Below, piece after piece: positions 1 through 64,000 of a stretch of 64,000 nt of DNA. Source of the stretch: Nitrososphaeria archaeon (GTDB lineage Archaea; Thermoproteota; Nitrososphaeria; JACIWG01). The translations under genes and the position numbers were made by a program. The stretch spans positions 288,001-352,000 of the forward strand of contig CAVVXT010000019.1 of NCBI GenBank assembly GCA_963752255.1. The letters are read 5' to 3'. The notes below the pieces were generated by a model. The model saw nothing but the letters and a program-made list of their open reading frames with translations. It made no database searches and had not been told where the DNA came from. The number at the start of each line of letters is the position of its first letter. The stretch's first letter is position 1.

Positions 1-2
1 GA

Positions 3-356
3 TCAATTTTTGTCCTTGGTTTCCTAGCAGGATTAGGTTTCGGTGTAACGGAATTTTTTGTTTACGTCATCAGTGGGGCACCGATATACATAAGGATTTT
101 TGGAGTTTTCTTTCACGCTGCTAATACTTCGATAATTGCATACGGTGTAGCGAAGAGACAGGTTCTTAAATTCTATTCTATGGCCGTTTTTCTCCACGCC
201 TTAAACAACTTTTCAGCACTACTTGGAATTTTTTATCTTGTAGGAGGATCAATCGCCTTGGCGACGTCATTCTCTTTTTCATATTACTTTTATACGATAA
301 CTCAAGAAAAAATTATAGTTAACAACATAAAAGAGAATCCGTCAGACAACCAATAA
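3..356 (+). CDS. PrsW-family intramembrane metalloprotease, 3' part (runs off window start)
   Basis: Manual translation: SIFVLGFLAGLGFGVTE...FFHAANT...AVFLHALNNF...DNQ*. GLGF..E, H and HxxxN motifs within hydrophobic helices. Confidence 0.7.
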   Translation, partial: SIFVLGFLAGLGFGVTEFFVYVISGAPIYIRIFGVFFHAANTSIIAYGVAKRQVLKFYSMAVFLHALNNFSALLGIFYLVGGSIALATSFSFSYYFYTITQEKIIVNNIKENPSDNQ

Positions 357-494
357 TGCTCTATAATCTCAATCTCATGGATTTCAGTTAAATATTCTTC
401 AGAACTCGTTTTTAAAGTATTTCATATGCAAATTTCCGAGATGGATTTCTAAACAATAGGTAACTTTAGCACATAAAATTCTGCATAAATTCCT

Positions 495-533
495 AAAAAA
501 AAGAGCAATTCCAGTCCCACCTTTCAACTGGAA
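495..533 (-). terminator. Hairpin plus oligo-T terminator candidate after the 553..870 gene
   Basis: TTCCAGT/ACTGGAA inverted repeat (509-533) followed on the minus strand by a T8 run. Confidence 0.4.
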
Positions 534-552
534 CTATTGGTATAATAGTCGC

Positions 553-870
553 TTAGAACACTGTTGGCATTTTATCTATCTGCTTTAATAACTCGGCTAT
601 CGCTGTGACAGGGTAAAACTCGAAGTCTAGGAAGTAGGAGAAACCCGCTCTGACGATCAAATTTGTCACAGACTCTGCACTGGGAGCTTCGAACAGCATG
701 AACGCCTTATGGCCTGGGTCAAGATGTAGATCCAAAAGGACTTTTACATTAAGTTCTTTTGAAAGCGCTGGAAGCTGTGCGTAAGCCTTCTTCGCCGCTT
801 CTCTGGAAACTTTGTTGGTCATCGGACAGATGTTTGGTGGATGAGTTCCTATTAACGCATATTGGGGCAT
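553..870 (-). CDS. Small hypothetical protein (DUF3303/GYD-like alpha+beta domain)
   Basis: ORF 553..894. ATG at 870 (MPQYALIGTHPPNICP...) is the more likely start. HxxxxCP and GHKAFMLFEAPS pattern. Confidence 0.55.
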   Translation of the reverse strand: MPQYALIGTHPPNICPMTNKVSREAAKKAYAQLPALSKELNVKVLLDLHLDPGHKAFMLFEAPSAESVTNLIVRAGFSYFLDFEFYPVTAIAELLKQIDKMPTVF

Positions 871-914
871 TATATTACCACTTGTCCTATACAATTAAGC
901 GATAGGACATAAGT

Positions 915-935
915 ATTTCCCGGACATATTCGGGT
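915..935 (-). promoter_or_regulatory. Conserved palindromic upstream motif, copy 1
   Basis: Minus strand ACCCGAATATGTCCGGGAAAT followed by ACTTAT; near-identical copies at 28181, 48988 and 57704-57724. Confidence 0.75.
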
Positions 936-1190
936 AAAATAGATGTTATAATCAGTAACTAATAGACCTTTACATGCCATTAATTATTTTCGACTTAATT
1001 GAAGCAAAGATATGTTAATATCAAATTTAGATCAACGTTTCTTGTTCTCCTTCTTTAATTGTAGATTTAACATATGTCCTTTTAATCATGCCACATCCTG
1101 AGCCATACTGAGAAGTGATCTTTTTACAGGGTCTATGAAGGTTGTACTTACACATAAAAAGTTGGGACTTTTAGGGAACAATATGCTATT

Positions 1191-1532
1191 CTAATTCTTG
1201 GATTGTAATTCACCGGGCTTTTTGCTAGCCTGTCTAAATAAGATATAACCTAAGGCCGATATCACGACACCGATAACGATTAAACTCGCCCATTCAGGTA
1301 TCATAGTCGCCAAAGCCTTAACTAAGCCAAACGTCACATAAACGAACCCGATCAAGAATAGGGTGAGCGCTAAAGCAAACAAGGCCATCTTTCTAAACAA
1401 AATGCGCAGGTACACCCAAGCCATTTCCTTAACGGAATCTATTTGTTCCTTTAAAGCCGCAGCTACAAAATTCTTGATATAGTTTGAGATTACCTCTCTG
1501 ACGTTATCGAATGCAGACTTATGCTGGCTCAT
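1191..1532 (-). CDS. YqjE/Holin-X-like two-TM membrane protein
   Basis: Amphipathic N-terminal helix, two TM segments, ...MIPEWASLIVIG...; directly downstream of a YqjD-like gene. Confidence 0.6.
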   Translation of the reverse strand: MSQHKSAFDNVREVISNYIKNFVAAALKEQIDSVKEMAWVYLRILFRKMALFALALTLFLIGFVYVTFGLVKALATMIPEWASLIVIGVVISALGYILFRQASKKPGELQSKN

Positions 1533-1537
1533 AGAAA

Positions 1538-1783
1538 CTAATCTTCTTTCATTTTCTTAGCTGCTAAGACTAGCACCCCACCTACTGCCAGACCGGCTAC
1601 AAACGCAACAGCCAATGCAGTTCCAGGATGCTCCTTCGTCATCGTCTCAGCTTTTTTAACACCTTCTTCGACATCCTCTTTAAGCTTTAGAACGTTCCGG
1701 TTTATCTCACTTAGCATTTCCTGCATTTTAATGCCCGCCTTACCCATCATTTCTTCAGTTTCTTTCTTAGACTCAACTGACAT
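1538..1783 (-). CDS. YqjD/ElaB (DUF883)-like tail-anchored protein
   Basis: Coiled N-terminus, then KEHPGTALAVAFVAGLAVG glycine-zipper TM and a basic tail. Confidence 0.65.
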   Translation of the reverse strand: MSVESKKETEEMMGKAGIKMQEMLSEINRNVLKLKEDVEEGVKKAETMTKEHPGTALAVAFVAGLAVGGVLVLAAKKMKED

Positions 1784-2184
1784 AATTCATGCTTATTTTA
1801 TGCTTTATATAAATCTTATAACGCTGTGGTATATACAAATTATTCCCCAAAAAAAATCATAAATATTAAAAAAAATTAATCTAAAATCTAAAATTACAAT
1901 ACTTATTACACCTAAGACGGAAAAGGAAATTGGTAAACAAATATAGTTTCTTGTCCTGTGAATTAAAGACAAGTTTGTTCACTTACTATGATCTTCGAAT
2001 AGCGAAACAGTTCTCTTATACTTTTGTTATATATCGACTAAATGACCGAGTATAAAAAGGGCGCTACAGACTTACTATATGATACAATTACCTATCGATA
2101 CCATTTCATCACTGATACACAATACATATTTGAAGCATCTAAACAATAAAAATAGCTTCCTAGTTTCTAGGCTCGGAATAGGAA

Positions 2185-3624
2185 TTAACCCTTTACAACT
2201 CCAATCGGCGTGATTTTAGCGACCTTTGTTGCAATACCAACTTGATGGGAGACTTCTACTACCATATCAACGTCCTTGTAAGCTTCAGGAGCCTCCTCAC
2301 TGACTACTCTGATATCTGCGGCTTCTAGCAGTATTCCACGGTTCTCTAATTCCCTCTTGACATCGGAGCCACTTTTAGATCTTAATGCACCTGCTCTACT
2401 CATCATTCGACCAGCACCGTGGGCGGTGCTACCGAAACTTTTTTTCATGGACAGTTCGTTTCCGACTAGGACCCAGCTTGAAGTGCCCATGGAACCCGGT
2501 ATAAGAACAGGCTGGCCGAGATCTCGATATCTTTGAGGAACCTCAGGTCTGCCCCTTGGGAAAGCTCTTGTCGCGCCCTTGCGATGGACCAAGACTTTAA
2601 TCTTTTGACCATCTACATCGTGTTCTTCGGTCTTGGCGATGTTGTGGGCTACGTCGTAAATTAGTCTTAGTTCCCTTTCGTCTACGCCGAAGGTTTTTGA
2701 AAAAGCCCTGCGAACCCAGTGCGTAATCATCTGACGATTAGCCCAGGCAAAGTTCGCCGCAGCGGCCATGGCGCCAAGGTATCTTTCACCTTCAGGACTG
2801 CGGATTGGGACACTTGCGAGCTCACGATCAGGCAGCACAATGTTGTATCCTCTACAACACTGCTCCATCAGCCTCAAATAGTCGCTGCATACCTGATGAC
2901 CTAAACCACGACTGCCAGTGTGAACCCAAAGCATGACCTGTCCTGTAGAAGGTATACCAAAGACCTTCGCAACATTTTCGTCAAATATTCTGTTGACGAC
3001 GCCGATCTCTAGAAAATGATTACCGCTGCCGAGGCTGCCCAACTGAGGAGCACCACGTTGCTTAGCGTTTGGGCTGACCATGCTCGAATCAGCGGATTTC
3101 ATGTGCCCATTTTCTTCACAGAATTCCCTGTCCTCTGTAAAACCGTAGCCATTCACAACGGCCCAGTCAACCCCTTCGTCAAGCGCAGAGTTCAAGGAAC
3201 TCTGACTTAGTCTCAACTGACCCTTACTACCTAAACCGCTGGGAACATTGACAAACAATTCATGAACAAGATGTCTTAGCTTAGGGCGGACATCTTTTTC
3301 AAATAAAGGAGTGGAAATTAGTCTGACGCCACAGTTGATATCGTAACCAACTCCCCCGGGGGAAATAACCCCTTCATCGTAGCTTGTCGCTGCTACTCCC
3401 CCTATTGGAAAACCGTAGCCTTCGTGACCATCCGGCAGAACTATTGAAAACTTCTGTATTCCAGGTAGATGTGCAACATTCACCGCTTGACCTAACGTAC
3501 GATCTTCTGTCATCTTACGTAAAAGTTGCGAATTAGCGTATATTTTGACGGGTACCCTCATTCCCCCATCCTTTTGTATTTCATATTCTACTTCTGAAAC
3601 TTTATCAGGCGAATATTTTGACAT
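2185..3624 (-). CDS. rtcB: RNA-splicing ligase RtcB
   Basis: PDGHEGYGFPIGGV, GYDINCGVR, GSGNHF, HRKGATRA and HGAGR motifs; C-terminal VVKG. Confidence 0.97.
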   Translation of the reverse strand: MSKYSPDKVSEVEYEIQKDGGMRVPVKIYANSQLLRKMTEDRTLGQAVNVAHLPGIQKFSIVLPDGHEGYGFPIGGVAATSYDEGVISPGGVGYDINCGVRLISTPLFEKDVRPKLRHLVHELFVNVPSGLGSKGQLRLSQSSLNSALDEGVDWAVVNGYGFTEDREFCEENGHMKSADSSMVSPNAKQRGAPQLGSLGSGNHFLEIGVVNRIFDENVAKVFGIPSTGQVMLWVHTGSRGLGHQVCSDYLRLMEQCCRGYNIVLPDRELASVPIRSPEGERYLGAMAAAANFAWANRQMITHWVRRAFSKTFGVDERELRLIYDVAHNIAKTEEHDVDGQKIKVLVHRKGATRAFPRGRPEVPQRYRDLGQPVLIPGSMGTSSWVLVGNELSMKKSFGSTAHGAGRMMSRAGALRSKSGSDVKRELENRGILLEAADIRVVSEEAPEAYKDVDMVVEVSHQVGIATKVAKITPIGVVKG

Positions 3625-3879
3625 TTCGGACCATCTCTTTCAGGACATTATTATTTTCCTGGAGACGATCCAAGGAAGAACAGAGCTGTTCATTTTAAAT
3701 TTGAATTTCGATATATAAATGTTTAATGTGTTAAAGTTCACAGTTATCGAGCTTTTTCAAGTATCAATAAGTCTAAATCGATGGCTTTACCTTTAACCTT
3801 ATATAAAAAATATGTAGACATTTTATTTCAACATGCATTTCCAATTTTGATCGAGATTTATTACCGCAGCTAACTTTAA

Positions 3880-4611
3880 ATGAGGGTAAAACACTTTTTC
3901 CAATTGGAGATTCACATCATGGTGAAAATTATTGATGAGCCATCTTACAGAGAGAAAAAATTTGTGTTTAAGGATAGATTTCAAGCAGGTAAAATCTTGG
4001 CTGAAAAATTAGGGGAATATAAAAGCAAATCTGATGCCATCGTTCTCGCCGTGCCTGCCGGAGGTGTACCGGTAGGATACATCGTCGCCAAAAATCTTTC
4101 CATATCTTTTGACATTATCGTAGTAAGAAAGATACAGATTCCGTGGAATACTGAAGCCGGTTTCGGCGCTTTATCTTGGGACGGAGAAATCGTCTTCAAT
4201 GAACCCCTGCTCAGAAGCCTTAATTTGAGGAAAGATGAAATTGAAGATTTGGTCTCGAAGACCAAGAAAATAATTCTCGGGAGGCTTAAGAAGTTTAGGG
4301 GTGATAAGCCGATGCCTGATATTAAGGGTATAGATGTGATACTCGTAGATGATGGTCTAGCTTCTGGTTTCACAATGTTGGCTGCTGTAAAATCAGTTAA
4401 AAAAATGGGTGCAAAAAAAATAATTGTAGCTGTCCCTACATCATCTGTAAGCGCGATCAGACTTCTTAGATCAGAGGTAGATATGCTGGTTTCTCTAAAC
4501 GTAAGAAGTGTTCCTGCCTTTGCCGTCGGAGATGCCTACTTAGAATGGCATGATCTATCGGATGATGAAGTAAAAAAGATTCTGGATGGTAAAGAAGGAA
4601 CTTACTTCTAA
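3880..4611 (+). CDS. Type I phosphoribosyltransferase family protein
   Basis: FKDRFQAG, PAGGVPVG, and the PRPP-binding loop VILVDDGLASGFT. Confidence 0.9.
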   Translation: MRVKHFFQLEIHIMVKIIDEPSYREKKFVFKDRFQAGKILAEKLGEYKSKSDAIVLAVPAGGVPVGYIVAKNLSISFDIIVVRKIQIPWNTEAGFGALSWDGEIVFNEPLLRSLNLRKDEIEDLVSKTKKIILGRLKKFRGDKPMPDIKGIDVILVDDGLASGFTMLAAVKSVKKMGAKKIIVAVPTSSVSAIRLLRSEVDMLVSLNVRSVPAFAVGDAYLEWHDLSDDEVKKILDGKEGTYF

Positions 4612-4622
4612 ACAAATAAAGA

Positions 4623-5582
4623 ATGCCATTAAGGACAGAAAAAATGTGTCCATTTCCTGCACAATTGCTCAGGATAACAAGGAATATAAATCAAGACGTT
4701 GCAATCAATAACATTATGCAGTCGAACAGAAATGACATGACCGGTAGAGTCTGCATTATAACAGGCGGTACTTCTGGGATAGGCAAAGCAACAGCGTTGG
4801 GATTAGCGAAGTTAAACGTAACATTGGTTATCGTCGGAAAAGACAAAAAAAGAGGGGAATCAGCACTGGAAGATATTAGGTTAAGGAGCGGTAACAAGGA
4901 TGTTAATCTTATGTTAGCAGACTTTTCCTCACAGCAGTCGATTAGGCAGCTGGCACAAGATTTTAAAAGCAATTACAAGGGTTTGGACGTCCTTGTCAAC
5001 AACGTAGGCGTCTTTATGCTAAGACGTTCTCTTACGGTGGACGGAATCGAGAAAACCTTCGCAATTAATCACCTCGCTCCCTTCCTACTAACAAATCTCT
5101 TACTCGATCTACTCAAAAGCAGCGCTCCTTCTCGTATAGTAAATGTGGCGTCAGCATCCCATTATGGAGCGAAAATACATTTCGAAGACATCCAGGGAGA
5201 AAGAAGATACAACCTATTCGGAGCATATGGTCAATCGAAACTTGCCAATGTACTATTTACATATGAGCTTGCTAGTAGGCTTAGATCAACAGGTGTAACC
5301 GTGAATTGTCTTCATCCAGGCTTTGTAAGGACAAGCTTGGGTCGAGACAACGGTCCTCTGTTCCCCTTCTTCAAGATTGCAGGAATATTTGCTTCCAAAC
5401 CTGAAAAGGGGGCGCTGACGGTGGTGTATCTGGCATCCTCTCCAGAGGTTTCAGGAGTCACGGGAAAATATTTTACTAAAAGGAAGGAGGTAAGATCCTC
5501 TGAAGAGTCTTACAACATAGAAACCGCCAAACGTCTTTGGCAATTAAGCGAGGAACTTACAGGACTCCCTAAAACAAACTGA
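4623..5582 (+). CDS. Short-chain dehydrogenase/reductase (retinol dehydrogenase/WWOX-like)
   Basis: TGGTSGIG, NHLAPFLLT, YGQSK, LHPGFVRT, RLWQLSEELT. True start is probably downstream (about 4716 or 4737). Confidence 0.92.
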   Translation: MPLRTEKMCPFPAQLLRITRNINQDVAINNIMQSNRNDMTGRVCIITGGTSGIGKATALGLAKLNVTLVIVGKDKKRGESALEDIRLRSGNKDVNLMLADFSSQQSIRQLAQDFKSNYKGLDVLVNNVGVFMLRRSLTVDGIEKTFAINHLAPFLLTNLLLDLLKSSAPSRIVNVASASHYGAKIHFEDIQGERRYNLFGAYGQSKLANVLFTYELASRLRSTGVTVNCLHPGFVRTSLGRDNGPLFPFFKIAGIFASKPEKGALTVVYLASSPEVSGVTGKYFTKRKEVRSSEESYNIETAKRLWQLSEELTGLPKTN

Positions 5583-5861
5583 AAAATTATGGAAGACCAG
5601 AATGATTGAGTAGCTAACGTTAGTGGGTTTAGAAGTATTGATGAGATTAAATTTTTTCTTTGACAGTAGAAAACAATTCAAGGTTGATTGATTTCAAGGA
5701 TTAGGTTCGCCTTCAATAGAATCGCATCATTAATCGCATTTGATCCATAACGGCTCTTAAATCAGCCAACTTGACAAAGTTAAATGGCCAAGCCTTAAAC
5801 TTATCCCTATTAATTTAACCAAACATTTTGGTAATTCCCTTTGGTTTTAGTTAATTTAACT

Positions 5862-6140
5862 CTATTCTTCCATAACAATCGTTGTGAGAGTTGAACGGAT
5901 ACTCTTTAGCCCTCTGATCTTAGAACTTATAGTATCCTTTAATTTATCCATGGTGTCTGCTTTAAGCTTGACAATTACATCATATGTGCCGTAAATAGCA
6001 TAAGCTTCTTTTACCTCTTCTATCTTTTTAAGCTCTTTAACTATTTCCCTTTCAGAACCCAAATCCGCATTTATCAATACAAACGCCGTCGGCATTCCTA
6101 TCATTTTAAATATGAAATTGTTATATAAAACCTTTTCCAT
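5862..6140 (-). CDS. Lrp/AsnC ligand-binding (RAM) domain protein
   Basis: MPTAFVLIN...VKEAYAIYGTYDVIVK...IRSTLT. No HTH. Likely start near 6095. Confidence 0.9.
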   Translation of the reverse strand: MEKVLYNNFIFKMIGMPTAFVLINADLGSEREIVKELKKIEEVKEAYAIYGTYDVIVKLKADTMDKLKDTISSKIRGLKSIRSTLTTIVMEE

Positions 6141-6385
6141 AAAGATATGATAATATTTTTATAATATTTCAAAAAGAATTTAAATTTATACCTTAATCTG
6201 TAAAAAAAGATTATATCAAAAGTCCCCCACCTTATAATCGCCGAACGCTTCGATGGAACCCCTACAAATGGAGAAAGTTCCATCACCTTATGTCCGACCA
6301 TGTCAGATTAAGCGTTTACACTTGTAGAAAGCAAACTATTTCTGTATAACCTGTTACCGTCGAATCTAAAAGTTTTGGCAACAAA

Positions 6386-7525
6386 ATGTTTAACACCTTT
6401 AATATTTATCAAAAGATAGTTTATGGGAGAGCCTTGAACAATCGCGAGAGGACTATGGCAGTCTTCACCCACAGGAAAGCCGATCGTCTTATTTGGCAGC
6501 CTAGACTTCACCACTGGCATGAAGTTAACAAGGCTAGAGGCTCTCTGCCTAAGAAGTATAAGGATTGGGATATACTGCAAATTTATGACGACATAGGCGC
6601 CTCACCGAGATCCTATCACTATTTTAATAATGTAATCAGAACGGTTGAAGGTGACGGCGTAAGGGTCGAATTAAAGGAAGATATTGAATATGTTTACACT
6701 AAGTACATGACTGCAGAAGGGGATATTACTCAAATAGAAAAGAAGAACCTTTGGGGCACCAATAAGATGCGTATAAAGTATTTCTTGCAGACAACCGATG
6801 ATTTTAGAATTCTCGAATACATTCTAAAAAGACAACATTTCGAATTTGACGAAGAAGAATACGATAGAAATGATAGACTCCTAGGCGATAGATGCGAACC
6901 TATATTAAATCTGCCTCATGGATCGATACAGAGACTCTTTATCGAGTGCATGGGACTTGAGAGGGGGACAATAGCACTGTGGAAGACCCCCGAAAAAGTT
7001 GAAGAACTTCTGCGTACATTCGACGAAAACGACGATAAAAGATTCGAACTGATTAAGAGAACTCCATTTAAGATAATAAACTTCGTTGATAACATAGACG
7101 ATTCACTTGTTTCTCCTACATTACTAAAGAAATACATGTTGCCGTATTACCAGCGTAGAACACGAGAACTCCATCAGATGGGTAAGTATTCCACTTCCCA
7201 CTGGGATGGTAAGATTAAACACGTGCTACCTTTTGCTAAGGAAACCGGGCTAGACGGATTTGAATGCGTTCCACCTATTCCACAGGGTAGTGTCACTTTA
7301 GAAGAGCTTAGGGACGGCTTGGAAGGGATGATGCTGTCGGATGGAATTCCTGCCACCCATTTCATGCCCTATACGGGTGAAGAGGAACTTAAGAGGTTCA
7401 TGCAAAAATTACTAGACTTTTTTGCGCCAAATATTATCGTAGGGATATCAGATATGATGCCGCCTGATGGAAGTGTAGAAAGGCTAAGAATGGTCGGAAG
7501 AATAGTTGAAGAATACAAAATCTAG
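6386..7525 (+). CDS. Uroporphyrinogen decarboxylase / MtaA-CmuA methyltransferase-like protein
   Basis: DNID...SP...KKYMLPYY, HWDG and GISDMMP patterns typical of the URO-D/CIMS superfamily. Confidence 0.75.
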   Translation: MFNTFNIYQKIVYGRALNNRERTMAVFTHRKADRLIWQPRLHHWHEVNKARGSLPKKYKDWDILQIYDDIGASPRSYHYFNNVIRTVEGDGVRVELKEDIEYVYTKYMTAEGDITQIEKKNLWGTNKMRIKYFLQTTDDFRILEYILKRQHFEFDEEEYDRNDRLLGDRCEPILNLPHGSIQRLFIECMGLERGTIALWKTPEKVEELLRTFDENDDKRFELIKRTPFKIINFVDNIDDSLVSPTLLKKYMLPYYQRRTRELHQMGKYSTSHWDGKIKHVLPFAKETGLDGFECVPPIPQGSVTLEELRDGLEGMMLSDGIPATHFMPYTGEEELKRFMQKLLDFFAPNIIVGISDMMPPDGSVERLRMVGRIVEEYKI

Positions 7526-7546
7526 GAACTAGATATCAGAAGCTAT

Positions 7547-7921
7547 CTATTCCCTGACCTTCATAATAAGCCACTGTTCTTTTCCCTCTTTTGACTGAAA
7601 TCTGATTAAATTATAGGTTCCATTTAGGCGTTCCCCTTTTAAACTGAATTTGATGCGTTTTTCCAAATTTTCTATAAGAGTGTATGTTCCTCTATCCCAA
7701 ATCGTAACTTTACCTGCACCATACTGACCTTCAGGAATCACACCACTGAAATTCGCGTGCTCCAAAGAGTGGTCCTCCACCCTTAAGGCCAGCCTCTTTA
7801 CCCCATACTCTTGTGGAACACCCTTCGGAACAGCCCACGACTTTAAGACACCGTCCATTTCAAGCCTGAAGTCGAAATGGTGGGTAGTGGCCCAATGTTC
7901 CTGCACAACAAAAATAGGCAT
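7547..7921 (-). CDS. Stand-alone LigD-type DNA 3'-phosphoesterase (PE) domain protein
   Basis: FVVQEHWATTHHFDFRLEMDGVLKSWAVPKG, VEDH, YGAGKVTIWDRG. Confidence 0.93.
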   Translation of the reverse strand: MPIFVVQEHWATTHHFDFRLEMDGVLKSWAVPKGVPQEYGVKRLALRVEDHSLEHANFSGVIPEGQYGAGKVTIWDRGTYTLIENLEKRIKFSLKGERLNGTYNLIRFQSKEGKEQWLIMKVRE

Positions 7922-8153
7922 GTTAAAAATAGAGAGATGGCTATATAAGAACCTTACAGCAACAAATGGGTGACTTAAATACCTTAAATATATTCGTGAA
8001 AAGATTAAATAATAAAAATGTCTATTTAACGGCTAAGTGACATATGGACTTAAGAATAGATAAATATCCTCAGGGGCATGTTGTCCCTGTATTTTACTCT
8101 GGTAAAATGTTTGGAGAACTTTTCTTAGGGTAACAGTGTGCAGGTGTTTGAAT

Positions 8154-8843
8154 CTAAGGGCTGGCTAGGTAACTCTGGTTTAAGTCCCCATTGATTGAAT
8201 AGCCATTCTGCTCCCAATAACCTTTGAAGTCCGTATTATTGGAGACCTCTATTTTTGTGATCCACTTTACCCACTTATAGCCCCATTTGCCTTCCGCAAC
8301 GAGCTGAAATGGGAAACCTTTTTCAGGTGGTAAAGTAACGTTGTTCATCTTGTATGCGATCATAATGTTATTGCTGGTAATGTAGGCGATGGGCAAAGAA
8401 TCAGAATAGTTGTCGTAGCCGTAGAAAATGACTATCGTTGCACCTGGTTTTACACCTGCATCTGCTAAAAGATCTTTTATAAGGAAACCCTGCCAAAGTA
8501 TCGTGACACTCCATCCTTCCACACAGTTCAACGTAACAACTTTTTCATAGGATTTATACTTCGATATAACCTCATCGTATGTGAAAGTAAGGTTCTTGTC
8601 AACGAGACCCGTGACAACGAGTCTATAGGTACTTTTATTGATGTATTGGGGTCCATCGATGGAGACTTCTGGTTCATTGTTGATCGAGGAAAGCTTTTGA
8701 CCCTGGTAATCTGTTATCTCAGAAGTATTAAGTTTAGTTGTACTGCCCACAGTTGTATAGTAGCCCAAAATAGCCGCTGCGGCAACAACCACTATAATCA
8801 ATAAAATGAACGGGAGTCTCTTAACTGATACATTCCGCTGCAT
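8154..8843 (-). CDS. Sulfite oxidase/MsrP-like molybdopterin-binding oxidoreductase, N-terminally anchored
   Basis: TLNCVEGWS, GFPFQLV..GKWGYKWVKWI..IE, GYWEQNGY. Confidence 0.88.
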   Translation of the reverse strand: MQRNVSVKRLPFILLIIVVVAAAAILGYYTTVGSTTKLNTSEITDYQGQKLSSINNEPEVSIDGPQYINKSTYRLVVTGLVDKNLTFTYDEVISKYKSYEKVVTLNCVEGWSVTILWQGFLIKDLLADAGVKPGATIVIFYGYDNYSDSLPIAYITSNNIMIAYKMNNVTLPPEKGFPFQLVAEGKWGYKWVKWITKIEVSNNTDFKGYWEQNGYSINGDLNQSYLASP

Positions 8844-9170
8844 TTATAGGCGATAATATAGCAGTGTTATACTTAAGTATTATGAAAATTCAGTTTTCAT
8901 TAATTTTCTAACACTTCCCTTTTTGTTGGAAAATAAGAAGATGATATCGGAAAAAAATGCCAGTTACAGAACAATTCTAGAGTTTGTAAAACAAGGGATA
9001 CCAAATTAAAGACAAGATTTCGCTTAAACGTAAAAAAAAGACTAAACCTTATTACACTTTTTTTCAGCCACTTAACTAATTTACATTGTAAATACTGGAA
9101 AAAAAATAATCAGAACTAGTAGCTGTACAGTCCTATAGATAATGTTTATTCCAAGGAAGACTTTTGGTTA

Positions 9171-10328
9171 TTATTTTACGCCTTCGAATGTACGACCAGC
9201 TTGAGCAACTAACTTTTGAATTGGAAGTTTTTGGGGACATTTTGTTTCACACTGTCCACATTGTACACAGTTCTTTGCTCCATTTTGAGCAGAAACGATT
9301 CCGTTGTACTTCTTGATAACTTCTGCTTGCGCAGCGGAATCCCCACGTTTTCTTCCATGTTCATTAGACAAAGCGAATATTTGAGGAATATTAACACCTT
9401 GTGGACACGGCATACAATATCTGCACCCTGTACATCCTATAAAGCCGAACTCACGATATTTTTCCCGCACTTTCTCGATAATTCTAAGATCCTCCTGTGT
9501 CAACTTTCCTGGTCCCGAACGACTTGCACTTTTGACGTTTTCTATTACTTGCTCCATTGTGCTCATTCCACTTAGAACAACTGAAACTTCAGGTTGATTC
9601 CAAACCCATTGGAGAGCCCATTCTGCTGGTGTCCTTTTAACTTTAGAGTCATCCCATATCTTTTGAATTTCAGTTGGCGGCTTAAGAGCTAACATACCCC
9701 CTGCTATGGGTTCCATAATTACAGCCCCCAGTCCTTTAGAGGCGACATACTTTAGCCCCTTTGTTCCTGCTTGAAAGTCTGTGTCCATATAGTTGTACTG
9801 AAATTGACAGAACGTCCACTTGTTTGTACTATCGATTATTTCCTTTAAAACACTAAAATCATCGTGGAAACTGAATCCAAGGTAACGGATCTTTCCCTCT
9901 GAAATTGCCTTGTCGGTCCATTCGATTACATTTAGGTTTATCATCTTTGGCCAACGTTCTTTATTTAATCCATGCAGTAAGTAGAAGTCTATTTTTTCTG
10001 TCTCTAATTTTTTTAACTGCTCGTTAAGGTATTTATCTGTGTCTTCCTTGGAATTTAATAACCAAGTAGGAAGTTTTGTCGCTAATCTTACTTTCTCTCG
10101 ATAACCATCTTTTAGTGCTTTACCGACTAATATTTCGCTGTTACCACCATGATATGGATACGCCGTATCAATGTAATTTACTCCATGGTCGATAGCATAT
10201 CTTATCATTTTTATCGCTTCAGCTTCATCTATCTTGGAACTATCACCACCTACTGTTGGTAGTCTCATTGCGCCAAAACCAAGCGCTGAAACCTTCCAAT
10301 TAAGTTTACCAAAATTCCTATATTTCAT
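9171..10328 (-). CDS. Aldo/keto reductase with C-terminal 4Fe-4S domain
   Basis: LGFGAMRLP, IDTAYPY, CTGCRYCMPCP, CVQCGQCETKCP. Confidence 0.93.
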   Translation of the reverse strand: MKYRNFGKLNWKVSALGFGAMRLPTVGGDSSKIDEAEAIKMIRYAIDHGVNYIDTAYPYHGGNSEILVGKALKDGYREKVRLATKLPTWLLNSKEDTDKYLNEQLKKLETEKIDFYLLHGLNKERWPKMINLNVIEWTDKAISEGKIRYLGFSFHDDFSVLKEIIDSTNKWTFCQFQYNYMDTDFQAGTKGLKYVASKGLGAVIMEPIAGGMLALKPPTEIQKIWDDSKVKRTPAEWALQWVWNQPEVSVVLSGMSTMEQVIENVKSASRSGPGKLTQEDLRIIEKVREKYREFGFIGCTGCRYCMPCPQGVNIPQIFALSNEHGRKRGDSAAQAEVIKKYNGIVSAQNGAKNCVQCGQCETKCPQKLPIQKLVAQAGRTFEGVK

Positions 10329-10801
10329 ATTAATCCCAACGCATGGTGCACATTTGGAATAATATAATTATTTTAGATATGATCCCTTATCTTAATTATA
10401 GTAGGATAAAGACCATGAATGCAGGTAAATAATTCTAAGAGTAGTCTAGTCTTTTTTTGAATGTTTATCTTCTATGTACTGTTTCGACTCTTTGAGGCTT
10501 TTAAATCCTATGAAGCAATAAGGACAATACATTATTTTTAAGGGTAGTAAGGAGGATTTTAAAAAATATGATCTCTCATCTTTAATCAAGAAAAAATCAA
10601 TGTTCTATCTTGGCTAATAGATAATGCTTTCACTTACGACACTAAAAAGATGCAGAAAGTCTATTTTACGTGATGCCATCCATATTCTTCATAAATCTTT
10701 TTGCCTTTTTGGGCTGCGAGCTATTATTAAGCTTGGAAAAGACTGTCAAGTTTAAAAGATCACAAATAAACTAATTAAAGTCGTCAGGTAGACTCTACAA
10801 C

Positions 10802-13162
10802 GTGCAGATAGAAAGTTACGATTTATTTCTTGAAATAGACTTCAAAAACCTAAAGTTTGTAGGAAAAACGCTCATAAAACTTGAAACGGAGGGGGATGTA
10901 GTCCTAAACTCTCTTGGCCTTACTATCCTTAACGCCGGAACCAACACTAGGTCTTACCCTTTTAATCAAAGAGAAGAAGATCTAATAATTAAAACAGGGC
11001 CTTTCAATGGGACACTAGAAATTGGATACTCTGGTCAGATCCCTGATACACTAGTCGGAATCTACAGAGCGCCTTATGGGAGCACTTACATGATAACCAC
11101 ACAATTTGAAGCCGCACATGCGAGGAGAATGTTCCCGTGCTTAGATCATCCAGGTTATAAAGCCGAGTTTAAGCTAGCTGTGAAGATAGACAGAGAGCTG
11201 GATGCTATTTCGAACATGCCTGTCGAGTCGTCGGAAACAGAAGGTGATATGAAAACCGTCTCCTTCCAAAGGACACCGAAGATGTCGACGTACCTGCTCT
11301 ACTTAGGTATAGGAAAATTTGAGAAGATTAGTGACAGGATAGGCGACATCGAAATAATTGTGGCTACAACGCCTACTAAAGCAAGCAAGGGGGTGTTCGC
11401 ATTAGATGCCGCCAAGAAGTCTTTAGAATTCTACCAGACATACTTTGGTGTTCCATACCCTCTTCCAAAAATTCATCTAATAGCTGTACCTGAATTTGCC
11501 GCAGGTGCCATGGAGAACTGGGGCGCGGTAACTTTCAGAGAAACAGCACTTCTCGTTGACGAAAACAGCAGCTTCAAGACTAAAAAGAGAGTGGCCGAGG
11601 TTGTAGCCCACGAGCTTGCGCACCAATGGTTTGGAGACTTAGTGACCATGAAATGGTGGGACGATATTTGGCTGAACGAGAGCGTTGGAACATTTATGTG
11701 TTACAAGGCGATGGATGCCATCTACCCGAGTTGGAAGGTTTGGCAGGACTTCTTAAATGACGAAACTGCAGGTGCTTTTGCTAGGGACTGCCTAAAAAGC
11801 ACTCACCCCATAAAAGCATATATCCAAACTCCTAGTGAAATAGAGCAGATTTTCGACAGCATAAGTTACGGTAAAGGTGCAAGCATTCTTAGGATGATCG
11901 AAGCGTATATGGGACCCGATGACCTCATGAAAGGCATATCGAACTATCTTATGGAACACAGTTACTCTAACGCAGCTGGAGAAGATCTTTGGAATTCTCT
12001 TGAGAAAATATCGGGAAAGCCGATAAAGTCAATTATGAGCGAATGGATAGGAAAGCCTGGATATCCAATTGTAACCGCAGGAATTAGAGGAAACAGCTTA
12101 GTGCTAAAGCAGAATCGGTTTTTACTGATAAACGGGTCCAGAGAAGACGTTTGGAGAATACCAATTGATATGAAGATCAATGATAAAGAAAGAACTTTGC
12201 TCTTGGACAGTAAAGAGGAAGTTATCGAGGCTAAAAACTTGAAGTCCCTCAAGTTAAACGTTGACCAAACAGGTTTCTACAGAGTTTATTACGAGGAACT
12301 CTACGAAAAAGTATGGCAGAGTAACCTTTCAGCTTTTGAAAGGTGGGGGATAGCGTCCGATTCCCTGGCCTTCCTACTGGCTGGCAAGCTGTCTTTCAGC
12401 GACTACCTTAGCCTTGTGAAGAGATACTATAATGATCACGAATATCTACCGGTCCTCGAACTTTCTGATCAGCTTGCTTTCCTATACTCGATTGTTCCAT
12501 CCAAAGTTTCCGAAGTTTCAAGAAGGTTCCATAATTTACAGCTAGAATCCCTTCAGGAAAAGTCTGAAGAGAACAGTTCAATGTTATACGGCATTATAGC
12601 TGGAAGACTAGCTATGTTGGATGAAGACTACGCTAAAAAATTAGGTTCAAACTTCCACAGCTACGACAAGATAAAACCAGATATGAAAGACGCAGTCGTA
12701 ATAGCCTATGCTAGGGCAAACAGCGACCTTGAAGGTGTTGTAAAAAAGTACAGGGAGAGCGGTTCAGATGAAGAGAGAATACGACTTCTTAATTCTATGA
12801 TGCTCTTCAAGGAGCCTTCACTTGTTGCACTTTCGTTTGGATTAGCTCTCAGTGGCGAGGTGAAAAGACAGGACATAACGAGCATGATTTTAATGGCCAC
12901 AAGAAATCCAGATGCCAGAGACGTTGCCTGGATGTGGATGAAGATCAATGTACAAAAGCTCAGGAAACTATATGAAGGTACAGGTAGACTATCGCAGGTC
13001 TTACTTTCTACTATACCTATTCTTGGAATCGGTAAGGCTGATGAGGTTGAGAAATTCTTCAGAGAGAACAGAATACCTGAGGCTGGGAAGGGGATTGAAG
13101 CAGGTCTGGAGAAACTCAAAGTATACGACAGATTTGTTAAAAGCACCAATTTCGGCGATTAG
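10802..13162 (+). CDS. M1-family zinc aminopeptidase (tricorn-interacting factor F2/F3-like)
   Basis: GAMENWG, HELAHQWFG, WLNE, SYGKGAS. Confidence 0.95.
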   Translation: MQIESYDLFLEIDFKNLKFVGKTLIKLETEGDVVLNSLGLTILNAGTNTRSYPFNQREEDLIIKTGPFNGTLEIGYSGQIPDTLVGIYRAPYGSTYMITTQFEAAHARRMFPCLDHPGYKAEFKLAVKIDRELDAISNMPVESSETEGDMKTVSFQRTPKMSTYLLYLGIGKFEKISDRIGDIEIIVATTPTKASKGVFALDAAKKSLEFYQTYFGVPYPLPKIHLIAVPEFAAGAMENWGAVTFRETALLVDENSSFKTKKRVAEVVAHELAHQWFGDLVTMKWWDDIWLNESVGTFMCYKAMDAIYPSWKVWQDFLNDETAGAFARDCLKSTHPIKAYIQTPSEIEQIFDSISYGKGASILRMIEAYMGPDDLMKGISNYLMEHSYSNAAGEDLWNSLEKISGKPIKSIMSEWIGKPGYPIVTAGIRGNSLVLKQNRFLLINGSREDVWRIPIDMKINDKERTLLLDSKEEVIEAKNLKSLKLNVDQTGFYRVYYEELYEKVWQSNLSAFERWGIASDSLAFLLAGKLSFSDYLSLVKRYYNDHEYLPVLELSDQLAFLYSIVPSKVSEVSRRFHNLQLESLQEKSEENSSMLYGIIAGRLAMLDEDYAKKLGSNFHSYDKIKPDMKDAVVIAYARANSDLEGVVKKYRESGSDEERIRLLNSMMLFKEPSLVALSFGLALSGEVKRQDITSMILMATRNPDARDVAWMWMKINVQKLRKLYEGTGRLSQVLLSTIPILGIGKADEVEKFFRENRIPEAGKGIEAGLEKLKVYDRFVKSTNFGD

Positions 13163-13956
13163 AATCCGCTTAAAGCCAAAATTATCAGGGTTGCTCCGAG
13201 TAGCCAAGAGTATAACGCGAAATAGTGGAACCTTTTATTTACGACAATTGCTAACAGCAGCTTCAGAGCGAAATAGCCCACAATCATCGCTACAAGAACG
13301 CCTATGAGAAGTTCAGTCCAACTTACCCCTGAAACCACAACCTGGCCGTGCTGCTTGTAGATTTCTACGAACAAATCTCCTAAAATGGCAGGGATCGAAA
13401 GCAAGAAGGAGAACTTGAAGGCTTCTTCTCTCTTCAACCCAAGAAGAAGGGCGGTTGAAATCGTCACTCCACTTCTTGACAGCCCATGGAATTCTGCGAA
13501 ACCTTGAGCTGTTCCTATCACAGATGCCCTTAGAAAGGTTACGTTTTTGATTTTTTCTTTAGCGAATCTTGACGAGTAAACAAAGCTCCCACCGATAATA
13601 AAGGCTATTCCAATAGGGAGGATACCTTGAAGGCTGTCCTCCAGGAATTGGACATATGATAGGCCAATTACGCCTGTAGGAATTGTTGCAACAATTATTA
13701 CCGGTATCAATTTTCCATACTCAGATCCGAAATCCCATTTAACAATAGCGGAAAGAATGCTCTTGACTTCTTTCCTGAAGAAGAAAATAACGACAACCAG
13801 AGTCCCAACGTGAAGTAAAATATCAAATAGTGGCGTTGCCGCTAGACCCAAAAATTTTGCCAGAATTATTAGATGAGCACTGCTCGATATTGGTAACCAC
13901 TCTGTTACCCCTTGAATTATGCCAAGAATTATAACGTTAATCAATTGCTCATACAA
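13159..13956 (-). CDS. uppP: Undecaprenyl-diphosphate phosphatase (UppP/BacA family)
   Basis: QGVTEWLPISSSAH, GLSRSGVTI, FSFLLSIPA. Confidence 0.92.
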   Translation of the reverse strand: MYEQLINVIILGIIQGVTEWLPISSSAHLIILAKFLGLAATPLFDILLHVGTLVVVIFFFRKEVKSILSAIVKWDFGSEYGKLIPVIIVATIPTGVIGLSYVQFLEDSLQGILPIGIAFIIGGSFVYSSRFAKEKIKNVTFLRASVIGTAQGFAEFHGLSRSGVTISTALLLGLKREEAFKFSFLLSIPAILGDLFVEIYKQHGQVVVSGVSWTELLIGVLVAMIVGYFALKLLLAIVVNKRFHYFALYSWLLGATLIILALSGF

Positions 13957-14254
13957 CAGTGATCACATTTAATTTAGTCTAACTTTGACTTTAAAGGTTA
14001 ATTAAAGTGGTTTAAAAACTCATATTAACAATTAATAAATATAAAATTGGAGACTTGTTCTAAATGAGCGGAGCTTCAAAGGTGCATTTTACGGCTTAGC
14101 AAAATAAAAAGCTAATAAGATAAATTAATCTTCCCATTACTTTTATTCTGGCCACTTCAGGTAGATGTATATCCAAAATCGGAGCGACCGTATCTTGGTT
14201 CAAGCTCTATCTCCGTTCTGTAAAAGGTTTTAAAACACTCTGACTTTATCCAAA

Positions 14255-15955
14255 ATGGGAGCGTGTGTTAGAAGGACTATGTCAGAGATGTTAGATGAGA
14301 AAACAAAAGTGCAGCTTCGTGAAATCTTGGAGGATTTGGATTCTCCAGTAAAACTATTATTTTTCACTCAGGAGAACGCCTCCCCATCATGCGCCCATCA
14401 GAAAGGACTTCTAGGGGAGCTGGTTTCACTCTCAAACAAACTTGAGATCAAGATCTTCGACTTTATACTAAATGGTGAAGAGGCTATGAACTACAAAATA
14501 GATAAGATACCTGCCACGGCTGTAGTTGGGAATAAGGATTTTAGAATTCGATTTTATGGTGTTACCGCCGGATACGAATTCAATTCGCTTTTAGAGGCTA
14601 TTTTAATGGTTTCAACTGGTAATTCTGGTCTGGATCCTCAACTGGAAAAACTTGTTAAGGATGTAAAGGAGCAAGTTCACCTCCAAGTGCTCGTGACGTT
14701 AACGTGCCCCTACTGTCCAAAAATGGTCCATATCGCTCATCAGTTCGCCTTTGTCAACGAAAATATCCGTGCGGACATGATCCAAGCAGAAGAATTTCCA
14801 CAGCTCGTACAGAGATATAATTTAACCGCTGTGCCAAAGACCGTTATCAATGAAGTACATTCCTTTGAAGGGGCTCCGCAGGCTGGAGCCGCGTACTTAG
14901 AGATTCTGAAAGCTGTCAGCCCTGAAGAGTACAGGCAACTAGAGGAAGCCCTCCATAAGGTCCAAGGAGTAAGCAAGGTTAGTAAGGCAGATCAAGAACA
15001 TGAGTATGAAGTTGCGATTGTTGGAGGAGGACCTGCTGCCATGTCCGCCTCAATATACGCAGCCCGAAAGGGTCTAGATGTAGCTTTAGTTGCAAGGAAG
15101 TTGGGAGGACAAATAACGTATACCGCAAACATTGAGAATTACCTTGGCCTTCCGGGCATCGTAGGAACAGACATGAATCAAGCGTTCCGAAACCATTTTG
15201 AAAACTATCCGATCGCGGAAGCTCTCGGAAGAGATGTCGTACAGGTGAAAAAAGATGCCAATGTTTTCTTGATAATTACAGACGATAACCGACAGTTCAA
15301 GGCGAAGTCCGTGATTTATTGCGCTGGAAAAGAATACAGTCGACTAGGAGTGCCTGGGGAGGAACAGTTTATTGGAAAAGGGATCGGGTTCTGTGCTACC
15401 TGTGACGCTCCTCTCTACCAAGGTAAAAGTGTTGCAGTTATTGGAGGAGGTAACTCGGCATTCACCGCAGTGCGTGACCTAACCAACTTTGCCTCAGAGA
15501 TTCACTTGATCCACCAAAGGAAAGAATTTCGAGCAGATGATTCTTTGGTACATGAAGTCCTTAGAGCAAAAAATATTGTAGTCCACACCCCGATGGTTGT
15601 TCGCTCCTTCCTCGGAAAGGACAAGCTGACAGGTGTCAGACTCGAATCCGTTGACGGTGTAGAAAGATACGATCTAAACATAGATGGAGTCTTCCTTGAA
15701 GTTGGCCTGACACCAAACACGGGCCCCCTACGTGACCTCTTACAATTGAATGAAAGAGGTGAAGTGCCTGTGAACAAGGATCAATCAACAAGTGTGAATG
15801 GGTTATTCGCAGCAGGAGACGTTACAGACGTCGAAGAAAAGCAGATATCTATTGCAGTGGGTCAAGGAGCCCTAGCTGCACTTACGGCACACAAGTACCT
15901 TGTCCAAAATGGTTTGACTGGAAGCATGATTGGCATAAAAGAGTCATGGCAGTAA
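14255..15955 (+). CDS. Protein disulfide oxidoreductase fused to thioredoxin reductase (AhpF-like)
   Basis: N-terminal double thioredoxin fold (CPYC), then GGGPA, CATCD, GGGNSA, GLFAAGD. Confidence 0.9.
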   Translation: MGACVRRTMSEMLDEKTKVQLREILEDLDSPVKLLFFTQENASPSCAHQKGLLGELVSLSNKLEIKIFDFILNGEEAMNYKIDKIPATAVVGNKDFRIRFYGVTAGYEFNSLLEAILMVSTGNSGLDPQLEKLVKDVKEQVHLQVLVTLTCPYCPKMVHIAHQFAFVNENIRADMIQAEEFPQLVQRYNLTAVPKTVINEVHSFEGAPQAGAAYLEILKAVSPEEYRQLEEALHKVQGVSKVSKADQEHEYEVAIVGGGPAAMSASIYAARKGLDVALVARKLGGQITYTANIENYLGLPGIVGTDMNQAFRNHFENYPIAEALGRDVVQVKKDANVFLIITDDNRQFKAKSVIYCAGKEYSRLGVPGEEQFIGKGIGFCATCDAPLYQGKSVAVIGGGNSAFTAVRDLTNFASEIHLIHQRKEFRADDSLVHEVLRAKNIVVHTPMVVRSFLGKDKLTGVRLESVDGVERYDLNIDGVFLEVGLTPNTGPLRDLLQLNERGEVPVNKDQSTSVNGLFAAGDVTDVEEKQISIAVGQGALAALTAHKYLVQNGLTGSMIGIKESWQ

Positions 15956-16205
15956 CATAAAAAACAAATATCATGGTTCTTAGATGCAATTTTGTCCTCC
16001 TTTTCATGTCTACATAAGATTCAAGCTTCGACATGATACCATTTATCATTAAATCTTGGCGTCAACTAGACAGCCTTCTAGACCGCACTTCTTACAACTT
16101 TTTTTGAAGTTTATAAAATTACATAGACGAACCGGAATTTATTAAACTTCTCAAAGAGTCAGCGAAGCTGATTTAATGAATAGACACAAAAAGGAAATGA
16201 ATAGA

Positions 16206-16983
16206 TTACACATCCATCCCATACCTGTGAATATCCTTCCTAGGATAAACTGCTACCTTAGGAACAATAACTTTTTTATCCCGAGTGGCAACGAACAGGA
16301 TAACTTCCGCGACATCTTCAGCTTCCAACGAAGTTTCCCAATCGTTTTCCATTTGGGGCGTCCAAGGTTTTCCGGACATGTCAAACCCTTTTCTATACTG
16401 TTCTGTTTTAATATGGGACGGAACTATAGCAGTGACACTTATACCTGTACTTTGACTCTCCTTTAGAAGTACCTTTGTCAATCCCATTAAGCCGTGCTTG
16501 GCTGATCGGTAGGATATTTCCCCTGGGGAAGCGGCAATGCTACCAGATGTCGATGACACGTTTATAATTTTGCCTTCATCCTGTTTCTTCATTATTTCGA
16601 AGGCTTCCTTACAGCATAGAAAAACAGCCGTAAGATCAACAGAGATTATATAATTCCATTCTTCCAACGTAGTATCCCCTATTGAGGAAGTGTACGACGC
16701 AACAGCGGCATTATTCACTAGAACATCTAGACGTCCATGCTTCTTAACAACCTGCTCAAAAAGCCCCTTCACTTGATCCTTGTCTGTAAGGTCCGCACGA
16801 AAATAATCACATCTTCCGCCTGTTTTTTTAATTTCGTCCGCGACTTCACGCAGAGCAACTTCATTTTCTAGCCACTATAACTGTTTTGGCTCCCTTTTGA
16901 CTGAACATCTTCGCTGTTGCCTTTCCAATACCCCTGCTTCCGCCTGTTACAACACAAACTTTGCCTTTTAGATCATATGTCAC
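16206..16983 (-). CDS. Short-chain dehydrogenase/reductase, frameshifted near 16865
   Basis: GTG at 16983 gives MTYDLKGKVCVVTGGSRGIG...VAR. One extra A in an A-run joins it to the 16206..16772 frame (NNAA, YRSAK). Confidence 0.85.
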
Positions 16984-17215
16984 ATTCGATTATTTTAGTC
17001 GACAGTATTTAACTTTTGTATTGTAAAGGCTGAAAAATTTTTATCATTGTGCGTTTAAATAAGATACCGATGTTAGCATTTAAAATTTCTAATAGAATAG
17101 CTAAAATTCAGCCGAAGAAAACAAAGTATATCTTGTAGGAAAAAGGAGAAAGGGACAGAACAACAAATGTTCCGGTATAATGATACTTATCTATGGTTTG
17201 TGAAGTTAGACATAG

Positions 17216-18217
17216 ATGAAAAGCTGTTCGCAGAGGAGGACCAATTCTACGAACAATGACGATTTCAAAAGCCTTTCAGAGGCGGTGGTGGGGGCAATTG
17301 GAAATTACTTCGTCAGCGACCCTATTGTTCTAGAAAAACTGTTGTGCGCTGCGCTCTCGAACGGGCACATATTATTTGAGGACAATCCAGGACTTGGGAA
17401 GACCCTCTTAGCCAAGGTCTTCTCGAAGGTTACCGGCTGTAACTGGGGGAGGGTTCAATTTACACCCGATCTTTTGCCAGCTGACATCACTGGCACTCGC
17501 GTCTGGAAGGGTTCAGATTTCACGGTGGAGAAAGGTCCGGTTTTCACCAACATACTACTTGCCGATGAGATTAACAGGTCCCCTCCTAAAACCCAGTCCG
17601 CTCTTCTGGAAGCTATGGAAGAAAGGCAGGTTACAATAGAAGGTAACACTTACAAGCTTGAGAAGCCTTTCTTTGTCATCGGAACCCAGAATCCTATAGA
17701 GCTGGAGGGTACTTTTCCTCTTCCGGAAGCTCAATTAGATCGTTTTCTGCTGAAGATGTCAACAGGGTATGTTAAAAATCTAGACCTCGAGAGCGAAATC
17801 TTGAGAAGAAGGATAAAGTGGGCTTTAGACGATCCGACAGAAAGGGTTGAACCAGTTGTTAAACAAAAAGATTTCTTAGAGATGCAGAACTATGTCGAAA
17901 ACTTTCTGTACGTTGACGAACAGATTCTAGATTACATCAGCAAGATAGTCAGGGGGACTAGAGAGCACACGGCGGTCGAAGTTGGTGCTAGTCCGAGGGG
18001 AGGGCTGGCGTTGCTTAAGGCGGCGCGAGCTCATGCCGCGGTTCAGGGCCGGGACTTCGTTACTCCGGATGACGTTAAAATCTTTATCAGAGAGGCTCTA
18101 TGTCATAGGATAATATTGAAGATGGAGTATGAAATAGAAAATCTTGTAACAGCAGAAGAAGTTGTTGAAAGCGTAGTTAAAAAGGTTGAACCTCCGATAG
18201 ATTTTACTAAAAAATAA
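17216..18217 (+). CDS. moxR: MoxR-family AAA+ ATPase
   Basis: PGLGKT, QFTPDLLPADITG, LLADEINR, TQNPIE, LPEAQLDRF. Confidence 0.95.
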   Translation: MKSCSQRRTNSTNNDDFKSLSEAVVGAIGNYFVSDPIVLEKLLCAALSNGHILFEDNPGLGKTLLAKVFSKVTGCNWGRVQFTPDLLPADITGTRVWKGSDFTVEKGPVFTNILLADEINRSPPKTQSALLEAMEERQVTIEGNTYKLEKPFFVIGTQNPIELEGTFPLPEAQLDRFLLKMSTGYVKNLDLESEILRRRIKWALDDPTERVEPVVKQKDFLEMQNYVENFLYVDEQILDYISKIVRGTREHTAVEVGASPRGGLALLKAARAHAAVQGRDFVTPDDVKIFIREALCHRIILKMEYEIENLVTAEEVVESVVKKVEPPIDFTKK

Positions 18218-18237
18218 AACTCGTAGTTGATAGTAGC

Positions 18238-19508
18238 ATGCTCTCATCTGATGTACCGCAGCTGGTTTGGAGGGCCTTTGCACTAGTGCTACTGGGAATG
18301 ATATTTCTTAACACACTTTTTGTCTGGATCGCCTTTGTCTTCCTGTTCTTCCTTGTTCTGGCTCTAGCTATTGAGCAGCCTAAAAGCGTTCATATCCAGA
18401 GAGTTAGAGGTGAGATTAAAGCCTCTGTTAATGATGTAATTAAGCTGGAGGAACATATCACCGTCGAAGAAGGCAGAGGTATAGTAACAGTCGCTGATAA
18501 GCTGCCGGAGCACTTCGAACTTGAGTCAGATGGAGAAGATTGTCACAAGAACTTTAGGGTGTTCTGGAAAAGCGACGGGACCTTGTCTGAGGACATGTCA
18601 TATAATGTTAAGCTGACTAAAGAGGAAATTACGAGATAGATCCTCCCATCTATGAATCTTTGCACACTACGAACCTAAGACAGGTCGAAGTCGGATTTGG
18701 AAACGGCCCTCTAAAACTTATTGTGAGACATCGCCCTATCAATGTAAGAAAATTAAGAGATCCGAATGTGCTTTCACAGATACCCATGCCGTTAGGAGCG
18801 ACAACCTCGTTCGGTGTTCGCACAAACGAATTCATGGAGCTAAGAGAATACAGGCACGGAGACCCCTATAGCAGAATAAACTGGAAGGCTACGGCGCGGC
18901 TCAGTTGTCGAAGACCAAACTCAACCCCACTGGTGAACGATTACGAAAGTGAAGGGAAGAAGACGGTTTGGTTCTTCTTAGACTCCTCCATGAACATGCG
19001 CATAGGCACCGAAATAGATAACGCGTTTGAATATGCCATAAAAGCTATATCAGGCCTTTCACAGTTCTACCTTTCGAGGAACTGTAGAGTAGCGCTGAAC
19101 GTTTACAATTGCGGTAGGACTATCCTTCCAGATACGGGCAGAAGGCAGGAATACAGGATAGCAAAGGAACTCGGAAGAGTCGAAATGAACGAACTCCATG
19201 GAACCCTCAAGCAGGCAATCGAAGACAACAAATGGCATCTAGTAGGCCAAAACCCTCTTTTCATCGTCATCACAATGGTGAGGAAAGAAAATTTGAGCGA
19301 ACTTTTACAGGGCATAAAAAGTATGCGCCTCTATTCAACGGTCGGACGAGCGCAGATTATCATCATACACGTGATGGGTTACGACATCGCGGCGAGGGGT
19401 TCTTTTGAAGAGTCTGGTGCCCGGCTGCTTGACCTATCAAACCTTGCATTGTTAAGGTCATTGGGAAGGGCTGGAGCCCTTGTTGTGCCCTGGAACACCA
19501 AGACTTAG
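18238..19508 (+). CDS. DUF58 domain protein, frameshifted near 18620
   Basis: ELREYRHGDPYSRINWKATAR and LDSS motifs. A missing A at KLTK(R)GNYEI joins the two ORFs. Confidence 0.85.
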
Positions 19509-19546
19509 ATAATACTTAAGCCCATGTTAGCGAGGGCGAGAACTAG

Positions 19547-20278
19547 ATGAAATCATTGAGCACAAGTCATAATATATCGCTCCTAGAACTTATGGCTGGG
19601 ATCACCATTTTTAGTCTGTCTTTCTACATATTTGCTAGAAGCTTTACGAGCACCATGATACTAAATATTCTTACGTCGATTTCTCCTTTTAAGTGGTCTT
19701 TAGACACGCTTTTTATCAGCCTAATTGTGCTTATCCTTTTAGGATTTGCGCACGACACAGAAAGTGGAGGATGGCCTTTAGCTGAAACAATGTCATGGAT
19801 CCTGCTTTTGCCCAGCCTTCTAGGATATTCAAATACAGACTTCCTGAGACTCTTCGGCGTCTCCCTAAACCTTGCAATGTTTAAGCCTGATGCACCGGTT
19901 CCATTTATCCTTGGAACAGGAGTTCTGTTAGCCGCAGGGGACCTCTTCTTCTTCAACATGGAGAGCCTGCAGTGGATCAGATCGAGGCTCAGCTTAAGGG
20001 GTGCACCGAGAAGGGACATCGACTTGGTGATTTGGAAGGATTTCGTATTTCTATCCGGCATTACCATCGCGAGCACAGTCCTAACTTTCAGCGGTGGCAT
20101 ATCTTCCCTTTTTCTAGCCGATATATTTTCAAATCTAGTGTCTAAGTTTCATCTTATTTTTATAATCCTGCCGGTTGTAGCAAGCGCGATCATCTCCATC
20201 ACACTTTTACTTTATCTGAGGAAGACAGGTGAACCCAGTCAAAAAGAGACTTTGTTAGGAGCATCTGAGGGAAGATGA
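19547..20278 (+). CDS. Hypothetical polytopic membrane protein in the MoxR operon
   Basis: 243-aa hydrophobic ORF overlapping the next start (ATGA). Confidence 0.7.
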   Translation: MKSLSTSHNISLLELMAGITIFSLSFYIFARSFTSTMILNILTSISPFKWSLDTLFISLIVLILLGFAHDTESGGWPLAETMSWILLLPSLLGYSNTDFLRLFGVSLNLAMFKPDAPVPFILGTGVLLAAGDLFFFNMESLQWIRSRLSLRGAPRRDIDLVIWKDFVFLSGITIASTVLTFSGGISSLFLADIFSNLVSKFHLIFIILPVVASAIISITLLLYLRKTGEPSQKETLLGASEGR

Positions 20279-23200
20279 GAGCAGTCTCTACAAAGGGAAG
20301 CGGCAGAAGGAGGGTCCGATTACTCGCCGTTTTAGTCATCCTAATATTATCGACAACCTTGTTAGTCGCCGCCTTAAACCTTATGAACGGAAGTGTGCAG
20401 TTCGCAGGTTCAGGAGTGCAGATAGGGAATGTTGTTGAAGTGGAGCTGGTTATCAAGTACGTGAATGGTTCGCTGAATTTGGTCCTACCTTTACAGACCA
20501 ACTATACTAAGGCAAGTAACAGTACACTTTTCCTTATTATCGGAAGCACTGGAACGAGCTACATGCGAAACTTTGTGGGAGAAACGTACTCTAATGGTCA
20601 ATGGTACGACAATTCTTCAAATGCCGTAGGATACGGGGGGGAAAGTTGGACCTTGCGGCACCAGAGTACGTGAATTCTGAAACGGAGAAAAACGTCATCA
20701 TAGCACCAGCTGCAGACCTTCAAGGTATAATACCAACAATGAAGGACACCAGCATCGTATCTATGCTGCCACAGTCTACGCAGACAAACCTCTTATACTA
20801 CCAGGATCAGGAACTATTCTATTCGTCCAAAGCTTTTGACAGCCCTTATAATTTGTCATATGCTATCTACAACTTTGATCCCCAAGTTTTGAATAACGCA
20901 ACCGTGGAGGAGGATACAAGATACCTCTCGGTTCCAGAGTCACTAGCTAAAGACCTAAAAAGTTTGGCCGAAAATATCACAAAAAACGCGGCATCTCCAT
21001 ACGAAAAGGCTAAAGAATTGGAGTCTTACCTACAAAGCAACTACGTCTACAGCCAGAATTTTACAGCAGCACAAAACGGTGTAGACCCGATTGAGTGGTT
21101 TCTATTCCACGACAAGAGAGGGGTTTGCACCCAGTTCAATACAGCCTTCGTTTTAATGGCCAGGACCCTGGGGCTGACAGCTAGGCTAGTAGGGGGTTAC
21201 GCGATAAACAGCACAAAGGAAGATCAAGAAGTTACTCAGCAAGAATCTCATGCCTATTCAGAGATTTTATTTAACGGCTTTGGATGGGTGACCTTTGACG
21301 CGACAGCTCCCCTTGTAAATAAGGTGGAGGTGAAACCCGTCAATAACGTTATAGAGCCCCACTACAACCAGAGCGATATACCAGGCCATGTCAAAACATA
21401 TACGACAATTCTCTCCAGCAACAAAATTGGGGTTAATGGCGACAATTTCACTGTCACTGGAACGGTCACCAGCAGAACTTGGTTCTATGGTGGAACAGTC
21501 ATCAGCGGCCTTATAGTTCAAATCACGCTAGCAAAGAATAAAACGGAACAGTCTACAGTTTATTCTTCAGTTTATTCTACTGGAAAAGTCTACAGTTTAA
21601 TCAACAGTCAGTTTATTCAACAAAGCACATTTGTAGGTGATGGATTAGTCAATAACGGGTTCTTCAACATCACATGCACGATTCCAAGCAACTTTACATC
21701 CGGTGACTACAACGTAATCGCAAGAACCCTTGGAAACGGCATCTATAACGGTTCATCAAGCGACCCTATCATGACTGTTATGACTAGAACCGAAATAAAC
21801 TTGATTACACCGCAAGAAGTCGTTTATGGCAGACCCTTTTATGTTAATGGTACACTCGAGGAGTTTGGGACTGAAAAACCAATATCGAACACGATGGTAA
21901 CTCTGGACGTTGATTCGCTCCCAAGAACGTTGATCACGGACAAAAATGGCGTCTTTTCTATACCCATTGCACTATCAGGATACGGGGTTCATAATGTGAC
22001 AGCTAGTTTCTCAGGATTACAATATTATCTTGAAAGCCTAAGTGAAAAGCAGGTCAAGGTCCCTGAATTCTCCATAACACCTCTGTCTGACAACATAATT
22101 CGAGGCGAAAACAATTCTCTTGCAGCAATAGTCATGGCCGAAGACCTACCGGTAGAAAAAGAGGATGTCCTTATCAACATGAACGGGACAGCAATATCTT
22201 CCGCCACAACTAATGCAAATGGCTACATGTTCTCATCCTACAATGCTTCTCCTGACCTCAAGATAGGAAACGTTACCCTCGACTACAAACTTAAGAACTT
22301 TGAAAACGAAGAGAACCAGACCGTCAAAGTGATGGCTAAGACATTTATTTCAGTAGAAACAACAAACTTTTTGGGGAAACAGATTGACATCACTCCGAAG
22401 CTAGTTGACAACTTGGGGACTCCAATCGTAGGACAAAACCTATCCGCTAGCTCGAACAGAACATCTGCTTCTTCTCTTGGAATAACCGACGGCGGAGGAA
22501 GGACGTCCCTCAAATTAGAATTACCTAATCCGGCTATGTCTAATAATATTGCCTGCAGTATCAGGTTCAACGGCAGCAAATACCTTCTGCCATCAGAACT
22601 CATTCTAATCCTGACCCCTTCGCAAGAGTCATCAGCCTTCATAAACGCTATATTAGTTGTTGCAATCCTAGCTATAATTGGCTTCTCTATTGCCATGTTC
22701 TCGATCAAGGATCGTCTGAAGAGGCAGAAGGCTATTACTGAACAGGCAATTGGATACCAAGGACAAGATGAAGACAGCCGAAGACAATTTTTTATTTCTT
22801 TCCCCCAGATACTGGAACAATTTGCGTTAGTTTGGGGAGAACGTGAACCACTGGAGGTTCAGGTGAAGATTAACACAACACAACACAAAGACGCGTACAT
22901 TATCGTGGATGACGGGAGGATGGGAAAGCTCGAACTTAGGGTAGGTGAAGAATTAATGAAGTTCGTCCTAGAAAAGGGCACTCACACATTTGCAATAGTG
23001 GAAGAAGACAACGAAATCGCCGAAGTTAAAGTCAGGATAGTGGACTACAGGGAAGAAGTGGTTCAGCTCTACAGCGAATACTTTTTATCGCTTAAGAAAA
23101 AGGATCCCAGAATCGTTGAAGAGACAACGCCGAGAGAGTTTCAATCAATAGTTAAAGGGAGCGTGCCATCTAACAAGCATCGTTCATTGGAATCTGTGGT

Positions 23201-23306
23201 CTCTCTGTTTGAAGTTGCTAACTTTAGTCTCCATACTATAGGGAGAAGACAGTATGAGGAAATGTATATCGACCTTCTTGAGTTGAAACAAAATGAATCT
23301 GGTTGA
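20275..23306 (+). CDS. Transglutaminase-like (TgpA-type) membrane protein with Ig-like repeats and DUF4129-like C-terminus; frameshift in G-run at about 20635-20641
   Basis: GVCTQFNTAFVLMARTLG..ARLVGGY, HAYSE, GWVTFDAT (Cys-His-Asp triad). C-terminal TTPREF...FEVANFS. Confidence 0.85.
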
Positions 23307-24670
23307 GGAAAAAATTATGCAAGAGAATATGAAGGAAAATCTTGAAGTTAGACGGAGAAGTGGCCAGGCATCAAAGGAGGCTTTACAGACTAAAAGAAAT
23401 TCTAAATCGGTTATTAAAACGACTATCTTTATATTTGTAGCACTTGTCATACTGAGTCAGCTTTTTTTCTACGTCGGTTCGAACTGGGGTCAAATTTTTT
23501 GGGGCAAATTTTTCATGTACTTATATTATCCAATATCAGGCATTATCATTGTCGTTTATACAATAGAAATGTTTGGTCAGTTCTTTGAAGGCGATTTTGT
23601 TAAGGCCATATCCAACCACATGGAAGTCCCGGTTATGATAGTCACCTTTACGCTTACCCTGTTCAATCCCCAAATCGTGTTTCCCAACTCCTACAAGACT
23701 GCAGGGTATTGGATCATTGGAACAGCATTGGTTTGGGTCACCCACATTATAATAAAAGCTTATTCGAGGATCGAGAGTACCTTCACATTTGCAGCTCTCC
23801 TGACCATCACCGGATATACGACGAAGACAATAATAGAATCCTATATGGGTTTAAATCCTGATCTCCCATTTTCACCGGGCAACATCGTTTTTTACTGCTT
23901 TCTAGGCAACTGCTGCTCTATCACTGTTATCCTTCTTCAAGTACTCTAGTAAAGACTACCTTTACTATATCGGAAACAAGCTGAACAGTCACACCGTATT
24001 GTTTGGCATAGGGGTTGTTGCATTCTTTGTTCAGGTATACCTGCTGGACATCAGGCCTTCCTTCCCAGCATCGATTTCTCCGTATCTTTTAGTCGCCGAA
24101 TGGACCGCTGTCTGCATCATCTCATTCGCGGTCTTCAAGAGTGTGAGAGACCATCTCTTGAATGTCTCACAGACCTTGAAGTTTGGCGAATGGACTGTGC
24201 TAACACAGAAGATAACCAACAAGAAGGAGGAACTAGACGTCATGTCGGACTTCATTGATGACGGAAAAAAGGAACGCCTGTTAATGCTAATTTCTCATAT
24301 CCTTCTTTCCAACAACATCCCATATAAGATCGGTGAAGAAGCAATAGGAGAGCTTGTGCAATACCGCGACCCTGAACCTCCAAAGATCGTATCAAAGCGG
24401 ATGGCTGGAGAAATGAGAGAAGAGAATAGAAGAAACAGGCAGAGGATACTGGAGAAGACGCTCAAAACCGTGGAAGATGCAATCAACAAAAACTATCTTT
24501 CGAATAACGATAGGCAATTCATAGAACCGGGTGAACTTCCGGATAGTTCCAATGTATTGAAAAGATGCAGCCAGTGCGGAAAGGAATTTCCAGTAAGGTT
24601 TGGAGACTGCCCATTTTGTTATGTAAGACAGACTTCCCAAAGAATAGATCTTCCTGAAGAATATATCTGA
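23293..24670 (+). CDS. Hypothetical multi-TM membrane protein with C-terminal zinc ribbon, frameshifted near 23905
   Basis: Removing one G joins the two ORFs. Ends with CSQC...CPFC. Confidence 0.65.
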
Positions 24671-24752
24671 ATGTGTGGTTTTTAATTCTCGCATATTAAC
24701 CTATCAGAAACAATAACTATATTTGAATGAAACATATAAGAATTGATTTAAC

Positions 24753-25685
24753 GTGTACATGGGGATGAATGCTAGACCCATCAGTACGTATTCGATAATT
24801 GCGATAAGTAAAAAAGAAAATTTAATGGGCGTAGCGGTGCAATCGCACTGGTTCTCCGTTGGTTCAGTCGTTCCCTGGGCTGAATCAGGTGTAGGAGTCG
24901 TTGCCACCCAGTCGATGACTGAGCCTAGTTACGGCCCCTTAGGCCTGTTTCTTATGAAAGCTGGCATTAGAGCAGGAAAAACGCTTGAGGCGCTTTTAAC
25001 AACCGATCCTAAAGAAGACGTCAGGCAGGTCGCTATGCTGGATACAACCGACGGAATAGCGGCGCACACAGGCACCCACTGTATTCCTGAATCAGGACAC
25101 CTAATAGGGGATGACTTCAGTGTTCAGGCTAACCTAATGAAGAGCAAGGAAGTTTGGCCTGCTATGGCTTCCGCTTTTAGAAGCAGTGAAGGAACTTTCA
25201 TAAGACGGCTGATGTCCGCTTTAGAGGCCGCTGAAGACGTTGGAGGCGATATTAGAGGGAGACAGTCCGCTGCGATACTTGTCGTAAAATGTCGGTCAAC
25301 CGGCAGACCTTGGGAAGATAAGGTCATCGACCTAAGAGTAGAGGACCATCCTGAGCCGCTTAAGGAACTCAACAGATTGATAACAATCAGCGAAGCCTGC
25401 GAGATTAACAACATTGGAGATGACTTGATCGCACAGGGAAAGGTCAAAGAGGCAATCAAAGAGTACAGGTTGGCAAACAGGAAAGCACCAGAGATATTGG
25501 AGCTTAAGTTTTGGCAGGTGGTATCATTGCTCAATAGCGGCAACCTCGAAACTGCTAGGGAAATCCTTAAAGATGTTCTGGTCGCCGACAGAAGATGGAA
25601 GAAGATTCTGTTATCTCTTCCCCGACCTTCTATACTATCTGTGGATGAGGAAACCCTGTATAAAATTGTAAACGAACCTAGATAG
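24753..25685 (+). CDS. DUF1028 (Ntn-hydrolase-like) protein with C-terminal TPR
   Basis: TYSIIA, GVAVQSH, GVVATQS, GGDIRGRQSAA, DLRVEDH. Confidence 0.9.
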   Translation: MYMGMNARPISTYSIIAISKKENLMGVAVQSHWFSVGSVVPWAESGVGVVATQSMTEPSYGPLGLFLMKAGIRAGKTLEALLTTDPKEDVRQVAMLDTTDGIAAHTGTHCIPESGHLIGDDFSVQANLMKSKEVWPAMASAFRSSEGTFIRRLMSALEAAEDVGGDIRGRQSAAILVVKCRSTGRPWEDKVIDLRVEDHPEPLKELNRLITISEACEINNIGDDLIAQGKVKEAIKEYRLANRKAPEILELKFWQVVSLLNSGNLETAREILKDVLVADRRWKKILLSLPRPSILSVDEETLYKIVNEPR

Positions 25686-25869
25686 GATATCGCTGAAATA
25701 AACGAACGCAAATTGATGAATCTAAGAACGTGGCCGATTTAAATACAAGGATCCGATCTTAAAGACAAGAATCTTATTCAATTATGGCGTTTTAAAATTT
25801 AAGCGGTGACAGTGCCACACCTCCCACCAAATTTTATCTAACATCAGTTCCCATAAAGATATCGGATTT

Positions 25870-25940
25870 GCGTCAGATTAGCGTCAGATTTTGCGTCAGA
25901 TAATGCGTCAGAAAAGACGTCAGATTTCACGCCATCTGAC
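25870..25940. repeat. Five direct repeats of (G/A)CGTCAGA at 11-12 bp spacing plus one partial inverted copy
   Basis: Copies start at 25870, 25881, 25893, 25905 and 25917; ATCTGAC at 25934-25940. Confidence 0.85.
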
Positions 25941-26002
25941 ACTATAGTTTTATATCCTATATACTGTACTCTATGGCTTTCCTAGGATGTTTGTCTGGGG
26001 CA

Positions 26003-26938
26003 TCATGCTATCGCCCTTAATCCCTTTTCCGTCAACTCCACCCTTACCCCTAGGTCGCTCTTGTAGGGGTTGACGTATCCTCCCTTTTCCATCTTGTCCA
26101 GGAAGTCGCTGGGTCCCTGTCTAGATGTTAAGCCTAAAACTTTTTTCCCCCACCAACTGTAAGAATGGGGGTCTTTGATCTTGTCGATCTTCCTGAGTCT
26201 GTCTATATCCTTGTCGCTAAGTTCGGAATATTCTATGATGGGTTCAGTTTCCGACTTAATGACAACGTCGTACGTTCTCTGGTCCAACAAGCCAAAGTTT
26301 AATATTTTGTTCAAAAAATCGTTAACCCCCTTTCCAGAGCTAAGACCCTTCATCCAATCAATGAAAGAATAAGATAGCTCTATCTCATCTGAATATCCTG
26401 TTACTAGAAATCCCATCGTCTTCTCATAGGTCTTTTTGATTTTAACATCTGATGACACCTTATTTCCTTCTGTTAGATATTTAAGAAGGCTCATAGGAGT
26501 TCTAAATAGAAAGATAGATTCCAAACCAGTGTCTTTAGGGCTAAAATATTCTGAAAGGTAGCAATGAGGATAGGGTCTGAATGAACCTATAGCTTCTGCA
26601 TCTACAATAATGTGAATCTTTGACATCCAGTCCAAACAGTTCACATCACCTTTACTTTCGTAGTAAAGCTTAAGCTCAGGGAAGTGTAAGAAATTAAAAT
26701 TCAGCGCACATAGTGCCAAGTCAAGATATGATAGCTTTGTGAATCTATGGCGAAACGCTTCTTTTATATTTTTGTCTTGTTCAAGTTGTCTATCATACTT
26801 CGAATAGTCCTTCCAATCCCATTTCACAATATCTGATCTAACAATCGAATCATAAGCTGATCGGTCTTTTTCCTTTAAAAAGCCTAGTGCTTCGGATATA
26901 GTCAATCCCTTATATCGTATACCTAATACAGCTGCCAT
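26003..26938 (-). CDS. Hypothetical protein with possible C-terminal winged helix
   Basis: 311-aa ORF ending FLDKMEKGGYV...RVELTEKG, a MarR-like wing pattern. Confidence 0.6.
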   Translation of the reverse strand: MAAVLGIRYKGLTISEALGFLKEKDRSAYDSIVRSDIVKWDWKDYSKYDRQLEQDKNIKEAFRHRFTKLSYLDLALCALNFNFLHFPELKLYYESKGDVNCLDWMSKIHIIVDAEAIGSFRPYPHCYLSEYFSPKDTGLESIFLFRTPMSLLKYLTEGNKVSSDVKIKKTYEKTMGFLVTGYSDEIELSYSFIDWMKGLSSGKGVNDFLNKILNFGLLDQRTYDVVIKSETEPIIEYSELSDKDIDRLRKIDKIKDPHSYSWWGKKVLGLTSRQGPSDFLDKMEKGGYVNPYKSDLGVRVELTEKGLRAIA

Positions 26939-27486
26939 ATACTATTTTATTATGTGCATCTCCCCTTTAAAAATATACAGTAAACGCATAGATTATACGA
27001 CTTCTACAAAATGTCAGAAATTGTTTGATTTTTAATTGATCGTCTCTTTGGTGTAGGACATTCTCTCTGCACGATATCTTATAGAGCTCACCGCTTATCA
27101 TTTTTCCCGTAAATTCGAAATGTCCAATGTCTCACTCATGATTTTGATTCTACTTTAATAGACTATTTTTAAGTGACATTTAATTTAAAATACCTGTTTC
27201 TAACGCATTACCACTAAAACTTGAAGACTGATTTAATTTGTTCCATTTAGAAAACAGTAAATAGAAAGTTGATTTATACGCATTTGGGAACCAATTAGCT
27301 AAGCTCTTAACTAAAAACAGGCACATTGGCCCCAAAATCCGCCAACTGCAAGTGTTAAGAGACCGATAAGTTATCACATTCTTGGGAAAGGCGTGTATAA
27401 ATTTCGAATTTAAAACAAGTTTATCATTTTTACAAATAAGATGGATTTTTTGAAAATGATCGTATAACTCAGGAAGTCATTAAACC

Positions 27487-27521
27487 CCCAAGCTGTATGT
27501 CATGGGTTCAAATCCCACCGG
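27487..27521 (+). pseudogene. tRNA 3'-half relic (Gly-like)
   Basis: CCC AA GCTG TATGTC ATGGG TTCAAAT CCCAC CGG: anticodon-loop remnant, variable region and T-arm; no 5' half. Confidence 0.55.
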
Positions 27522-28180
27522 TTTCAGACGCTCAAGACACCAATGGAGTCCCAGGGCCAGAAATACCCTGACACAGTTGCCATTTCGGACGGAGGGTCAA
27601 GCTGTTGAACGCAAATCAGTCTCCCCAGGACCTGGCAGGGGAGAATCCACTAGTATTGCCTTCTAAGTCTGACTTGCAGATATCTTTGTCAAAGTAGTAA
27701 TTCTATTCAAAAATAGCTTGTTTCAACCTTCACGTGTAAATAACAAAAATAGAATACATTATCTCTTAAACAATAAACGCTCTGATGATTATTCCCTAGG
27801 TCTAAACAAAATGAGGAAAGAAAATATTATAGATATGACTAGGATTCCAAGAGGAAATTCTATGGAGAAGATAATGGCTGGCAAGTCAAAATATCATTGC
27901 CTAGGCGTGAGATCTTATTGGGTTCTTGAAAAAAACAAATAGTAGAGTGAGCTAACAATAATGACAACCACTGCAACAATCCAAGATTCCACTGGCAAAG
28001 AGAACATTAGAATCAGGCAGCTGATTATTCAGAGATGCTATCACTTAAAAACTCTGCGATTCGAATGGAGAGGAGACTTCTAAGGTTTCTGAAATAGAGA
28101 AGATAGTTAAAGAACTCAAGCAGAAAAGGCTAGAGATAAACTAAACTGCATAAGAACTTCTAATCTAATCTCTAACATTA

Positions 28181-28201
28181 ACCCGAATATGTACGGGAAA
28201 T
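28181..28201 (+). promoter_or_regulatory. Conserved palindromic upstream motif, copy 2
   Basis: ACCCGAATATGTACGGGAAAT followed by TATTAATA; 64 nt before ATG 28245. Confidence 0.75.
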
Positions 28202-28244
28202 TATTAATAAGGAGCACGTTACCAATGAGGATAGAGCGAGTATC

Positions 28245-28442
28245 ATGAGCATAACGAAAAGCATATTGGAACATGCAAAGAAGCATGTTGAGTACCCAAC
28301 TACTAAGAAAAAATTGATGGAGGCTTGTAACAACTTTTCGGATATCCCCAAAGAGGAATCTGAATATTTCGCTAAGAACTTGCCTGAAAAAATCTATAAG
28401 GAACCAATTGACGTGTTTCGGGCATTGCTTGAGAAGATCTGA
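28245..28442 (+). CDS. Small DUF2795-like protein
   Basis: VEYPTTKKKLMEA...LPEKIYKEPIDV resembles the DUF2795 YP..K..L / LP...Y pattern. Confidence 0.6.
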   Translation: MSITKSILEHAKKHVEYPTTKKKLMEACNNFSDIPKEESEYFAKNLPEKIYKEPIDVFRALLEKI

Positions 28443-28524
28443 AAAGCCTCATCCCCTATTTTTTATTCTAGGGATAAACTAACTCAAATATCCTATGTGT
28501 TATAATATATAAAAATAGGCGAAA

Positions 28525-28563
28525 CCCATTTTCGATGGAATAGATTCCAATCGAGAAAATGGG
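28525..28563. terminator. Long imperfect hairpin between convergent genes
   Basis: CCCATTTTCGATGGAAT-AG-ATTCCAATCGAGAAAATGGG. Confidence 0.5.
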
Positions 28564-28603
28564 CAATTATGCAAGAGTCGATCGACGGATTCCTTGTTCG
28601 TTC

Positions 28604-28996
28604 TTACTTCTTGGCCTGTTTGCTTAGGTATTCACCTATTTGTGCTGTCTCTTTAGCGAAGGTCTCGTAGGGGTAGTTTTGGGCGTGAATCATGGCGCTC
28701 CACCTGGAGGTGTAGCTGGCTAGGAACGCAATCTCGGCAAATTCCTCTGGTGTGGCTCCATACAGTTGGGCTGCACTCTTGTGGAAGAGCTGGCAATACG
28801 GACATTTTATGTTAGCTGCTACCGACAACCCCATGAGCTCCCTGTACTTTGCTGGTATCTTGCTCTCTCCGAGAACGTACTTTTTGAAAAGAGGCCAATC
28901 GTGATTAAGGACATCCTGTGGTAGTCCTTTCATGAAGCCTGGGACAATTCCGAGGCTTTTCTCAATATCTTTTAACGTATCTTGATATTCGTTCAT
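28604..28996 (-). CDS. Carboxymuconolactone decarboxylase / AhpD-like protein
   Basis: IPAKYRELMGLSVAANIKCPYCQLFH...GATPEE. Confidence 0.9.
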   Translation of the reverse strand: MNEYQDTLKDIEKSLGIVPGFMKGLPQDVLNHDWPLFKKYVLGESKIPAKYRELMGLSVAANIKCPYCQLFHKSAAQLYGATPEEFAEIAFLASYTSRWSAMIHAQNYPYETFAKETAQIGEYLSKQAKK

Positions 28997-29233
28997 TTAT
29001 ATCGTAAATAAATGCGCAATCATTTATTTAAATATTTCCAATTAATAAGAATAAATAGCAAATTTTTTTTATTTTTTATTCTATCGCCAACTCTGGCGGA
29101 TTAGTCCAATGATCGAAGGTGCTAGGGTCTATTTCAAAAGACATAACCTTACTTTTATCCAGGATATTCTGAACTGTTAGAAATAAAGTAGACTACTTCT
29201 CTTGTTTCCGCCTCAAATGGGTTTCCACTAATT

Positions 29234-29572
29234 CTATACTTTGGCGATCAGTGCAAGTGTGGCGCCCACGATGCCGAGTACGGCACCAATCAATACGCCC
29301 ACAGAAGGGAAAAACCAGTAGGCTAAGAGGCTAACGGTGGAGAAGACCAGTATCATAGATCCCCACGCGATACAGCACACACGTAAGCCCATCGTGCCTT
29401 CACTAGGACGAACCTTGAGCATGATGGCAGAAACCAACACGAGTGTTCCTGACACTATTCCCAGAATCATTCCGCTCTCCCCAATCGTTGTGTAGATGCT
29501 ACCCAGAACAATCAAGATACCAGCAACCAGTGAGATGACAATTGCTGCGGTGACCATCTTAGGTTCTGACAT
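29234..29572 (-). CDS. Hypothetical four-TM membrane protein
   Basis: Hydrophobic 112-aa ORF with GGTG ribosome-binding site. Confidence 0.7.
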   Translation of the reverse strand: MSEPKMVTAAIVISLVAGILIVLGSIYTTIGESGMILGIVSGTLVLVSAIMLKVRPSEGTMGLRVCCIAWGSMILVFSTVSLLAYWFFPSVGVLIGAVLGIVGATLALIAKV

Positions 29573-29699
29573 CTTTACACCTTTACGAAGGATTTGACGT
29601 CCAATATATTTAACTCTATTCCTTCTTTCTGGTGGTAATGTAAAATTGTGTGGTGAAGTAAAAAAATAAATAAATAATCAAAAAAATAAGAGTTTATCA

Positions 29700-29996
29700 C
29701 TATCCTTTCTTGCTTTCAGTCTCTATGCCAAGGAAATGCTTAGCCACAACGAGATGTATAGATGGAACTATGGCATGCAAACCAGCAAAGACTGCCAGCA
29801 GCAACCAAATCATCGGTTGTAGGACAAGAGTGCTGTTCAAAGCATCACCAATGACTCCTAAAGCAGCGAATAGAAAGCTAACATATGAAAAAATGCTACT
29901 AGCCCACGCACATCTCCTGATCTCAGCCTCCACGTGTTCGCGGTTCTTGAAAGGTTGATTTTCCAAACGGCTTGCCATGACACATATCACCTCCAT
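29700..29996 (-). CDS. Hypothetical membrane protein
   Basis: Two TM segments. GGAGGTGA upstream of ATG at about 29978 suggests that start. Confidence 0.65.
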   Translation of the reverse strand: MEVICVMASRLENQPFKNREHVEAEIRRCAWASSIFSYVSFLFAALGVIGDALNSTLVLQPMIWLLLAVFAGLHAIVPSIHLVVAKHFLGIETESKKG

Positions 29997-30171
29997 TTAA
30001 CAACTTATTTCAAGTTGTATTAAAGATTTATAAAATAGTAAGGGAACCTAAAAAACAATTTTCCGAGCCAAAAGTAGCGCTGCTTCTGAAAGAAACTAAA
30101 ATAGTATCTTTACATTAAAACAAATATACATTCAAAGTTTAAGAGTATCGATTAAAATATGTGGAATAATC

Positions 30172-30843
30172 ATGCTTGACATCTCTGTAATTCGTGTTCT
30201 TTCAGCTTTCCTTGCGGTCGTTTTAATCGTACGCTTTTTGTTGTCTTTACTTTTCGCTCGGTTCATAGGAGAAAGCTTGGGCTCAGTCAGAGCTTCAAAA
30301 CCCGTAGGCTTCGTTGTTGCCTTTCTCTGCGTTTTCCTGAATTTTGTGCCAATCATCTTCTGTCTTCTCGGAGCAATAGTGCCGAGTTGGGTCTATGGGA
30401 CGTTTCTCAACTTTTCATTCAACGGCGCGGAGTTTCTGCAAGTTGCCGCCGCACCAATCGTCTTATTCGGCGCAGTTCTCGCAGCTTGGAGTTCTAAGGC
30501 GCTTGGGCAACAGGCAAGTGACTCCCCTATCGTAAGAGAGAAACGCAGCCTGATAACCACAGGTCCCTATTCTCGTGTCAGACACCCAGGTTATACTGCT
30601 CGAATGATAATAGATTTGGGAGTCTTCCTCCTATTCTTCAATGCCTTGCAGTTCATGGGCCTTCTCGCCTGGATTGGCTTAGCATATAAGAAGGCAATTC
30701 TTGAGGAAGAACTCCTCTCCTCTGAAAAAGGCTTTGGGCTGGAATACAGAGATTATATGTCAAAAACAGGGAGATTTCTGCCAAAACCCACAAATAGGAC
30801 AAATTGGACAAAAAATAGATCAATGGCTAGTATTGGAGATTAA
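30172..30843 (+). CDS. Isoprenylcysteine carboxyl methyltransferase family protein
   Basis: LITTGPYSRVRHPGY, EEELL, EYRDYMSKTGRFLP. Confidence 0.88.
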   Translation: MLDISVIRVLSAFLAVVLIVRFLLSLLFARFIGESLGSVRASKPVGFVVAFLCVFLNFVPIIFCLLGAIVPSWVYGTFLNFSFNGAEFLQVAAAPIVLFGAVLAAWSSKALGQQASDSPIVREKRSLITTGPYSRVRHPGYTARMIIDLGVFLLFFNALQFMGLLAWIGLAYKKAILEEELLSSEKGFGLEYRDYMSKTGRFLPKPTNRTNWTKNRSMASIGD

Positions 30844-30956
30844 TGATTTGAAAGCACTATAAACGGTTAGTTCGAAATCAATACCTTAAATGAACCATTT
30901 AATGTTTTGTATGGATTTCGATATAAACTTTTAAGCATAAAAAAAGACTTAAGCTA

Positions 30957-31835
30957 TTGGTAAAAATGATGTCAAAAGCTGCAAAGGTTCAGCCGTCAAC
31001 AGACCCAACTGTTGGACTCATATATTTTTCTCCGACAGGAAGCACGAAGAAAGTCTGTGATGTAATTGCGACAGCGATCAGCACAAAACCGCCAATCGTC
31101 TTGGACATAACTAGGCCAAGCATTTCGGAAAAAGGGAACCCCGGTAATGTGGATCTGTGGGTTGTCGGGTCTCCCGTGTACGGAGGTCGTTTGCATTTAC
31201 TTGTGAGTGAACGATTATCGTTGGTTTTTGGTGACCTTCCAAAAAGGAAAATGCCAGGCAGTAGCAGTATCCGTGTACGGCGATGTAGTATTAGGTATAG
31301 GTCTAAAAGAGCTTGTTAACCTCATGGCTAAAAATGGCTTCGATGTAGTCGGCGCGGGTGCATTCATCGGCGAACATTACTCTAAGAAATCAGGGGCGCA
31401 GCTATAGGCGAAAACGCAGGTCGCCCAGACGAAGCGGATTTGGCAGTAGCTAAAGAATTCGGCGCTTCAGTACGACAGAAAGGGCTAAACGGCTCTGAAA
31501 TATCGTCTATACAAGATATACAATCGGCAAAGGTGCCTTTCAAATTCAAGATAGCGCGCGCGCTAAATCTCAAGCGTTTTTTTAGCATAGAGGTCGATGC
31601 TAACAAATGTTCAAAATGTAACGTATGTGTCAAAGTCTGTCCAGTAGGCTGCATAGACAATCAGACCTTCCTAAGAATCGACGTCCAAGCAAAGAACTGC
31701 ATTGCTTGCGCAGCATGTGTGAAGGTTTGCCCTGAAGCAGCAAGAACACAGTTGGCAAGGCAAAAATGGCTTGCAAAGCTTGACAGTATGACACCAGTTA
31801 ACAAAAAAAGGGGAACGCCAGTTTACTACACCTGA
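30957..31835 (+). CDS. EFR1-type flavodoxin/4Fe-4S protein with two frameshifts (about 31257 and 31390)
   Basis: YFSPTGST, SPVYGG, AFIGEH, GRPDEAD and two CxxCxxCxxxCP motifs spread over three frames. Confidence 0.8.
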
Positions 31836-32170
31836 TCCAGCGGTCCAAAAGTGGCGTGGTTCAGTAAGAATCTGCCAACCCTTCTTTTCAGGCTTATTTC
31901 TCCTCAGTTCGTCGTCGTTTGGTTGGATTGAACTTTAATTCCAAATCCAAAATTCGTATTTTTATTCTAAAACGGCGCGCTAACCCGACGAACACACGCA
32001 TATTATCGTCTGGTTGACTAATATCTCTCTTGTTCACATCCGATTAGGAACAAGCATTTGTCATTGTGCTAACGGATATAGTCACTGTAATAGGATCGAT
32101 TTTGATTTTAAGAAGGCGTAAGTCCAAGACATCATTAAATAAATGACTATTACCGCATGATAATTTTGGT

Positions 32171-32220
32171 TAGGTATCTGCACTTAATTATGGTCAGAAA
32201 CCGCCGGATTCGAACCCAGC
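32171..32220. repeat. Dispersed repeat copy A: degenerate 30-bp palindrome abutting a minus-strand tRNA T-arm relic
   Basis: TAGGTATCTGCACTTAATTATGGTCAGAAACCGCCGGATTCGAACCCAGC. The 32173-32202 core matches 35920-35949 at 26/30. Confidence 0.75.
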
Positions 32221-32365
32221 CATCCTCCTAGTAATTTACCTTTAAATTAAGGCTGAAATCCCACCCCCAATAGAGTTATCCAATCAAAAGAAAATTTGGA
32301 ACGGGCTCATCAAACTTACTAAGAGGTACTCAAAACTCTAGATTACTTATTATTTAATAGGTGCG

Positions 32366-32791
32366 TTAATTGCAGCATTTGCCTTTTGGTATCAGGTTTC
32401 CGTGAGGGCACTGTCTCGGATGTTTTAATAGCGTGCATAGGGCATCCATGAATTCTTCATCCATGTGGTGTTCCATTCCGCAGACATTTTCTTCGTTGAT
32501 GTCCGTCTTCAGAGTTTCCTTCATCAATACTTCGATTAGTCTGTGGGCGCGAATAATTCTTCTGGCTATTTCTTTTCCCTTATCGGTAAGTTGAATTCCA
32601 TGCCTGGGCTCGTATACGACAAAGCCTTCTTTTTCTAGCTTCTTCAGCATCTCAACGGCGCTGGGCGCAGATATTCCTAGGTGATTTGCCACCCACTTTA
32701 TTCGTGCTACTCTCTCCCCGCTTTCCTCTGATACCCAAAGCGCCTCTAAATACTCCTCAACGCTCTCGGAGACGCCCACAGCTACCATCAC
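32366..32791 (-). CDS. DtxR/MntR-family metal-dependent transcriptional regulator
   Basis: EEYLEAL, SAPSAVEMLKKL, RAHRLIE, MEH, CPHGNLIP. Confidence 0.93.
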   Translation of the reverse strand: MMVAVGVSESVEEYLEALWVSEESGERVARIKWVANHLGISAPSAVEMLKKLEKEGFVVYEPRHGIQLTDKGKEIARRIIRAHRLIEVLMKETLKTDINEENVCGMEHHMDEEFMDALCTLLKHPRQCPHGNLIPKGKCCN

Positions 32792-32919
32792 ATGTAGTGA
32801 ATTAGACTGTCATGCGATATAAAGTTGAACGCACTTTGGCGAAGGGCCTCAATGACACATCGACTGTTCTTTGAAACTCAAGGCTTTTTGTCAGTTTATA
32901 ATTCTCAGTATCTCTGACC

Positions 32920-34097
32920 TTAGATGAAGGAGGCAAAGCCGAGGAATCCGGTTATTACGATCAGAACTGACACTACCCAGAACACCGTCATACTCGTATT
33001 TGTTATGTTGATGTCCATTCATCACCTTGGCGTCTGAGACAAGCCTGCCAAGAAAGTACAGAGAAGGTATAATGATTATTGGGTATATGATCATCAAGTT
33101 TAGCATGAGCTGGATGTAGCCCGTCACTGTAGCTACAAGGATTACAGCTGGAAGGCTTTCGAGTGCGTAAACCGCGATGAATGAAGCCTTTGAGGTTTGG
33201 CCGGTTGCCTCTAGTACACCCCAGGCTGAGCCAAGGGATATGGTGATGAGGGCGAGAAAGCCGGCGAAGAGGAAGCTCATCCCCATGATTAGGGAAGCGT
33301 AGGGCCCGAAGAAAGGTAGCACTTTTGAAAGGTCTTCTACATTGATTAGGCTGCTTCCACCTGAAAGGCGTATCCCTACCACAACCACTATTATCATCAG
33401 AATCTCCGAGACTATAGCGCCGAGCAGGGTCTCTATGCGTTCATTCTTCAGTTCCTTCGCCTGCTTCTCCCTTCGGCAGTCTGCACCCGAGTGGAAGTAC
33501 AGCATCCAGGGCATTATGACAGCACCTACGTTTGCTGCAAGAAGATAATCGAAGGATGGGTTACCATACGGCTGGAGGGGAGAAAGACCTACGGAGAGAA
33601 GCTCTTTCATGTTGACGGGGAAGACGAGTGCTGAGGCCACTATTACGGCTACAACCAGGAAACTCAGCGGTATGAGTATTATCTCGGCCTGCCTGTATCG
33701 TCTACCAATTACAACCACCGTGTGAATCATGTACGCTCAATAGGATGCCCAGGAGAACCGGTATACCGAGGAGACTGAGGCCTATAGCTATCCCGGCATA
33801 CTCGGCTACATATTCGAGAAAGTCTGTCACACCCATAGGGATGGCGGCTACCATAGCCGCCCGTCTTCCATAGAATCTTCTTATGGCCGCACCTAGTCCA
33901 AGACACGAAGCAATTCCCAGGCTGCCTGCCGCATATTGAACGAGGAATAGAGGAAATATAAGTATCAGGAGGATGAATACCATTCTGTAACCGAAGCTGG
34001 CGCCAGCTTGAAGGGCTGCAATGATAGAGGGTATGTCTACGTCCGCTATCATTACAAGCCAAGCTGGCCCAAAATTCGTGAGCCAATCAACCACCAT
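32920..34097 (-). CDS. mntH: NRAMP/MntH-family divalent metal transporter; frameshifts at about 33738 and 32992
   Basis: FGPAWLVMIADVD, GASFGY, ANVGAVIMPWMLYFHS. Removing single inserted bases restores LLAYMIH and a C-terminal TM ending at 32920. Confidence 0.85.
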
Positions 34098-34160
34098 AGA
34101 AGCACTATGGTTACGTATGTTAACAAAATTAAGTAGCTTTTTATGATCCGTAGTAATATG

Positions 34161-34199
34161 TTAGGCTAGCCTAATATATATGTATTTAGGTCTTCCTAA
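34161..34199. promoter_or_regulatory. Tandem DtxR-type operator boxes upstream of the NRAMP-DtxR operon
   Basis: Perfect palindrome TTAGGCTAGCCTAA (34161-34174) and TTAGGTCTTCCTAA (34186-34199). Confidence 0.75.
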
Positions 34200-34447
34200 T
34201 ATCGCTAGCGATCGCAACAAATCCAGATCATCTGGGTGTTGCTAAATCTTGTAGGGATAAACATTATCTGTTAAGTTATTCGCCATGGAGGAAGTGGTTC
34301 TGTTAACTTAGTGTCTCGGATGGATTGGGAGTAGTCCATATTAACCAAAATAGGAAAACTCTGAACTTCATATGTTCTTAAGCACAATTCTTATCTTGGT
34401 TAAATGCAAAGTAACGAAAAGGCGAATGACATGGAGGTTTCAAAGAT

Positions 34448-34939
34448 ATGAGGAGGGTTGCGAAGAAAGGCAAATTCTCAGGTTTAATTCTTAATTTTGG
34501 TGGGGGAATATTTTATTTTTGCGGCTCGCTGGTATCTGTCTTGGATTTTATTATGATTCAGCAAGCAGCTTACCATTTTGACTTCGTAAGTCTCGTCGGC
34601 TTTGTTCTTCTCACAGCAGGATTAGGAACCCGCTTACAAGCTACAAGGACTCTGGGCAGATATTTTTCTCCTACCGTAAGAGTCTTGCCCAAACATAAGC
34701 TGATTAAACACGGCATTTACAGACATGTTAGACACCCTATCTATCTAGGTTCACTATTAGCCTTCTTTTCCATCCCATTGATCTTTCACAGCCTATACGG
34801 TCTCCTCGTTACGACTCTCGCAATCCCCTTTATCCTTTATAAAATACGAGCCGAGGAACAAATGCTCATAGAGAAATTCGGAGATGAATACAGAGATTAC
34901 ATTAAAAACAGTAAGAAACTTATTCCATATGTTTACTGA
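34448..34939 (+). CDS. Isoprenylcysteine carboxyl methyltransferase family protein
   Basis: TLGRYFS, LIKHGIYRHVRHPIYLG, EEQML, FGDEYRDY, LIPYVY. Confidence 0.9.
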   Translation: MRRVAKKGKFSGLILNFGGGIFYFCGSLVSVLDFIMIQQAAYHFDFVSLVGFVLLTAGLGTRLQATRTLGRYFSPTVRVLPKHKLIKHGIYRHVRHPIYLGSLLAFFSIPLIFHSLYGLLVTTLAIPFILYKIRAEEQMLIEKFGDEYRDYIKNSKKLIPYVY

Positions 34940-35064
34940 AGTGGCAAGTATGTTATAACAACCTCAAACAAGATGCACGTCATTTAGGCCAAAAGACTTA
35001 GCAGTATCTGTCCGACCACTCGCCGCAAGTATGAATCAATCACTACCCTTATACACCCACATGA

Positions 35065-35190
35065 CCCATATGGTCTCAGCCAATCTTCCTTGCCATCATA
35101 TCCATCACGCTCGATTGAATAGCAGCTCTCGGGCGCACACACTCCCCTGACGGGTCCCAACAGCATCTTGCTCGTGGCGTAGTCGGCCAC
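35065..35190 (-). pseudogene. Fragment of a xanthine dehydrogenase/CoxL-type molybdopterin-binding subunit
   Basis: GPVRGVCAPESCYSIER then, after a frameshift, MDMMARKIG*. This matches the family RG.G.P....ER.MD..AR..G.DP motif. Confidence 0.5.
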
Positions 35191-35326
35191 TCTTAGATCC
35201 TGACGCTAAGAGCACATCACCTATTACTTTGGCTTTATATCCTGAACACCGCCTCATGGACAAGAAAATGGATTAGCGGGTTCTCATAGAAAATAGAAAA
35301 TCTGAAAAGAAAAGGCTTAAATCAAG

Positions 35327-35557
35327 ATGAAGCTACCAGATTCGATTGTGGTCAGTGTAAGCATGGAAATATCCAAAAAAATAGAAGATGCTTATGTTCA
35401 GAGAATGCCTCGGGAACTTAAAGAAAAATTCGTTGCTCTCTCTGCTAATGAGCGAGCAGCGATCATTAAAGCTCTGTTGAGGTTCCATCAAGTAATGGAA
35501 GAAGAAACTTTTCAACTCGTATTAGGAATAGTTAACGCCCGTTTAGAGAAAAAATAG
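35327..35557 (+). CDS. Small hypothetical protein
   Basis: 76-aa ORF with ATG and plausible composition. Confidence 0.5.
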   Translation: MKLPDSIVVSVSMEISKKIEDAYVQRMPRELKEKFVALSANERAAIIKALLRFHQVMEEETFQLVLGIVNARLEKK

Positions 35558-35719
35558 TCTAAAGAGCCAACTCTGAACACCCCATACTAGCTATCAAATG
35601 ATTTGAAGCAGATAATAGTAGAGGATAGTAGAAGTATTTTAGCCGTCAAAGCCTCATCGATAAACTTGGCAGGAAAATCTACTTGAAATCCTGAAATGGC
35701 CAATAGTAATATCCCATAT

Positions 35720-35797
35720 CTAAACTTCATGGACAAAATTCTTAGTCAGATTATTCGGTGACACACCATGCATAACGAGCACAATGATAGTTTTCAT
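35720..35797 (-). pseudogene. N-terminal fragment of a CbiX/SirB-like chelatase
   Basis: MKTIIVLVMHGVSPN... then premature stop. Confidence 0.35.
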
Positions 35798-35917
35798 GAT
35801 AGTTCCTTTTATTTTATCTCTTCTTATCGTTGATAAATTTATACAACGTTCCCATTAAGTGAGAGCTATTTGCCGGCAACATTTGTGGCCTTACCGCCGA
35901 TCGACCAGCTTGTATAA

Positions 35918-35960
35918 TAGGTATCTGCACCTAATTAGGTGCAGAAACCACCGGACCCGC
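35918..35960. repeat. Dispersed repeat copy B: near-perfect 30-bp palindrome
   Basis: GGTATCTGCACCTAATTAGGTGCAGAAACC (35920-35949) with a perfect 22-bp core, followed by ACCGGACCCGC. Confidence 0.8.
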
Positions 35961-36258
35961 TGCTTTTTAAAAATTCTAATAGCCTAGCTAAACCTTTTAT
36001 ATATAATATAGGAAAGAAAATGATTGCTTTATGTCAAACATAATCGCTCAGAAGCTTAAGGAGCAGACATCTTCGCTTGTGAGGACATTTTCTAAACGCT
36101 TAGCAACCATAAGAAGCCACCCCGAAACCAGTCTGTTGTGTAAACAGGTCTATAGGAACAAGGCTTTGACTAATGAGTTGTTGGTGATGATGAGCGTTTT
36201 GCGGTTGGAATCAATGCCTTTGACAGTATAATCAATTGAATAAAGATAGTTCTGGCGA

Positions 36259-36603
36259 TTATGCTATGTAAGATACCATGTTCTGAAATTTTGGACACCA
36301 ATTTGAGAATTCGCATACATCCTTAATTTTACAGAAAGTAAGGTCATTCGAATACATCGGATCATAGTTCTTACACTGGTTCCAGGGCTCTATCACTCCT
36401 ATTCCATAAAAACAGAGTCTCAGCCTAGACAACTTCTTTAAAGAGATAGGCTCCTTAGTATCCCAGTCCCATGCCGGAATCTTAGCTACTCTATCCTGGA
36501 ACCTTATTTCAATGAACTCGCCTGCCTTTAAAATCTTTCTTGCATCAATTGGCACCTTCACTGACGCCATAGCCCACTTTTTGCACGACCGACAACACTT
36601 CAA
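36259..36603 (-). CDS. Cys-rich hypothetical protein
   Basis: 114-aa ORF with CCxxC start and several C-terminal Cys residues. Confidence 0.5.
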   Translation of the reverse strand: MKCCRSCKKWAMASVKVPIDARKILKAGEFIEIRFQDRVAKIPAWDWDTKEPISLKKLSRLRLCFYGIGVIEPWNQCKNYDPMYSNDLTFCKIKDVCEFSNWCPKFQNMVSYIA

Positions 36604-36787
36604 CTAGGATCACATCTAAACTCCTAATAGTGCGTAAGTCAAAGATAAAATCCTTTTTGCAGTTAATATAAATCCGTTCAGAATAGTTCAGACACTTGAA
36701 TAGAATATATTTGAATATGAAGAGTAACTCCTTTCCTAGAGCTGCCTCCGTTGCTTTTTAACTACATCATCTAAATATTCAGTGAGA

Positions 36788-38341
36788 CTAACTTTGGACA
36801 TCCGCATTCTTTCTTATCCTGCCCTTTTCGATATCCAAACCATTCCATGTTATTGAATAGCCCAGAGCTTCGATTACCTGGTACGGTTCTTTTATGTTGT
36901 ATGCTTCAACAGCCTCCAACGCGTCAGAGAGCTTTTCTATCCCCATTAGACTGGTTTCTATTTTTTTTAGAACTGAGTCGGATATGAAGTAGTCACCAAC
37001 CCTCTTGTAGCCTTCGAAGGTGAGGGTTGAAAGAACCTTCCTGGCAGATTCGACGCTAATCGAATTACCTTCTGCTATGTCTTCTATTCTTACTATATCA
37101 CCTGCCAATTTGATGTCCCTGAGCTTTGATGCATGAGACTCGTCTTCGATAACACCTTTCTCGCGCTCCTTTAAGTGTTCTATTATGGGCTTGATCGGCA
37201 CATCATCCTTATAGTATACGACTTGGATTTTTAGGTTGCGGAGTCTAGAGCACGCGTATTTTTCATTCACTGCGACGATTAAGTCAACATCTTTCACCGT
37301 TTCAAGCTTCGCGATCTTTCTTTCAAGATAGTCTGGGGTCCAGAATCCAACGATCTCCAGGTACACCTTCAAATTATATTTTGTAAACCTGAAGTCAGGT
37401 ATCAGCACATGTCTGCCCACAGGCAGAGGTTCAGGCTCTCTTTCGAGCACCCATCCGGAGCCGTAAGCATTGAAGGTTTTGGCAAATCGTTCTTCAACAC
37501 TGCTATCATATGTCTGTTTGGATGGCGTGTCTTCTGATCCAGTGCTCTCGATCAACCCCTTCATCTCATCGCTGGTAAGTCTGAATGTGTAGATTCTGTC
37601 TTTGTTCCTTCCCAGTACATCAGCTTTAATCCTCCAATAGCCCGATTCGATCACCGTTAGTAGAAGTTTCGCCAGCGCTGTTCCATACCTATCGGTCATT
37701 TTAAAGAGCGAAAGTGGGCCGTCAACAGTTACCTTATAACCATCGTCCTCACGTTCGACCGCATACATCAAGCCCAACCATTTAATAGATCTGAAGATGC
37801 TCTTCCAATTTCCTGAAACTGTGAACTCCAGCTTTAGGGACCTAAAGAGCATTGTCTGCGTTATGGAAAGGTTGTAAGACTTCAACAACGCATCCGGCGA
37901 CATTGGATTGAAGTCCTTTAGGATCAGTTCTTCTTCGACGTCGGAATATAGTATTTTTTCGAGAGCTTCAGCATGTATGCCGAGCTTCGCTGAGACGTCT
38001 TGGATAACTCTCCCCCTTTGCTCAACGTCTACTACTCTGACGTCGCTTGCCTTTTGGAACACCATCATCCTGGCTTCTGCGGGATCGATAGGCGCATCGG
38101 ATTTAAACACACTTCGTCTTTCGAGAAGAGCGAATAACCCTCTTACGAACCTGTAATCGAAGCCTTCATCTTCAAGGGTTCTCAGCTTTTCTATCATCTC
38201 TCCCTTCCTTCTACCCACATTGTTTCTAAAGACTTCAATGACCCGTCCAGCGAAGTTCAAGTCGCCTTCTTCCAAATGCGCGTATACGGGGTTAACCTGC
38301 CCATGTGAAACTCTAACCCTTAGAAGGTCATATGCAAGCGT
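36788..38341 (-). CDS. bax1: Bax1 endonuclease (DUF790 family)
   Basis: DGPLSLF..TDRYG, YDSSVEERF, REPEPL, IPDF, LEIVGFWTPDYL. The frame extends upstream to (ACG)LAYDLLRVR at 38341. Confidence 0.88.
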   Translation of the reverse strand, partial: TLAYDLLRVRVSHGQVNPVYAHLEEGDLNFAGRVIEVFRNNVGRRKGEMIEKLRTLEDEGFDYRFVRGLFALLERRSVFKSDAPIDPAEARMMVFQKASDVRVVDVEQRGRVIQDVSAKLGIHAEALEKILYSDVEEELILKDFNPMSPDALLKSYNLSITQTMLFRSLKLEFTVSGNWKSIFRSIKWLGLMYAVEREDDGYKVTVDGPLSLFKMTDRYGTALAKLLLTVIESGYWRIKADVLGRNKDRIYTFRLTSDEMKGLIESTGSEDTPSKQTYDSSVEERFAKTFNAYGSGWVLEREPEPLPVGRHVLIPDFRFTKYNLKVYLEIVGFWTPDYLERKIAKLETVKDVDLIVAVNEKYACSRLRNLKIQVVYYKDDVPIKPIIEHLKEREKGVIEDESHASKLRDIKLAGDIVRIEDIAEGNSISVESARKVLSTLTFEGYKRVGDYFISDSVLKKIETSLMGIEKLSDALEAVEAYNIKEPYQVIEALGYSITWNGLDIEKGRIRKNADVQS

Positions 38342-38360
38342 TATCCATCACCACTCAGTC

Positions 38361-39803
38361 TTAATCCTCCGTCACTCTGCTCCTTTTTCTTCTCCAACTG
38401 GTCCGTGTTTCTGATGTCCCACTCGACACGATTTCTATCAGTTTGGCTTTTTTCCCTTCCCTCTTCCTCAGCAGTCTACCTAACCTCTGTATGAATTCTC
38501 TCGCGCTACCTGTGCCGCTTACTATGACCCCAAGGGACGCTTCAGGTACATCGATTCCTTCATCCAACACCTTAGAGGTTACTACAGCCCTGAACCTTCC
38601 ATCTTTGAAACGCTTCAGTATTTCATGTCTCTCTTCTTTGTCAGACATATATGTTATGTAAGGGATAAGGAAACGCTTTGATATACGGTACACTAGGTCG
38701 TTATGTTGGGTGAAGATGAGTGTTCTGTCTTCAGGGTTTGATCTCAGTATATCCTCCAAGGCTTTGATCTTAGATTCTGAGTTGAGGGCTATGTCCTGCG
38801 CTCGATTTCTAGCGAGTAGCGCTTGTCTAGCGTTTCTGTCTCTGGCCGTAAGCATGATAAACTTCCTAAATTCATCAGGTGAAGTGATTCTTATCTTCCC
38901 ACTTGATAGGTAGTCAGAGAACACCCTCCAGTTCCTTTCATATTCTTCCTTCTCTTCATCTGTAAGTTCAACGCTTATTCTATGGAGAGTATACGTTGAG
39001 AGATACCTTCCTGTAAGATCTTCCGGCTTTCTCCTGTACACGACACCTCCCGTTAACCTCGGCAGCTCTTTATGGAGCATGTCCTCCCTTTCATAGGTCG
39101 CCGTCAAGCCCATCCTATAAGGGGCTGTGAACATTTCCGCGATCAACCTGTAACCTTCAGCCGCTAAATGGTGAACTTCATCAAAAATAATGAGGCTGAA
39201 CCTATTACCTATCTCACCCGCCTTAAGATATGCGGAGTCATAGGTAGAAACCGTTAGAGAGCCAATCCGAGTGTCTCCTCCTCCGTAAACTCCAATTTCG
39301 ATCCCGAACTCAGCTTCAAGCCTACTCCTCCACTGCTCCACCAGATCTAGAGTTGGCACGATAACTATTGACGACTGGTCAACGAGTTCGATGGCCTTGA
39401 TGGCTATAACAGTTTTTCCAGAACCCGTAGGAAGCACTATTATCCCCTTCCTCCCACCTTTATCCCAAGCTTCCAACGCATCTTCTTGATAATCCCTTAA
39501 GCGGATCCCGCTTCTCAAGTTCGGCGATGGCACAAGGTTTTGGACGGTGTCGCTAAAAGTCATCCTACTGTTCCTAAGATATTCGACTATTTCTTGATAA
39601 TATAGCGCTTGAGCTCTAAAAGCTCTAACTCTGTCGTCCCATATGGCGTACGGTATTCTAACATCCCCTCTGACCAGTATGCTACCTCTATCAAAGGATA
39701 AGACCACAGGCTGCAACGGTACACCACAAGCCATCCGGTGTTCGGCGTTTACGGCGTATAAAGTTATATAAACAATCGGAATGAATTCACTTAATCGGTA
39801 CAT
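38361..39803 (-). CDS. xpb: XPB/Rad25-like SF2 DNA helicase
   Basis: LRDYQ, PTGSGKT, DEVHH, GLTAT, DEGIDVP, QRLGR; adjacent to Bax1. True start probably lies downstream (about 39734). Confidence 0.92.
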   Translation of the reverse strand: MYRLSEFIPIVYITLYAVNAEHRMACGVPLQPVVLSFDRGSILVRGDVRIPYAIWDDRVRAFRAQALYYQEIVEYLRNSRMTFSDTVQNLVPSPNLRSGIRLRDYQEDALEAWDKGGRKGIIVLPTGSGKTVIAIKAIELVDQSSIVIVPTLDLVEQWRSRLEAEFGIEIGVYGGGDTRIGSLTVSTYDSAYLKAGEIGNRFSLIIFDEVHHLAAEGYRLIAEMFTAPYRMGLTATYEREDMLHKELPRLTGGVVYRRKPEDLTGRYLSTYTLHRISVELTDEEKEEYERNWRVFSDYLSSGKIRITSPDEFRKFIMLTARDRNARQALLARNRAQDIALNSESKIKALEDILRSNPEDRTLIFTQHNDLVYRISKRFLIPYITYMSDKEERHEILKRFKDGRFRAVVTSKVLDEGIDVPEASLGVIVSGTGSAREFIQRLGRLLRKREGKKAKLIEIVSSGTSETRTSWRRKRSRVTED

Positions 39804-39956
39804 TTATTACGCTATAACAAGTGAGAATGTCGAAAAAGATCTGGCAAAAAACAAGTTTGGAAAGATGCAGATTAAGGGGGGATGTTAACGGAATTGCACC
39901 AGCTTGTTCTAATAACGCATCTTTGGACAAGTGTATCACGAAGCATTTGCTGGACT

Positions 39957-40817
39957 TTAGGTTCTTTCATTTTTGTTAACTAGGTAGATGCCAAATAAAA
40001 CCACAGCAACGCCAATTATCTGATACAGGTTAACGGTTTCCTTAAGTAAAAACGCTCCTGCGATAAAGGCTATTACAGGAACCAGTAGACTCGACGAAGA
40101 TACAGTTGTTGCATCCTCATTCCTAAGAAGGTAGAACCATAGGAAGAATACTAATACGGTTGATAGGACTGTCACATAAACTAATGATAGCACATAAGTT
40201 GGCTCATATATGAAGCTGATTCCACCTGTGGCAAGTGCCAGAGGAAGCACTATGAAGGAGCCAACGGCGACCCCTGAGAAGCTGATCCAGTAAGGGTGAA
40301 CGGAGCTAGAAATCAGTTTATAATAAACTATCGACACAGCCCAGAGGAACGCTCCAATCAACAGAAAAAGAAAAGATTCTAAAGTTCCGCTTCCTAATTC
40401 CTCCAGATAGATGATTCCTATCCCAACAAATCCCAGCAGAACGCCTGTGATCTTCACTTTCGTAATCTCATTTTTAAGGAACATCGCGGATAAGACGAAG
40501 ACGAACAAAGGCTGTGTGTAGGTGACAATTGCACTTATGCCTGAACCCTCAACCTGCAGCGCCAACATCATGAAAACCATACTAAGTGACCAAGTAGCGG
40601 ATTGTAGTATAACATTTATGATGGTTCTAGAGTCTCTATGAAATCCGTTCTTGATAAAAAAAAGAAATGGAACCATCATAAAGGCTGAAAAGAAGAATCT
40701 CTGAAAAAGATAGTTCATTGAGCCCGTATAGCTGAGTCCTATCTTCATGTTAGCCCAGTTAAAACCCCATATTATTGCTACAACCAAAATAATGATCAAA
40801 TCCTTTCGATTCTTCAA
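39957..40817 (-). CDS. EamA/DMT-family transporter
   Basis: IIWGFNW, YTQPLFV, LLVPV; ten TM segments. Confidence 0.9.
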   Translation of the reverse strand: MKNRKDLIIILVVAIIWGFNWANMKIGLSYTGSMNYLFQRFFFSAFMMVPFLFFIKNGFHRDSRTIINVILQSATWSLSMVFMMLALQVEGSGISAIVTYTQPLFVFVLSAMFLKNEITKVKITGVLLGFVGIGIIYLEELGSGTLESFLFLLIGAFLWAVSIVYYKLISSSVHPYWISFSGVAVGSFIVLPLALATGGISFIYEPTYVLSLVYVTVLSTVLVFFLWFYLLRNEDATTVSSSSLLVPVIAFIAGAFLLKETVNLYQIIGVAVVLFGIYLVNKNERT

Positions 40818-41135
40818 GCTCTTTTATCTCTGGATATGACCGACTGAAGAGCCCTTTATTAAAACGTATTCATAAAGATTTATGGGATTCCGTACATATA
40901 AACCGTGGACGTCAGGATCACAGATCTTGAACCATCCTATTCCAGACATCAATTTACACTTCTAATGTTCTAATCATTCTCGAATATGTTGTCTTGAGAT
41001 GAACGACTCTGGGACGAACTTATATATTACTGGTCTTTTGATTGGGATATGACAAATTTGTTAAGGCAACAAAGACTTATTGCGAATTATAAGGTTCGCT
41101 TTATTGAAACCTTAATTGCCCATGGTGAATCGTAA

Positions 41136-41882
41136 TTGGCTAAATTGGATATTCTTATGCAGGGTTCAGGTTTTAGGACGAACCTTGTGTCACTTGGAAT
41201 CTGCACTATCGCTCTTATACGCGATAGAGGCAACATACTCGTTGACACTGGGCACTTTGGAAACAGAAGGCAGATCATCGATGCTTTAAAACGTTTTAAT
41301 CTTGCACCCTCAGACATTGATAAAGTAATACTCACCCATTCACATTGGGACCATAGCTTAAACGTCGAACTCTTCAGAAACGCAACTGTCTTCATAAACT
41401 CTAAGGAATTGTCCTACGTACGTTCAGTCAAGGGGGACGACTGGGCCACTTCCATCAGCTTAGGGATGATTTTGGAAAAAATGAAGACTAAGGTATTGGA
41501 GGGCGACAAAGACCTTTCAAATGATGTTGGGGTAATAGAGTCTCCAGGTCACTCTCAAGGACACCAAGCAGTCTTTGTAAGAACTGATGGAGGAACCGTT
41601 CTCCTCACAGGAGATGCGATGCCTACTCTAAGGTCCTATATCAGGGGCCTACCGGACTACATCGCGACCACAGAAGATGAAGCTAGGCGAAGTATCGCTA
41701 AGCTGAAGGCTTTCAAACCCTCTACCTACTACCCTGGCCACGACAGGCCATTCCGCATTGACGGAGAGAAACCTGAATACCTTTCCCATTCAGAAATTAA
41801 GGTCATCTTCAGGAGGGAGACAGAAGAGAACTTCGGAATAGTCCTTGGAACAGAGGCTGCTGATAAGCCTGAGAAGGTTTAA
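41136..41882 (+). CDS. Metallo-beta-lactamase fold hydrolase
   Basis: VDTG, THSHWDH, PGHSQGH, TGDA, PGHD. Confidence 0.92.
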   Translation: MAKLDILMQGSGFRTNLVSLGICTIALIRDRGNILVDTGHFGNRRQIIDALKRFNLAPSDIDKVILTHSHWDHSLNVELFRNATVFINSKELSYVRSVKGDDWATSISLGMILEKMKTKVLEGDKDLSNDVGVIESPGHSQGHQAVFVRTDGGTVLLTGDAMPTLRSYIRGLPDYIATTEDEARRSIAKLKAFKPSTYYPGHDRPFRIDGEKPEYLSHSEIKVIFRRETEENFGIVLGTEAADKPEKV

Positions 41883-42358
41883 TGGAGATGCAATTGATAA
41901 ACGGCACTTAAAAAATGATATGCCGGATTCGATCTACATTTTCCGATTTGAATTTACAAGGATTTACATCGGTTACTAGCAGAGCTTTTAAATCATTAAT
42001 AATTGTGCTTGCTTTCTTGTTCACAAAATCTCTACAATGGAGGAACATATATTAGCTAGCCCAGCTAGTGTAGCAGAATCTTTTACAATTAATTCAATAA
42101 AAAAAGCAGCCATATGTGGAAACCGATCAAGTAGACTTATCACATAAACTGTAAAGATACGCAAGATGATTCTAACCTCTACTATTAACTTACACCTTGT
42201 AAAGACTTCACAATAGTAAGCCTGATTTTCCAACCCAATGCAATAGGCCAGCAAAGACGAGTGTAATTGGGTTTCACAAACACATTGCAAATGTGCTAAT
42301 ATCTCCTTAACAGGCTAGTAAAAGTTCATAAACATCTCATAGAAAAGAGATTCTGTTC

Positions 42359-43213
42359 ATGTCATACCAGCCTAGGATAAGATCACCTCGCGGTCCACGA
42401 CGTGGAATGTCGCGACGTGAGAAGACCGAGGCCAAGACTAAGAGAAAGAAACATCGATCTAGCGGTAGCAAAATGTGGGAGGAGAATCAAGCAACGACCT
42501 CAGAAGAGGTTATAGACAGAACTCTTAACATGATACACAGTCTAGGAAGACAGAAATTTGGACTACCACCTTTTAGCGATCACTTTAGCCGCTGGCTTAT
42601 TAATCTAAGAGGCATCGTATCCGAATTTGAGTTAAGTAAAGCAAGTGTGGATGATCAATTCTTGAAAGAAAGTTCTCAAATACTCTCGAATATTGAGCTT
42701 GAACTCGAAAAAGTAAGGCAGCAGGAAGCTTCTTGTCGGGAGGTCATCAAAAATCTCTCGAACAACAGGATTCTTCTTGAACAAATCAAAGAAGAGTATG
42801 CCACCAAGGCCAAAGAGATAGAGGGGCGGAAAGAGAGTCAAATCAAACGTTTATCCAGCAATATAGACGATTTAAGAGTGGAACTGACCCGCATTTCTCT
42901 AATGAAAACTGGCATCTTTAGAGCCCTTTCGGTTAAAGCCAAGGCGCAAAAAGAGGCGGAAGCAACCCAGAGAGTTAATTCAGCTGAAAAGGAGCTAGAA
43001 TCAGCTGTGCAAAATTTTTCTTTCGAGCAAAAAAAACTATTAGACGAATACGAAAAAAGGGAACAACCAATTATCGAGCAGATACAGAACCAAGAGGAAG
43101 AGATCGAAAATCAAGAGGTTGACAACTCAATAGAAGCTAGAAGAATCGCATGTGAAGCTCTTGTAAATACTGTGAACGAACTTGTTCTGAGAAAAAGATC
43201 AATGGCTCATTAA
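42359..43213 (+). CDS. Hypothetical coiled-coil protein with basic N-terminus
   Basis: 284-aa E/K/Q-rich helical ORF. Confidence 0.75.
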   Translation: MSYQPRIRSPRGPRRGMSRREKTEAKTKRKKHRSSGSKMWEENQATTSEEVIDRTLNMIHSLGRQKFGLPPFSDHFSRWLINLRGIVSEFELSKASVDDQFLKESSQILSNIELELEKVRQQEASCREVIKNLSNNRILLEQIKEEYATKAKEIEGRKESQIKRLSSNIDDLRVELTRISLMKTGIFRALSVKAKAQKEAEATQRVNSAEKELESAVQNFSFEQKKLLDEYEKREQPIIEQIQNQEEEIENQEVDNSIEARRIACEALVNTVNELVLRKRSMAH

Positions 43214-43371
43214 ACTGTCCCCAAGAAGATGTCCTTTCACAGTCACAGGAAGGAGAAATCGAACTTGCATCAAATTGATGCATCGTTCACGTTGCATGCT
43301 CTTTTATAATTACATAAAAAAGGGTTTAAAAAAAAAGGTTTAAATATAATTTTTTGCGATGTCCATTAATT

Positions 43372-44430
43372 ATGTTTTGCCCTAAATGCGGTACTCAGCT
43401 TCCAGATAATGCAACCTTCTGCATGAAGTGTGGAGCCCAAGTTGGTGCGACTGAACAGCCAAATCAGGCACAACCCTCGACGGCACCGATATTGGCTCCT
43501 TATGGGGCCACGGCCCTAAATTGCCCCAATTGTGGTGCCCCAATTTCACCAAAATTCGGTGAGATGGTCATAACTTGCGAGTACTGTGGAAGCGGCGTTA
43601 CTTTGGGAACTCAGGGATGGACTGGCATACAAAAGCAGACAATGCTTGCTCTGAAAATTGCCAGCGTTGACGAAGTGAATTCCATAATCAAACCAATGAT
43701 GGACAAAGGTCTTCTAAATAGACACCTCCAAGAGAACTCTACCCAGGAGGAAATGAACCTCTCGTACGTACCTTACTGGATCGTAAGTGTCTCCGCACGC
43801 ACCACTGTAGTCGCCACGAATGTTGCCGCGCAAGTTGGACAAACTGCTACGACCGTCGCACTGATGGGCGTCATATTGGGAGGGATGGGCGGCGGGTTTG
43901 GAGGCGGAGGAAGAGGAGGCCGCAGATTCGCTTTGGGATACGGAGGAATAGGAATAATTGGCTTGTTCAGCGGGGGTTTCAGGTCGGTTCGAAACATGGC
44001 CTTCGGAATGGGAATGGGATATGGTGGCGGGGGAATGAAGAAAACCGAGCAGTTGGACGCGAACTACAACTTTCCTGTGGTTGCGCTAAAAGCGCTCACG
44101 GAATATCAGCCACGGGAATATCAATTTGCTCTCGAAGGCAGAACTCTGTTTGACATCACAAAGTTGCCCAAGAACATCAAGATCCTTAACGGAGACATCA
44201 GCGAAGACGTTGCGAAGTCCCAGGCAAAGACCCTAGTTGATCAGCTGCAATCAGAGAAGGCGCACACAAAATATAGCATGATCCAACAACTAAATACAGA
44301 GTCGGACGTCGGGGACGTAGAGTTGCTCCATGCTCCAATATGGTTCGTGAGGTACGATCACAAGGGAAAGAAGATTGCGCTTGTCATTGATGCAAACTCC
44401 GGCTACGTGATCAACAGCATTGGTCTCTGA
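43372..44430 (+). CDS. Zinc-ribbon domain protein with Gly-rich insert
   Basis: MFCPKCG...FCMKCG, CPNCG...CEYCG; C-terminal HAPIWFVRY...IDANSG. Confidence 0.8.
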   Translation: MFCPKCGTQLPDNATFCMKCGAQVGATEQPNQAQPSTAPILAPYGATALNCPNCGAPISPKFGEMVITCEYCGSGVTLGTQGWTGIQKQTMLALKIASVDEVNSIIKPMMDKGLLNRHLQENSTQEEMNLSYVPYWIVSVSARTTVVATNVAAQVGQTATTVALMGVILGGMGGGFGGGGRGGRRFALGYGGIGIIGLFSGGFRSVRNMAFGMGMGYGGGGMKKTEQLDANYNFPVVALKALTEYQPREYQFALEGRTLFDITKLPKNIKILNGDISEDVAKSQAKTLVDQLQSEKAHTKYSMIQQLNTESDVGDVELLHAPIWFVRYDHKGKKIALVIDANSGYVINSIGL

Positions 44431-44615
44431 AGGCAAAGACAAATCTAGATATATTTATAGTTGTACTTTAAAGCAATTTTCAAGGACTTATCTAACGCGC
44501 TAGTTTCATATAATGCAATGAATAGATGCATGTTCCGATAAAATCGTCTATAATCCAATCTCTAACTTATACATTAATATTACCCTTATGTAGATTATAT
44601 TATAGGATATAGTTG

Positions 44616-45018
44616 TTAGGACCTCTCGATTAGTTCAATAAGCGTTCCATCAGGGTCTTCTATGAATGCTATAACAGAACCTCCTGGACCAAGCCTAAAC
44701 GGTTCGTCGGTTATCGTAACCTTTCCATTTCTCAACATTTCAATAGTTTTTTTCATATCCTTAATGTCAAAAGCAAGGTGATCAAATAGACGGTCTTCGT
44801 AGTCGGCTTGAATAAAATTCTTCTGTCCCTTATAAAAGGTAAGCTCAAGGCTGGCTCCCTTCCCTTCCGGATCCTGCAAGAACGCGACCTCAGCATTATT
44901 CTGTGGGATCTCCCTCCGTCTTACGAGTTTTAGGCCCATCATCTTAGTGTAGAAGTCTATAGATCTATCCATATTTCTTGTTCGAATACTAGTGTGAACA
45001 AAAATCGTATTTCTTCAC
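44616..45018 (-). CDS. VOC/glyoxalase I family protein (probable 5' frameshift near 45005)
   Basis: FVHTSIRTRNMDRSIDFY, LELT, HLAF, FIEDPDGTLIELI. Confidence 0.88.
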
Positions 45019-45170
45019 TGCTTAACATATATAATCTTTTGAATATAAATTATCGCTACACATTTTATGTTGATAGCCAATGATTAAAAGTTCCTGTATT
45101 TACCTAAAGACCTTACCGCTGATGTGTAGATCTGTTCTTTCGGTAAGAAAAGCTAGTAGCCATCAATGAA

Positions 45171-45505
45171 CTAGCTCAAGCCGAGCAACTCTATCAACTG
45201 TCTTTCAGTTAATCCCTTTCCAGGTACCCATCTAGGCGTTTTGAAACTTTCCCATTTTTGAATAGAAGTACTGTGGGTACTATTTCCACAGAATATTTAT
45301 TCAAGAGATTTAACTTATCATCTATCTTTACACACAAACAATTTTGTACATTATCTTTAGCATATCTCTCAAATACCAGTAAGAACCTTGAGGAAAAAGG
45401 GCATCAAGATGCATAGAAAAGAATGAAAACTTTATCCTTGGATTGAAGTATGTAGTCAAGGTCGCCTTAGCCATCGATTAGCTTGCGATTATCGATTTTA
45501 CTCAT
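45171..45505 (-). pseudogene. Thioredoxin-family pseudogene
   Basis: MSKID...G*GDLD...FILFYAS*CPFSSRF...YSVEIVPTVLLFKNGKVSKRLDG. Two in-frame stops and a 3' frameshift. Confidence 0.75.
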
Positions 45506-45523
45506 CAAACTTCCCTCTCCATG

Positions 45524-46224
45524 TTATTCGGGATAATGGCTGCTGTCACAGAAAGGTTTGTTTGAAGACTTACCGCAGCGGCAGAGGGTAACTCGATTGC
45601 GAACTTCGTAAACCTTTCCGTCAGCTGATTCGATCGGAATGCCACCGCGAACCCAGAGAGGACCACTAACCCCTACTTTGGGGTCTTCAACCAATATAAT
45701 GGACCTTTCAAAATCTGGTTCCATCGCTTTTCCACTTTTTTTGTCCCAAACAACTAGAGTGCCAGATGGGCAGTCCCCACCTTCTTCGATGGCTATTCTA
45801 TTAGCTTCAGGGTCATCCTTTTGCGATACCAGATCCCAAATTCCTCCAGCTCGGTGGCAGAAACGTGCTGATGCGCATAAACTCTCATCATCGGTTAATT
45901 TTAAAACTGGACCAACGATCTCTTTAGCCCTATTAACGTAAGGTTCACGACTTCCCGTCTCAATGCCGTTGAAATTAACTTTTGAGTGTGTACTATCGCA
46001 GAATGGTTTTGCCTTAGACTGGCCGCAGCGGCAAAGGGTGTAATTCTCATGAGGTGGGTATTTATTGCCTATCTGCCACTCAACAAAGTTCCTTCATTGT
46101 CTGTGCCGATTATCATCTTTATCAAGGGGATTCCACCAGAAACAAGATAGGGACCATTCTTGCATACCTTGATCTTACACTTATCATTGATATTCCCTAT
46201 ATCATTTACGTTCCTAGTCGCCAT
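45524..46224 (-). CDS. CDGSH iron-sulfur protein (CDGSH, divergent 4Fe-4S, CDGSH); frameshift near 46080
   Basis: Manual translation: KNGPYLVSG, TLCRCGQSKAKPFCDSTH, LCASARFC, CPSG, TLCRCGKSSNKPFCDSSH. Confidence 0.85.
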
Positions 46225-46450
46225 ATCCTAATCTTTCTCTTTCCTATTGAAACCTCAAAGCCGAAGAGAATTAAATGTATCCATAAATTCGTCCCAATAA
46301 ATTTGTCATTTATCATTTTATTCATAATTTTTGACAGGATATGACATCGATTTGTCTAAAACATTGATCTTCAACAAAAATCAAATCACCGCAAAGCATT
46401 ATTATCTTAAATACCTCTTTCAAGTATGTATTCTTTATTAAAAGAATCGG

Positions 46451-47029
46451 ATGTTAGAAATCTTTATTAAACATGGACTAGAAATTAATTCTATGTCTGC
46501 AAGGCAAATATGGATTATGCGCGACTATCCAAAATGCACCGGCTGTCGAAGGTGTGAAATCGCGTGTTCCCTATACCATGAGAAGAAAATCTGGCCTGAA
46601 GCTTCTATGGTAAGAGTTTTCATGTTGGCTCCAGGTCTAGAATATCCGCACTTGTGCACTCAGTGCCACGATTATCCATGTGTGGAATCCTGTCCAACAG
46701 AACCTAAAGCGCTTTCCGTTGATGAAAAAACAGGCGCTGTTCTTGTCGATCGGAAACTTTGTATCAGCTGCATGAAATGTATTAAAGCGTGCCCTGGTCA
46801 CGTCCCATTCCTTCGCCCTAGTGATAACAAATCAACCATCTGCGATCTTTGCAACGGCGATCCTCAGTGTGTTAAGGTCTGCCAAGAAGCTAAGTATGAT
46901 GTCTTGAGAACAATACAATACGATAAAGGGAAAGGCGATGCGCTAATCTTTAAAGTTTATGCGAAAACACCTAAGGAAATAACGGAAGGGCTCTCCACCT
47001 TGATCTACGGGGAAAATTTTGAGGTGTGA
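46451..47029 (+). CDS. 4Fe-4S dicluster electron-transfer subunit (AOR partner)
   Basis: Four Cys clusters (CTGCRRCEIAC, CTQC...CP, CISCMKC...CP, CDLC...C). Confidence 0.9.
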   Translation: MLEIFIKHGLEINSMSARQIWIMRDYPKCTGCRRCEIACSLYHEKKIWPEASMVRVFMLAPGLEYPHLCTQCHDYPCVESCPTEPKALSVDEKTGAVLVDRKLCISCMKCIKACPGHVPFLRPSDNKSTICDLCNGDPQCVKVCQEAKYDVLRTIQYDKGKGDALIFKVYAKTPKEITEGLSTLIYGENFEV

Positions 47030-47032
47030 TAA

Positions 47033-48892
47033 ATGAAGGGATATGCTGGAAAGTTTGCAGAAATAAATCTTGACGATAAAAAGATTAAGGAAATTAAATT
47101 TGATGAGAGAACCCTAAGAAAATATATTGGCGGTAGAGGTTTGTCTGCTAAAGTCTTATGGGATAGGCTAGGGGAGAGATGGGAAGAGATTGACCCATTG
47201 GGTCCAGATAATATTTTAACACTCTTTACTGGTCCACTTACAGGATACTACCCCGGCGGCCGCCTTTGTGTTTCAGGGAAGTCCCCACAGAGCAATGGCA
47301 TTACCGGAAGCACTGTTGCAGGTGAATTTGCAGTCGATCTCAGATGCGCTGGATGGGACGGCCTAATTATATTAGGCGCTGCAGAAAAACCCTCCTACAT
47401 TTTGGTGAGAGATTCCTCAATTGAAATAAGGAACGCCAGTCATGTCTGGGGAAAGGACGGAAAAAAGGTTTCACTGACCCTGTCAAAGGAGGTTAGAGAA
47501 GAATGGAACAGGAAGTACCCTAGTCGAGAATGGAAAGAGCCTTCAATGGTGTACGTGGGACCAGCTGGACAGAACAAGACCAGAGTTGCTGCAGTGGAGT
47601 CAAAGTGGGCTCATGGAGCGGGATATGGCGGATACGGCGGTGTAATGGGGTCTAAGAATCTGGTCGCTGTTCTGGCAAGAGGAACCGGACCTTTGCCTGA
47701 CGTCTACGATCAACCAAAGGTCTTGGAGCTTCTCGACCAAGTTGTTAAAGAATGCATAAACAACGATAGCATGAGGAGGTGGGGCACAGGCGCAGCCGGA
47801 TTTTCTGTTGGAAGCACAACGAGTTCTGAGCCTGTAAGGAACTGGCAGGAGGAGTGGCACGATGAAAAATCTTATGGTGTAGACCAGTTTGAAAGTAGGG
47901 TTTGGGTAAAAAGGTACTGGGCTGACTTCGGGTGTCCGACATCCTGCGAAAAACTTTCAGTGGTCAGGACGGGAGAGTTCAAGGGTGCTATAACCGATAA
48001 CCCAGACTATGAGACGCAAGCCTACTGCGGACCAAACGTAGGTGTCTTTGTCCCAGAGGCGAGCGTCTACTTGAATTCGTGCCTGGAAGACCTTGGGTTC
48101 TGTGGAATACAGGCTGGTAATGTGCTAGGTTTCACAGGTGAACTCTACCAACGCGGTATACTTACAAAGGAAGAGTTGGGCGGTGTAGAACTTAAATGGG
48201 GTGACACCAAAGCGTTTGCAAAGGTTGCAGAAATGATCGCCTACCGTAAAGGTGTAGGCAATATACTTGCTGAAGGCACATATCGGGCAGCCATAAAATT
48301 AGGTAAGATGAAGGGGCAAGACCTGCTTAAATATGCTATCCAATGTAAGGGTATTTCTCTAGGTGCCCACGGCATCAGAAGTGGCCTCGATTACGTCCCC
48401 GTAATGGGGTATACGTGTGGCGCCCAGGGAGGAGATCACACCTCTGTGGCTTATCTTCCAGTAACCCATTCCGGCAGTGAGCACAGCACAATCCTGCAAG
48501 ACTCTGGCGTGTACTGCATGTTCAACGCGGGACCTATGACGCCACAGTTCCAGATAGATTTCCTGAACGCTGTCACGGGATTCAACATTACAGCTGATGA
48601 ATGGTATAACGATATGGCGCTATCAATTATACAGATCCAGAGAGCTGCGCTGCTGATCGGAGGGCCGGACGCTAAATGGGCTGGAATAGACGAAAACCCG
48701 CCAAGGTTCTATGAACCGCTGCCGTCAGGTCCACACAAAGGAAAAGTCACCGACATCAAAGAGGTGGAGGAAATGAAGCTTGAGTACTACAAGGTGGTTG
48801 GTTGGAATGAAAAGGGAGTTCCTACATCTGAAACTCTGAAAAAGCTGGGACTGGAGGACGTGGACAGAATCTTGTCGAAGAAGCTAAAATAG
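47033..48892 (+). CDS. aor: Tungsten-dependent aldehyde:ferredoxin oxidoreductase family protein
   Basis: MKGYAGK, YIGGRGL, KSPQS, GVMGSKNL, PDYET, GDH, GVPT..TLKKLGL. Confidence 0.92.
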   Translation: MKGYAGKFAEINLDDKKIKEIKFDERTLRKYIGGRGLSAKVLWDRLGERWEEIDPLGPDNILTLFTGPLTGYYPGGRLCVSGKSPQSNGITGSTVAGEFAVDLRCAGWDGLIILGAAEKPSYILVRDSSIEIRNASHVWGKDGKKVSLTLSKEVREEWNRKYPSREWKEPSMVYVGPAGQNKTRVAAVESKWAHGAGYGGYGGVMGSKNLVAVLARGTGPLPDVYDQPKVLELLDQVVKECINNDSMRRWGTGAAGFSVGSTTSSEPVRNWQEEWHDEKSYGVDQFESRVWVKRYWADFGCPTSCEKLSVVRTGEFKGAITDNPDYETQAYCGPNVGVFVPEASVYLNSCLEDLGFCGIQAGNVLGFTGELYQRGILTKEELGGVELKWGDTKAFAKVAEMIAYRKGVGNILAEGTYRAAIKLGKMKGQDLLKYAIQCKGISLGAHGIRSGLDYVPVMGYTCGAQGGDHTSVAYLPVTHSGSEHSTILQDSGVYCMFNAGPMTPQFQIDFLNAVTGFNITADEWYNDMALSIIQIQRAALLIGGPDAKWAGIDENPPRFYEPLPSGPHKGKVTDIKEVEEMKLEYYKVVGWNEKGVPTSETLKKLGLEDVDRILSKKLK

Positions 48893-48987
48893 ACCTCTAA
48901 CCGAGCCCCTTTTTTACAATTATTGTTACTCTCTTATGCAGCTTAATGGTTTTCTTCATAGCCCAAATCATCCCTTTCAGAAATTAT

Positions 48988-49008
48988 ACCCGAAAATGTT
49001 CGGGAAAT
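48988..49008 (+). promoter_or_regulatory. Conserved palindromic upstream motif, copy 3
   Basis: ACCCGAAAATGTTCGGGAAAT followed by ACTTAATTA. Confidence 0.75.
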
Positions 49009-49036
49009 ACTTAATTATGACAAGCTCATATTAAGC

Positions 49037-49237
49037 ATGATTAATATGGTAGAAGAAGTATGTCCAAACTGCAAGGAGAAAATTTCAGTTCATGACGATA
49101 CTGTAGTGAAGAAGATAGGAGGCAAAACAATGAAGTTCTGCTCCCTGGCCTGCGCTGATGCCTACAAGGAAGTGGGCAAGAAAAGTGAAGAATTATCAAG
49201 AGAAAAAAAAGGCACATTATTTGGTCCACCCGTATAG
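49037..49237 (+). CDS. Small TRASH/YHS-like metal-binding protein
   Basis: CPNC...KFCSLAC...Y. Confidence 0.7.
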   Translation: MINMVEEVCPNCKEKISVHDDTVVKKIGGKTMKFCSLACADAYKEVGKKSEELSREKKGTLFGPPV

Positions 49238-49307
49238 AAATTGGGGATGGAAAAGTCCTGAACTTGAAAATTGAGCCTTTTCTCCTTCTTTTTGATAAAG
49301 CTTAATG

Positions 49308-49622
49308 TTACGTTATCACTACCGTTTTGGGATAATCTCTACCAGAGTAGGTGTGGAACATCATGTTTGTCAGACCTGAAGGTAGCGGTGAACTGAAGTT
49401 TAGAGTGACAGTTTCTGTTCCTCTTTCCTTAAGGTAAATTGGCATCCTAGGGTCGGATCTTCCTCCGTTTACCTCATTTAAAGGCTTACCTTCAATTAAT
49501 ATTTTGGTAATGATGGCCTCTAGGGTCCCTATATTTTTGACGTTTATTAGTATCTCTGACCTGCTATTTGAAATCGCCCATATGTCAAGGTATTCGAAAC
49601 CCCTTTTCGCCTGCGAGCTCAT
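49308..49622 (-). CDS. Hypothetical beta-sandwich protein (archaeal pilin/flagellin C-terminal-like)
   Basis: INVKNIG...ITKILIEG...TYSGRDYP. No class III signal peptide. Confidence 0.5.
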   Translation of the reverse strand: MSSQAKRGFEYLDIWAISNSRSEILINVKNIGTLEAIITKILIEGKPLNEVNGGRSDPRMPIYLKERGTETVTLNFSSPLPSGLTNMMFHTYSGRDYPKTVVIT

Positions 49623-49799
49623 AGATATCTCTGGGAATATGACTGCAACATGCTATTTAAAATTAATTCTAAGACCAGCTTTAACAAAGCTTAATATACG
49701 TAACCTACCTTTTCACCTTTTTTTAGCTTCGATATTATTAGAAACTCTATCCTTACAGAGCCATTAAAAATTCATATATCTGCAATAACACCATTACAA

Positions 49800-50504
49800 A
49801 TGAGGAGAGAATTTGTGAATAAGCTGACTCGTGATAAAATCGCGAAAATGGTTGATTACGCCTCCGCTCTAAACGCTAATGCTACAAAAGATGACATTAT
49901 CAGAAGCTGTGATGATGCTATTGAAAATAAATTTAACGCTGTCGCAGTAACCCCTGATTACGTTGCCCTTGCATCAAGACGACTTAAAGGCAGCGGAGTT
50001 AAAGTTCTAGCTGCCGTCGGCTTTCCTTGGGGTTCAAATGCGACTGAAACAAAGGTTGCAGAAACGAAACGTGCGATAGAGGATGGTGCTAAGGAAATCG
50101 ACATGGTCATTAACATAGGTTGGCTAAAGTCTGGAGACTACAAGTCCGTAGAAGACGACATCAGAGCGGTAGTCAAAGCCTCAAAGGAAGGAGGAGAAGA
50201 TATTATTGTAAAGGTTATCATAGAAACTGGCTACTTGACTGATGATGAAAAAATAAAGGCAAGTAGACTTATAAGAGACGCTGGAGCGGATTTTGTCAAG
50301 ACATGTACTGGAGTGAGTCCCGGCGCGGCAACAATACATGATATAGCCTTGATTTATAACGCAGTCGGAAAGGAAATAGGAGTAAAAGCCTCGGGTTCCG
50401 TAAATTACCTAGAAGATTTGCTACAACTGCATGGAGCCGGGGCAACAAGGTTCGGGTCTAGATCGGTGGCCTTGATAAACGCGTTGAAAAAGTTAGAGAA
50501 ATAA
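49800..50504 (+). CDS. deoC: Deoxyribose-phosphate aldolase
   Basis: VGFPWG, GAKEIDMVINIG, KVIIETG, GADFVKT, GVKASG, GATRFG. Confidence 0.93.
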   Translation: MRREFVNKLTRDKIAKMVDYASALNANATKDDIIRSCDDAIENKFNAVAVTPDYVALASRRLKGSGVKVLAAVGFPWGSNATETKVAETKRAIEDGAKEIDMVINIGWLKSGDYKSVEDDIRAVVKASKEGGEDIIVKVIIETGYLTDDEKIKASRLIRDAGADFVKTCTGVSPGAATIHDIALIYNAVGKEIGVKASGSVNYLEDLLQLHGAGATRFGSRSVALINALKKLEK

Positions 50505-50726
50505 CCGTTTGAAGAAAGCTTTCGCTATCTTCGAATCCGTTTATAAAAAACAATCCATGTTGAACAAGTAGAGCTGCTTAATTGATCAAAATCTGTGGCA
50601 TGCTTTTTGACTTGTACTTGACGTTACATCAGTGATTTACTGTTTAGGTCCTCATCCTCTTGATTATTATGTAGATAGAACTCCAAGTGTCAATGGAATT
50701 TCAAGGTTATTACCGTTTCTATTAAC

Positions 50727-50788
50727 GGTTTTTATGCATCTGTTGTGCATGGGTTAATGGTGATGTTGGATATTGCGTTCATTGTGCA
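50727..50788 (+). repeat. Left terminal inverted repeat
   Basis: Three TT(G/A)TGCA units; about 49/63 aligned columns identical to the reverse complement of 53455-53515 (manual alignment). Confidence 0.85.
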
Positions 50789-51006
50789 AAACATTCATGT
50801 ATAATTTACATTGTAAACTTAGCTTTTTTGATGTGGGGGTGCTACATAGCTTGATTGACTTTGTAAATCTACTTAACTTTACAAGTTTACAGATTTACAG
50901 TCGCTTTGCTTCATGGTATGATAACGATATACATATAGACCTTGACTGTATTAGTTAACGACGTACAACGACGTTAACGCCGTAACGTTAACGATGTATA
51001 AACGGT

Positions 51007-51083
51007 TGCGACAGTCGGGATTTGAACCCGAGTCTCCTGCCCTGGCAAAGGTGGCGCATTTGACCTTACTATGCTACTGTCGC
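51007..51083 (-). tRNA. tRNA-Gly(GCC)-like gene with aberrant anticodon arm
   Basis: GCGACAG/CTGTCGC acceptor stem plus A, GCAT/ATGC D-stem, TCGGG-TTCAAAT-CCCGA T-arm, 4-nt variable loop. Anticodon arm is 19 nt (CCACCTTTGCCAGGGCAGG) and poorly paired. Confidence 0.7.
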
Positions 51084-51106
51084 AACCTTTTCATTCTTAA
51101 CCATGA

Positions 51107-51121
51107 GATAAAAACCTTTCC
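51107..51121 (-). promoter_or_regulatory. BRE-TATA promoter of the tRNA-like gene
   Basis: Minus strand GGAAAGGTTTTTATC ending 24 nt upstream of tRNA position 1. Confidence 0.6.
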
Positions 51122-51184
51122 ATAATAATGATGAGACAAAAACCCTCAATTGCATTTAAATACCTGTAATTTAATTATTTTATA

Positions 51185-51355
51185 TTATTCTAACCTTTTA
51201 ACTTTCATAATTTTTCTGCTATCTTGGGTGATTATTTCCCAATCTAATACGTCTCCTATTTTTAAGTTCATTTCCTTTGCGATCTTTTCTGGTATAGTTG
51301 TTCTCATCGAAGGCGATATACTGCTTGCCTTTGCTATGGTTGATTTTTCTCCCAT
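51185..51355 (-). CDS. AbrB/MazE/SpoVT-family DNA-binding protein (56 aa, not in ORF track)
   Basis: MGEKSTIAKASSISPSMRTTIPEKIAKEMNLKIGDVLDWEIITQDSRKIMKVKRLE*. Confidence 0.85.
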   Translation of the reverse strand: MGEKSTIAKASSISPSMRTTIPEKIAKEMNLKIGDVLDWEIITQDSRKIMKVKRLE

Positions 51356-51357
51356 GT

Positions 51358-51450
51358 TATACCTTATCTACCTATATGTTTATATACTTTATCTACCTAT
51401 ATTACCTATACATATATATACCTATTATACCTATAGGTATGGTAGGTAGA
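51358..51450. promoter_or_regulatory. Divergent promoter region with multiple TACCTAT-like repeats
   Basis: TATCTACCTATA twice, further TACCTAT copies, and palindrome ATACCTATAGGTAT between the AbrB and transposase starts. Confidence 0.65.
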
Positions 51451-51455
51451 TTAAT

Positions 51456-52591
51456 ATGATGGATATGCGACCTAACAGAGCCCTACAGATATTAGCTCAA
51501 GAAGATAACGTAAAAAGAGTAGACGCTAACACATACAAAGTTAAATCACAATCGGGGAAAGGTATTTATCAAGTAATAAGAGTAGGTGAAGAATGGAAAT
51601 GCGAATGTGCAGATTACATCAAAAGGGGAATTGCATGCAAGCACATATATGCAGTTACTTTTTCACAGGCTCTAAGACAACAGGTTAGCTCAACAGAAAA
51701 GCTGGGAATAGAGCTTACAGAAAAACCCGATAACTGCATTTACTGTGACTCAGGAAATGTAGTCAAAAGGGGATATGCTTATGAGAAAGGAAAGAAGGCT
51801 CAGCGTTTCTGGTGTAAAGATTGCAATAAGACCTTTGTGCTGAATTACGGATTTAGGGGAATGAAGAACGATCCTAAGGTAATTACTGTGGCTTTAGATG
51901 CCTATTTTAGAGAAATGAGCCTTAGGGATGTCAGAGATCATCTGATACAATTTTACGGGGGTTAAAGTGCATTATGTAACAATTTTAAGATGGATTTCCA
52001 AATACACTAAGATCATAGGAGATTATGTTGATGGATTCGAACCTGAGGTAAGCGACACTTGGCACGTAGATGAAATGATGATCGACGTTGAAGGAAAGAA
52101 GCAATGGCTCTGGAACGTCATGGACGATGACACACGCTTTCTTTTAGCAGAGCAGGATAAGCAGGAAAAGGGATGTGAGAAGTGCAAGGATACCTCTGCA
52201 TGACGCACAAGATAGAGCTGGGATAAGACTGAGATATGTGGTAACTGATGGATTAAAAGCCTATCCTGATGCAATAACGAAGGAATTTTATACTGTGGCT
52301 AATCCAAAAACCAAGCACGTGAGATTACCGAGTATAAGGGAAAGACCAAACAACAATATAATTGAAAGACTACATGGAACAATAAGAGAGAGAAATAAGG
52401 TTCAAAGAGGATTAAAGGAAGGGGCATCAACCAACATAGCTGAGGGACAGAGGATATTCTACAATTTCATAAGAGGACACATGGGAATAGACGAAGAAAA
52501 GACACCAGCGGAAAAAGCGGGAATAAGACTCAAATTGGAAGGAAACAAATGGATGGAACTAATAAAAAAGGCGACCGCAACACAATTTTAA
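51456..52591 (+). CDS. IS6/IS240-like DDE transposase with N-terminal SWIM and Zn-ribbon; frameshifts at about 51960 and 52155
   Basis: CEC...CKH (SWIM), CIYC...CKDC, SLRDV..HL...TILRWI (HTH), WHVDE, VTDG, NNIIERLHGTIRER, YNFIRGH, TPAE. Confidence 0.9.
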
Positions 52592-52605
52592 CAAGTGGTT
52601 CTCAT

Positions 52606-53277
52606 CTATTGTTCTTGATTCTTGGTGAGTAACTGCGTTCTTCTTTTCCTTAAACTAATTCCCAAAGCGATTGAGCTTAATATTATGGCTACGACCGCCA
52701 GAATCGTGCTAAGTTGTGTGAATGAATTCATAAGCAAAGAGCCTATTGAGGGTTGAGATTCTGGGCTAATGAAAGTAGGTCTGAAAGTTGCCCAAACATC
52801 GCTTGAATTTACTTTCCCATTCTTTAGTTGTTCTTCGATATGCACGATTGGACTAAACCATCCGAGCCTTGCTTGTCCCTCACTGAGACCTACATCCTTA
52901 TCAAAGACCCTAATAGGCGGCATCGTTGTGCTGTACCCACTACCAATCACTGAAAGTTTTACATCTTGGGGTATCGGGGGGGTGCGATATAAGGCAGAGG
53001 GAGTGGAAATGTCAAGCAGAATGGACGTGACTCGTGTTTCAACAACATCAGTCCCAAAGGACTTCACAGTGAATGAAATCGGAATCGTGTAGAATTCACC
53101 AGTAACAAATGTTACGGGGCAATCAAAATTAAATTCGTAAACAGCCCCATTATTACTTGTTACATCAGATACAGTAGTACTCCAACCAGCTTGGGTCGCA
53201 TATGAACTACTCGGTAATAGAAACAACAATAATACAACGCATATAATTATGGAATAACCAATAGGACGAGTCATCAT
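52606..53277 (-). CDS. Hypothetical exported protein with signal peptide and C-terminal TM anchor (transposon cargo)
   Basis: N-terminal hydrophobic signal, S/T-rich beta region, C-terminal TM followed by RKRR. Confidence 0.75.
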   Translation of the reverse strand: MMTRPIGYSIIICVVLLLFLLPSSSYATQAGWSTTVSDVTSNNGAVYEFNFDCPVTFVTGEFYTIPISFTVKSFGTDVVETRVTSILLDISTPSALYRTPPIPQDVKLSVIGSGYSTTMPPIRVFDKDVGLSEGQARLGWFSPIVHIEEQLKNGKVNSSDVWATFRPTFISPESQPSIGSLLMNSFTQLSTILAVVAIILSSIALGISLRKRRTQLLTKNQEQ

Positions 53278-53454
53278 TTTAAACTAAAAAGCCTAAACTT
53301 ATATATAAAGATATACATAAATATAAAATGATAATTTTTAAGAAGAATCAATATTATCAAAATCAAGTCAAAAAATAAAAAACAAGAGCACACGATTTAT
53401 CAATATGACTGATATTCATAGGTCGTATAAGACTTGTCATAACCTTTTGAACCA

Positions 53455-53515
53455 TGCACAACAACGCAACACCAACATTTTCCTAAACCCTATGCACAAT
53501 GGATGCACAAGAACC
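53455..53515 (-). repeat. Right terminal inverted repeat
   Basis: Reverse complement GGTTCTTGTGCATCCATTGTGCATAGGG...GTTGTGCA. Confidence 0.85.
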
Positions 53516-53630
53516 CTATTAACTGTTATAGTTACACTTTGGCCTACTGAAAGTATGTAAGCCAATAAGTAAACAGTTGTTTTCTTTTAAATAGTCAATA
53601 GTTAAATAGAAACTTCCCTTAACTGAATAT

Positions 53631-54692
53631 ATGCTAGGGTTGGCGCATTATCCTGAAGGCGAATTAAGGCTCTTAAATACGGAGGAACCTAAAATCGGAA
53701 AGAACCCTTACGCACCCAACGACACGATTTTGGAGATAAAATACTGTGGAGTCTGCGGCACCGATGTGAAATTCTGGAAAGGGAAAGGTAAGATAATGGG
53801 GCCGGAGAAGCCGGTTGTGACAGGCCACGAGATATCAGCGGTCATAAAAGACGTAGGCGAAAATGTCGAAGGTTTCAGGAAAGGGGACAGAGTCGTCGCT
53901 GAAATAGTCACATTCTTTTGTGGCCGATGCATAAACTGTAAGCAGGGAAAGGTTAACATCTGTTGCAACATCCCCCACAGAGAACAGAGAGTCTACTTTA
54001 CAACCGGGGGAGGATTTGCTAAATATGCTGCTTGGCCCTCTTATTGCTTGCATAGATTACCCGATGAAATATCTCTTGAAGAAGCGTCCCTGATTGAGAC
54101 GACCGCAGGTAGCGTTCACGCGCTAATTGAGAGAGCTAACCTTACTGCAGGTGAATCCATAATAATCTTCGGCCCAGGTGCAAGGGGGCTTGTAATGCTG
54201 CAGGTCGCAAAGTCACTCGGTGCATACCCGATAATTGTGGCCGGTACGACTGCCGATGAAGTAAAAAGGCTCAAGATGGCTAAAGAGCTTGGAGCAGACG
54301 AGGTTCTGAACGTCGAGAAAGAGGATGTAAAAAAGGCTGTGAAATCTTACACGAAAAATTGGGGCGCGGACGTAGTTATGGAGTGCGCAGGAAGCCCAGA
54401 AGCGGTTCTGCAAGGTATCAGGTCGGTTAGACCAGGGGGCAGGATGATATTGTCAGGTGGTGGAACTGTTACGCTGGATACGGGGGACTTGATCGAAAAA
54501 GAGATGTCGTTAATTGGAGAAGTTTCGCATATATGGACTTCTTGGGAGACAGCCATCACACTTGTCAAAAGTGGTAAAGTAAAGCTTAAGCCTCTAATCT
54601 CACATATTTTTCCTCTGGCCAGCTGGGAGGAAGCGTTCCGCACAGCCGCAGACAACAGAGCATCTTTGAAGGTTCTCATCAGACCAGAATAG
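53631..54692 (+). CDS. Zinc-dependent medium-chain alcohol dehydrogenase (sorbitol/threonine DH-like)
   Basis: CGTD, GHE, CGRCINC..G..NIC, GPGARG, LKVLIRP. Confidence 0.92.
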   Translation: MLGLAHYPEGELRLLNTEEPKIGKNPYAPNDTILEIKYCGVCGTDVKFWKGKGKIMGPEKPVVTGHEISAVIKDVGENVEGFRKGDRVVAEIVTFFCGRCINCKQGKVNICCNIPHREQRVYFTTGGGFAKYAAWPSYCLHRLPDEISLEEASLIETTAGSVHALIERANLTAGESIIIFGPGARGLVMLQVAKSLGAYPIIVAGTTADEVKRLKMAKELGADEVLNVEKEDVKKAVKSYTKNWGADVVMECAGSPEAVLQGIRSVRPGGRMILSGGGTVTLDTGDLIEKEMSLIGEVSHIWTSWETAITLVKSGKVKLKPLISHIFPLASWEEAFRTAADNRASLKVLIRPE

Positions 54693-54974
54693 CTTAACCA
54701 AATTAAGAAAAAAATTCGATCTGGTTCAATAAAGGCATACTGCATAGAACACCGTACTTTAGAGGCTGATCTAGGTTGGAGCTTTAATCCCCGACGTATC
54801 AGTTAGAGGTTTAAAATATATTAAAAGAGACTGCCAAAGAAACAGCTAAGGTTTTGTGAATAAAGCAGATCACTAAAAGCAAATGGTCAAAGACCAAGTT
54901 AGGCAAATAAGAAGAATATTCGGAAGACTAGGATAGCTTTTTATAACTCTGCAGGGAATGAATTTTGAGACCGA

Positions 54975-55109
54975 ATGCCTAGGTGTGACGTGTGCGGCAA
55001 AATCGTAAAGGATGTAGCTAAGCACAAGAGAAGAAAGAGATGTGGTGCAAAGACGTCCTCTCCCCCAACGTTAGACAATCTAAGAAACAGGATAGCACAC
55101 GGTTGGTGA
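54975..55109 (+). CDS. 44-aa basic zinc-finger-like microprotein (not in ORF track)
   Basis: MPRCDVCGKIVKDVAKHKRRKRCGAK...GW*; TTTTTATA box about 30 nt upstream. Confidence 0.5.
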   Translation: MPRCDVCGKIVKDVAKHKRRKRCGAKTSSPPTLDNLRNRIAHGW

Positions 55110-55263
55110 CATAAATGTCTGTAGGAGAAGATCATGCGTGGCGACTTCCGTAAAAAGATTAGAGTATTAAGACACATCAGGCACCTGTTGCTGGACACTT
55201 ATTTTGGATCAAGTTCCCTGACATTTATTGATTATAGGAGTTATGATGTTTGTCTGTGGGGAC

Positions 55264-56733
55264 TTAATCCGTCGGAAGTTTGTAGTGTTCAGTGATTATA
55301 TGATGATATTCTTCAGGTTCGACAAGTGACCTGAACGCCCTCTGCACTACCTCGCTTAATGAGGGATGTATGTGCATTCCCTGTGTAATCGGGTTAACAC
55401 TCTGCGATGGCGTATACATCAGGTTTATGATCTCCTGTATAAGGATAGAGGCGTATGGCCCAATAACATGCGCGCCCAGGATCTTCCTTTCTTTCTTCTC
55501 AACGATCACTTTCACGAAGTAGTCCTTTACGTTCATTGCCAGCCCCTTGGCCGTGTCTTCGTATCTTTCTACGCCTATTACTATGTCGTCTGAACCGTAT
55601 CTTTCGAGCGCTTCCTTCTCCTTTAACCCCACACCAGCGACTTCCGGGTAGGCGAATATAGCGTGTGGGACGGCGTGATAGTCCACTTCCATCTTCTTCC
55701 CCAGTACTGCGTTATAGTATACGACAAGAGCTTCATAGTTTGCGACATGCTTGAACATGTATTTGCCGTCTGCGTCGCCGAGCGCCCAAACGTTGGGCTG
55801 TGAAGTTTGAAGGTATTTATCAACGATGATCCATCCCTTTCCGTCCGTCTTTATCCCACCTCTTTCGGGGTGCAGGATGTCGCTGTTGGAGCTTCTTCCT
55901 GAAGCAACTAAAATTTCATCTGCTTCTATCACTACTTCTTCTCCGTCTACCCCGTTTACAGCGGTGACCTTCTTTTTATTCGCCGAAGCATTTTCTACCC
56001 TGCGTACTTCAAGACCTGTCATCACAGTCATGTACTTCTGGAACTCACGTTTAGCTAACGCAGATATTTCAGGCTCTTCCTCAGGGATAAACTTGGGGTT
56101 TCTGCCTATAATCGTGACCTCCGAACCCATGGCTGATAGGAAGTGCCCATATTCCGCGGCGATATACCCTCCCCCGATAATAGCTGTGCTTTTCGGGAGC
56201 ACATCAATTTTTAAAAACGTATCACTTGTATAATATTTGACGTTGTCAAGGCCGTCTATTTTTGGTATAGTAGGTTTTGAGCCCGCACCCAGAAAGATGA
56301 GACCAGAATGTATAGTGTCATCGCCTACCTTTAACGTATATGGAGCGATGAACTCTGCAACTGTAGGATAGTAATCGATACTATCCGTATGGGTGAGTCC
56401 CTCCCGAATCGATTCAATATCTCCGTAGATTAGTTTTCTCATCCTGTCCATAACGGCCTTGAAATCTATTTCTTCTACAGTTGTGTGTATACCGAATTCT
56501 TTAGCTTTTTCAATCGTCCTCACAACCTCCGCGGGATAAAGAAGAATCTTTGATGGAATACAGCCTCGTGTTAGGCAGATCCCTCCAGGCTCATCCTTAT
56601 CTATAACCGCAACCTTCGCTTTCGGATTACCATTAATTAGAGCGTACACGATTTCAGAGACCGAACCCGTGCCTATCGCGATAGCATCATATTCTTTCAT
56701 ACTGAAAACGCAGAATCGGTTTAATATAAACAC
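55264..56733 (-). CDS. Dihydrolipoyl dehydrogenase / mycothione reductase-like flavoprotein disulfide reductase
   Basis: GGICLTRGCIPSK, GGGYIAAE, ALGD, HIHPSLSE. Likely start at ATG 56700. Confidence 0.9.
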   Translation of the reverse strand: MFILNRFCVFSMKEYDAIAIGTGSVSEIVYALINGNPKAKVAVIDKDEPGGICLTRGCIPSKILLYPAEVVRTIEKAKEFGIHTTVEEIDFKAVMDRMRKLIYGDIESIREGLTHTDSIDYYPTVAEFIAPYTLKVGDDTIHSGLIFLGAGSKPTIPKIDGLDNVKYYTSDTFLKIDVLPKSTAIIGGGYIAAEYGHFLSAMGSEVTIIGRNPKFIPEEEPEISALAKREFQKYMTVMTGLEVRRVENASANKKKVTAVNGVDGEEVVIEADEILVASGRSSNSDILHPERGGIKTDGKGWIIVDKYLQTSQPNVWALGDADGKYMFKHVANYEALVVYYNAVLGKKMEVDYHAVPHAIFAYPEVAGVGLKEKEALERYGSDDIVIGVERYEDTAKGLAMNVKDYFVKVIVEKKERKILGAHVIGPYASILIQEIINLMYTPSQSVNPITQGMHIHPSLSEVVQRAFRSLVEPEEYHHIITEHYKLPTD

Positions 56734-56832
56734 ACGTAATAAACATTTTTGATACTAACCAAATAGACGACAGCATCGCTCCAGTTAATTTGAATAACAA
56801 GAAAAGATATGGATCTCAGAACGCTCCACGCA

Positions 56833-57330
56833 CTATAGCTGATCCTGCATCCAGATCGAAGGATCATACATTCTATTCCATAGATCTTCTTCGATAAGCG
56901 TTTCCTTAACTATAACTTCATCTTTCAAAGCCTGGAAGATGCCGTGGTGTCTAATCTCATCCTTTAAAATTATGTTCAGTATCATCTTCACCTTTGGATT
57001 GTCAGTGGAATCGGCTATCCTCTTGACTTCGTTCATGTGGTAAGCTTCTTCTTTTATATGGTATTCGATTTTTTCCTGTATCCTACCTAAGTCCTCGGGA
57101 GAAATCATCCTCCTACCCGGCTCAAGGATATCCGCCAATGTTCCATATAACTTGGCATGCCTTCTAGAATCCAATGCCATTACCTCAAGTAATAATTTAA
57201 TACCATAACTCCTAACACTGCCGGCAAGCCTGTCTATTTCCTTTGCAAGCTTTTCTTCACCTTTAGCCATTTCTTCAAATGTCTTTATCTCTTTGACGTC
57301 AGTCATAACTTCAAATAAAAGGTGCGACAA
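56833..57330 (-). CDS. Ferritin-like / rubrerythrin-like diiron protein
   Basis: E...DSRRH and E...DEIRH four-helix-bundle motifs. Likely start at ATG 57306. Confidence 0.82.
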   Translation of the reverse strand: MSHLLFEVMTDVKEIKTFEEMAKGEEKLAKEIDRLAGSVRSYGIKLLLEVMALDSRRHAKLYGTLADILEPGRRMISPEDLGRIQEKIEYHIKEEAYHMNEVKRIADSTDNPKVKMILNIILKDEIRHHGIFQALKDEVIVKETLIEEDLWNRMYDPSIWMQDQL

Positions 57331-57490
57331 TATAAATCTTATATGATAGGTCGCACATCATACTTTAGTACAACTTCCCTTAAAACTTAATAGCATTCAA
57401 TATTTCGTTCAACAAGAAAAAATTGACAGATAAACAAAAACAAAAAAATAAGGGGGTTTAATGGCTGCCTATCGCTCTGTCCTTTCTACT

Positions 57491-57664
57491 TTACTTACAT
57501 TCTGCGGCGGTCTTTCCTCTTAAAATCCACGCCAGTCCTCCTATCGTTAAACCACCGAGTACGAAAGCACTTGTGAGTGCGATACGTGGGTGCTCTTTTG
57601 TCATTTCCTCAGCCCTATCGACCCCTATTTTCACATTTTCCTTTATTCTATTCACAGTGTACAT
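57491..57664 (-). CDS. Second YqjD/ElaB-like small membrane protein (57 aa, not in ORF track)
   Basis: MYTVNRIKENVKIGVDRAEEMTKEHPRIALTSAFVLGGLTIGGLAWILRGK...; clear paralog of 1538..1783 (shared MTKEHP). Confidence 0.8.
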   Translation of the reverse strand: MYTVNRIKENVKIGVDRAEEMTKEHPRIALTSAFVLGGLTIGGLAWILRGKTAAECK

Positions 57665-57703
57665 ATCAATCGTTTCTATTTAGCCAGAAGTGGAGAGATA
57701 AGA

Positions 57704-57724
57704 ATTTCCCGAAAATATTCGGGT
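57704..57724 (-). promoter_or_regulatory. Conserved palindromic upstream motif, copy 4
   Basis: Minus strand ACCCGAATATTTTCGGGAAAT followed by TCTTATCT. Confidence 0.75.
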
Positions 57725-57946
57725 TTATTTCTATAAATGTTCAATAGCATCTCTGGAAATTAGATTAAAAAAATTCAATCGGTCCTTTAATTTGTTCCTG
57801 ATCTGAGGAAGTCGAAGTTGCCGCTGTAAAGAAAAGTGGGTAGTTATCTTTGAAGTGGAGAACCTCTGCAATTAAGACGATTAGGAGTGTCCTCTGCTCC
57901 ATGGACAAAGACCGATTTTCCTAGAAAATTGTATACAAAGGAAACC

Positions 57947-58750
57947 TTATCCGGGTTCCTTGATCTTTGATAACGTCGTAAGGTATGTGCCGTCCGTCAG
58001 GTACAGCTTTGTCTTTTCCTCTATCAGGTACTTCATTATGGTATTTGAATGCCTTTCCACAGCCCCGTTTATTGGAATCCCTCCCACTATTTTGTTGAAG
58101 GCTGGTAAAACGATAAGCTTTATGTTCTCCTTTGGGATTCGAAAGCTTAGATTGTTTTTTGCATACACTTCAGCATATCTGCCTCTGTCTATTTCCCCAA
58201 TAAGCCAGACCGGCTCGAACAGCCTTAGGCCGATGCTGTCCCTCAGCTCGATCATGTAGTGTCCATGCCCAGTTATGATATACGATGTCCGCAGGCTTTC
58301 CGGTATCGGCCACGCGTTGCCGTGTAGGAGGGTAAATGAGCTACTCTTGCATTTTACGTACGTTCCTCTGGATGTGATGACCTGCACGTTGTCTGGCAGC
58401 AGGTTCCTTATGCCTCCATCGTGGTTCCCAAGCGTCACAACGATGTGCTCGAACCATTCGTTCAACCTGTTAAAGAACGTCGTAACCTGAAAGAAATCGA
58501 AGGACGAAGCCCAGGCAACCTTGTGCTTGACGTCCCCGAGGATGAACAGATCTTTAGCTCTGTGCTTCTTGCCTATTTCGACCAGTCTGTCTGCTAAGGC
58601 ATGTGTCCTCTGTGGCAGGCTGATGCCCTTCTTTAACAGTTCTATCTCGTACCCTATATGAATGTCCGAAACTGCCAGCCCCCTTCTTTTACAGTCCAGT
58701 AAAACTGCTGAGTCCTCAAATAATATTCTGAGATCACACATTTTTTTCAA
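57947..58750 (-). CDS. Calcineurin-like metallophosphoesterase (Lhr-associated MPE type)
   Basis: SDIHIGYE, LGDVKH, GNHD, LHG, GHGH, VLPAFN. Confidence 0.9.
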   Translation of the reverse strand: MKKMCDLRILFEDSAVLLDCKRRGLAVSDIHIGYEIELLKKGISLPQRTHALADRLVEIGKKHRAKDLFILGDVKHKVAWASSFDFFQVTTFFNRLNEWFEHIVVTLGNHDGGIRNLLPDNVQVITSRGTYVKCKSSSFTLLHGNAWPIPESLRTSYIITGHGHYMIELRDSIGLRLFEPVWLIGEIDRGRYAEVYAKNNLSFRIPKENIKLIVLPAFNKIVGGIPINGAVERHSNTIMKYLIEEKTKLYLTDGTYLTTLSKIKEPG

Positions 58751-59432
58751 GGCTCAGTAGCGGGAAGATTTCTGTCTTAACAAAAGAGGACAGGTCCTTG
58801 ATTTCTATCTTGGTGAAGGAGACCACTATGCCGTTTCTCGTAAACCCTACGATATACCCAAACTTCTTTGACCTCACGACGATGTACCAGAGCTTTCCAT
58901 GGGTCAGGTACTCTGAATAGAGAGCGGTGTTCGCCAAGCCCGAACCATACAGCGAAAGTTTGCTGATGTTAGGTATGTCTACGTCGTCGAAGAACAGGAC
59001 CTTGGCGTCCTCCATGTGTTCTTCGTGATACTTCTTGATGGTGTCCGGCTCTATCCTAACCTCCAGAATCCTTCCGGGCAGGAGGAAAAGTATCTTACTC
59101 AGCTGGTTTGCTACATTGTTGGCTCTCTCCTTTTTTTCGAACACGGCCAAAAGCAGTCTTCCGTTGAAAGAGAAAAGTTCAAAGACGACTTCGAATGTTC
59201 TGGGGATAAGCCTGAGCAACCCCTTGCTTGGGATGTAAAGGGGGGTGTCGAAGCTGAATATGCCCCTTAAGGAGTCGGCTCGGATCTCTAGATCCTTTAT
59301 TTCGTTCACGAGCTCGGCCTTCTGTTCGCCTTCCACGAAGTCGTTTGCAACCCTGAACCCTTTGAGTTTCAGAGCGGCTTCCTCCAAGGACATGTACTCT
59401 TCAGCAACGAAGATTTTACAGGCGAGAACCAT
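58734..59432 (-). CDS. Conserved hypothetical protein between Lhr and MPE
   Basis: 232-aa ORF overlapping the MPE start; family not recognised. Confidence 0.75.
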   Translation of the reverse strand: MVLACKIFVAEEYMSLEEAALKLKGFRVANDFVEGEQKAELVNEIKDLEIRADSLRGIFSFDTPLYIPSKGLLRLIPRTFEVVFELFSFNGRLLLAVFEKKERANNVANQLSKILFLLPGRILEVRIEPDTIKKYHEEHMEDAKVLFFDDVDIPNISKLSLYGSGLANTALYSEYLTHGKLWYIVVRSKKFGYIVGFTRNGIVVSFTKIEIKDLSSFVKTEIFPLLSLEKNV

Positions 59433-59518
59433 AAAGAAGTGTCTGAAGAGTGCATTATAAAACTTTTGCGCATTAAGCTAATCTTCGGCATTCAAACATT
59501 GGAATGTTCACTGTTGAA

Positions 59519-62383
59519 CTATGTCAGGAGAACTTCCTCCTGATCTTCTTCCTGACTAGCATCTATTATGGCCTGAACAAGTTCGTCGGAGACTGCGCTG
59601 TGCTTTTCCAGTATCGACTCCGCATCGGAAGCAGCCAGTGACCTTTCAGCCAAAACAAAGGTAGCGGTGCCCCCATATTTTTCGATCAGCCTGCTGGAAT
59701 CGATAATTTTCTTGTACGTCCTCCTCAGACTGATCGGCGGTTTCTCTGCTCCACTCCTCATTCTTGAAATCAGCCTTTTGACTCTTTCTTCTTCCTCCTG
59801 CGATACTCCAACCTTCTTCGAGCTGCAGATCGGGCAGCTTATGCCATGCAGAATCTGCTTTACCCTGAAGGTCTCCGAGTATTTCCAGCAGTTCGCACAT
59901 ATGAGAATAAATGCTTCCTCTAGCAGCCTTGCCTTGACGACCTGCGCTATTATATGCCTGAGCTTTTCTGGTGGAACTATTTCAGCCCTTCTGCTTAATT
60001 CTTCGATACCTATCCTCGACACCGGGGTCAGAGTCTCCTCTTTTACAACTTGAACTTGAAGCTCATTTCTCTCTATCATGGCAAGGACAGTTTTGGAGTT
60101 CTCCAGGTCAGTGTTGCTTCTGATCGCGCTTCTGTAGGCTTCCTCTACGACAGCCGTGTCTTTCATGGCTTCGATCAGCCTGTTGATGGAGATATCGCTG
60201 AGATTTGCTTCTTTGGAGATCGCCCCAAACTTTTTGGCAGAGTTCACGAAATTCTTTTTGAAGATCCCTGAACCGAGCATTTGCTTTCTGACTATATTCT
60301 CTAGGTTAACGGTAGCCAGCGTCTTAAGGCCCTCAACTATATCTTCCTGAGACGCCCAAAGAGCTCTTAACACGATCCTGTACGGGTCAACCTGGACCCC
60401 TACGGGATAACCGAACCTGTTGGACAGGAGGTAGGACAGGGCTCTTCCAACCGTTCTGTTCACAAGATGGCCCCAGCAGGTCTGAATTATAAGATACTCC
60501 TTCCACTTTTCTACGGTGATCCTCCTATCAGTGGGAAGTGGGAACCCCTCCTTCAGGTTTTCGTAAACCTCCTTGAGCCCTTTACTGCCTTCCTCTGGAG
60601 ATATTGAATATTCTTTTGAAATCAGATATGATACCTCCTTACTTTCCAGATTTTTCTGACGGTATTCTTCTACCGTTCTTCGAACCTTACCCACTTCCTG
60701 AGCTATCTGGAATGGAACAGGTATTTCTTCGCCCACCCAGAACGGAATCGCCCCGGTCGGGTCTGACTCCGACTTCACGTGCACTTTACTACCGGAGATG
60801 CTTTCAATCTTCCAGAGAGAGCCCCTCAGTATGAACTTCAACCCGACCTCCCCATATTCCGAGACAAAACTCTCGTCTAGGGTCCCCACGGAATCGTTGT
60901 CCGTATCGACTACGAGGTACTGCCTCTCCTCTGGTATCATGGACAGGTTGTTGAAGTAGTAGTTGTAGAGTGCGCTTATCTTCATAGCTTTTCTGAAGTA
61001 CGAGTCTCCCTCCAGTTTCGCTAGCCTCGGCTGTAAATCACTCATATAACGCAGGACCATCAGCAGCTCTTCCCTGGACAGATTTCTGTAAACATACGAC
61101 CTTCTGACGAACTCTAGGGCTTCGTCGATGTACCAAGACGATCTATCTAGCAGCATTCCCGCGAGTTGGTGCGCTAGCACATCCAGGGGTTTATCGATGA
61201 CCTGAGTGCTTTCCAGTATGCCGTTGACGGCCCTCTTCGCTATCACCGCGGACTCAAGGAAGTCGTCTGAGTCTTGGGTTATTATGACGCCCTTAGCTAT
61301 CAACCCTATCTTGTGCCCACTTCTTCCAACCCTCTGAACCAGCCTTGTCACCTGGCGCGGTGAATTATACTGTATGACCAAGTCGAGCCTGCCTACGTCT
61401 ATGCCCATTTCGAGTGAGCTGGTGCAGATGATCCCCTTCAGGGTGCCGTCCTTCAGCTCGTTTTCGGCCTTCACCCGGGAAGCTTTCGATAGTGAACCGT
61501 GATGTACCGCGATCGGAAAACTGTCGTCCCAAACCTTGAACCTGCTTCCCAAGACTTCGTTTTCAACCCTAGTGTTTGTGAAGACCAGCGTTGACTCGTG
61601 CTCTTCGATAAGTTTCCTTATCAGCCTGAGTCTAGCTGCGACTTCGGGGAACATGAACAATTGTGATGCGAGGGCGTAATCTTGGGATTCAGCCTGTGGA
61701 TACTTTACATCGACCTGCAGCAACCTTTCGACCTTTACTTTGATTATCCTGCAGTCCCTCTGTGTGCCCACAAGGAATTTGGCGACCCTGTCAGGGGAAC
61801 CGACTGTTGCTGATAATCCTATTACCTGAAAATCCTTTCCTATGTTCTCTCTGAGCCTCTCCAGGCCTAACGAAAGCTGGGCGCCCCTCTTGTCTTCGGA
61901 TAGTTCCTGGACTTCATCTACTATAACCCACTTAACGTGCCTTAGATGCTCTCCTATCCGCCTTGCTGGAAGGATCGCCTGTAACGTTTCCGGCGTAGTT
62001 ATAAGAATGTCCGGTGGCGCGATGGACTGCTTGGTCCTCTCTCCCACCGGCGTATCCCCGTGTCTTACAGCCAGCTTCAGGTCGAACCTCTTGCACCACC
62101 ATTCAAGCCTTCCAAGAAGATCCCTGTTCAGAGCCCTCAGTGGCGTAACGTAGAGCAGCTTTATACCCGGCGACCTCTCTAAGCCTATCATCGTGCTCAG
62201 AATGGGGAGAAAGGCTGCCTCCGTCTTTCCAGTACCGGTCGGAGCCATCAAGAGGACGTTCTTGCCCTGCAAAATGATGGGGATTGCTTGAACTTGGGGT
62301 TCGGTCGGTGTATCAAAACCGAACTCCTCTATGGCCCTCCTGAGAACTGGGGGGAAAAGTGAGAATGTCTCCGACATCGTCAA
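59519..62383 (-). CDS. lhr: Lhr-family SF2 DEAD/DEAH-box helicase
   Basis: PTEPQ, APTGTGKTEAA, PLRALNRD, DEVQE, SAT, SSLEMGID, QRVGRSGH, PFWVGE and a C-terminal Zn ribbon. Probable single-base insertion near the 3' end. Confidence 0.93.
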   Translation of the reverse strand: MTMSETFSLFPPVLRRAIEEFGFDTPTEPQVQAIPIILQGKNVLLMAPTGTGKTEAAFLPILSTMIGLERSPGIKLLYVTPLRALNRDLLGRLEWWCKRFDLKLAVRHGDTPVGERTKQSIAPPDILITTPETLQAILPARRIGEHLRHVKWVIVDEVQELSEDKRGAQLSLGLERLRENIGKDFQVIGLSATVGSPDRVAKFLVGTQRDCRIIKVKVERLLQVDVKYPQAESQDYALASQLFMFPEVAARLRLIRKLIEEHESTLVFTNTRVENEVLGSRFKVWDDSFPIAVHHGSLSKASRVKAENELKDGTLKGIICTSSLEMGIDVGRLDLVIQYNSPRQVTRLVQRVGRSGHKIGLIAKGVIITQDSDDFLESAVIAKRAVNGILESTQVIDKPLDVLAHQLAGMLLDRSSWYIDEALEFVRRSYVYRNLSREELLMVLRYMSDLQPRLAKLEGDSYFRKAMKISALYNYYFNNLSMIPEERQYLVVDTDNDSVGTLDESFVSEYGEVGLKFILRGSLWKIESISGSKVHVKSESDPTGAIPFWVGEEIPVPFQIAQEVGKVRRTVEEYRQKNLESKEVSYLISKEYSISPEEGSKGLKEVYENLKEGFPLPTDRRITVEKWKEYLIIQTCWGHLVNRTVGRALSYLLSNRFGYPVGVQVDPYRIVLRALWASQEDIVEGLKTLATVNLENIVRKQMLGSGIFKKNFVNSAKKFGAISKEANLSDISINRLIEAMKDTAVVEEAYRSAIRSNTDLENSKTVLAMIERNELQVQVVKEETLTPVSRIGIEELSRRAEIVPPEKLRHIIAQVVKARLLEEAFILICANCWKYSETFRVKQILHGISCPICSSKKVGVSQEEEERVKRLISRMRSGAEKPPISLRRTYKKIIDSSRLIEKYGGTATFVLAERSLAASDAESILEKHSAVSDELVQAIIDASQEEDQEEVLLT

Positions 62384-62479
62384 TCGATAATATTATAGCC
62401 TTAATTAAATGAATTTGCTGTTTAAAAGCAAAGCGGCCCCGTGATGCTTACTCGTTAAGGTGATAACTCCTACCAACTT

Positions 62480-63067
62480 TCACTCAGAAGCCTGTTTAGA
62501 CTTCAATCTTGCCTTGACCATTTCAGTGTTCAAATAATCTGCTGGATCGAATGGACAGACCTTTATTAGGCGAATATCTTCTGGAAAATCCAGCTTACGC
62601 CTGGAGTCGATAAGTAACAGGCCGACTTCCCCTTCGCCCAAAGCTTGGGTTATGCGATTCGAAAGGTCTTGATTTCTTTCTTTAAGGCTCTGTTCGTAGA
62701 GCTCCAACAGAGTATCGTTTGGCGATTCCCTAATCATGTTCAGCCAAGACTCTGTTTCACCTACTAAGATCGGATCCTCTGTAAGCTTTAGCTCTGCGCC
62801 TTCCTGAAGAAGGTTAACCAGTAGGGCGTAGCCCACTTCATCGTCTTTGCTAACTGCCTTTAGGGCCTCCCTCGTATCCTTTGATAGTGACTCTCGGAAG
62901 ACCTTTTGTATACGACCTCTAAAGACTTTCAACTTATCTGCAATATAGCTCCAGAACTCTTCTGATTTGGCATTGTAATCGTCAGGCACAAAAGACAAGG
63001 CTTCGATAAACTCGCTCTTTGTGAACATTCTAGGGACAATTATCAGTGTGGAGCGCATGCTCGTCAA
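62480..63067 (-). CDS. Hypothetical protein
   Basis: 195-aa ORF with normal composition. Confidence 0.7.
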   Translation of the reverse strand: MTSMRSTLIIVPRMFTKSEFIEALSFVPDDYNAKSEEFWSYIADKLKVFRGRIQKVFRESLSKDTREALKAVSKDDEVGYALLVNLLQEGAELKLTEDPILVGETESWLNMIRESPNDTLLELYEQSLKERNQDLSNRITQALGEGEVGLLLIDSRRKLDFPEDIRLIKVCPFDPADYLNTEMVKARLKSKQASE

Positions 63068-63561
63068 TCATATGGGAGGTTGATAGATTACTATTATGTT
63101 TTTAAAACCCTGCTAAAGGTTTTTGCGGTTCAGCTGAGTCTTAGGCGATTATTTTATCTGTTAACTGTAAGGTGACGACTTTTCTAAGATTTTGTAGTCA
63201 TTATTTATTTAAACCCAAAATGGAATTGGTATAGCTTTATACAATTAAATATCGTATATGGGAAAGGAGTCTCTAAACATTACTGGATTTCTTCCAGTGT
63301 CTATAGCAATCGCGGGGAAGAAGTAAAGTACTTCTTGCTTTACTGCAGTATGTTTCTATTGACTCCCCTCTTTTTTTCTTTTTAGAACCACTATGCTGAA
63401 TATAGCTGCAGCTAACGCTATGACAGCTGTAATGACTAATTTGTCCTGTTATATACCCAACGCAAGTTGATCAGGCTCAAATCTCTTCATTACTTACCCC
63501 AATAAGAAGTGCCAGACTCAACAAAAAATTATATGCCTAGATACTTATCTTCATTACAAGG

Positions 63562-63780
63562 GTGAAAGTCGAAATGAAAAATTACCTAGAGAACGAAGGT
63601 CCGAGTGACGTTCTTACTGGAAAAAACTCTGTTCTGTTGCTTATCGACCATCAAGTTGGACTAATGCAACTTGTTAGAGACATGCTCCCCGAAGAGTTCA
63701 GGAATAACGTTTTGGGCATAGCGAAAACCGCGAAGCTCTTCAAAATACCAGTTGTTTTGAAGACGTTAAATCATATTTAA
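63562..63780 (+). pseudogene. Truncated isochorismatase-like (YcaC-type) hydrolase
   Basis: LLLIDHQVGL...RNNVLGIAKTAKLFKIPVVL then a stop; the catalytic C-terminal half is missing. Confidence 0.7.
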
Positions 63781-63863
63781 GAGGATATTTAACAATTATA
63801 ATTTCAATATCTTCTACGCTAACATCAACTCGTATTCGCAAAATCATGGCGCATAATGGTAAT

Positions 63864-63998
63864 TTATTTGTGCTTCAAAGAGAAGTATGTTTCCTGCATC
63901 TTCCGTAACTGTAAAAGAACTGAATCTCCCAATTCAACATCATCATAGGTTATTAAATAATCTTCAGGCAGTTCCTTCTTTAATTTAGCTCCTGCAGC
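63864..63998 (-). CDS. C-terminus of a SAF-domain-containing oxidoreductase (runs off window end)
   Basis: AAGAKLKKELPEDYLITYDDVELGDSVLLQLRKMQE...*. Confidence 0.55.
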   Translation of the reverse strand, partial: AAGAKLKKELPEDYLITYDDVELGDSVLLQLRKMQETYFSLKHK

Positions 63999-64000
63999 AA

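Follow-up and report, generated by a model that had tools for sequence, protein, structure and literature searches.

Insertion sequences of the IS6 family are regarded as minimal one-gene elements, and cargo is moved by them only as pseudo-compound pairs. The sections of the IS6 reviews that we consulted give ends of 15-20 bp, element lengths of 0.7-0.9 kb and a single member with a passenger gene, and their discussion states that there are no experimental data for the archaeal and the long members. An earlier note on the DNA studied here had described IS6 members as normally short-ended, below 1 kb and carrying only a transposase, in agreement with these reviews. For thaumarchaeal elements, the portion of Krupovic 2019 that we consulted covers 13 IS families and describes no architecture of the kind presented below; the strings beginning with "IS6" in that portion are IS200/IS605, IS607 and IS630, and no IS6-family element is among them.

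The locus described here lies in the window, by which we mean the whole 64-kb stretch of DNA that was analysed. It holds an element of 2789 bp (50727-53515) with four genes, which is neither the compact transposase-only format of IS6 (0.7-0.9 kb, up to ~1.7 kb in the long members) nor a short-ended one, given that its ends extend over ~62 bp. We consider it probable (about 0.85) that this is a unit (non-composite) transposon and that it belongs to an archaeal family related to IS6.

Boundaries, empty site and ends

The insertion, a single 2789-bp piece of DNA that duplicated 8 bp of its target, separates deoC from a Zn-dependent alcohol dehydrogenase gene. The earlier note had listed as contents a tRNA-Gly-like gene, a 56-aa AbrB protein, a divergent SWIM/Zn-ribbon/DDE transposase and an exported, membrane-anchored protein, all of which are in the sequence. 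The features of the locus, in window coordinates, are as follows.

50719-50726, no strand: left copy of the 8-bp target-site duplication CTATTAAC, from the sequence and the empty-site contig
50727-50789, plus strand: left terminal inverted repeat, with a terminal site at 50727-50750 and a subterminal site at ~50772-50789
51004-51084, minus strand: tRNA-Gly(GCC)-like gene, from ARAGORN and an Rfam tRNA score of 48.5 bits
51185-51355, minus strand: gene for a 56-aa DNA-binding protein of AbrB/MazE fold (SpoVT/AbrB-type; PF04014), divergent from the transposase gene
51356-51455, no strand: control region in the spacer that separates the divergently oriented AbrB and transposase genes; TACCTAT occurs in it six times without mismatch, once in inverted orientation
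51456-52591, plus strand: transposase pseudogene (SWIM Zn finger, 4-Cys Zn ribbon, HTH, IS6/IS240-type DDE), from Pfam and tblastn
52606-53277, minus strand: cargo gene, an ORF for a 223-aa protein with what look by eye like a signal peptide at the N terminus and a membrane anchor at the C terminus
53354-53515, minus strand: right terminal 162 bp, comprising the upstream region of the cargo gene and the right inverted repeat, with a terminal site at 53492-53515 and a subterminal site at ~53454-53471
53516-53523, no strand: right copy of the 8-bp target-site duplication CTATTAAC, from the sequence and the empty-site joint

The perfect 8-bp direct repeat on both sides had been pointed out in the earlier note, together with the prediction that relatives would show an empty site with one copy of it. 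Such a site was found in a soil-metagenome contig (run X2, record 9), in which position 50718 is joined to 53516 with a single CTATTAAC. The joint omits exactly 2797 bp, the 8 letters fitting either side, and the contig, which comes from an independent metagenome source, is 94-96% identical to the window flanks. The element is also absent from a genome of the same genus (G001), where the gap between deoC and the dehydrogenase gene is 322 bp; the junction there cannot be read because the middle of the 322-bp spacer does not align with the window flanks. In a peat metagenome (run X1), the element was represented by no more than short fragments, ~90% identical, and its flanks by one contig. The previous proposal of an IS6-like, single-transposase transposon with precise bounds and an 8-bp duplication is therefore upheld, the empty site included.

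The element opens with GGTTTTTATGCATC (50727) and, in the reverse complement, with GGTTCTTGTGCATC (53515), and the two ends match at 48 of 62 aligned columns (~77%). Both begin with GGTTCT, a motif resembling that of IS6 tips; the tips, GGTTTTTATGCA and GGTTCTTGTGCA, are a variant of the GG/cTGTt-type terminal motif. Each end has three T[AG]TGCA units, and three such units within 70 nt are found only at the element ends in the 2.1-Mb genome. The GG-initiated, imperfect ends of ~62 bp with three units each were thus correctly recognized before, and the present analysis refines them: the terminal site recurs in subterminal position with 11 of 18 matches at both ends, at an offset of 39 on the left and 38 on the right, so that each end is better described as two ~20-bp sites, terminal and subterminal, offset by 38-39 nt.

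The genome contains one full copy of the window-type element, and therefore gives no direct sign of recent activity. A search of the genome with a profile of the ends found one further copy only, a solo end on contig C7 (G000:C7:46298-46460) that is 90% identical to the right terminal 162 bp; the same search detected no window-type left end on C7. The C7 locus is a different, 6.2-kb relative with the 162-bp remnant nested in it; C7 encodes an intact 370-aa transposase of the family.

The transposase and its archaeal relatives

The transposase gene is split over three frames (51456-51965, 51967-52203 and 52175-52591) by two single-base shifts relative to an intact 375-aa relative, P0001, to which it is 84% identical; tblastn with P0001 gave 78-84% identity in frames +3, +1 and +2. 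The two shifts represent either real decay or homopolymer assembly error, and the empty-site contigs miss both positions. Because they break the transposase, and because the genome is without an intact cognate enzyme, the window copy is probably immobile at present.

Pfam identified SWIM (PF04434) and DDE_Tnp_IS240 (PF13610) domains in the window transposase, the fragments scoring 21.3 and 25.6 bits on the DDE profile, below its cut-off; the intact relatives scored 58-61.9 bits on PF13610 (cut-off 27). On the NCBIfam profile transpos_IS6 the intact relatives reached 120-121.2 bits, just below the cut-off of 125, over profile positions 1-200 of 202. The window frames hold the SWIM motif CxC..CxH, the pair CxxC..CxxC and the triad D, D, E with R seven residues farther on. 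In an alignment of 11 sequences (A3, which replaced A2, an alignment that took in the window fragments and was too loose for pattern scanning), D204, D263, E302 and R309 (E+7) were invariant and C93, C96, C119 and C122 were conserved. NCBIfam placed a zinc-binding domain (NF050000/NF048018) at residues 92-126 of an intact relative. By these profile and motif matches, the transposase combines a DDE core of IS6/IS240 type with SWIM and the 4-Cys ribbon, two zinc modules added at its N terminus. An assignment to the Mutator-like/IS256 group was considered and rejected, given that SWIM sits N-terminal to the IS6 core and that the NCBIfam search for an IS256/MULE-type core gave only 22.4 bits on transpos_IS256, far below the cut-off of 150.

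Intact relatives of the transposase are common in archaeal MAGs (497 genome and 255 metagenome matches), the labels of which include Nitrososphaeria, Bathyarchaeia, Methanoperedens, Methanocellaceae, Hadarchaeota, Thermoplasmatota and Asgard archaea. The family counts given here rest on 160 fetched loci. An exact 8-bp duplication together with ends that agree in at least 16 of 24 positions was present at 94 of the 160, as against 4 of 160 in a reverse-only control. Among the 66 unbounded loci, 18 had at least 1.5 kb on both sides, yet no duplication with inverted ends. Bounded elements are 1983-7951 bp long (median 3264), and their tips begin with GG in 175 of 188 ends and with GGTTCTG in 133. 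The aligned extent of the inverted ends has a median of 59 nt (48 bounded genome loci), and two relatives in the same genome have perfect 52-bp ends. A subterminal repeat (at least 11 of 18 positions) was seen in 107 of 190 ends versus 71 of 950 interior controls. Nearly all bounded relatives (91/94) contain one or more additional ORFs of no fewer than 110 aa, and this cargo often consists of restriction-modification or defence genes; other bounded, cargo-bearing copies are present in the same genome and in G001. SWIM-DDE homologs had been expected to share the layout of the window element, and they do so in their long multi-site ends, 8-bp duplication, small divergent DNA-binding gene and cargo; the expectation failed for the tRNA.

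Regulator, tRNA-like gene and cargo

The 56-aa protein matches PF04014 with 26.4 bits (cut-off 24.7). A first AbrB profile caught only 11 of 80 loci, and clustering then revealed other folds in its place. A small divergent DNA-binding gene stands upstream of the transposase at 106 of the 160 loci, and the gene type of the window at 21; the products are AbrB-like (37), RHH (52) or Zn-ribbon (17) proteins, and representatives of the RHH, MazE/AbrB and Zn-ribbon types were confirmed by Pfam. The suggestion that AbrB is a trait of the class therefore holds for the presence of a small divergent DNA-binding gene and not for its fold, AbrB being one of several interchangeable types. TACCTAT has 16 matches in the window against 7.3 expected per 64 kb, and six of them lie within 51369-51439. 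The control region is conserved in a related element, L100. A scan for bacterial-type promoters and terminators, which is unsuited to archaea, found sites no commoner than in shuffled sequences. The region 51356-51455 is likely to be an operator and promoter region, and its operator-like repeats suggest that the element may regulate itself, as the earlier note had proposed.

The tRNA-like gene exceeds the Rfam cut-off (29 bits). Its acceptor and T arms are canonical, whereas the anticodon arm departs from the canonical 5-bp stem and 7-nt loop, with A.A and C.C mismatches and an extra pair. A tRNA-like gene was found at the conserved place in only four different elements: that of the window, L021, L022 and L100/L101, the last being two copies of one element. 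Since it is conserved only in this small clade, the gene does not define the class, contrary to the proposal of the earlier note. Enrichment of tRNAs across the family is likewise not supported, with ARAGORN matches in 7 of 94 bounded elements over ~320 kb, roughly the genomic tRNA density. A figure of 37% identity from a global DNA alignment of the left part of the window element with L100 is meaningless, because that alignment misplaces the tRNA-like gene.

The 223-aa cargo protein has no match in Pfam or NCBIfam. Its look-alikes in the Atlas are archaeal hypothetical proteins, and a chromosomal paralogue of the gene, with 79% nucleotide identity, is located on C3.

We propose a mechanism in which the transposase would bind the terminal and subterminal sites at both ends and, by analogy with IS26 and other IS6 members, a family that moves exclusively through cointegrates (copy-in), would carry out an 8-bp staggered attack on the target and replicative transposition, with the cointegrate presumably resolved afterward by host homologous recombination. 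The divergent AbrB protein would bind the TACCTAT repeats in the 100-bp spacer, thereby repressing both the transposase promoter and its own. The tRNA-like gene may be part of the conserved left-hand core of the clade, probably co-transcribed with the AbrB gene, and the exported protein would be variable cargo.

One could envision that no single-piece transposon exists at this locus, and that a small IS lies beside unrelated genes flanked by chance outer repeats, or that an assembly artefact or a tRNA-targeting integrative element accounts for the structure. The classical IS6 format of less than 1 kb with 15-20-bp ends, as given in the review sections, would fit a small IS, and the internal tRNA-like gene could hint at an integrase-type element. 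The empty site, which omits the element and one repeat copy to the letter, contradicts this reading; in addition, none of the 25 longest of 171 inverted repeat pairs encloses just the transposase at closer range, the element has no integrase gene, the outer-end architecture recurs among the relatives well above its control, and the end motif cluster occurs only here in the genome. We regard this alternative as highly improbable. Another scenario concerns the AbrB gene, which might be an orphan antitoxin-like remnant, or a cargo regulator of host genes, rather than the regulator of the transposon. Its Pfam match is the MazE antitoxin family, RHH and AbrB folds are typical DNA-binding domains of antitoxins, a PIN domain occurs in 2 of 150 scanned cargo ORFs, and toxin-antitoxin modules are known inside Tn3-family transposons from the part of that literature consulted. 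In the window, however, no toxin-sized partner gene adjoins it; the regulator gene is always divergent, within ~90-160 bp of the transposase start, and the folds replace one another at that spot. Moreover, the spacer repeats change with the type of regulator (a mean of 2.8-3.4 TACCTA/TAGGTA per spacer with AbrB types 1 and 2 versus 0.15-0.28 with RHH types), and TACCTAT is absent from the rest of the element. We think that this scenario is unlikely, and retain regulation of the transposon as the probable role of the small gene.

For the tRNA-like gene, two readings were weighed. One is that it is a decaying passenger, a captured tRNA-Gly(GCC) drifting to a pseudogene and with no role for the element; we give this somewhat less than an even chance. 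The anticodon arm flaw differs from element to element: the window copy has two mismatches, L022 and L100 have a loop of 6 nt, and L021 has a weak D stem. The L100 and L101 copies score under the Rfam cut-off, and L139 and L109, although related, gave no match to a profile of the tRNA-like genes. A canonical tRNA-Gly(GCC) is present elsewhere in the host genome (C14:91666-91744), and the family-wide ARAGORN frequency given above points the same way. Under drift, however, the acceptor stem would decay at the same pace as the anticodon stem, and the acceptor and T stems stay paired through two-sided, compensatory changes at pairs 4-73, 5-72, 6-71 and 54-68. Position and strand are identical across the four elements, the transposases of which are only ~55-70% identical, and G1-C72, C2-G71, G3-C70, A73 and the T loop are invariant within the clade. 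G1-C72, C2-G71, G3-C70 and A73, with xCC in the loop, form what we take to be the glycine identity set. The other reading, which is possible but doubtful, is that the gene is a functional RNA module of the transposon clade, with an acceptor/T minihelix that is processable and possibly chargeable with glycine, and with decoding lost. Such an RNA might fix the 3' terminus of the regulator transcript by RNase P/Z cleavage, or serve as a non-ribosomal glycyl carrier or a decoy. If true, it would be a mobile, non-proteinogenic tRNA-like RNA linked to transposon control; as a gene conserved in one clade, it is in any case an oddity open to direct testing.

Comparison with known systems

In the family described here, an IS6-type enzyme would drive self-contained unit transposons of 2-8 kb. 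Owing to the long two-site ends, the swappable small regulator and the often restriction-modification- or defence-like cargo, the family is a candidate vehicle for gene flow among uncultured archaea. It offers natural variation for studying how the IS6 core is elaborated with extra zinc modules and multi-site ends, and it is relevant to whether the archaeal and the "long" members are rightly placed in IS6.

Tn3 elements have a 5-bp duplication, 38-bp ends and a dedicated resolvase, none of which was seen in the window element, and their transposase family is unrelated. Tn3-family unit transposons are thus an analogy only. In the parts of the literature consulted, they too have long ends and cargo, transpose replicatively with one DDE transposase, and have regulators or antitoxin-like genes incorporated in the transposition module. 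Aloposons, the cargo transposons of Asgard archaea, are unrelated, being characterized in the available description by giant genes and integration at tRNA sites.

Within the IS6 family, ISDsp3 of Dehalococcoides likewise combines an IS6-type transposase with a non-transposase gene, and is the sole passenger-gene member recorded in the review sections; as described there, it differs in being a bacterial element of ~1.5-1.7 kb, known from one copy, with one hypothetical gene. The short archaeal members (clades a-d, or Ai-Aiv, e.g., ISPfu1) share archaeal hosts and ends of at least 18 bp, many of them GG-initiated, and are set apart by the same partial descriptions, which give 700-750 bp, short transposases and no zinc-finger extension. 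With IS26, IS257 and IS6100, the window element has in common the IS240/IS6-type DDE with K/R seven residues past E, GG tips with a cTGTt-like motif and the 8-bp target duplication. These elements differ in having one gene in 0.7-0.9 kb and 15-20-bp ends, according to the review sections, whereas the window element is 2.8 kb, its relatives are 2-8 kb, and the family has ~52-62-bp two-part ends, carries cargo and a partner regulator, and extends the transposase by a pair of N-terminal zinc modules. IS26-type enzymes show ~26% identity. No description of such a cargo-bearing archaeal IS6 branch was found in the papers searched, and a large archaeal branch with passenger genes, a small regulator and long two-part ends is apparently undescribed.

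The best annotated match is to the ISCpe7 group (clade h of Varani 2021; clade VII of Harmer and Hall 2019), which has the same layout of Zn-ribbon, HTH and DDE. The nearest annotated plasmid relatives are Clostridial IS6/ISCpe7 transposases, with 27-29% identity over residues 73-359. As in that group, a CxxC zinc finger precedes the HTH-DDE core, the match starting at about residue 73-75. Transposases of the group have 340-350 aa, and ten long bacterial IS6 transposases share 24-91% identity in the review sections consulted; the 27-29% measured here falls at the bottom of that range, all of these being pairwise identities only. The ISCpe7 group differs in being bacterial, in its length of 1.2-1.3 kb and in having no SWIM, because the match begins after residue 72; a partner regulator, cargo and long two-part ends are not described for it in the consulted parts of the IS6 reviews. 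The "distinct class" of the earlier note is accordingly not retained: judged by its transposase sequence, the window element extends the IS6 family and is apparently closest to the long Clostridial ISCpe7 group.

Boundaries of the element and its empty site

The window corresponds to G000:C19:288001-352000, and the element occupies 2789 bp of it (window positions 50727-53515). Every component that the earlier note had read from it is present in the sequence: the 8-bp repeat, the long ends of GG type, the T[AG]TGCA units, the tRNA-like gene, the AbrB gene, the transposase and the exported-type ORF.

Features of the element (window coordinates, strand, identity)
50719-50726 and 53516-53523: 8-bp direct repeat CTATTAAC, read directly
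51004-51084, minus strand: tRNA-like gene (ARAGORN Gly(GCC); Rfam tRNA, 48.5 bits)
51185-51355, minus strand: AbrB/MazE-fold ORF, 56 aa (Pfam)
51456-52591, plus strand: transposase, divergent to the AbrB/MazE-fold ORF (SWIM and DDE_Tnp_IS240 matches)
52606-53277, minus strand: cargo ORF, 223 aa, with an apparent signal peptide and C-terminal membrane anchor (by eye)

Just inside the repeat stand GGTTTTTATGCATCTGTTGTGCAT... on the left and, as reverse complement, GGTTCTTGTGCATCCATTGTGCAT... on the right; the two ends agree in 48 of 62 aligned columns. A search of the whole 2.1-Mb genome found clusters of three T[AG]TGCA units in 70 nt at the element's two ends only, and an end-profile search recovered a single additional copy, on contig C7.

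It had been predicted that relatives without the element would carry one copy of the repeat between deoC and the alcohol dehydrogenase gene. In G001, a genome of the same genus, these genes lie 322 bp apart and the element is absent; the spacer is too diverged from the window flanks for the junction to be read there. Logan contigs from two runs were aligned to window 50300-53900, and the predicted empty site, with deoC, a single CTATTAAC and the dehydrogenase gene, was found in record 9 of soil-metagenome run X2 (544 nt, depth 7.4). This contig follows the window from 50369 to 50718 and resumes at 53516, omitting 2797 bp, and 8 letters are compatible with both sides of the joint. Because its flanks differ from the window by 21 and 7 letters, it comes from a relative, a different strain. 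The element thus entered the site whole, duplicating 8 bp. The spacer itself exists as two unalignable alleles (window 50505-50718 plus 53524-53630, and G001:C4:220738-221061), and run X2 has both, a G001-like one (record 10) and the window-like empty one.

The transposase family and its two-site ends

The window transposase is split over three frames (+3, +1 and +2), which are 78-84% identical to an intact 375-aa relative, and the gene is therefore broken by two single-base shifts. One of these lies within a run of G, and each is either real or an assembly error. Intact 370-aa relatives from the same genome (C7) and from G001 match PF13610 at 58-62 bits and cover the entire NCBIfam IS6 profile at 120-121 bits, slightly below the cut-off of 125. 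They carry a SWIM finger at residues 47-71 and a four-Cys zinc domain of IS1/IS1595 type at residues 92-126. When 11 full-length proteins were aligned, the SWIM CxC..CxH, the CxxC..CxxC, D204, D263, E302 and R309, the last seven residues past the catalytic E, proved invariant or nearly so. These results show that the catalytic core of the family is of IS6 type.

Relatives numbered 497 when each species was represented by one genome and 255 in JGI metagenomes, and 80 loci were retained from each scan for analysis (160 in all). The record titles name Bathyarchaeia, Nitrososphaeria, Methanoperedens, Methanocellaceae, Hadarchaeota, Thermoplasmatota and Asgard MAGs, together with a few MAGs bearing bacterial labels. 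A locus was called bounded if its transposase lay between exact 8-bp direct repeats whose adjoining 24 nt agreed, in inverted orientation, at no fewer than 16 positions. By this rule 94 of 160 loci are bounded, and a reverse-only control yields 4 of 160; of the 66 unbounded loci, 48 have under 1.5 kb on one or both sides. Bounded elements are 1983-7951 bp long (median 3264), and their tips begin with GG in 175 of 188 ends and GGTTCTG in 133. The aligned extent of the inverted ends has a median of 59 nt (48 bounded genome loci). When terminal nucleotides 7-24 were sought within nucleotides 27-100 of the same end (at least 11 of 18 positions matching), a subterminal repeat was found in 107 of 190 ends, and interior controls gave 71 of 950. 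In the strongest cases the repeat is offset by about 38 nt, and the window's ends have offsets of 39 and 38. The terminal site therefore recurs subterminally, demonstrating that two-site ends are conserved in the family. The long multi-site ends and 8-bp duplication proposed for homologues are accordingly a general architecture of the family.

Three further relatives were counted outside the 160 loci. One, of 4891 bp (C19:19396-24286, outside the window), has 52-bp perfect ends, the duplication CAGAAAAG, a frameshifted transposase and ORFs judged by eye to be RHH-like and ParB-like; the tip of another element adjoins it at C19:19388. Another, of 6191 bp (C7:40337-46527, outside the window and partly in fetched locus L003), has 52-bp perfect inverted ends and lacks a target duplication (CTCGGTCT versus TGGAAACG at its two sides); it encodes a 370-aa transposase that is intact, with an AbrB gene divergent from it, and its large ORFs resemble a restriction-modification system by eye. 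This element also holds a 162-bp remnant of a window-type right end, situated 15 bp in from its own right end and matching window 53354-53515 at 90% identity. The third, in G001 (contig C2; L019:6679-9278), is bounded with duplication CTTTTTCA. G001 also has an isolated 34-nt sequence that matches the tip of the window's left end at 97% identity (L017:7980-8012; G001:C16:34978-35011), and the 16-kb stretch around it gave no transposase match.

Regulator, cargo and tRNA-like gene

A small opposite-strand ORF lies upstream of the transposase at 106 of 160 loci, 8 of the 160 having less than 350 bp of upstream sequence. These ORFs form six clusters: RHH of a first (32 loci) and second type (20), AbrB/MazE type 1 (21) and type 2 (13), Zn-ribbon (17) and a possible third AbrB-like type (3). 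Pfam confirmed RHH, MazE/AbrB and Zn-ribbon for cluster representatives and gave no significant match for the third AbrB-like type. The regulator slot is thus conserved across the family, whereas the AbrB gene that the earlier note had expected in homologues is one of several fillings. Window 51369-51439 holds six exact TACCTAT units, for an expectation of 7.3 per 64 kb. Spacers next to AbrB types 1 and 2 average 2.8 and 3.4 TACCTA/TAGGTA, as compared with 0.15 and 0.28 for the two RHH types, and the motif is absent from the ends. This correlation fits a repressor of divergent promoters better than an end-binding accessory protein.

The 223-aa cargo ORF had no family match in Pfam or NCBIfam. 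In L100, a relative with window-type ends, the neighbor of the right end is a different ORF (241 aa, opposite strand), which makes the exported protein variable cargo. A chromosomal paralogue of 220 aa (G000:C3:165115-165866; L002:1481-2143), with 79% nucleotide identity that includes part of the upstream region, may be where the captured gene came from. At least one further ORF of 110 aa or more, called mechanically rather than as a gene, is present in 91 of 94 bounded elements. A Pfam scan of the longest 150 of 193 such ORFs (E ≤ 1e-5) matched just 36 families, most often N6_Mtase (7 ORFs), UPF0020 methyltransferase (5), N6_N4_Mtase, Eco57I and Proteasome (4 each), Methylase_S (3), and GmrSD_N, ParB_N, PIN and HSDR_N (2 each); HEPN and TIR were matched once each.

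Window-type ends (GGTTCTTGTGCAT...TGTGCAT with subterminal GTTGCGT...TGTGCAT) are shared by the window, L100, L139 and L022. A tRNA-like gene between left end and regulator, on the regulator's strand, occurs in the window, L021 (42.3 bits in Rfam), L022 (35.2 bits), and L100 and L101, where it fell under the Rfam cut-off and was detected by ARAGORN and a profile; no match was found in L139, which has an RHH regulator, or L109. In the window, three GTTAAC(G) palindromes lie in 40 bp (50954-50992) directly 3' of the gene on its strand.

One hypothesis is that the gene is a functional tRNA-like module, to which we assign a probability of roughly 0.25-0.4. G1-C72, C2-G71, G3-C70, A73 and the T arm are kept in all five, and two-sided changes occur at acceptor pairs 4-73, 5-72 and 6-71 and T-stem pair 54-68, in a comparison of four independent sequences, too few for a firm covariation test. 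By eye, L021, L022 and L100 have no TATA-like box upstream and L100 and L101 have a run of T after the gene, which suggests co-transcription with the regulator. Alternatively, the gene might be a decaying passenger, a reading that we place a little short of even odds. The anticodon arm is aberrant in all five, with mismatches (A.A and C.C plus an extra pair in the window) or loops of 6 or 9 nt; GCC or ACC is retained in the loops. The host has a separate canonical tRNA-Gly(GCC).

As a family trait, tRNA-like cargo did not hold up: the conserved place is confined to those five loci, and ARAGORN matched in 7 of 94 bounded elements, about the genome-wide tRNA density expectation for 320 kb by a rough estimate. 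Bounded relatives of a different sub-clade contain other tRNAs (two at L161:3974-4143, 56.5 and 49.4 bits; one at L102:2518-2602, 53.6 bits), and tRNA cargo therefore recurs sporadically. In L021, a window-type relative whose ends were not found, the transposase is followed after 140 bp by a canonical tRNA-Val(TAC) (L021:9338-9412; Rfam 61 bits), which may be the host target or additional cargo.

Proposed mechanism and relation to IS6 elements

For IS6/IS26 elements it is established that they transpose by replicative copy-in, yielding a cointegrate that host recombination resolves. By analogy, the present elements would transpose replicatively to a cointegrate, which host recombination would then resolve. 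Judging from their anatomy, the extra zinc modules and double sites may act in synapsis and in recognising the ends, and AbrB would repress the transposase. The window copy is probably inert, as the only intact family enzymes in its genome are about 40% identical to its transposase and belong to elements with different ends.

The elements are real, widespread and built on the IS6 plan. The family is apparently undescribed so far: the architecture was not found in the literature searched (IS6 with archaea, zinc finger, SWIM or Bathyarchaeota; tRNA-like transposons), ISfinder entries lying outside the comparison, nor in the available text of thaumarchaeal and Asgard mobilome papers. One locus (L059) is in a complete Atabeyarchaeia genome, for which the available text reports five IS-like transposons and defence islands, itemised in a supplementary table.

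The closest annotated relatives on plasmids are Clostridial "IS6 / ISCpe7 family" transposases (27-29% identity). The match spans residues 73-359 and so leaves out the SWIM part. As far as the IS6 reviews could be consulted, IS6 elements are 0.7-0.9 kb long, with GG tips, an 8-bp duplication and ends of 15-20 bp; Clostridial clades are the only ones reported to have zinc-finger extensions, archaeal members are short, a passenger gene is known in one member only, and archaeal and long members are without experimental data. The present elements have in common with those reviewed the IS6-type core, GG tips and 8-bp duplication, but differ in their longer two-site ends, their length of 2-8 kb, their regulator gene and their cargo.

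What the first reader, a model, noticed from the sequence alone, without database searches (positions are those of the whole stretch)
51004..51121. Transposon-borne tRNA-Gly mimic: perfect acceptor, D and T arms and a promoter, but a broken anticodon arm
Seen: 7/7 acceptor pairs, 4/4 D-stem and 5/5 T-stem, yet the anticodon arm is 19 nt, and its 5' strand (CCACC) and 3' strand (GCAGG) look as if taken from different tRNAs (A.A and C.C mismatches around a TTGCCAG loop). The acceptor helix extends into a 12-bp inverted repeat GGTTGCGACAGT/ACTGTCGCAACC, and a BRE-TATA sits 24 nt upstream. More than one base change is needed to normalise the arm. Inference: a non-translating tRNA-like RNA (decoy, regulator or targeting RNA), a chimera from recombination in the anticodon loop, or a decoy integration site.
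Basis: partly seen in the sequence, partly recalled or inferred. Interest (0 to 1): 0.72.

Follow-up and report, generated by a model that had tools for sequence, protein, structure and literature searches.

The report
Transposon-borne tRNA-Gly look-alike gene
A spare glycine-tRNA-like gene with a spoiled anticodon arm rides inside a small jumping gene of an archaeon, and similar look-alikes in related jumping genes of other archaea suggest it is kept for its tRNA shape, not for reading codons.

Summary
On the minus strand (51007-51083) lies a tRNA-Gly(GCC)-like gene: Rfam tRNA 48.5 bits, acceptor 7/7, D stem 4/4, T stem 5/5. Its 19-nt anticodon arm carries A.A and C.C mismatches that no two-base deletion repairs.

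It is an extra copy. The host has a canonical tRNA-Gly(GCC) on another contig. The sister species has the same flanking genes but neither the tRNA nor the transposon.

The gene lies inside a 2,789-bp IS6-like transposon (50727-53515) with about 63-nt inverted ends and an exact 8-bp target duplication.

Four other IS6-like transposons also carry a tRNA(-like) gene between their ends. Three, including this transposase's closest relative, keep a perfect acceptor stem, T arm and discriminator A but have an abnormal anticodon region: an 8-nt loop, a 6-nt loop or a scrambled middle.

Best reading (about 0.45): a non-decoding tRNA-like RNA carried as transposon cargo, transcribed from its own BRE/TATA and handled like a tRNA. 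Main rival (about 0.3): a decaying cargo pseudogene.

The chimera, integration-scar and self-suppressor readings are not supported. Neither reads nor RNA data could be obtained. No exact or near-identical copy was found elsewhere.

The parts
50727..53515 (+). IS6-like transposon (2,789 bp) that carries the tRNA-like gene
   Evidence: It is bounded by imperfect inverted ends and an exact 8-bp target duplication. The whole stretch between DeoC and ADH is replaced by an unrelated 322-bp spacer in same-genus genome G001.
50719..50726 (.). Left copy of the 8-bp target-site duplication CTATTAAC
   Evidence: Read. It is identical to 53516-53523.
53516..53523 (.). Right copy of the 8-bp target-site duplication CTATTAAC
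50727..50788 (+). Left terminal inverted repeat, beginning GGTTTTTATGCATC
   Evidence: BLAST of the left flank against the reverse complement of the right flank gives 49/63 identical, E 8e-07. The pattern search finds only these two ends plus one end on C7 in the genome, with 0 control hits.
53455..53515 (-). Right terminal inverted repeat, beginning GGTTCTTGTGCATC on the minus strand
   Evidence: The stretch 53354-53515 is 90% identical to the right end of the second IS copy at C7:46298-46460.
51007..51083 (-). tRNA-Gly(GCC)-like gene, from G1 at 51083 to discriminator A at 51007
   Evidence: ARAGORN, Rfam tRNA at 48.5 bits, arm counts.
51036..51054 (-). Aberrant 19-nt anticodon arm; GCC is at 51046-51044
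   Evidence: One search shows the A.A and C.C mismatches and the two extra bases. One search shows that no two-base deletion restores a canonical arm.
51000..51091 (.). Extended inverted repeat (acceptor stem plus flanks)
   Evidence: the repeat finder I10: 16-nt arms, 94% complementary.
51107..51120 (-). BRE/TATA-like promoter (GAAAGG TTTTTATC) ending 23 nt before G1
   Evidence: Sequence. Similar elements precede host tRNA genes. An identical 19-mer stands before an ORF at C7:61716-61734. The consensus itself is recalled, not tested.
51185..51355 (-). Small AbrB/MazE-fold ORF (56 aa), 101 nt upstream of the tRNA-like gene on the same strand and divergent from the transposase
   Evidence: Pfam MazE_antitoxin, 6.6e-06. 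It is 47.5% identical over 40 aa to the equivalent ORF of the C7 IS copy and similar to one in L148.
51358..51454 (.). TACCTAT-type repeats between the small ORF and the transposase (possible operator)
   Evidence: the repeat finder D1, D4, I1, I5. Comparable repeats stand at the same place in the C7 copy, L144 and L116.
51456..52591 (+). IS6-like DDE transposase (SWIM/Zn-ribbon N-terminus) read in three frames, with single extra bases near 51954-51958 (GGGGG) and at 52150 (G)
   Evidence: Pfam and NCBIfam. tblastn against the intact relatives gives 47%, 48% and 63% identity in the three pieces with no other stops.
52606..53277 (-). Cargo ORF of 223 aa (signal peptide and C-terminal membrane helix by eye), no family
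   Evidence: No Pfam hit. A 79% nt paralogue at C3:165213-165866 lies in a region with a tyrosine integrase next to tRNA-Cys. Translation.

Best explanation
SHOWN
- This is an extra glycine-type tRNA gene.
- It is carried as cargo inside an IS6-like transposon that inserted between two housekeeping genes of this archaeon.
- Its acceptor stem, D arm, T arm and elbow bases are canonical. Its anticodon arm is not, so it cannot be a normal decoder.

INFERRED
- It belongs to a recurrent kind of transposon-borne tRNA-like gene in this transposase family. In these genes the acceptor/T-arm half is kept while the anticodon region is free to break.
- The RNA is made from its own BRE/TATA promoter, or by read-through from the small ORF 101 nt upstream on the same strand.
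- It folds into the tRNA L-shape.
- RNase P cuts it at the 5' end, and it is trimmed and given CCA at the 3' end.
- It then acts through that shape rather than by reading codons. Most likely it is a processing or stabilising module that sets the end of the neighbouring small-ORF transcript and leaves a stable tRNA-like RNA.

In this copy the transposase is interrupted twice, so the module may no longer be in use.
For: tRNA identity and arm counts.

Extra copy:
- ARAGORN lists 46 tRNA genes in the genome, among them a canonical Gly-GCC at C14 in an Ala/Gly/Phe cluster that relatives share.
- The window gene is only 68% identical to that canonical copy.

Transposon: inverted ends plus the 8-bp duplication, and an empty site in G001.

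Recurrence. About 65 transposase loci were screened: 30, 29, 3 new, 2, plus the window; at least 4 are duplicates. In 5 of them a tRNA(-like) gene lies between verified transposon ends:
- the window;
- L144 (G191): 66-nt ends 98% alike, TSD CGATTCCA, Rfam tRNA 40 bits, 8-nt anticodon loop;
- L116 (G379): 69 nt with a scrambled middle;
- L160 (G749): TSD ATTATTAA, 6-nt loop;
- L146 (G127): 51-nt perfect ends, TSD GCAAAAAG, tRNA-Thr at 51 bits with a 23-nt variable arm.

Four of these five (all but L146) have acceptor 7/7 Watson-Crick, T stem 5/5, discriminator A and T-A at positions 49-65.

In the transposase tree the window pairs with L144 (SH-aLRT 99), and both carry a Gly-type look-alike.

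Neither the window's nor L144's look-alike resembles a tRNA of its own host, so neither is a recent local capture.

In all 5 the look-alike lies 13-125 nt downstream of a small ORF on the same strand. The ORFs of L144 and L160 are weakly alike (BLASTP 2e-04).

Promoter.
Against: - No RNA data, so expression and processing are not shown.
- No close homologue of this particular gene exists for covariation.
- The window's and L144's look-alikes are only 65% alike, inside the background for unrelated tRNAs (mean 60%, sd 7.5). They lie on opposite strands relative to the transposase, so common descent is not shown.
- In the 9-row transposase clade only 3 members carry a look-alike. L148, L149, L151, L127, L132 and L138 do not.
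- Only look-alikes with intact arms are detectable, which biases the picture toward 'intact top half'.
- Two of the four (L116, L160) were not found by Infernal at E<=0.1.
- T-A at 49-65 is not special to these elements. The same T arm is that of tRNA-Glu in 17 of the 18 loci from other genomes of the class that I examined.
- The window's transposon lacks the small ORF that precedes the look-alike in L144 and L160, and its transposase is broken.
Confidence: 0.45

Rival explanations
1. Plain cargo pseudogene. A working tRNA-Gly gene was once picked up by the transposon, lost its anticodon arm through a local mutational accident, and is now decaying together with the transposase. It has no function.
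For: - The transposase is interrupted twice and the inverted ends are only 78% alike, against 98-100% in relatives.
- No homologue of this gene was found anywhere searched.
- The region upstream of the transposase is a zone of fast cargo turnover: there is no similarity between relatives apart from the small ORF.
- Roughly 4% of random 2-kb cargo would hold a tRNA gene (my estimate from 46 genes in 2.1 Mb). So 5 in about 61 distinct loci is not far above chance.
Against: - All of the at least 3 changes fall in 19 of 77 nt. If events were spread evenly the chance is about 0.015 for 3 and 0.004 for 4.
- The transposase pieces have no further stops and are 47-63% identical to intact relatives, so the element is not long dead.
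- Three other transposons show the same pattern of intact acceptor and T arms with an abnormal anticodon region. Two of these, L144 and L160, have exact target duplications and intact transposases; L144's ends are near-perfect, L160's 83% alike over 35 nt.
Confidence: 0.3
2. It still decodes. Either it is a tolerated odd tRNA-Gly reading GGC/GGU, or it is a natural frameshift (quadruplet) reader that rescues the transposon's own +1-shifted transposase.
For: - An alternative pairing gives an 8- or 9-nt loop.
- L144's look-alike has an 8-nt loop, which ARAGORN reads as the four-base anticodon 'tccg'.
- Both breaks in the window's transposase need a +1 shift. The first lies in TAC GGG GGT TAA, where reading GGTT as one step would bypass the stop.
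Against: - The second break (GCA G AGC) has no glycine codon.
- L144's transposase is intact and needs no suppressor.
- L160's loop is 6 nt, not 8.
- Two adjacent mismatches in the anticodon stem are not a feature of known suppressors (recalled; only listings and abstracts seen).
- Both breaks are single extra Gs.
Confidence: 0.08
3. Decoy for tRNA-cutting nucleases. The look-alike soaks up or blocks an anticodon nuclease or PIN-type toxin of the host or of a rival element, and so protects the transposon's host or the element itself.
For: - These transposons carry defence-type cargo: restriction-modification genes in L144 and L160.
- In L146 a PIN-domain ORF ends 125 nt before the tRNA.
- In the window the look-alike sits where a VapC-type toxin would follow the AbrB/MazE-fold ORF.
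- Phage tRNAs with altered anticodon loops that escape host nucleases are known (recalled, not read here).
Against: - No nuclease partner is encoded in the window's transposon.
- The AbrB-fold ORF is a regular part of this IS family even where no look-alike follows it.
- The anticodon regions differ in four different ways, which does not suggest one nuclease target.
Confidence: 0.07
4. Sequence or assembly artefact. The odd arm comes from errors in a draft, metagenome-type assembly.
For: - The genome is a 19-contig draft.
- The two transposase breaks are single extra Gs, one of them in a G run.
- The arm contains TTT and GGG runs.
Against: - No removal of one or two bases gives a canonical arm; at least one substitution is also needed.
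- Independent assemblies of other organisms hold analogous look-alikes.
Confidence: 0.06
5. Integration scar or chimera. The gene is an attL/attR-type hybrid left by an integrase-driven element, with its two halves taken from different tRNAs.
For: - The cargo ORF 52606-53277 has a paralogue in a region with a tyrosine integrase beside tRNA-Cys on C3.
- tRNA genes are the usual targets of thaumarchaeal integrated elements (PMC6563490, passages seen).
Against: - The acceptor halves pair 7/7 plus four flank pairs.
- There is no repeat of either half in the genome.
- There is no tRNA at this site in the sister species.
- The boundaries are transposon ends with a target duplication, and there is no integrase in the element.
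Confidence: 0.04

Closest known systems
tRNA genes carried by mobile elements, such as phage-encoded tRNAs including those with altered anticodon loops that escape host anticodon nucleases (recalled; no paper read here)
   Same: A tRNA-type gene travels with a mobile element, is not a copy of a host tRNA, and differs from host tRNAs precisely in the anticodon region.
   Different: The phage tRNAs keep a 7-nt loop and still decode. Here the arm has two extra bases and two stem mismatches, and relatives have 6-nt and 8-nt loops. The carrier is a small DDE transposon, not a virus.
tRNA-like structures used as RNA processing signals: mascRNA at the 3' end of MALAT1, t-elements of plant mitochondrial transcripts, mitochondrial tRNA punctuation (recalled)
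   Same: Only the acceptor/T-arm half and the elbow are kept, which is what RNase P, RNase Z and the CCA enzyme recognise. The element lies just 3' of an ORF on the same strand (5 of 5 cases here).
   Different: These are eukaryotic or organellar systems. No processing has been shown here, and the window's copy has its own promoter-like element.
Archaeal branch of the IS6/IS26 family (PMC6807381, passages seen; NCBIfam NF033587, Pfam PF13610)
   Same: A DDE transposase with a zinc-finger N-terminus, long terminal inverted repeats beginning with GG, and 8-bp target duplications.
   Different: The elements described are about 0.8-1.5 kb with a transposase only. The word tRNA occurs 0 times in that paper's text. 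Here the elements are 2.2-5 kb and carry a small AbrB-fold ORF, cargo genes and a tRNA-like gene.
+1 frameshift suppressor tRNAs with an extra anticodon-loop base (sufD, SufB2, SufJ; abstracts in the listing; details recalled)
   Same: They are derived from tRNA-Gly or tRNA-Pro and have an enlarged anticodon loop, as in L144 and possibly the window.
   Different: Suppressors keep a perfect anticodon stem. The window's stem has two adjacent mismatches. No matching four-base site explains both transposase breaks.
Ordinary tRNA pseudogenes
   Same: It is a redundant copy with a defect that abolishes standard decoding.
   Different: The defects are confined to one arm, and the same pattern recurs in separate transposons of other genomes.

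Membership tests
Canonical decoding tRNA (Rfam RF00005; tRNA-Gly) | Cloverleaf with acceptor, D and T arms, scoring above the family threshold | tested here: met
   48.5 bits against a gathering score of 29, over the full model. Acceptor 7/7, D 4/4, T 5/5.
Canonical decoding tRNA (Rfam RF00005; tRNA-Gly) | Anticodon arm of 17 nt: a 5-bp stem and a 7-nt loop | tested here: not met
   The arm is 19 nt with A.A and C.C in the stem. Infernal leaves 15 nt unaligned where the model has 13. No two-base deletion repairs it.
Canonical decoding tRNA (Rfam RF00005; tRNA-Gly) | Glycine identity set: G1-C72, C2-G71, G3-C70, A73, C35, C36 (rule recalled) | tested here: inconclusive
   All of these bases are present in the sequence. 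Whether GlyRS charges an RNA with this arm cannot be tested here.
Canonical decoding tRNA (Rfam RF00005; tRNA-Gly) | It is the organism's gene for that anticodon, conserved in relatives | tested here: not met
   A canonical Gly-GCC lies at C14:91666-91744. There is no orthologue in 60 relatives or 400 genomes of the class. It is absent at the syntenic site of G001.
IS6/IS26-family transposon (archaeal branch) | DDE transposase of the IS240/IS6 type | tested here: met
   PF13610 and NF033587 match the pieces, below the curated cut-offs because the gene is split. The pieces are 47-63% identical to intact relatives, which score 2e-20 to 3e-23 on PF13610.
IS6/IS26-family transposon (archaeal branch) | Terminal inverted repeats beginning GG, and an 8-bp target duplication | tested here: met
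   Ends GGTTTTTATGCATC... and GGTTCTTGTGCATC..., with the duplication CTATTAAC on both sides. The same design is seen in L144, L146 and L160.
IS6/IS26-family transposon (archaeal branch) | Intact, active transposase | tested here: not met
   Two +1 frame breaks. Whether they are real or sequence errors could not be tested.
tRNA-like structure acting as a processing signal (mascRNA or t-element type) | Acceptor/T-arm minihelix and elbow kept, anticodon domain dispensable | tested here: met
   In 4 of 4 transposon look-alikes the acceptor is 7/7 and the T stem 5/5 with a canonical T loop, while the anticodon regions are abnormal in four different ways.
tRNA-like structure acting as a processing signal (mascRNA or t-element type) | Co-transcribed with, and cleaved from, a neighbouring transcript by RNase P or RNase Z | not testable with these tools
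   Only the position is known: 13-125 nt 3' of a small ORF on the same strand in 5 of 5 cases. No RNA runs were listed.
Frameshift-suppressor tRNA | Enlarged anticodon loop on an intact stem, and a cognate four-base site in a gene that needs it | tested here: not met
   The stem has two mismatches. The second transposase break has no Gly codon.
Integrase att-site remnant in a tRNA gene | A direct repeat of part of the tRNA at the other end of an integrated element, with an integrase gene | tested here: not met
   No second copy of either half of 15 nt or more exists, apart from generic T-arm matches. There is no integrase in the element.

The most novel reading that the evidence does not exclude
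A family of IS6-like cargo transposons of Nitrososphaeria-type archaea carries, as a working part, a tRNA-derived RNA whose decoding end has been given up in several ways (6-nt loop, 8-nt loop, broken stem, scrambled middle), while its acceptor/T-arm half is under selection. On this reading the transposon uses the host's tRNA-processing enzymes on its own transcripts, or uses the RNA as a decoy. The RNA would then be a hitherto undescribed non-coding RNA component of a DDE transposon.
Probability: 0.35. Interest if true: 0.8.

Novelty: new variant of a known kind. Interest (0 to 1): 0.6.

Why it matters
DDE insertion sequences are thought of as a transposase plus ends. Archaeal IS6-like elements in particular are described as one- or two-gene units (PMC6563490 and PMC6807381, passages seen).

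This case shows such elements moving tRNA-derived genes between distant archaeal lineages. In several of them the tRNA shape is kept while the decoding end is not.

If the RNA is functional, it would be a new way for a transposon to plug into host RNA processing or to evade tRNA-directed defence.

If it is not functional, it is still a clean, datable example of how redundant tRNA genes die: the anticodon arm goes first. It also warns genome annotators, because ARAGORN and Rfam both call this a tRNA-Gly.

Tried and rejected
- Reads: the look-up of sequencing runs listed no run, so the sequence could not be checked and read laying was not used. No RNA holder was listed.

- Same RNA elsewhere:
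  - Exact D-arm and anticodon-arm 19-mers in viral contigs gave 0 matches.
  - A D-arm/T-arm gapped pattern in metagenome contigs gave 0 matches.
  - The D-arm 19-mer in metagenome contigs gave 5 matches, none of them a tRNA.
  - BLAST in 61 and 401 genomes gave only partial matches to other tRNAs.

- Closer relatives of the window's transposase:
  - The best identity was 48% in 401 genomes of the class and 44% in 401 genomes of the phylum.
  - The search for related loci with one protein found none.
  - A two-sequence alignment gave 4 loci, none with a tRNA-like gene other than the one already known.

- Other copies of L144's left part: none in 61 relatives of G191, apart from one solo end.

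- Self-suppression of the transposase breaks: rejected.

- Homology of the small ORFs that precede the look-alikes:
  - Only L144 against L160 is weakly alike.
  - L116's ORF is not alike, and none is present in the window.
  - Pfam and Atlas hits for the L160 ORF are below the bar. Winged-helix is a lead only.

- MAFFT alignment of the five look-alikes misaligned two of them, so I made no pair counts on it. I counted the arms from the ends instead. In that script my end coordinate for L146 was one base off, so its row is wrong there; ARAGORN's drawing shows acceptor 7/7 and T stem 5/5.

- My parse of the host's anticodon-loop lengths is unreliable: 5 genes parsed as 6 nt, probably intron-bearing, and one failed. 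I rely on ARAGORN's listing of triplet anticodons for all 46 genes.

- T-A at 49-65 as a family mark was weakened. The same T arm is that of tRNA-Glu in 17 of the 18 loci of other genomes I examined; the 18th is an intron-bearing tRNA by eye.

- ARAGORN's 'tRNA-Thr' calls in L116 (545-nt intron) and in L106/L147 are not supported by Infernal. The 5' half of the former is in fact the transposon's inverted end.
Full report
WHAT IS THERE

The window holds one tRNA-type gene, on the minus strand. ARAGORN calls tRNA-Gly(gcc) at 51004-51084. Rfam's tRNA model matches 51007-51083 at 48.5 bits, against a gathering score of 29, over the full model.

ARAGORN's drawing and my count from the ends give:
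- acceptor stem 7/7 Watson-Crick;
- D stem 4/4;
- T stem 5/5 with loop TTCAAAT;
- discriminator A.

The bases usually needed for the elbow (T8, A14, G18 G19, T54 T55 C56, A58) are in place by eye. The numbering is recalled.

The anticodon arm (51036-51054) is 19 nt. As a 6-bp stem it reads C-G, C-G, A.A, C.C, C-G, T+G around TTGCCAG. Infernal leaves 15 nt unaligned where the model has 13. None of the 171 two-base deletions gives a 5/5 stem with a 7-nt loop; the best is 4/5. So single indel errors cannot explain the arm.

The acceptor helix runs on into the flanks, with 16-nt arms 94% complementary. GAAAGG-TTTTTATC ends 23 nt before G1. Comparable A/T-rich boxes stand at that distance before the host's own tRNA genes. 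The identical 19-mer stands about 28 nt before a 60-aa ORF on contig C7.

IT IS AN EXTRA COPY

ARAGORN finds 46 tRNA genes in the 2.1-Mb, 19-contig genome; Infernal finds 44 matches. There are four Gly genes: CCC, TCC, a canonical GCC at C14:91666-91744, and this one. The canonical GCC sits in an Ala/Gly/Phe cluster that two relatives, G008 and G002, also have.

The window's gene is 68% identical to the canonical GCC. Its best host match is Gly-CCC at 73%. The background for all host tRNA pairs is a mean of 60%, sd 7.5.

Nothing like it was found elsewhere:
- 61 relatives: 19 genomes matched, but outside the genome itself only over 62 nt or less, and to other tRNAs.
- 401 genomes of the class: 12 matched, all partial.
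- Viral contigs: 0 matches.
- Metagenome contigs: 0 matches, then 5 chance matches.

IT LIES IN A TRANSPOSON

In the same-genus genome G001 the DeoC-type aldolase (96% aa identity) and the alcohol dehydrogenase (95%) are neighbours, with a 322-bp spacer between them. In the window they are 3,093 bp apart, and the two spacers share nothing.

Inside this stretch, 50727-50788 and 53455-53515 are inverted repeats: 49 of 63 identical, beginning GGTT. They are flanked by the exact 8-bp direct repeat CTATTAAC. A pattern made from the two ends occurs three times in the genome, at these two ends and at one end on C7, with no control hits.

Between the ends lie:
- the tRNA-like gene (minus strand);
- a 56-aa AbrB/MazE-fold ORF (minus strand);
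- TACCTAT-type repeats;
- an IS6-type DDE transposase with a SWIM/zinc-ribbon N-terminus (plus strand);
- a 223-aa membrane-type ORF (minus strand).

The transposase reads in three frames. Against intact relatives the pieces are 47%, 48% and 63% identical with no further stops. The two breaks are single extra bases: a fifth G in TAC GGGGG TTAAA, and a G between GCA and AGC. So these breaks may not be real. No sequencing run was listed.

A second copy of the family on C7 is intact (370 aa, about 40% identical). It has the same small ORF and the same right end at 90% identity, but no recognisable left end.

THE TRANSPOSON FAMILY AND ITS tRNA-LIKE CARGO

The transposase family is common in the class: 182 of 401 genomes at E<=1e-20. 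The class includes ammonia oxidisers, since amoA, amoC and amoB lie beside L144. This fits note e1-754409 and not the 'Bathyarchaeia' of note e1-754412.

The window's transposase has no close relative. The best identity is 48% in the class and 44% in 401 genomes of the phylum.

A quick maximum-likelihood tree of 59 transposases (the careful search did not finish) shows a clade of 9 rows (SH-aLRT 100). Within it the window pairs with L144 of genome G191 (SH-aLRT 99). Rows from four unpublished genomes (G131, G230, G282, G326) are in that tree.

I screened about 65 transposase loci for tRNAs, at least 4 of them duplicates. The scans were:
- ARAGORN on 30, 29, 4 and 5 loci;
- Rfam at gathering score on 20 of the first 30;
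- Rfam by E-value on 9 larger stretches;
- a T-loop motif scan.

A tRNA(-like) gene lies between verified ends in five:

| Locus | Transposon ends and duplication | tRNA(-like) gene | Other cargo |
|---|---|---|---|
| Window | about 63-nt ends 78% alike, TSD CTATTAAC | Gly-GCC type, 19-nt arm with two mismatches | 223-aa membrane-type ORF |
| L144 (G191) | 4,110 bp, 66-nt ends 98% alike, TSD CGATTCCA | Gly-UCC type, 40 bits, 8-nt loop CTTCCGAA, one D-stem mismatch | intact transposase, DNA methylase, ThaI-type endonuclease |
| L116 (G379) | ends seen; duplication not checked | 69 nt, perfect acceptor and T arm, only 37 nt between (45 in the window); missed by Infernal at E<=0.1 | not examined |
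| L160 (G749, another family of the phylum) | about 3.8 kb, TSD ATTATTAA | 6-nt loop ATGGGC on a perfect 5-bp stem, poor D stem; ARAGORN only | methylase and a second ORF |
| L146 (G127) | 4,509 bp, 51-nt perfect ends, TSD GCAAAAAG | tRNA-Thr(UGU), 51 bits, normal anticodon arm, 23-nt variable arm that may be an intron | PIN-domain ORF ending 125 nt before the tRNA |

Two further tRNAs lie just outside transposon ends and look like ordinary host genes: Glu in L087 and Gln in L161. No tRNA-like gene was seen in L148, L149, L151, L127, L132, L138 or L159. L127 and L138 come from unpublished genomes.

WHAT THE FOUR ABERRANT LOOK-ALIKES SHARE

The window, L144, L160 and L116 all have acceptor 7/7 Watson-Crick, T stem 5/5, a canonical T loop, discriminator A, and T-A at positions 49-65. 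Their anticodon regions are abnormal in four different ways.

Taking the acceptor and T arms as about 41% of the molecule, and at least 12 visible defects in the four genes, the chance that none falls there is roughly 0.002. This is my arithmetic and ignores detection bias. For the window alone, 3-4 events all falling within 19 of 77 nt has a chance of 0.015-0.004.

Neither the window's nor L144's look-alike resembles any tRNA of its own host. They travel with the transposon and are not recent local captures.

In all five cases the tRNA(-like) gene lies 13-125 nt downstream of a small ORF on the same strand. The ORFs of L144 and L160 are weakly alike: BLASTP 2e-04, 29% over 62 aa.

CAVEATS

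- The window's and L144's look-alikes are only 65% alike, which is background level.
- They lie on opposite strands relative to the transposase.
- The regions upstream of the transposases share nothing but the small ORF, so cargo turns over quickly.
- T-A at 49-65 occurs in only 1 of 45 parsed host tRNAs, namely this one. However, the very same T arm is that of tRNA-Glu in other lineages of the class: the pattern matched in 117 of 241 genomes, and 17 of the 18 loci I examined are tRNA-Glu.
- Only look-alikes with good arms can be found by these tools.

READING

The following are shown:
- an extra Gly-type tRNA gene;
- carried as cargo of an IS6-like transposon;
- with a promoter-like element;
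- unable to decode by the standard rules.

The following is inferred at about 0.45. It is one of a recurrent kind of transposon-borne tRNA-like RNA that is kept for its acceptor/T-arm half. It is made, processed by RNase P and given CCA like a tRNA. It most likely serves as a processing or stabilising module next to the small regulatory ORF.

The rivals are:
- a plain decaying pseudogene (0.3);
- residual or quadruplet decoding (0.08), weakened because the second transposase break has no Gly codon and L144 needs no suppressor;
- a nuclease decoy (0.07);
- a sequence artefact (0.06);
- an integration scar or chimera (0.04), which is contradicted by the co-adapted acceptor halves, the lack of any repeated half, the empty site in the sister species and the transposon-type boundaries.

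LITERATURE

In PMC6563490 (integrated elements of Thaumarchaeota; passages from a term search) IS-like transposons are described as one- or two-gene units, and tRNA genes appear only as integration targets.

PMC6807381 (IS6/IS26 family) and PMC13343696 (archaeal IS survey) contain the word tRNA 0 times (term searches).

Four full-text searches listed no paper on tRNA-like genes in IS6-type elements. I saw no supplements, and subscription journals are not covered.

Noticed in passing
window 51954-51958 and 52150: Both frame breaks of the transposase are single extra Gs.
   Followed up: partly
L082 (G000:C7:42000-52000), 2500-4530: A second IS6-like copy has an intact 370-aa transposase and two successive right ends. 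The inner end matches the window's IRR at 90%. A GGTTCTGTTAACTT-type end lies 66 nt further out. No left end was found.
   Followed up: partly
L081 (G000:C3:158000-172000), 7194-10968: A paralogue (79% nt) of the window's 223-aa cargo ORF lies near a DUF5677 ORF and a short (219-aa) tyrosine integrase that abuts tRNA-Cys. This is probably an integrated element.
   Followed up: no
L144 (G191:C84), 1128-5237 and 5393-7949: A 4.1-kb IS6-like transposon carrying a methylase and a ThaI-type endonuclease sits directly beside the amoA/amoC/amoB genes of an ammonia oxidiser. A truncated tRNA-like match (36.4 bits, model positions 7-64) lies at 559-613, outside the transposon.
   Followed up: partly
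L146 (G127:C2), 5228-6074: A PIN-domain ORF is followed 125 nt later by a tRNA-Thr(UGU) with a 23-nt variable arm. Both lie inside a transposon with perfect 51-nt ends.
   Followed up: partly
window 51103-51121 and G000:C7:61716-61734: An identical 19-mer holding a BRE/TATA-like box stands before the tRNA-like gene and before an unrelated 60-aa ORF.
   Followed up: partly
L145 (G379:C1), 3013-3080, 4026-4083 and 4094-4144: Several extra copies of the transposon's end sequence (solo or nested ends) lie next to the L116 element.
   Followed up: no
window 46451-48892: A 4Fe-4S ferredoxin-type ORF and an aldehyde:ferredoxin oxidoreductase lie upstream of the insertion site. These are ordinary metabolism genes, shared with the sister genome as far as compared.
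   Followed up: no
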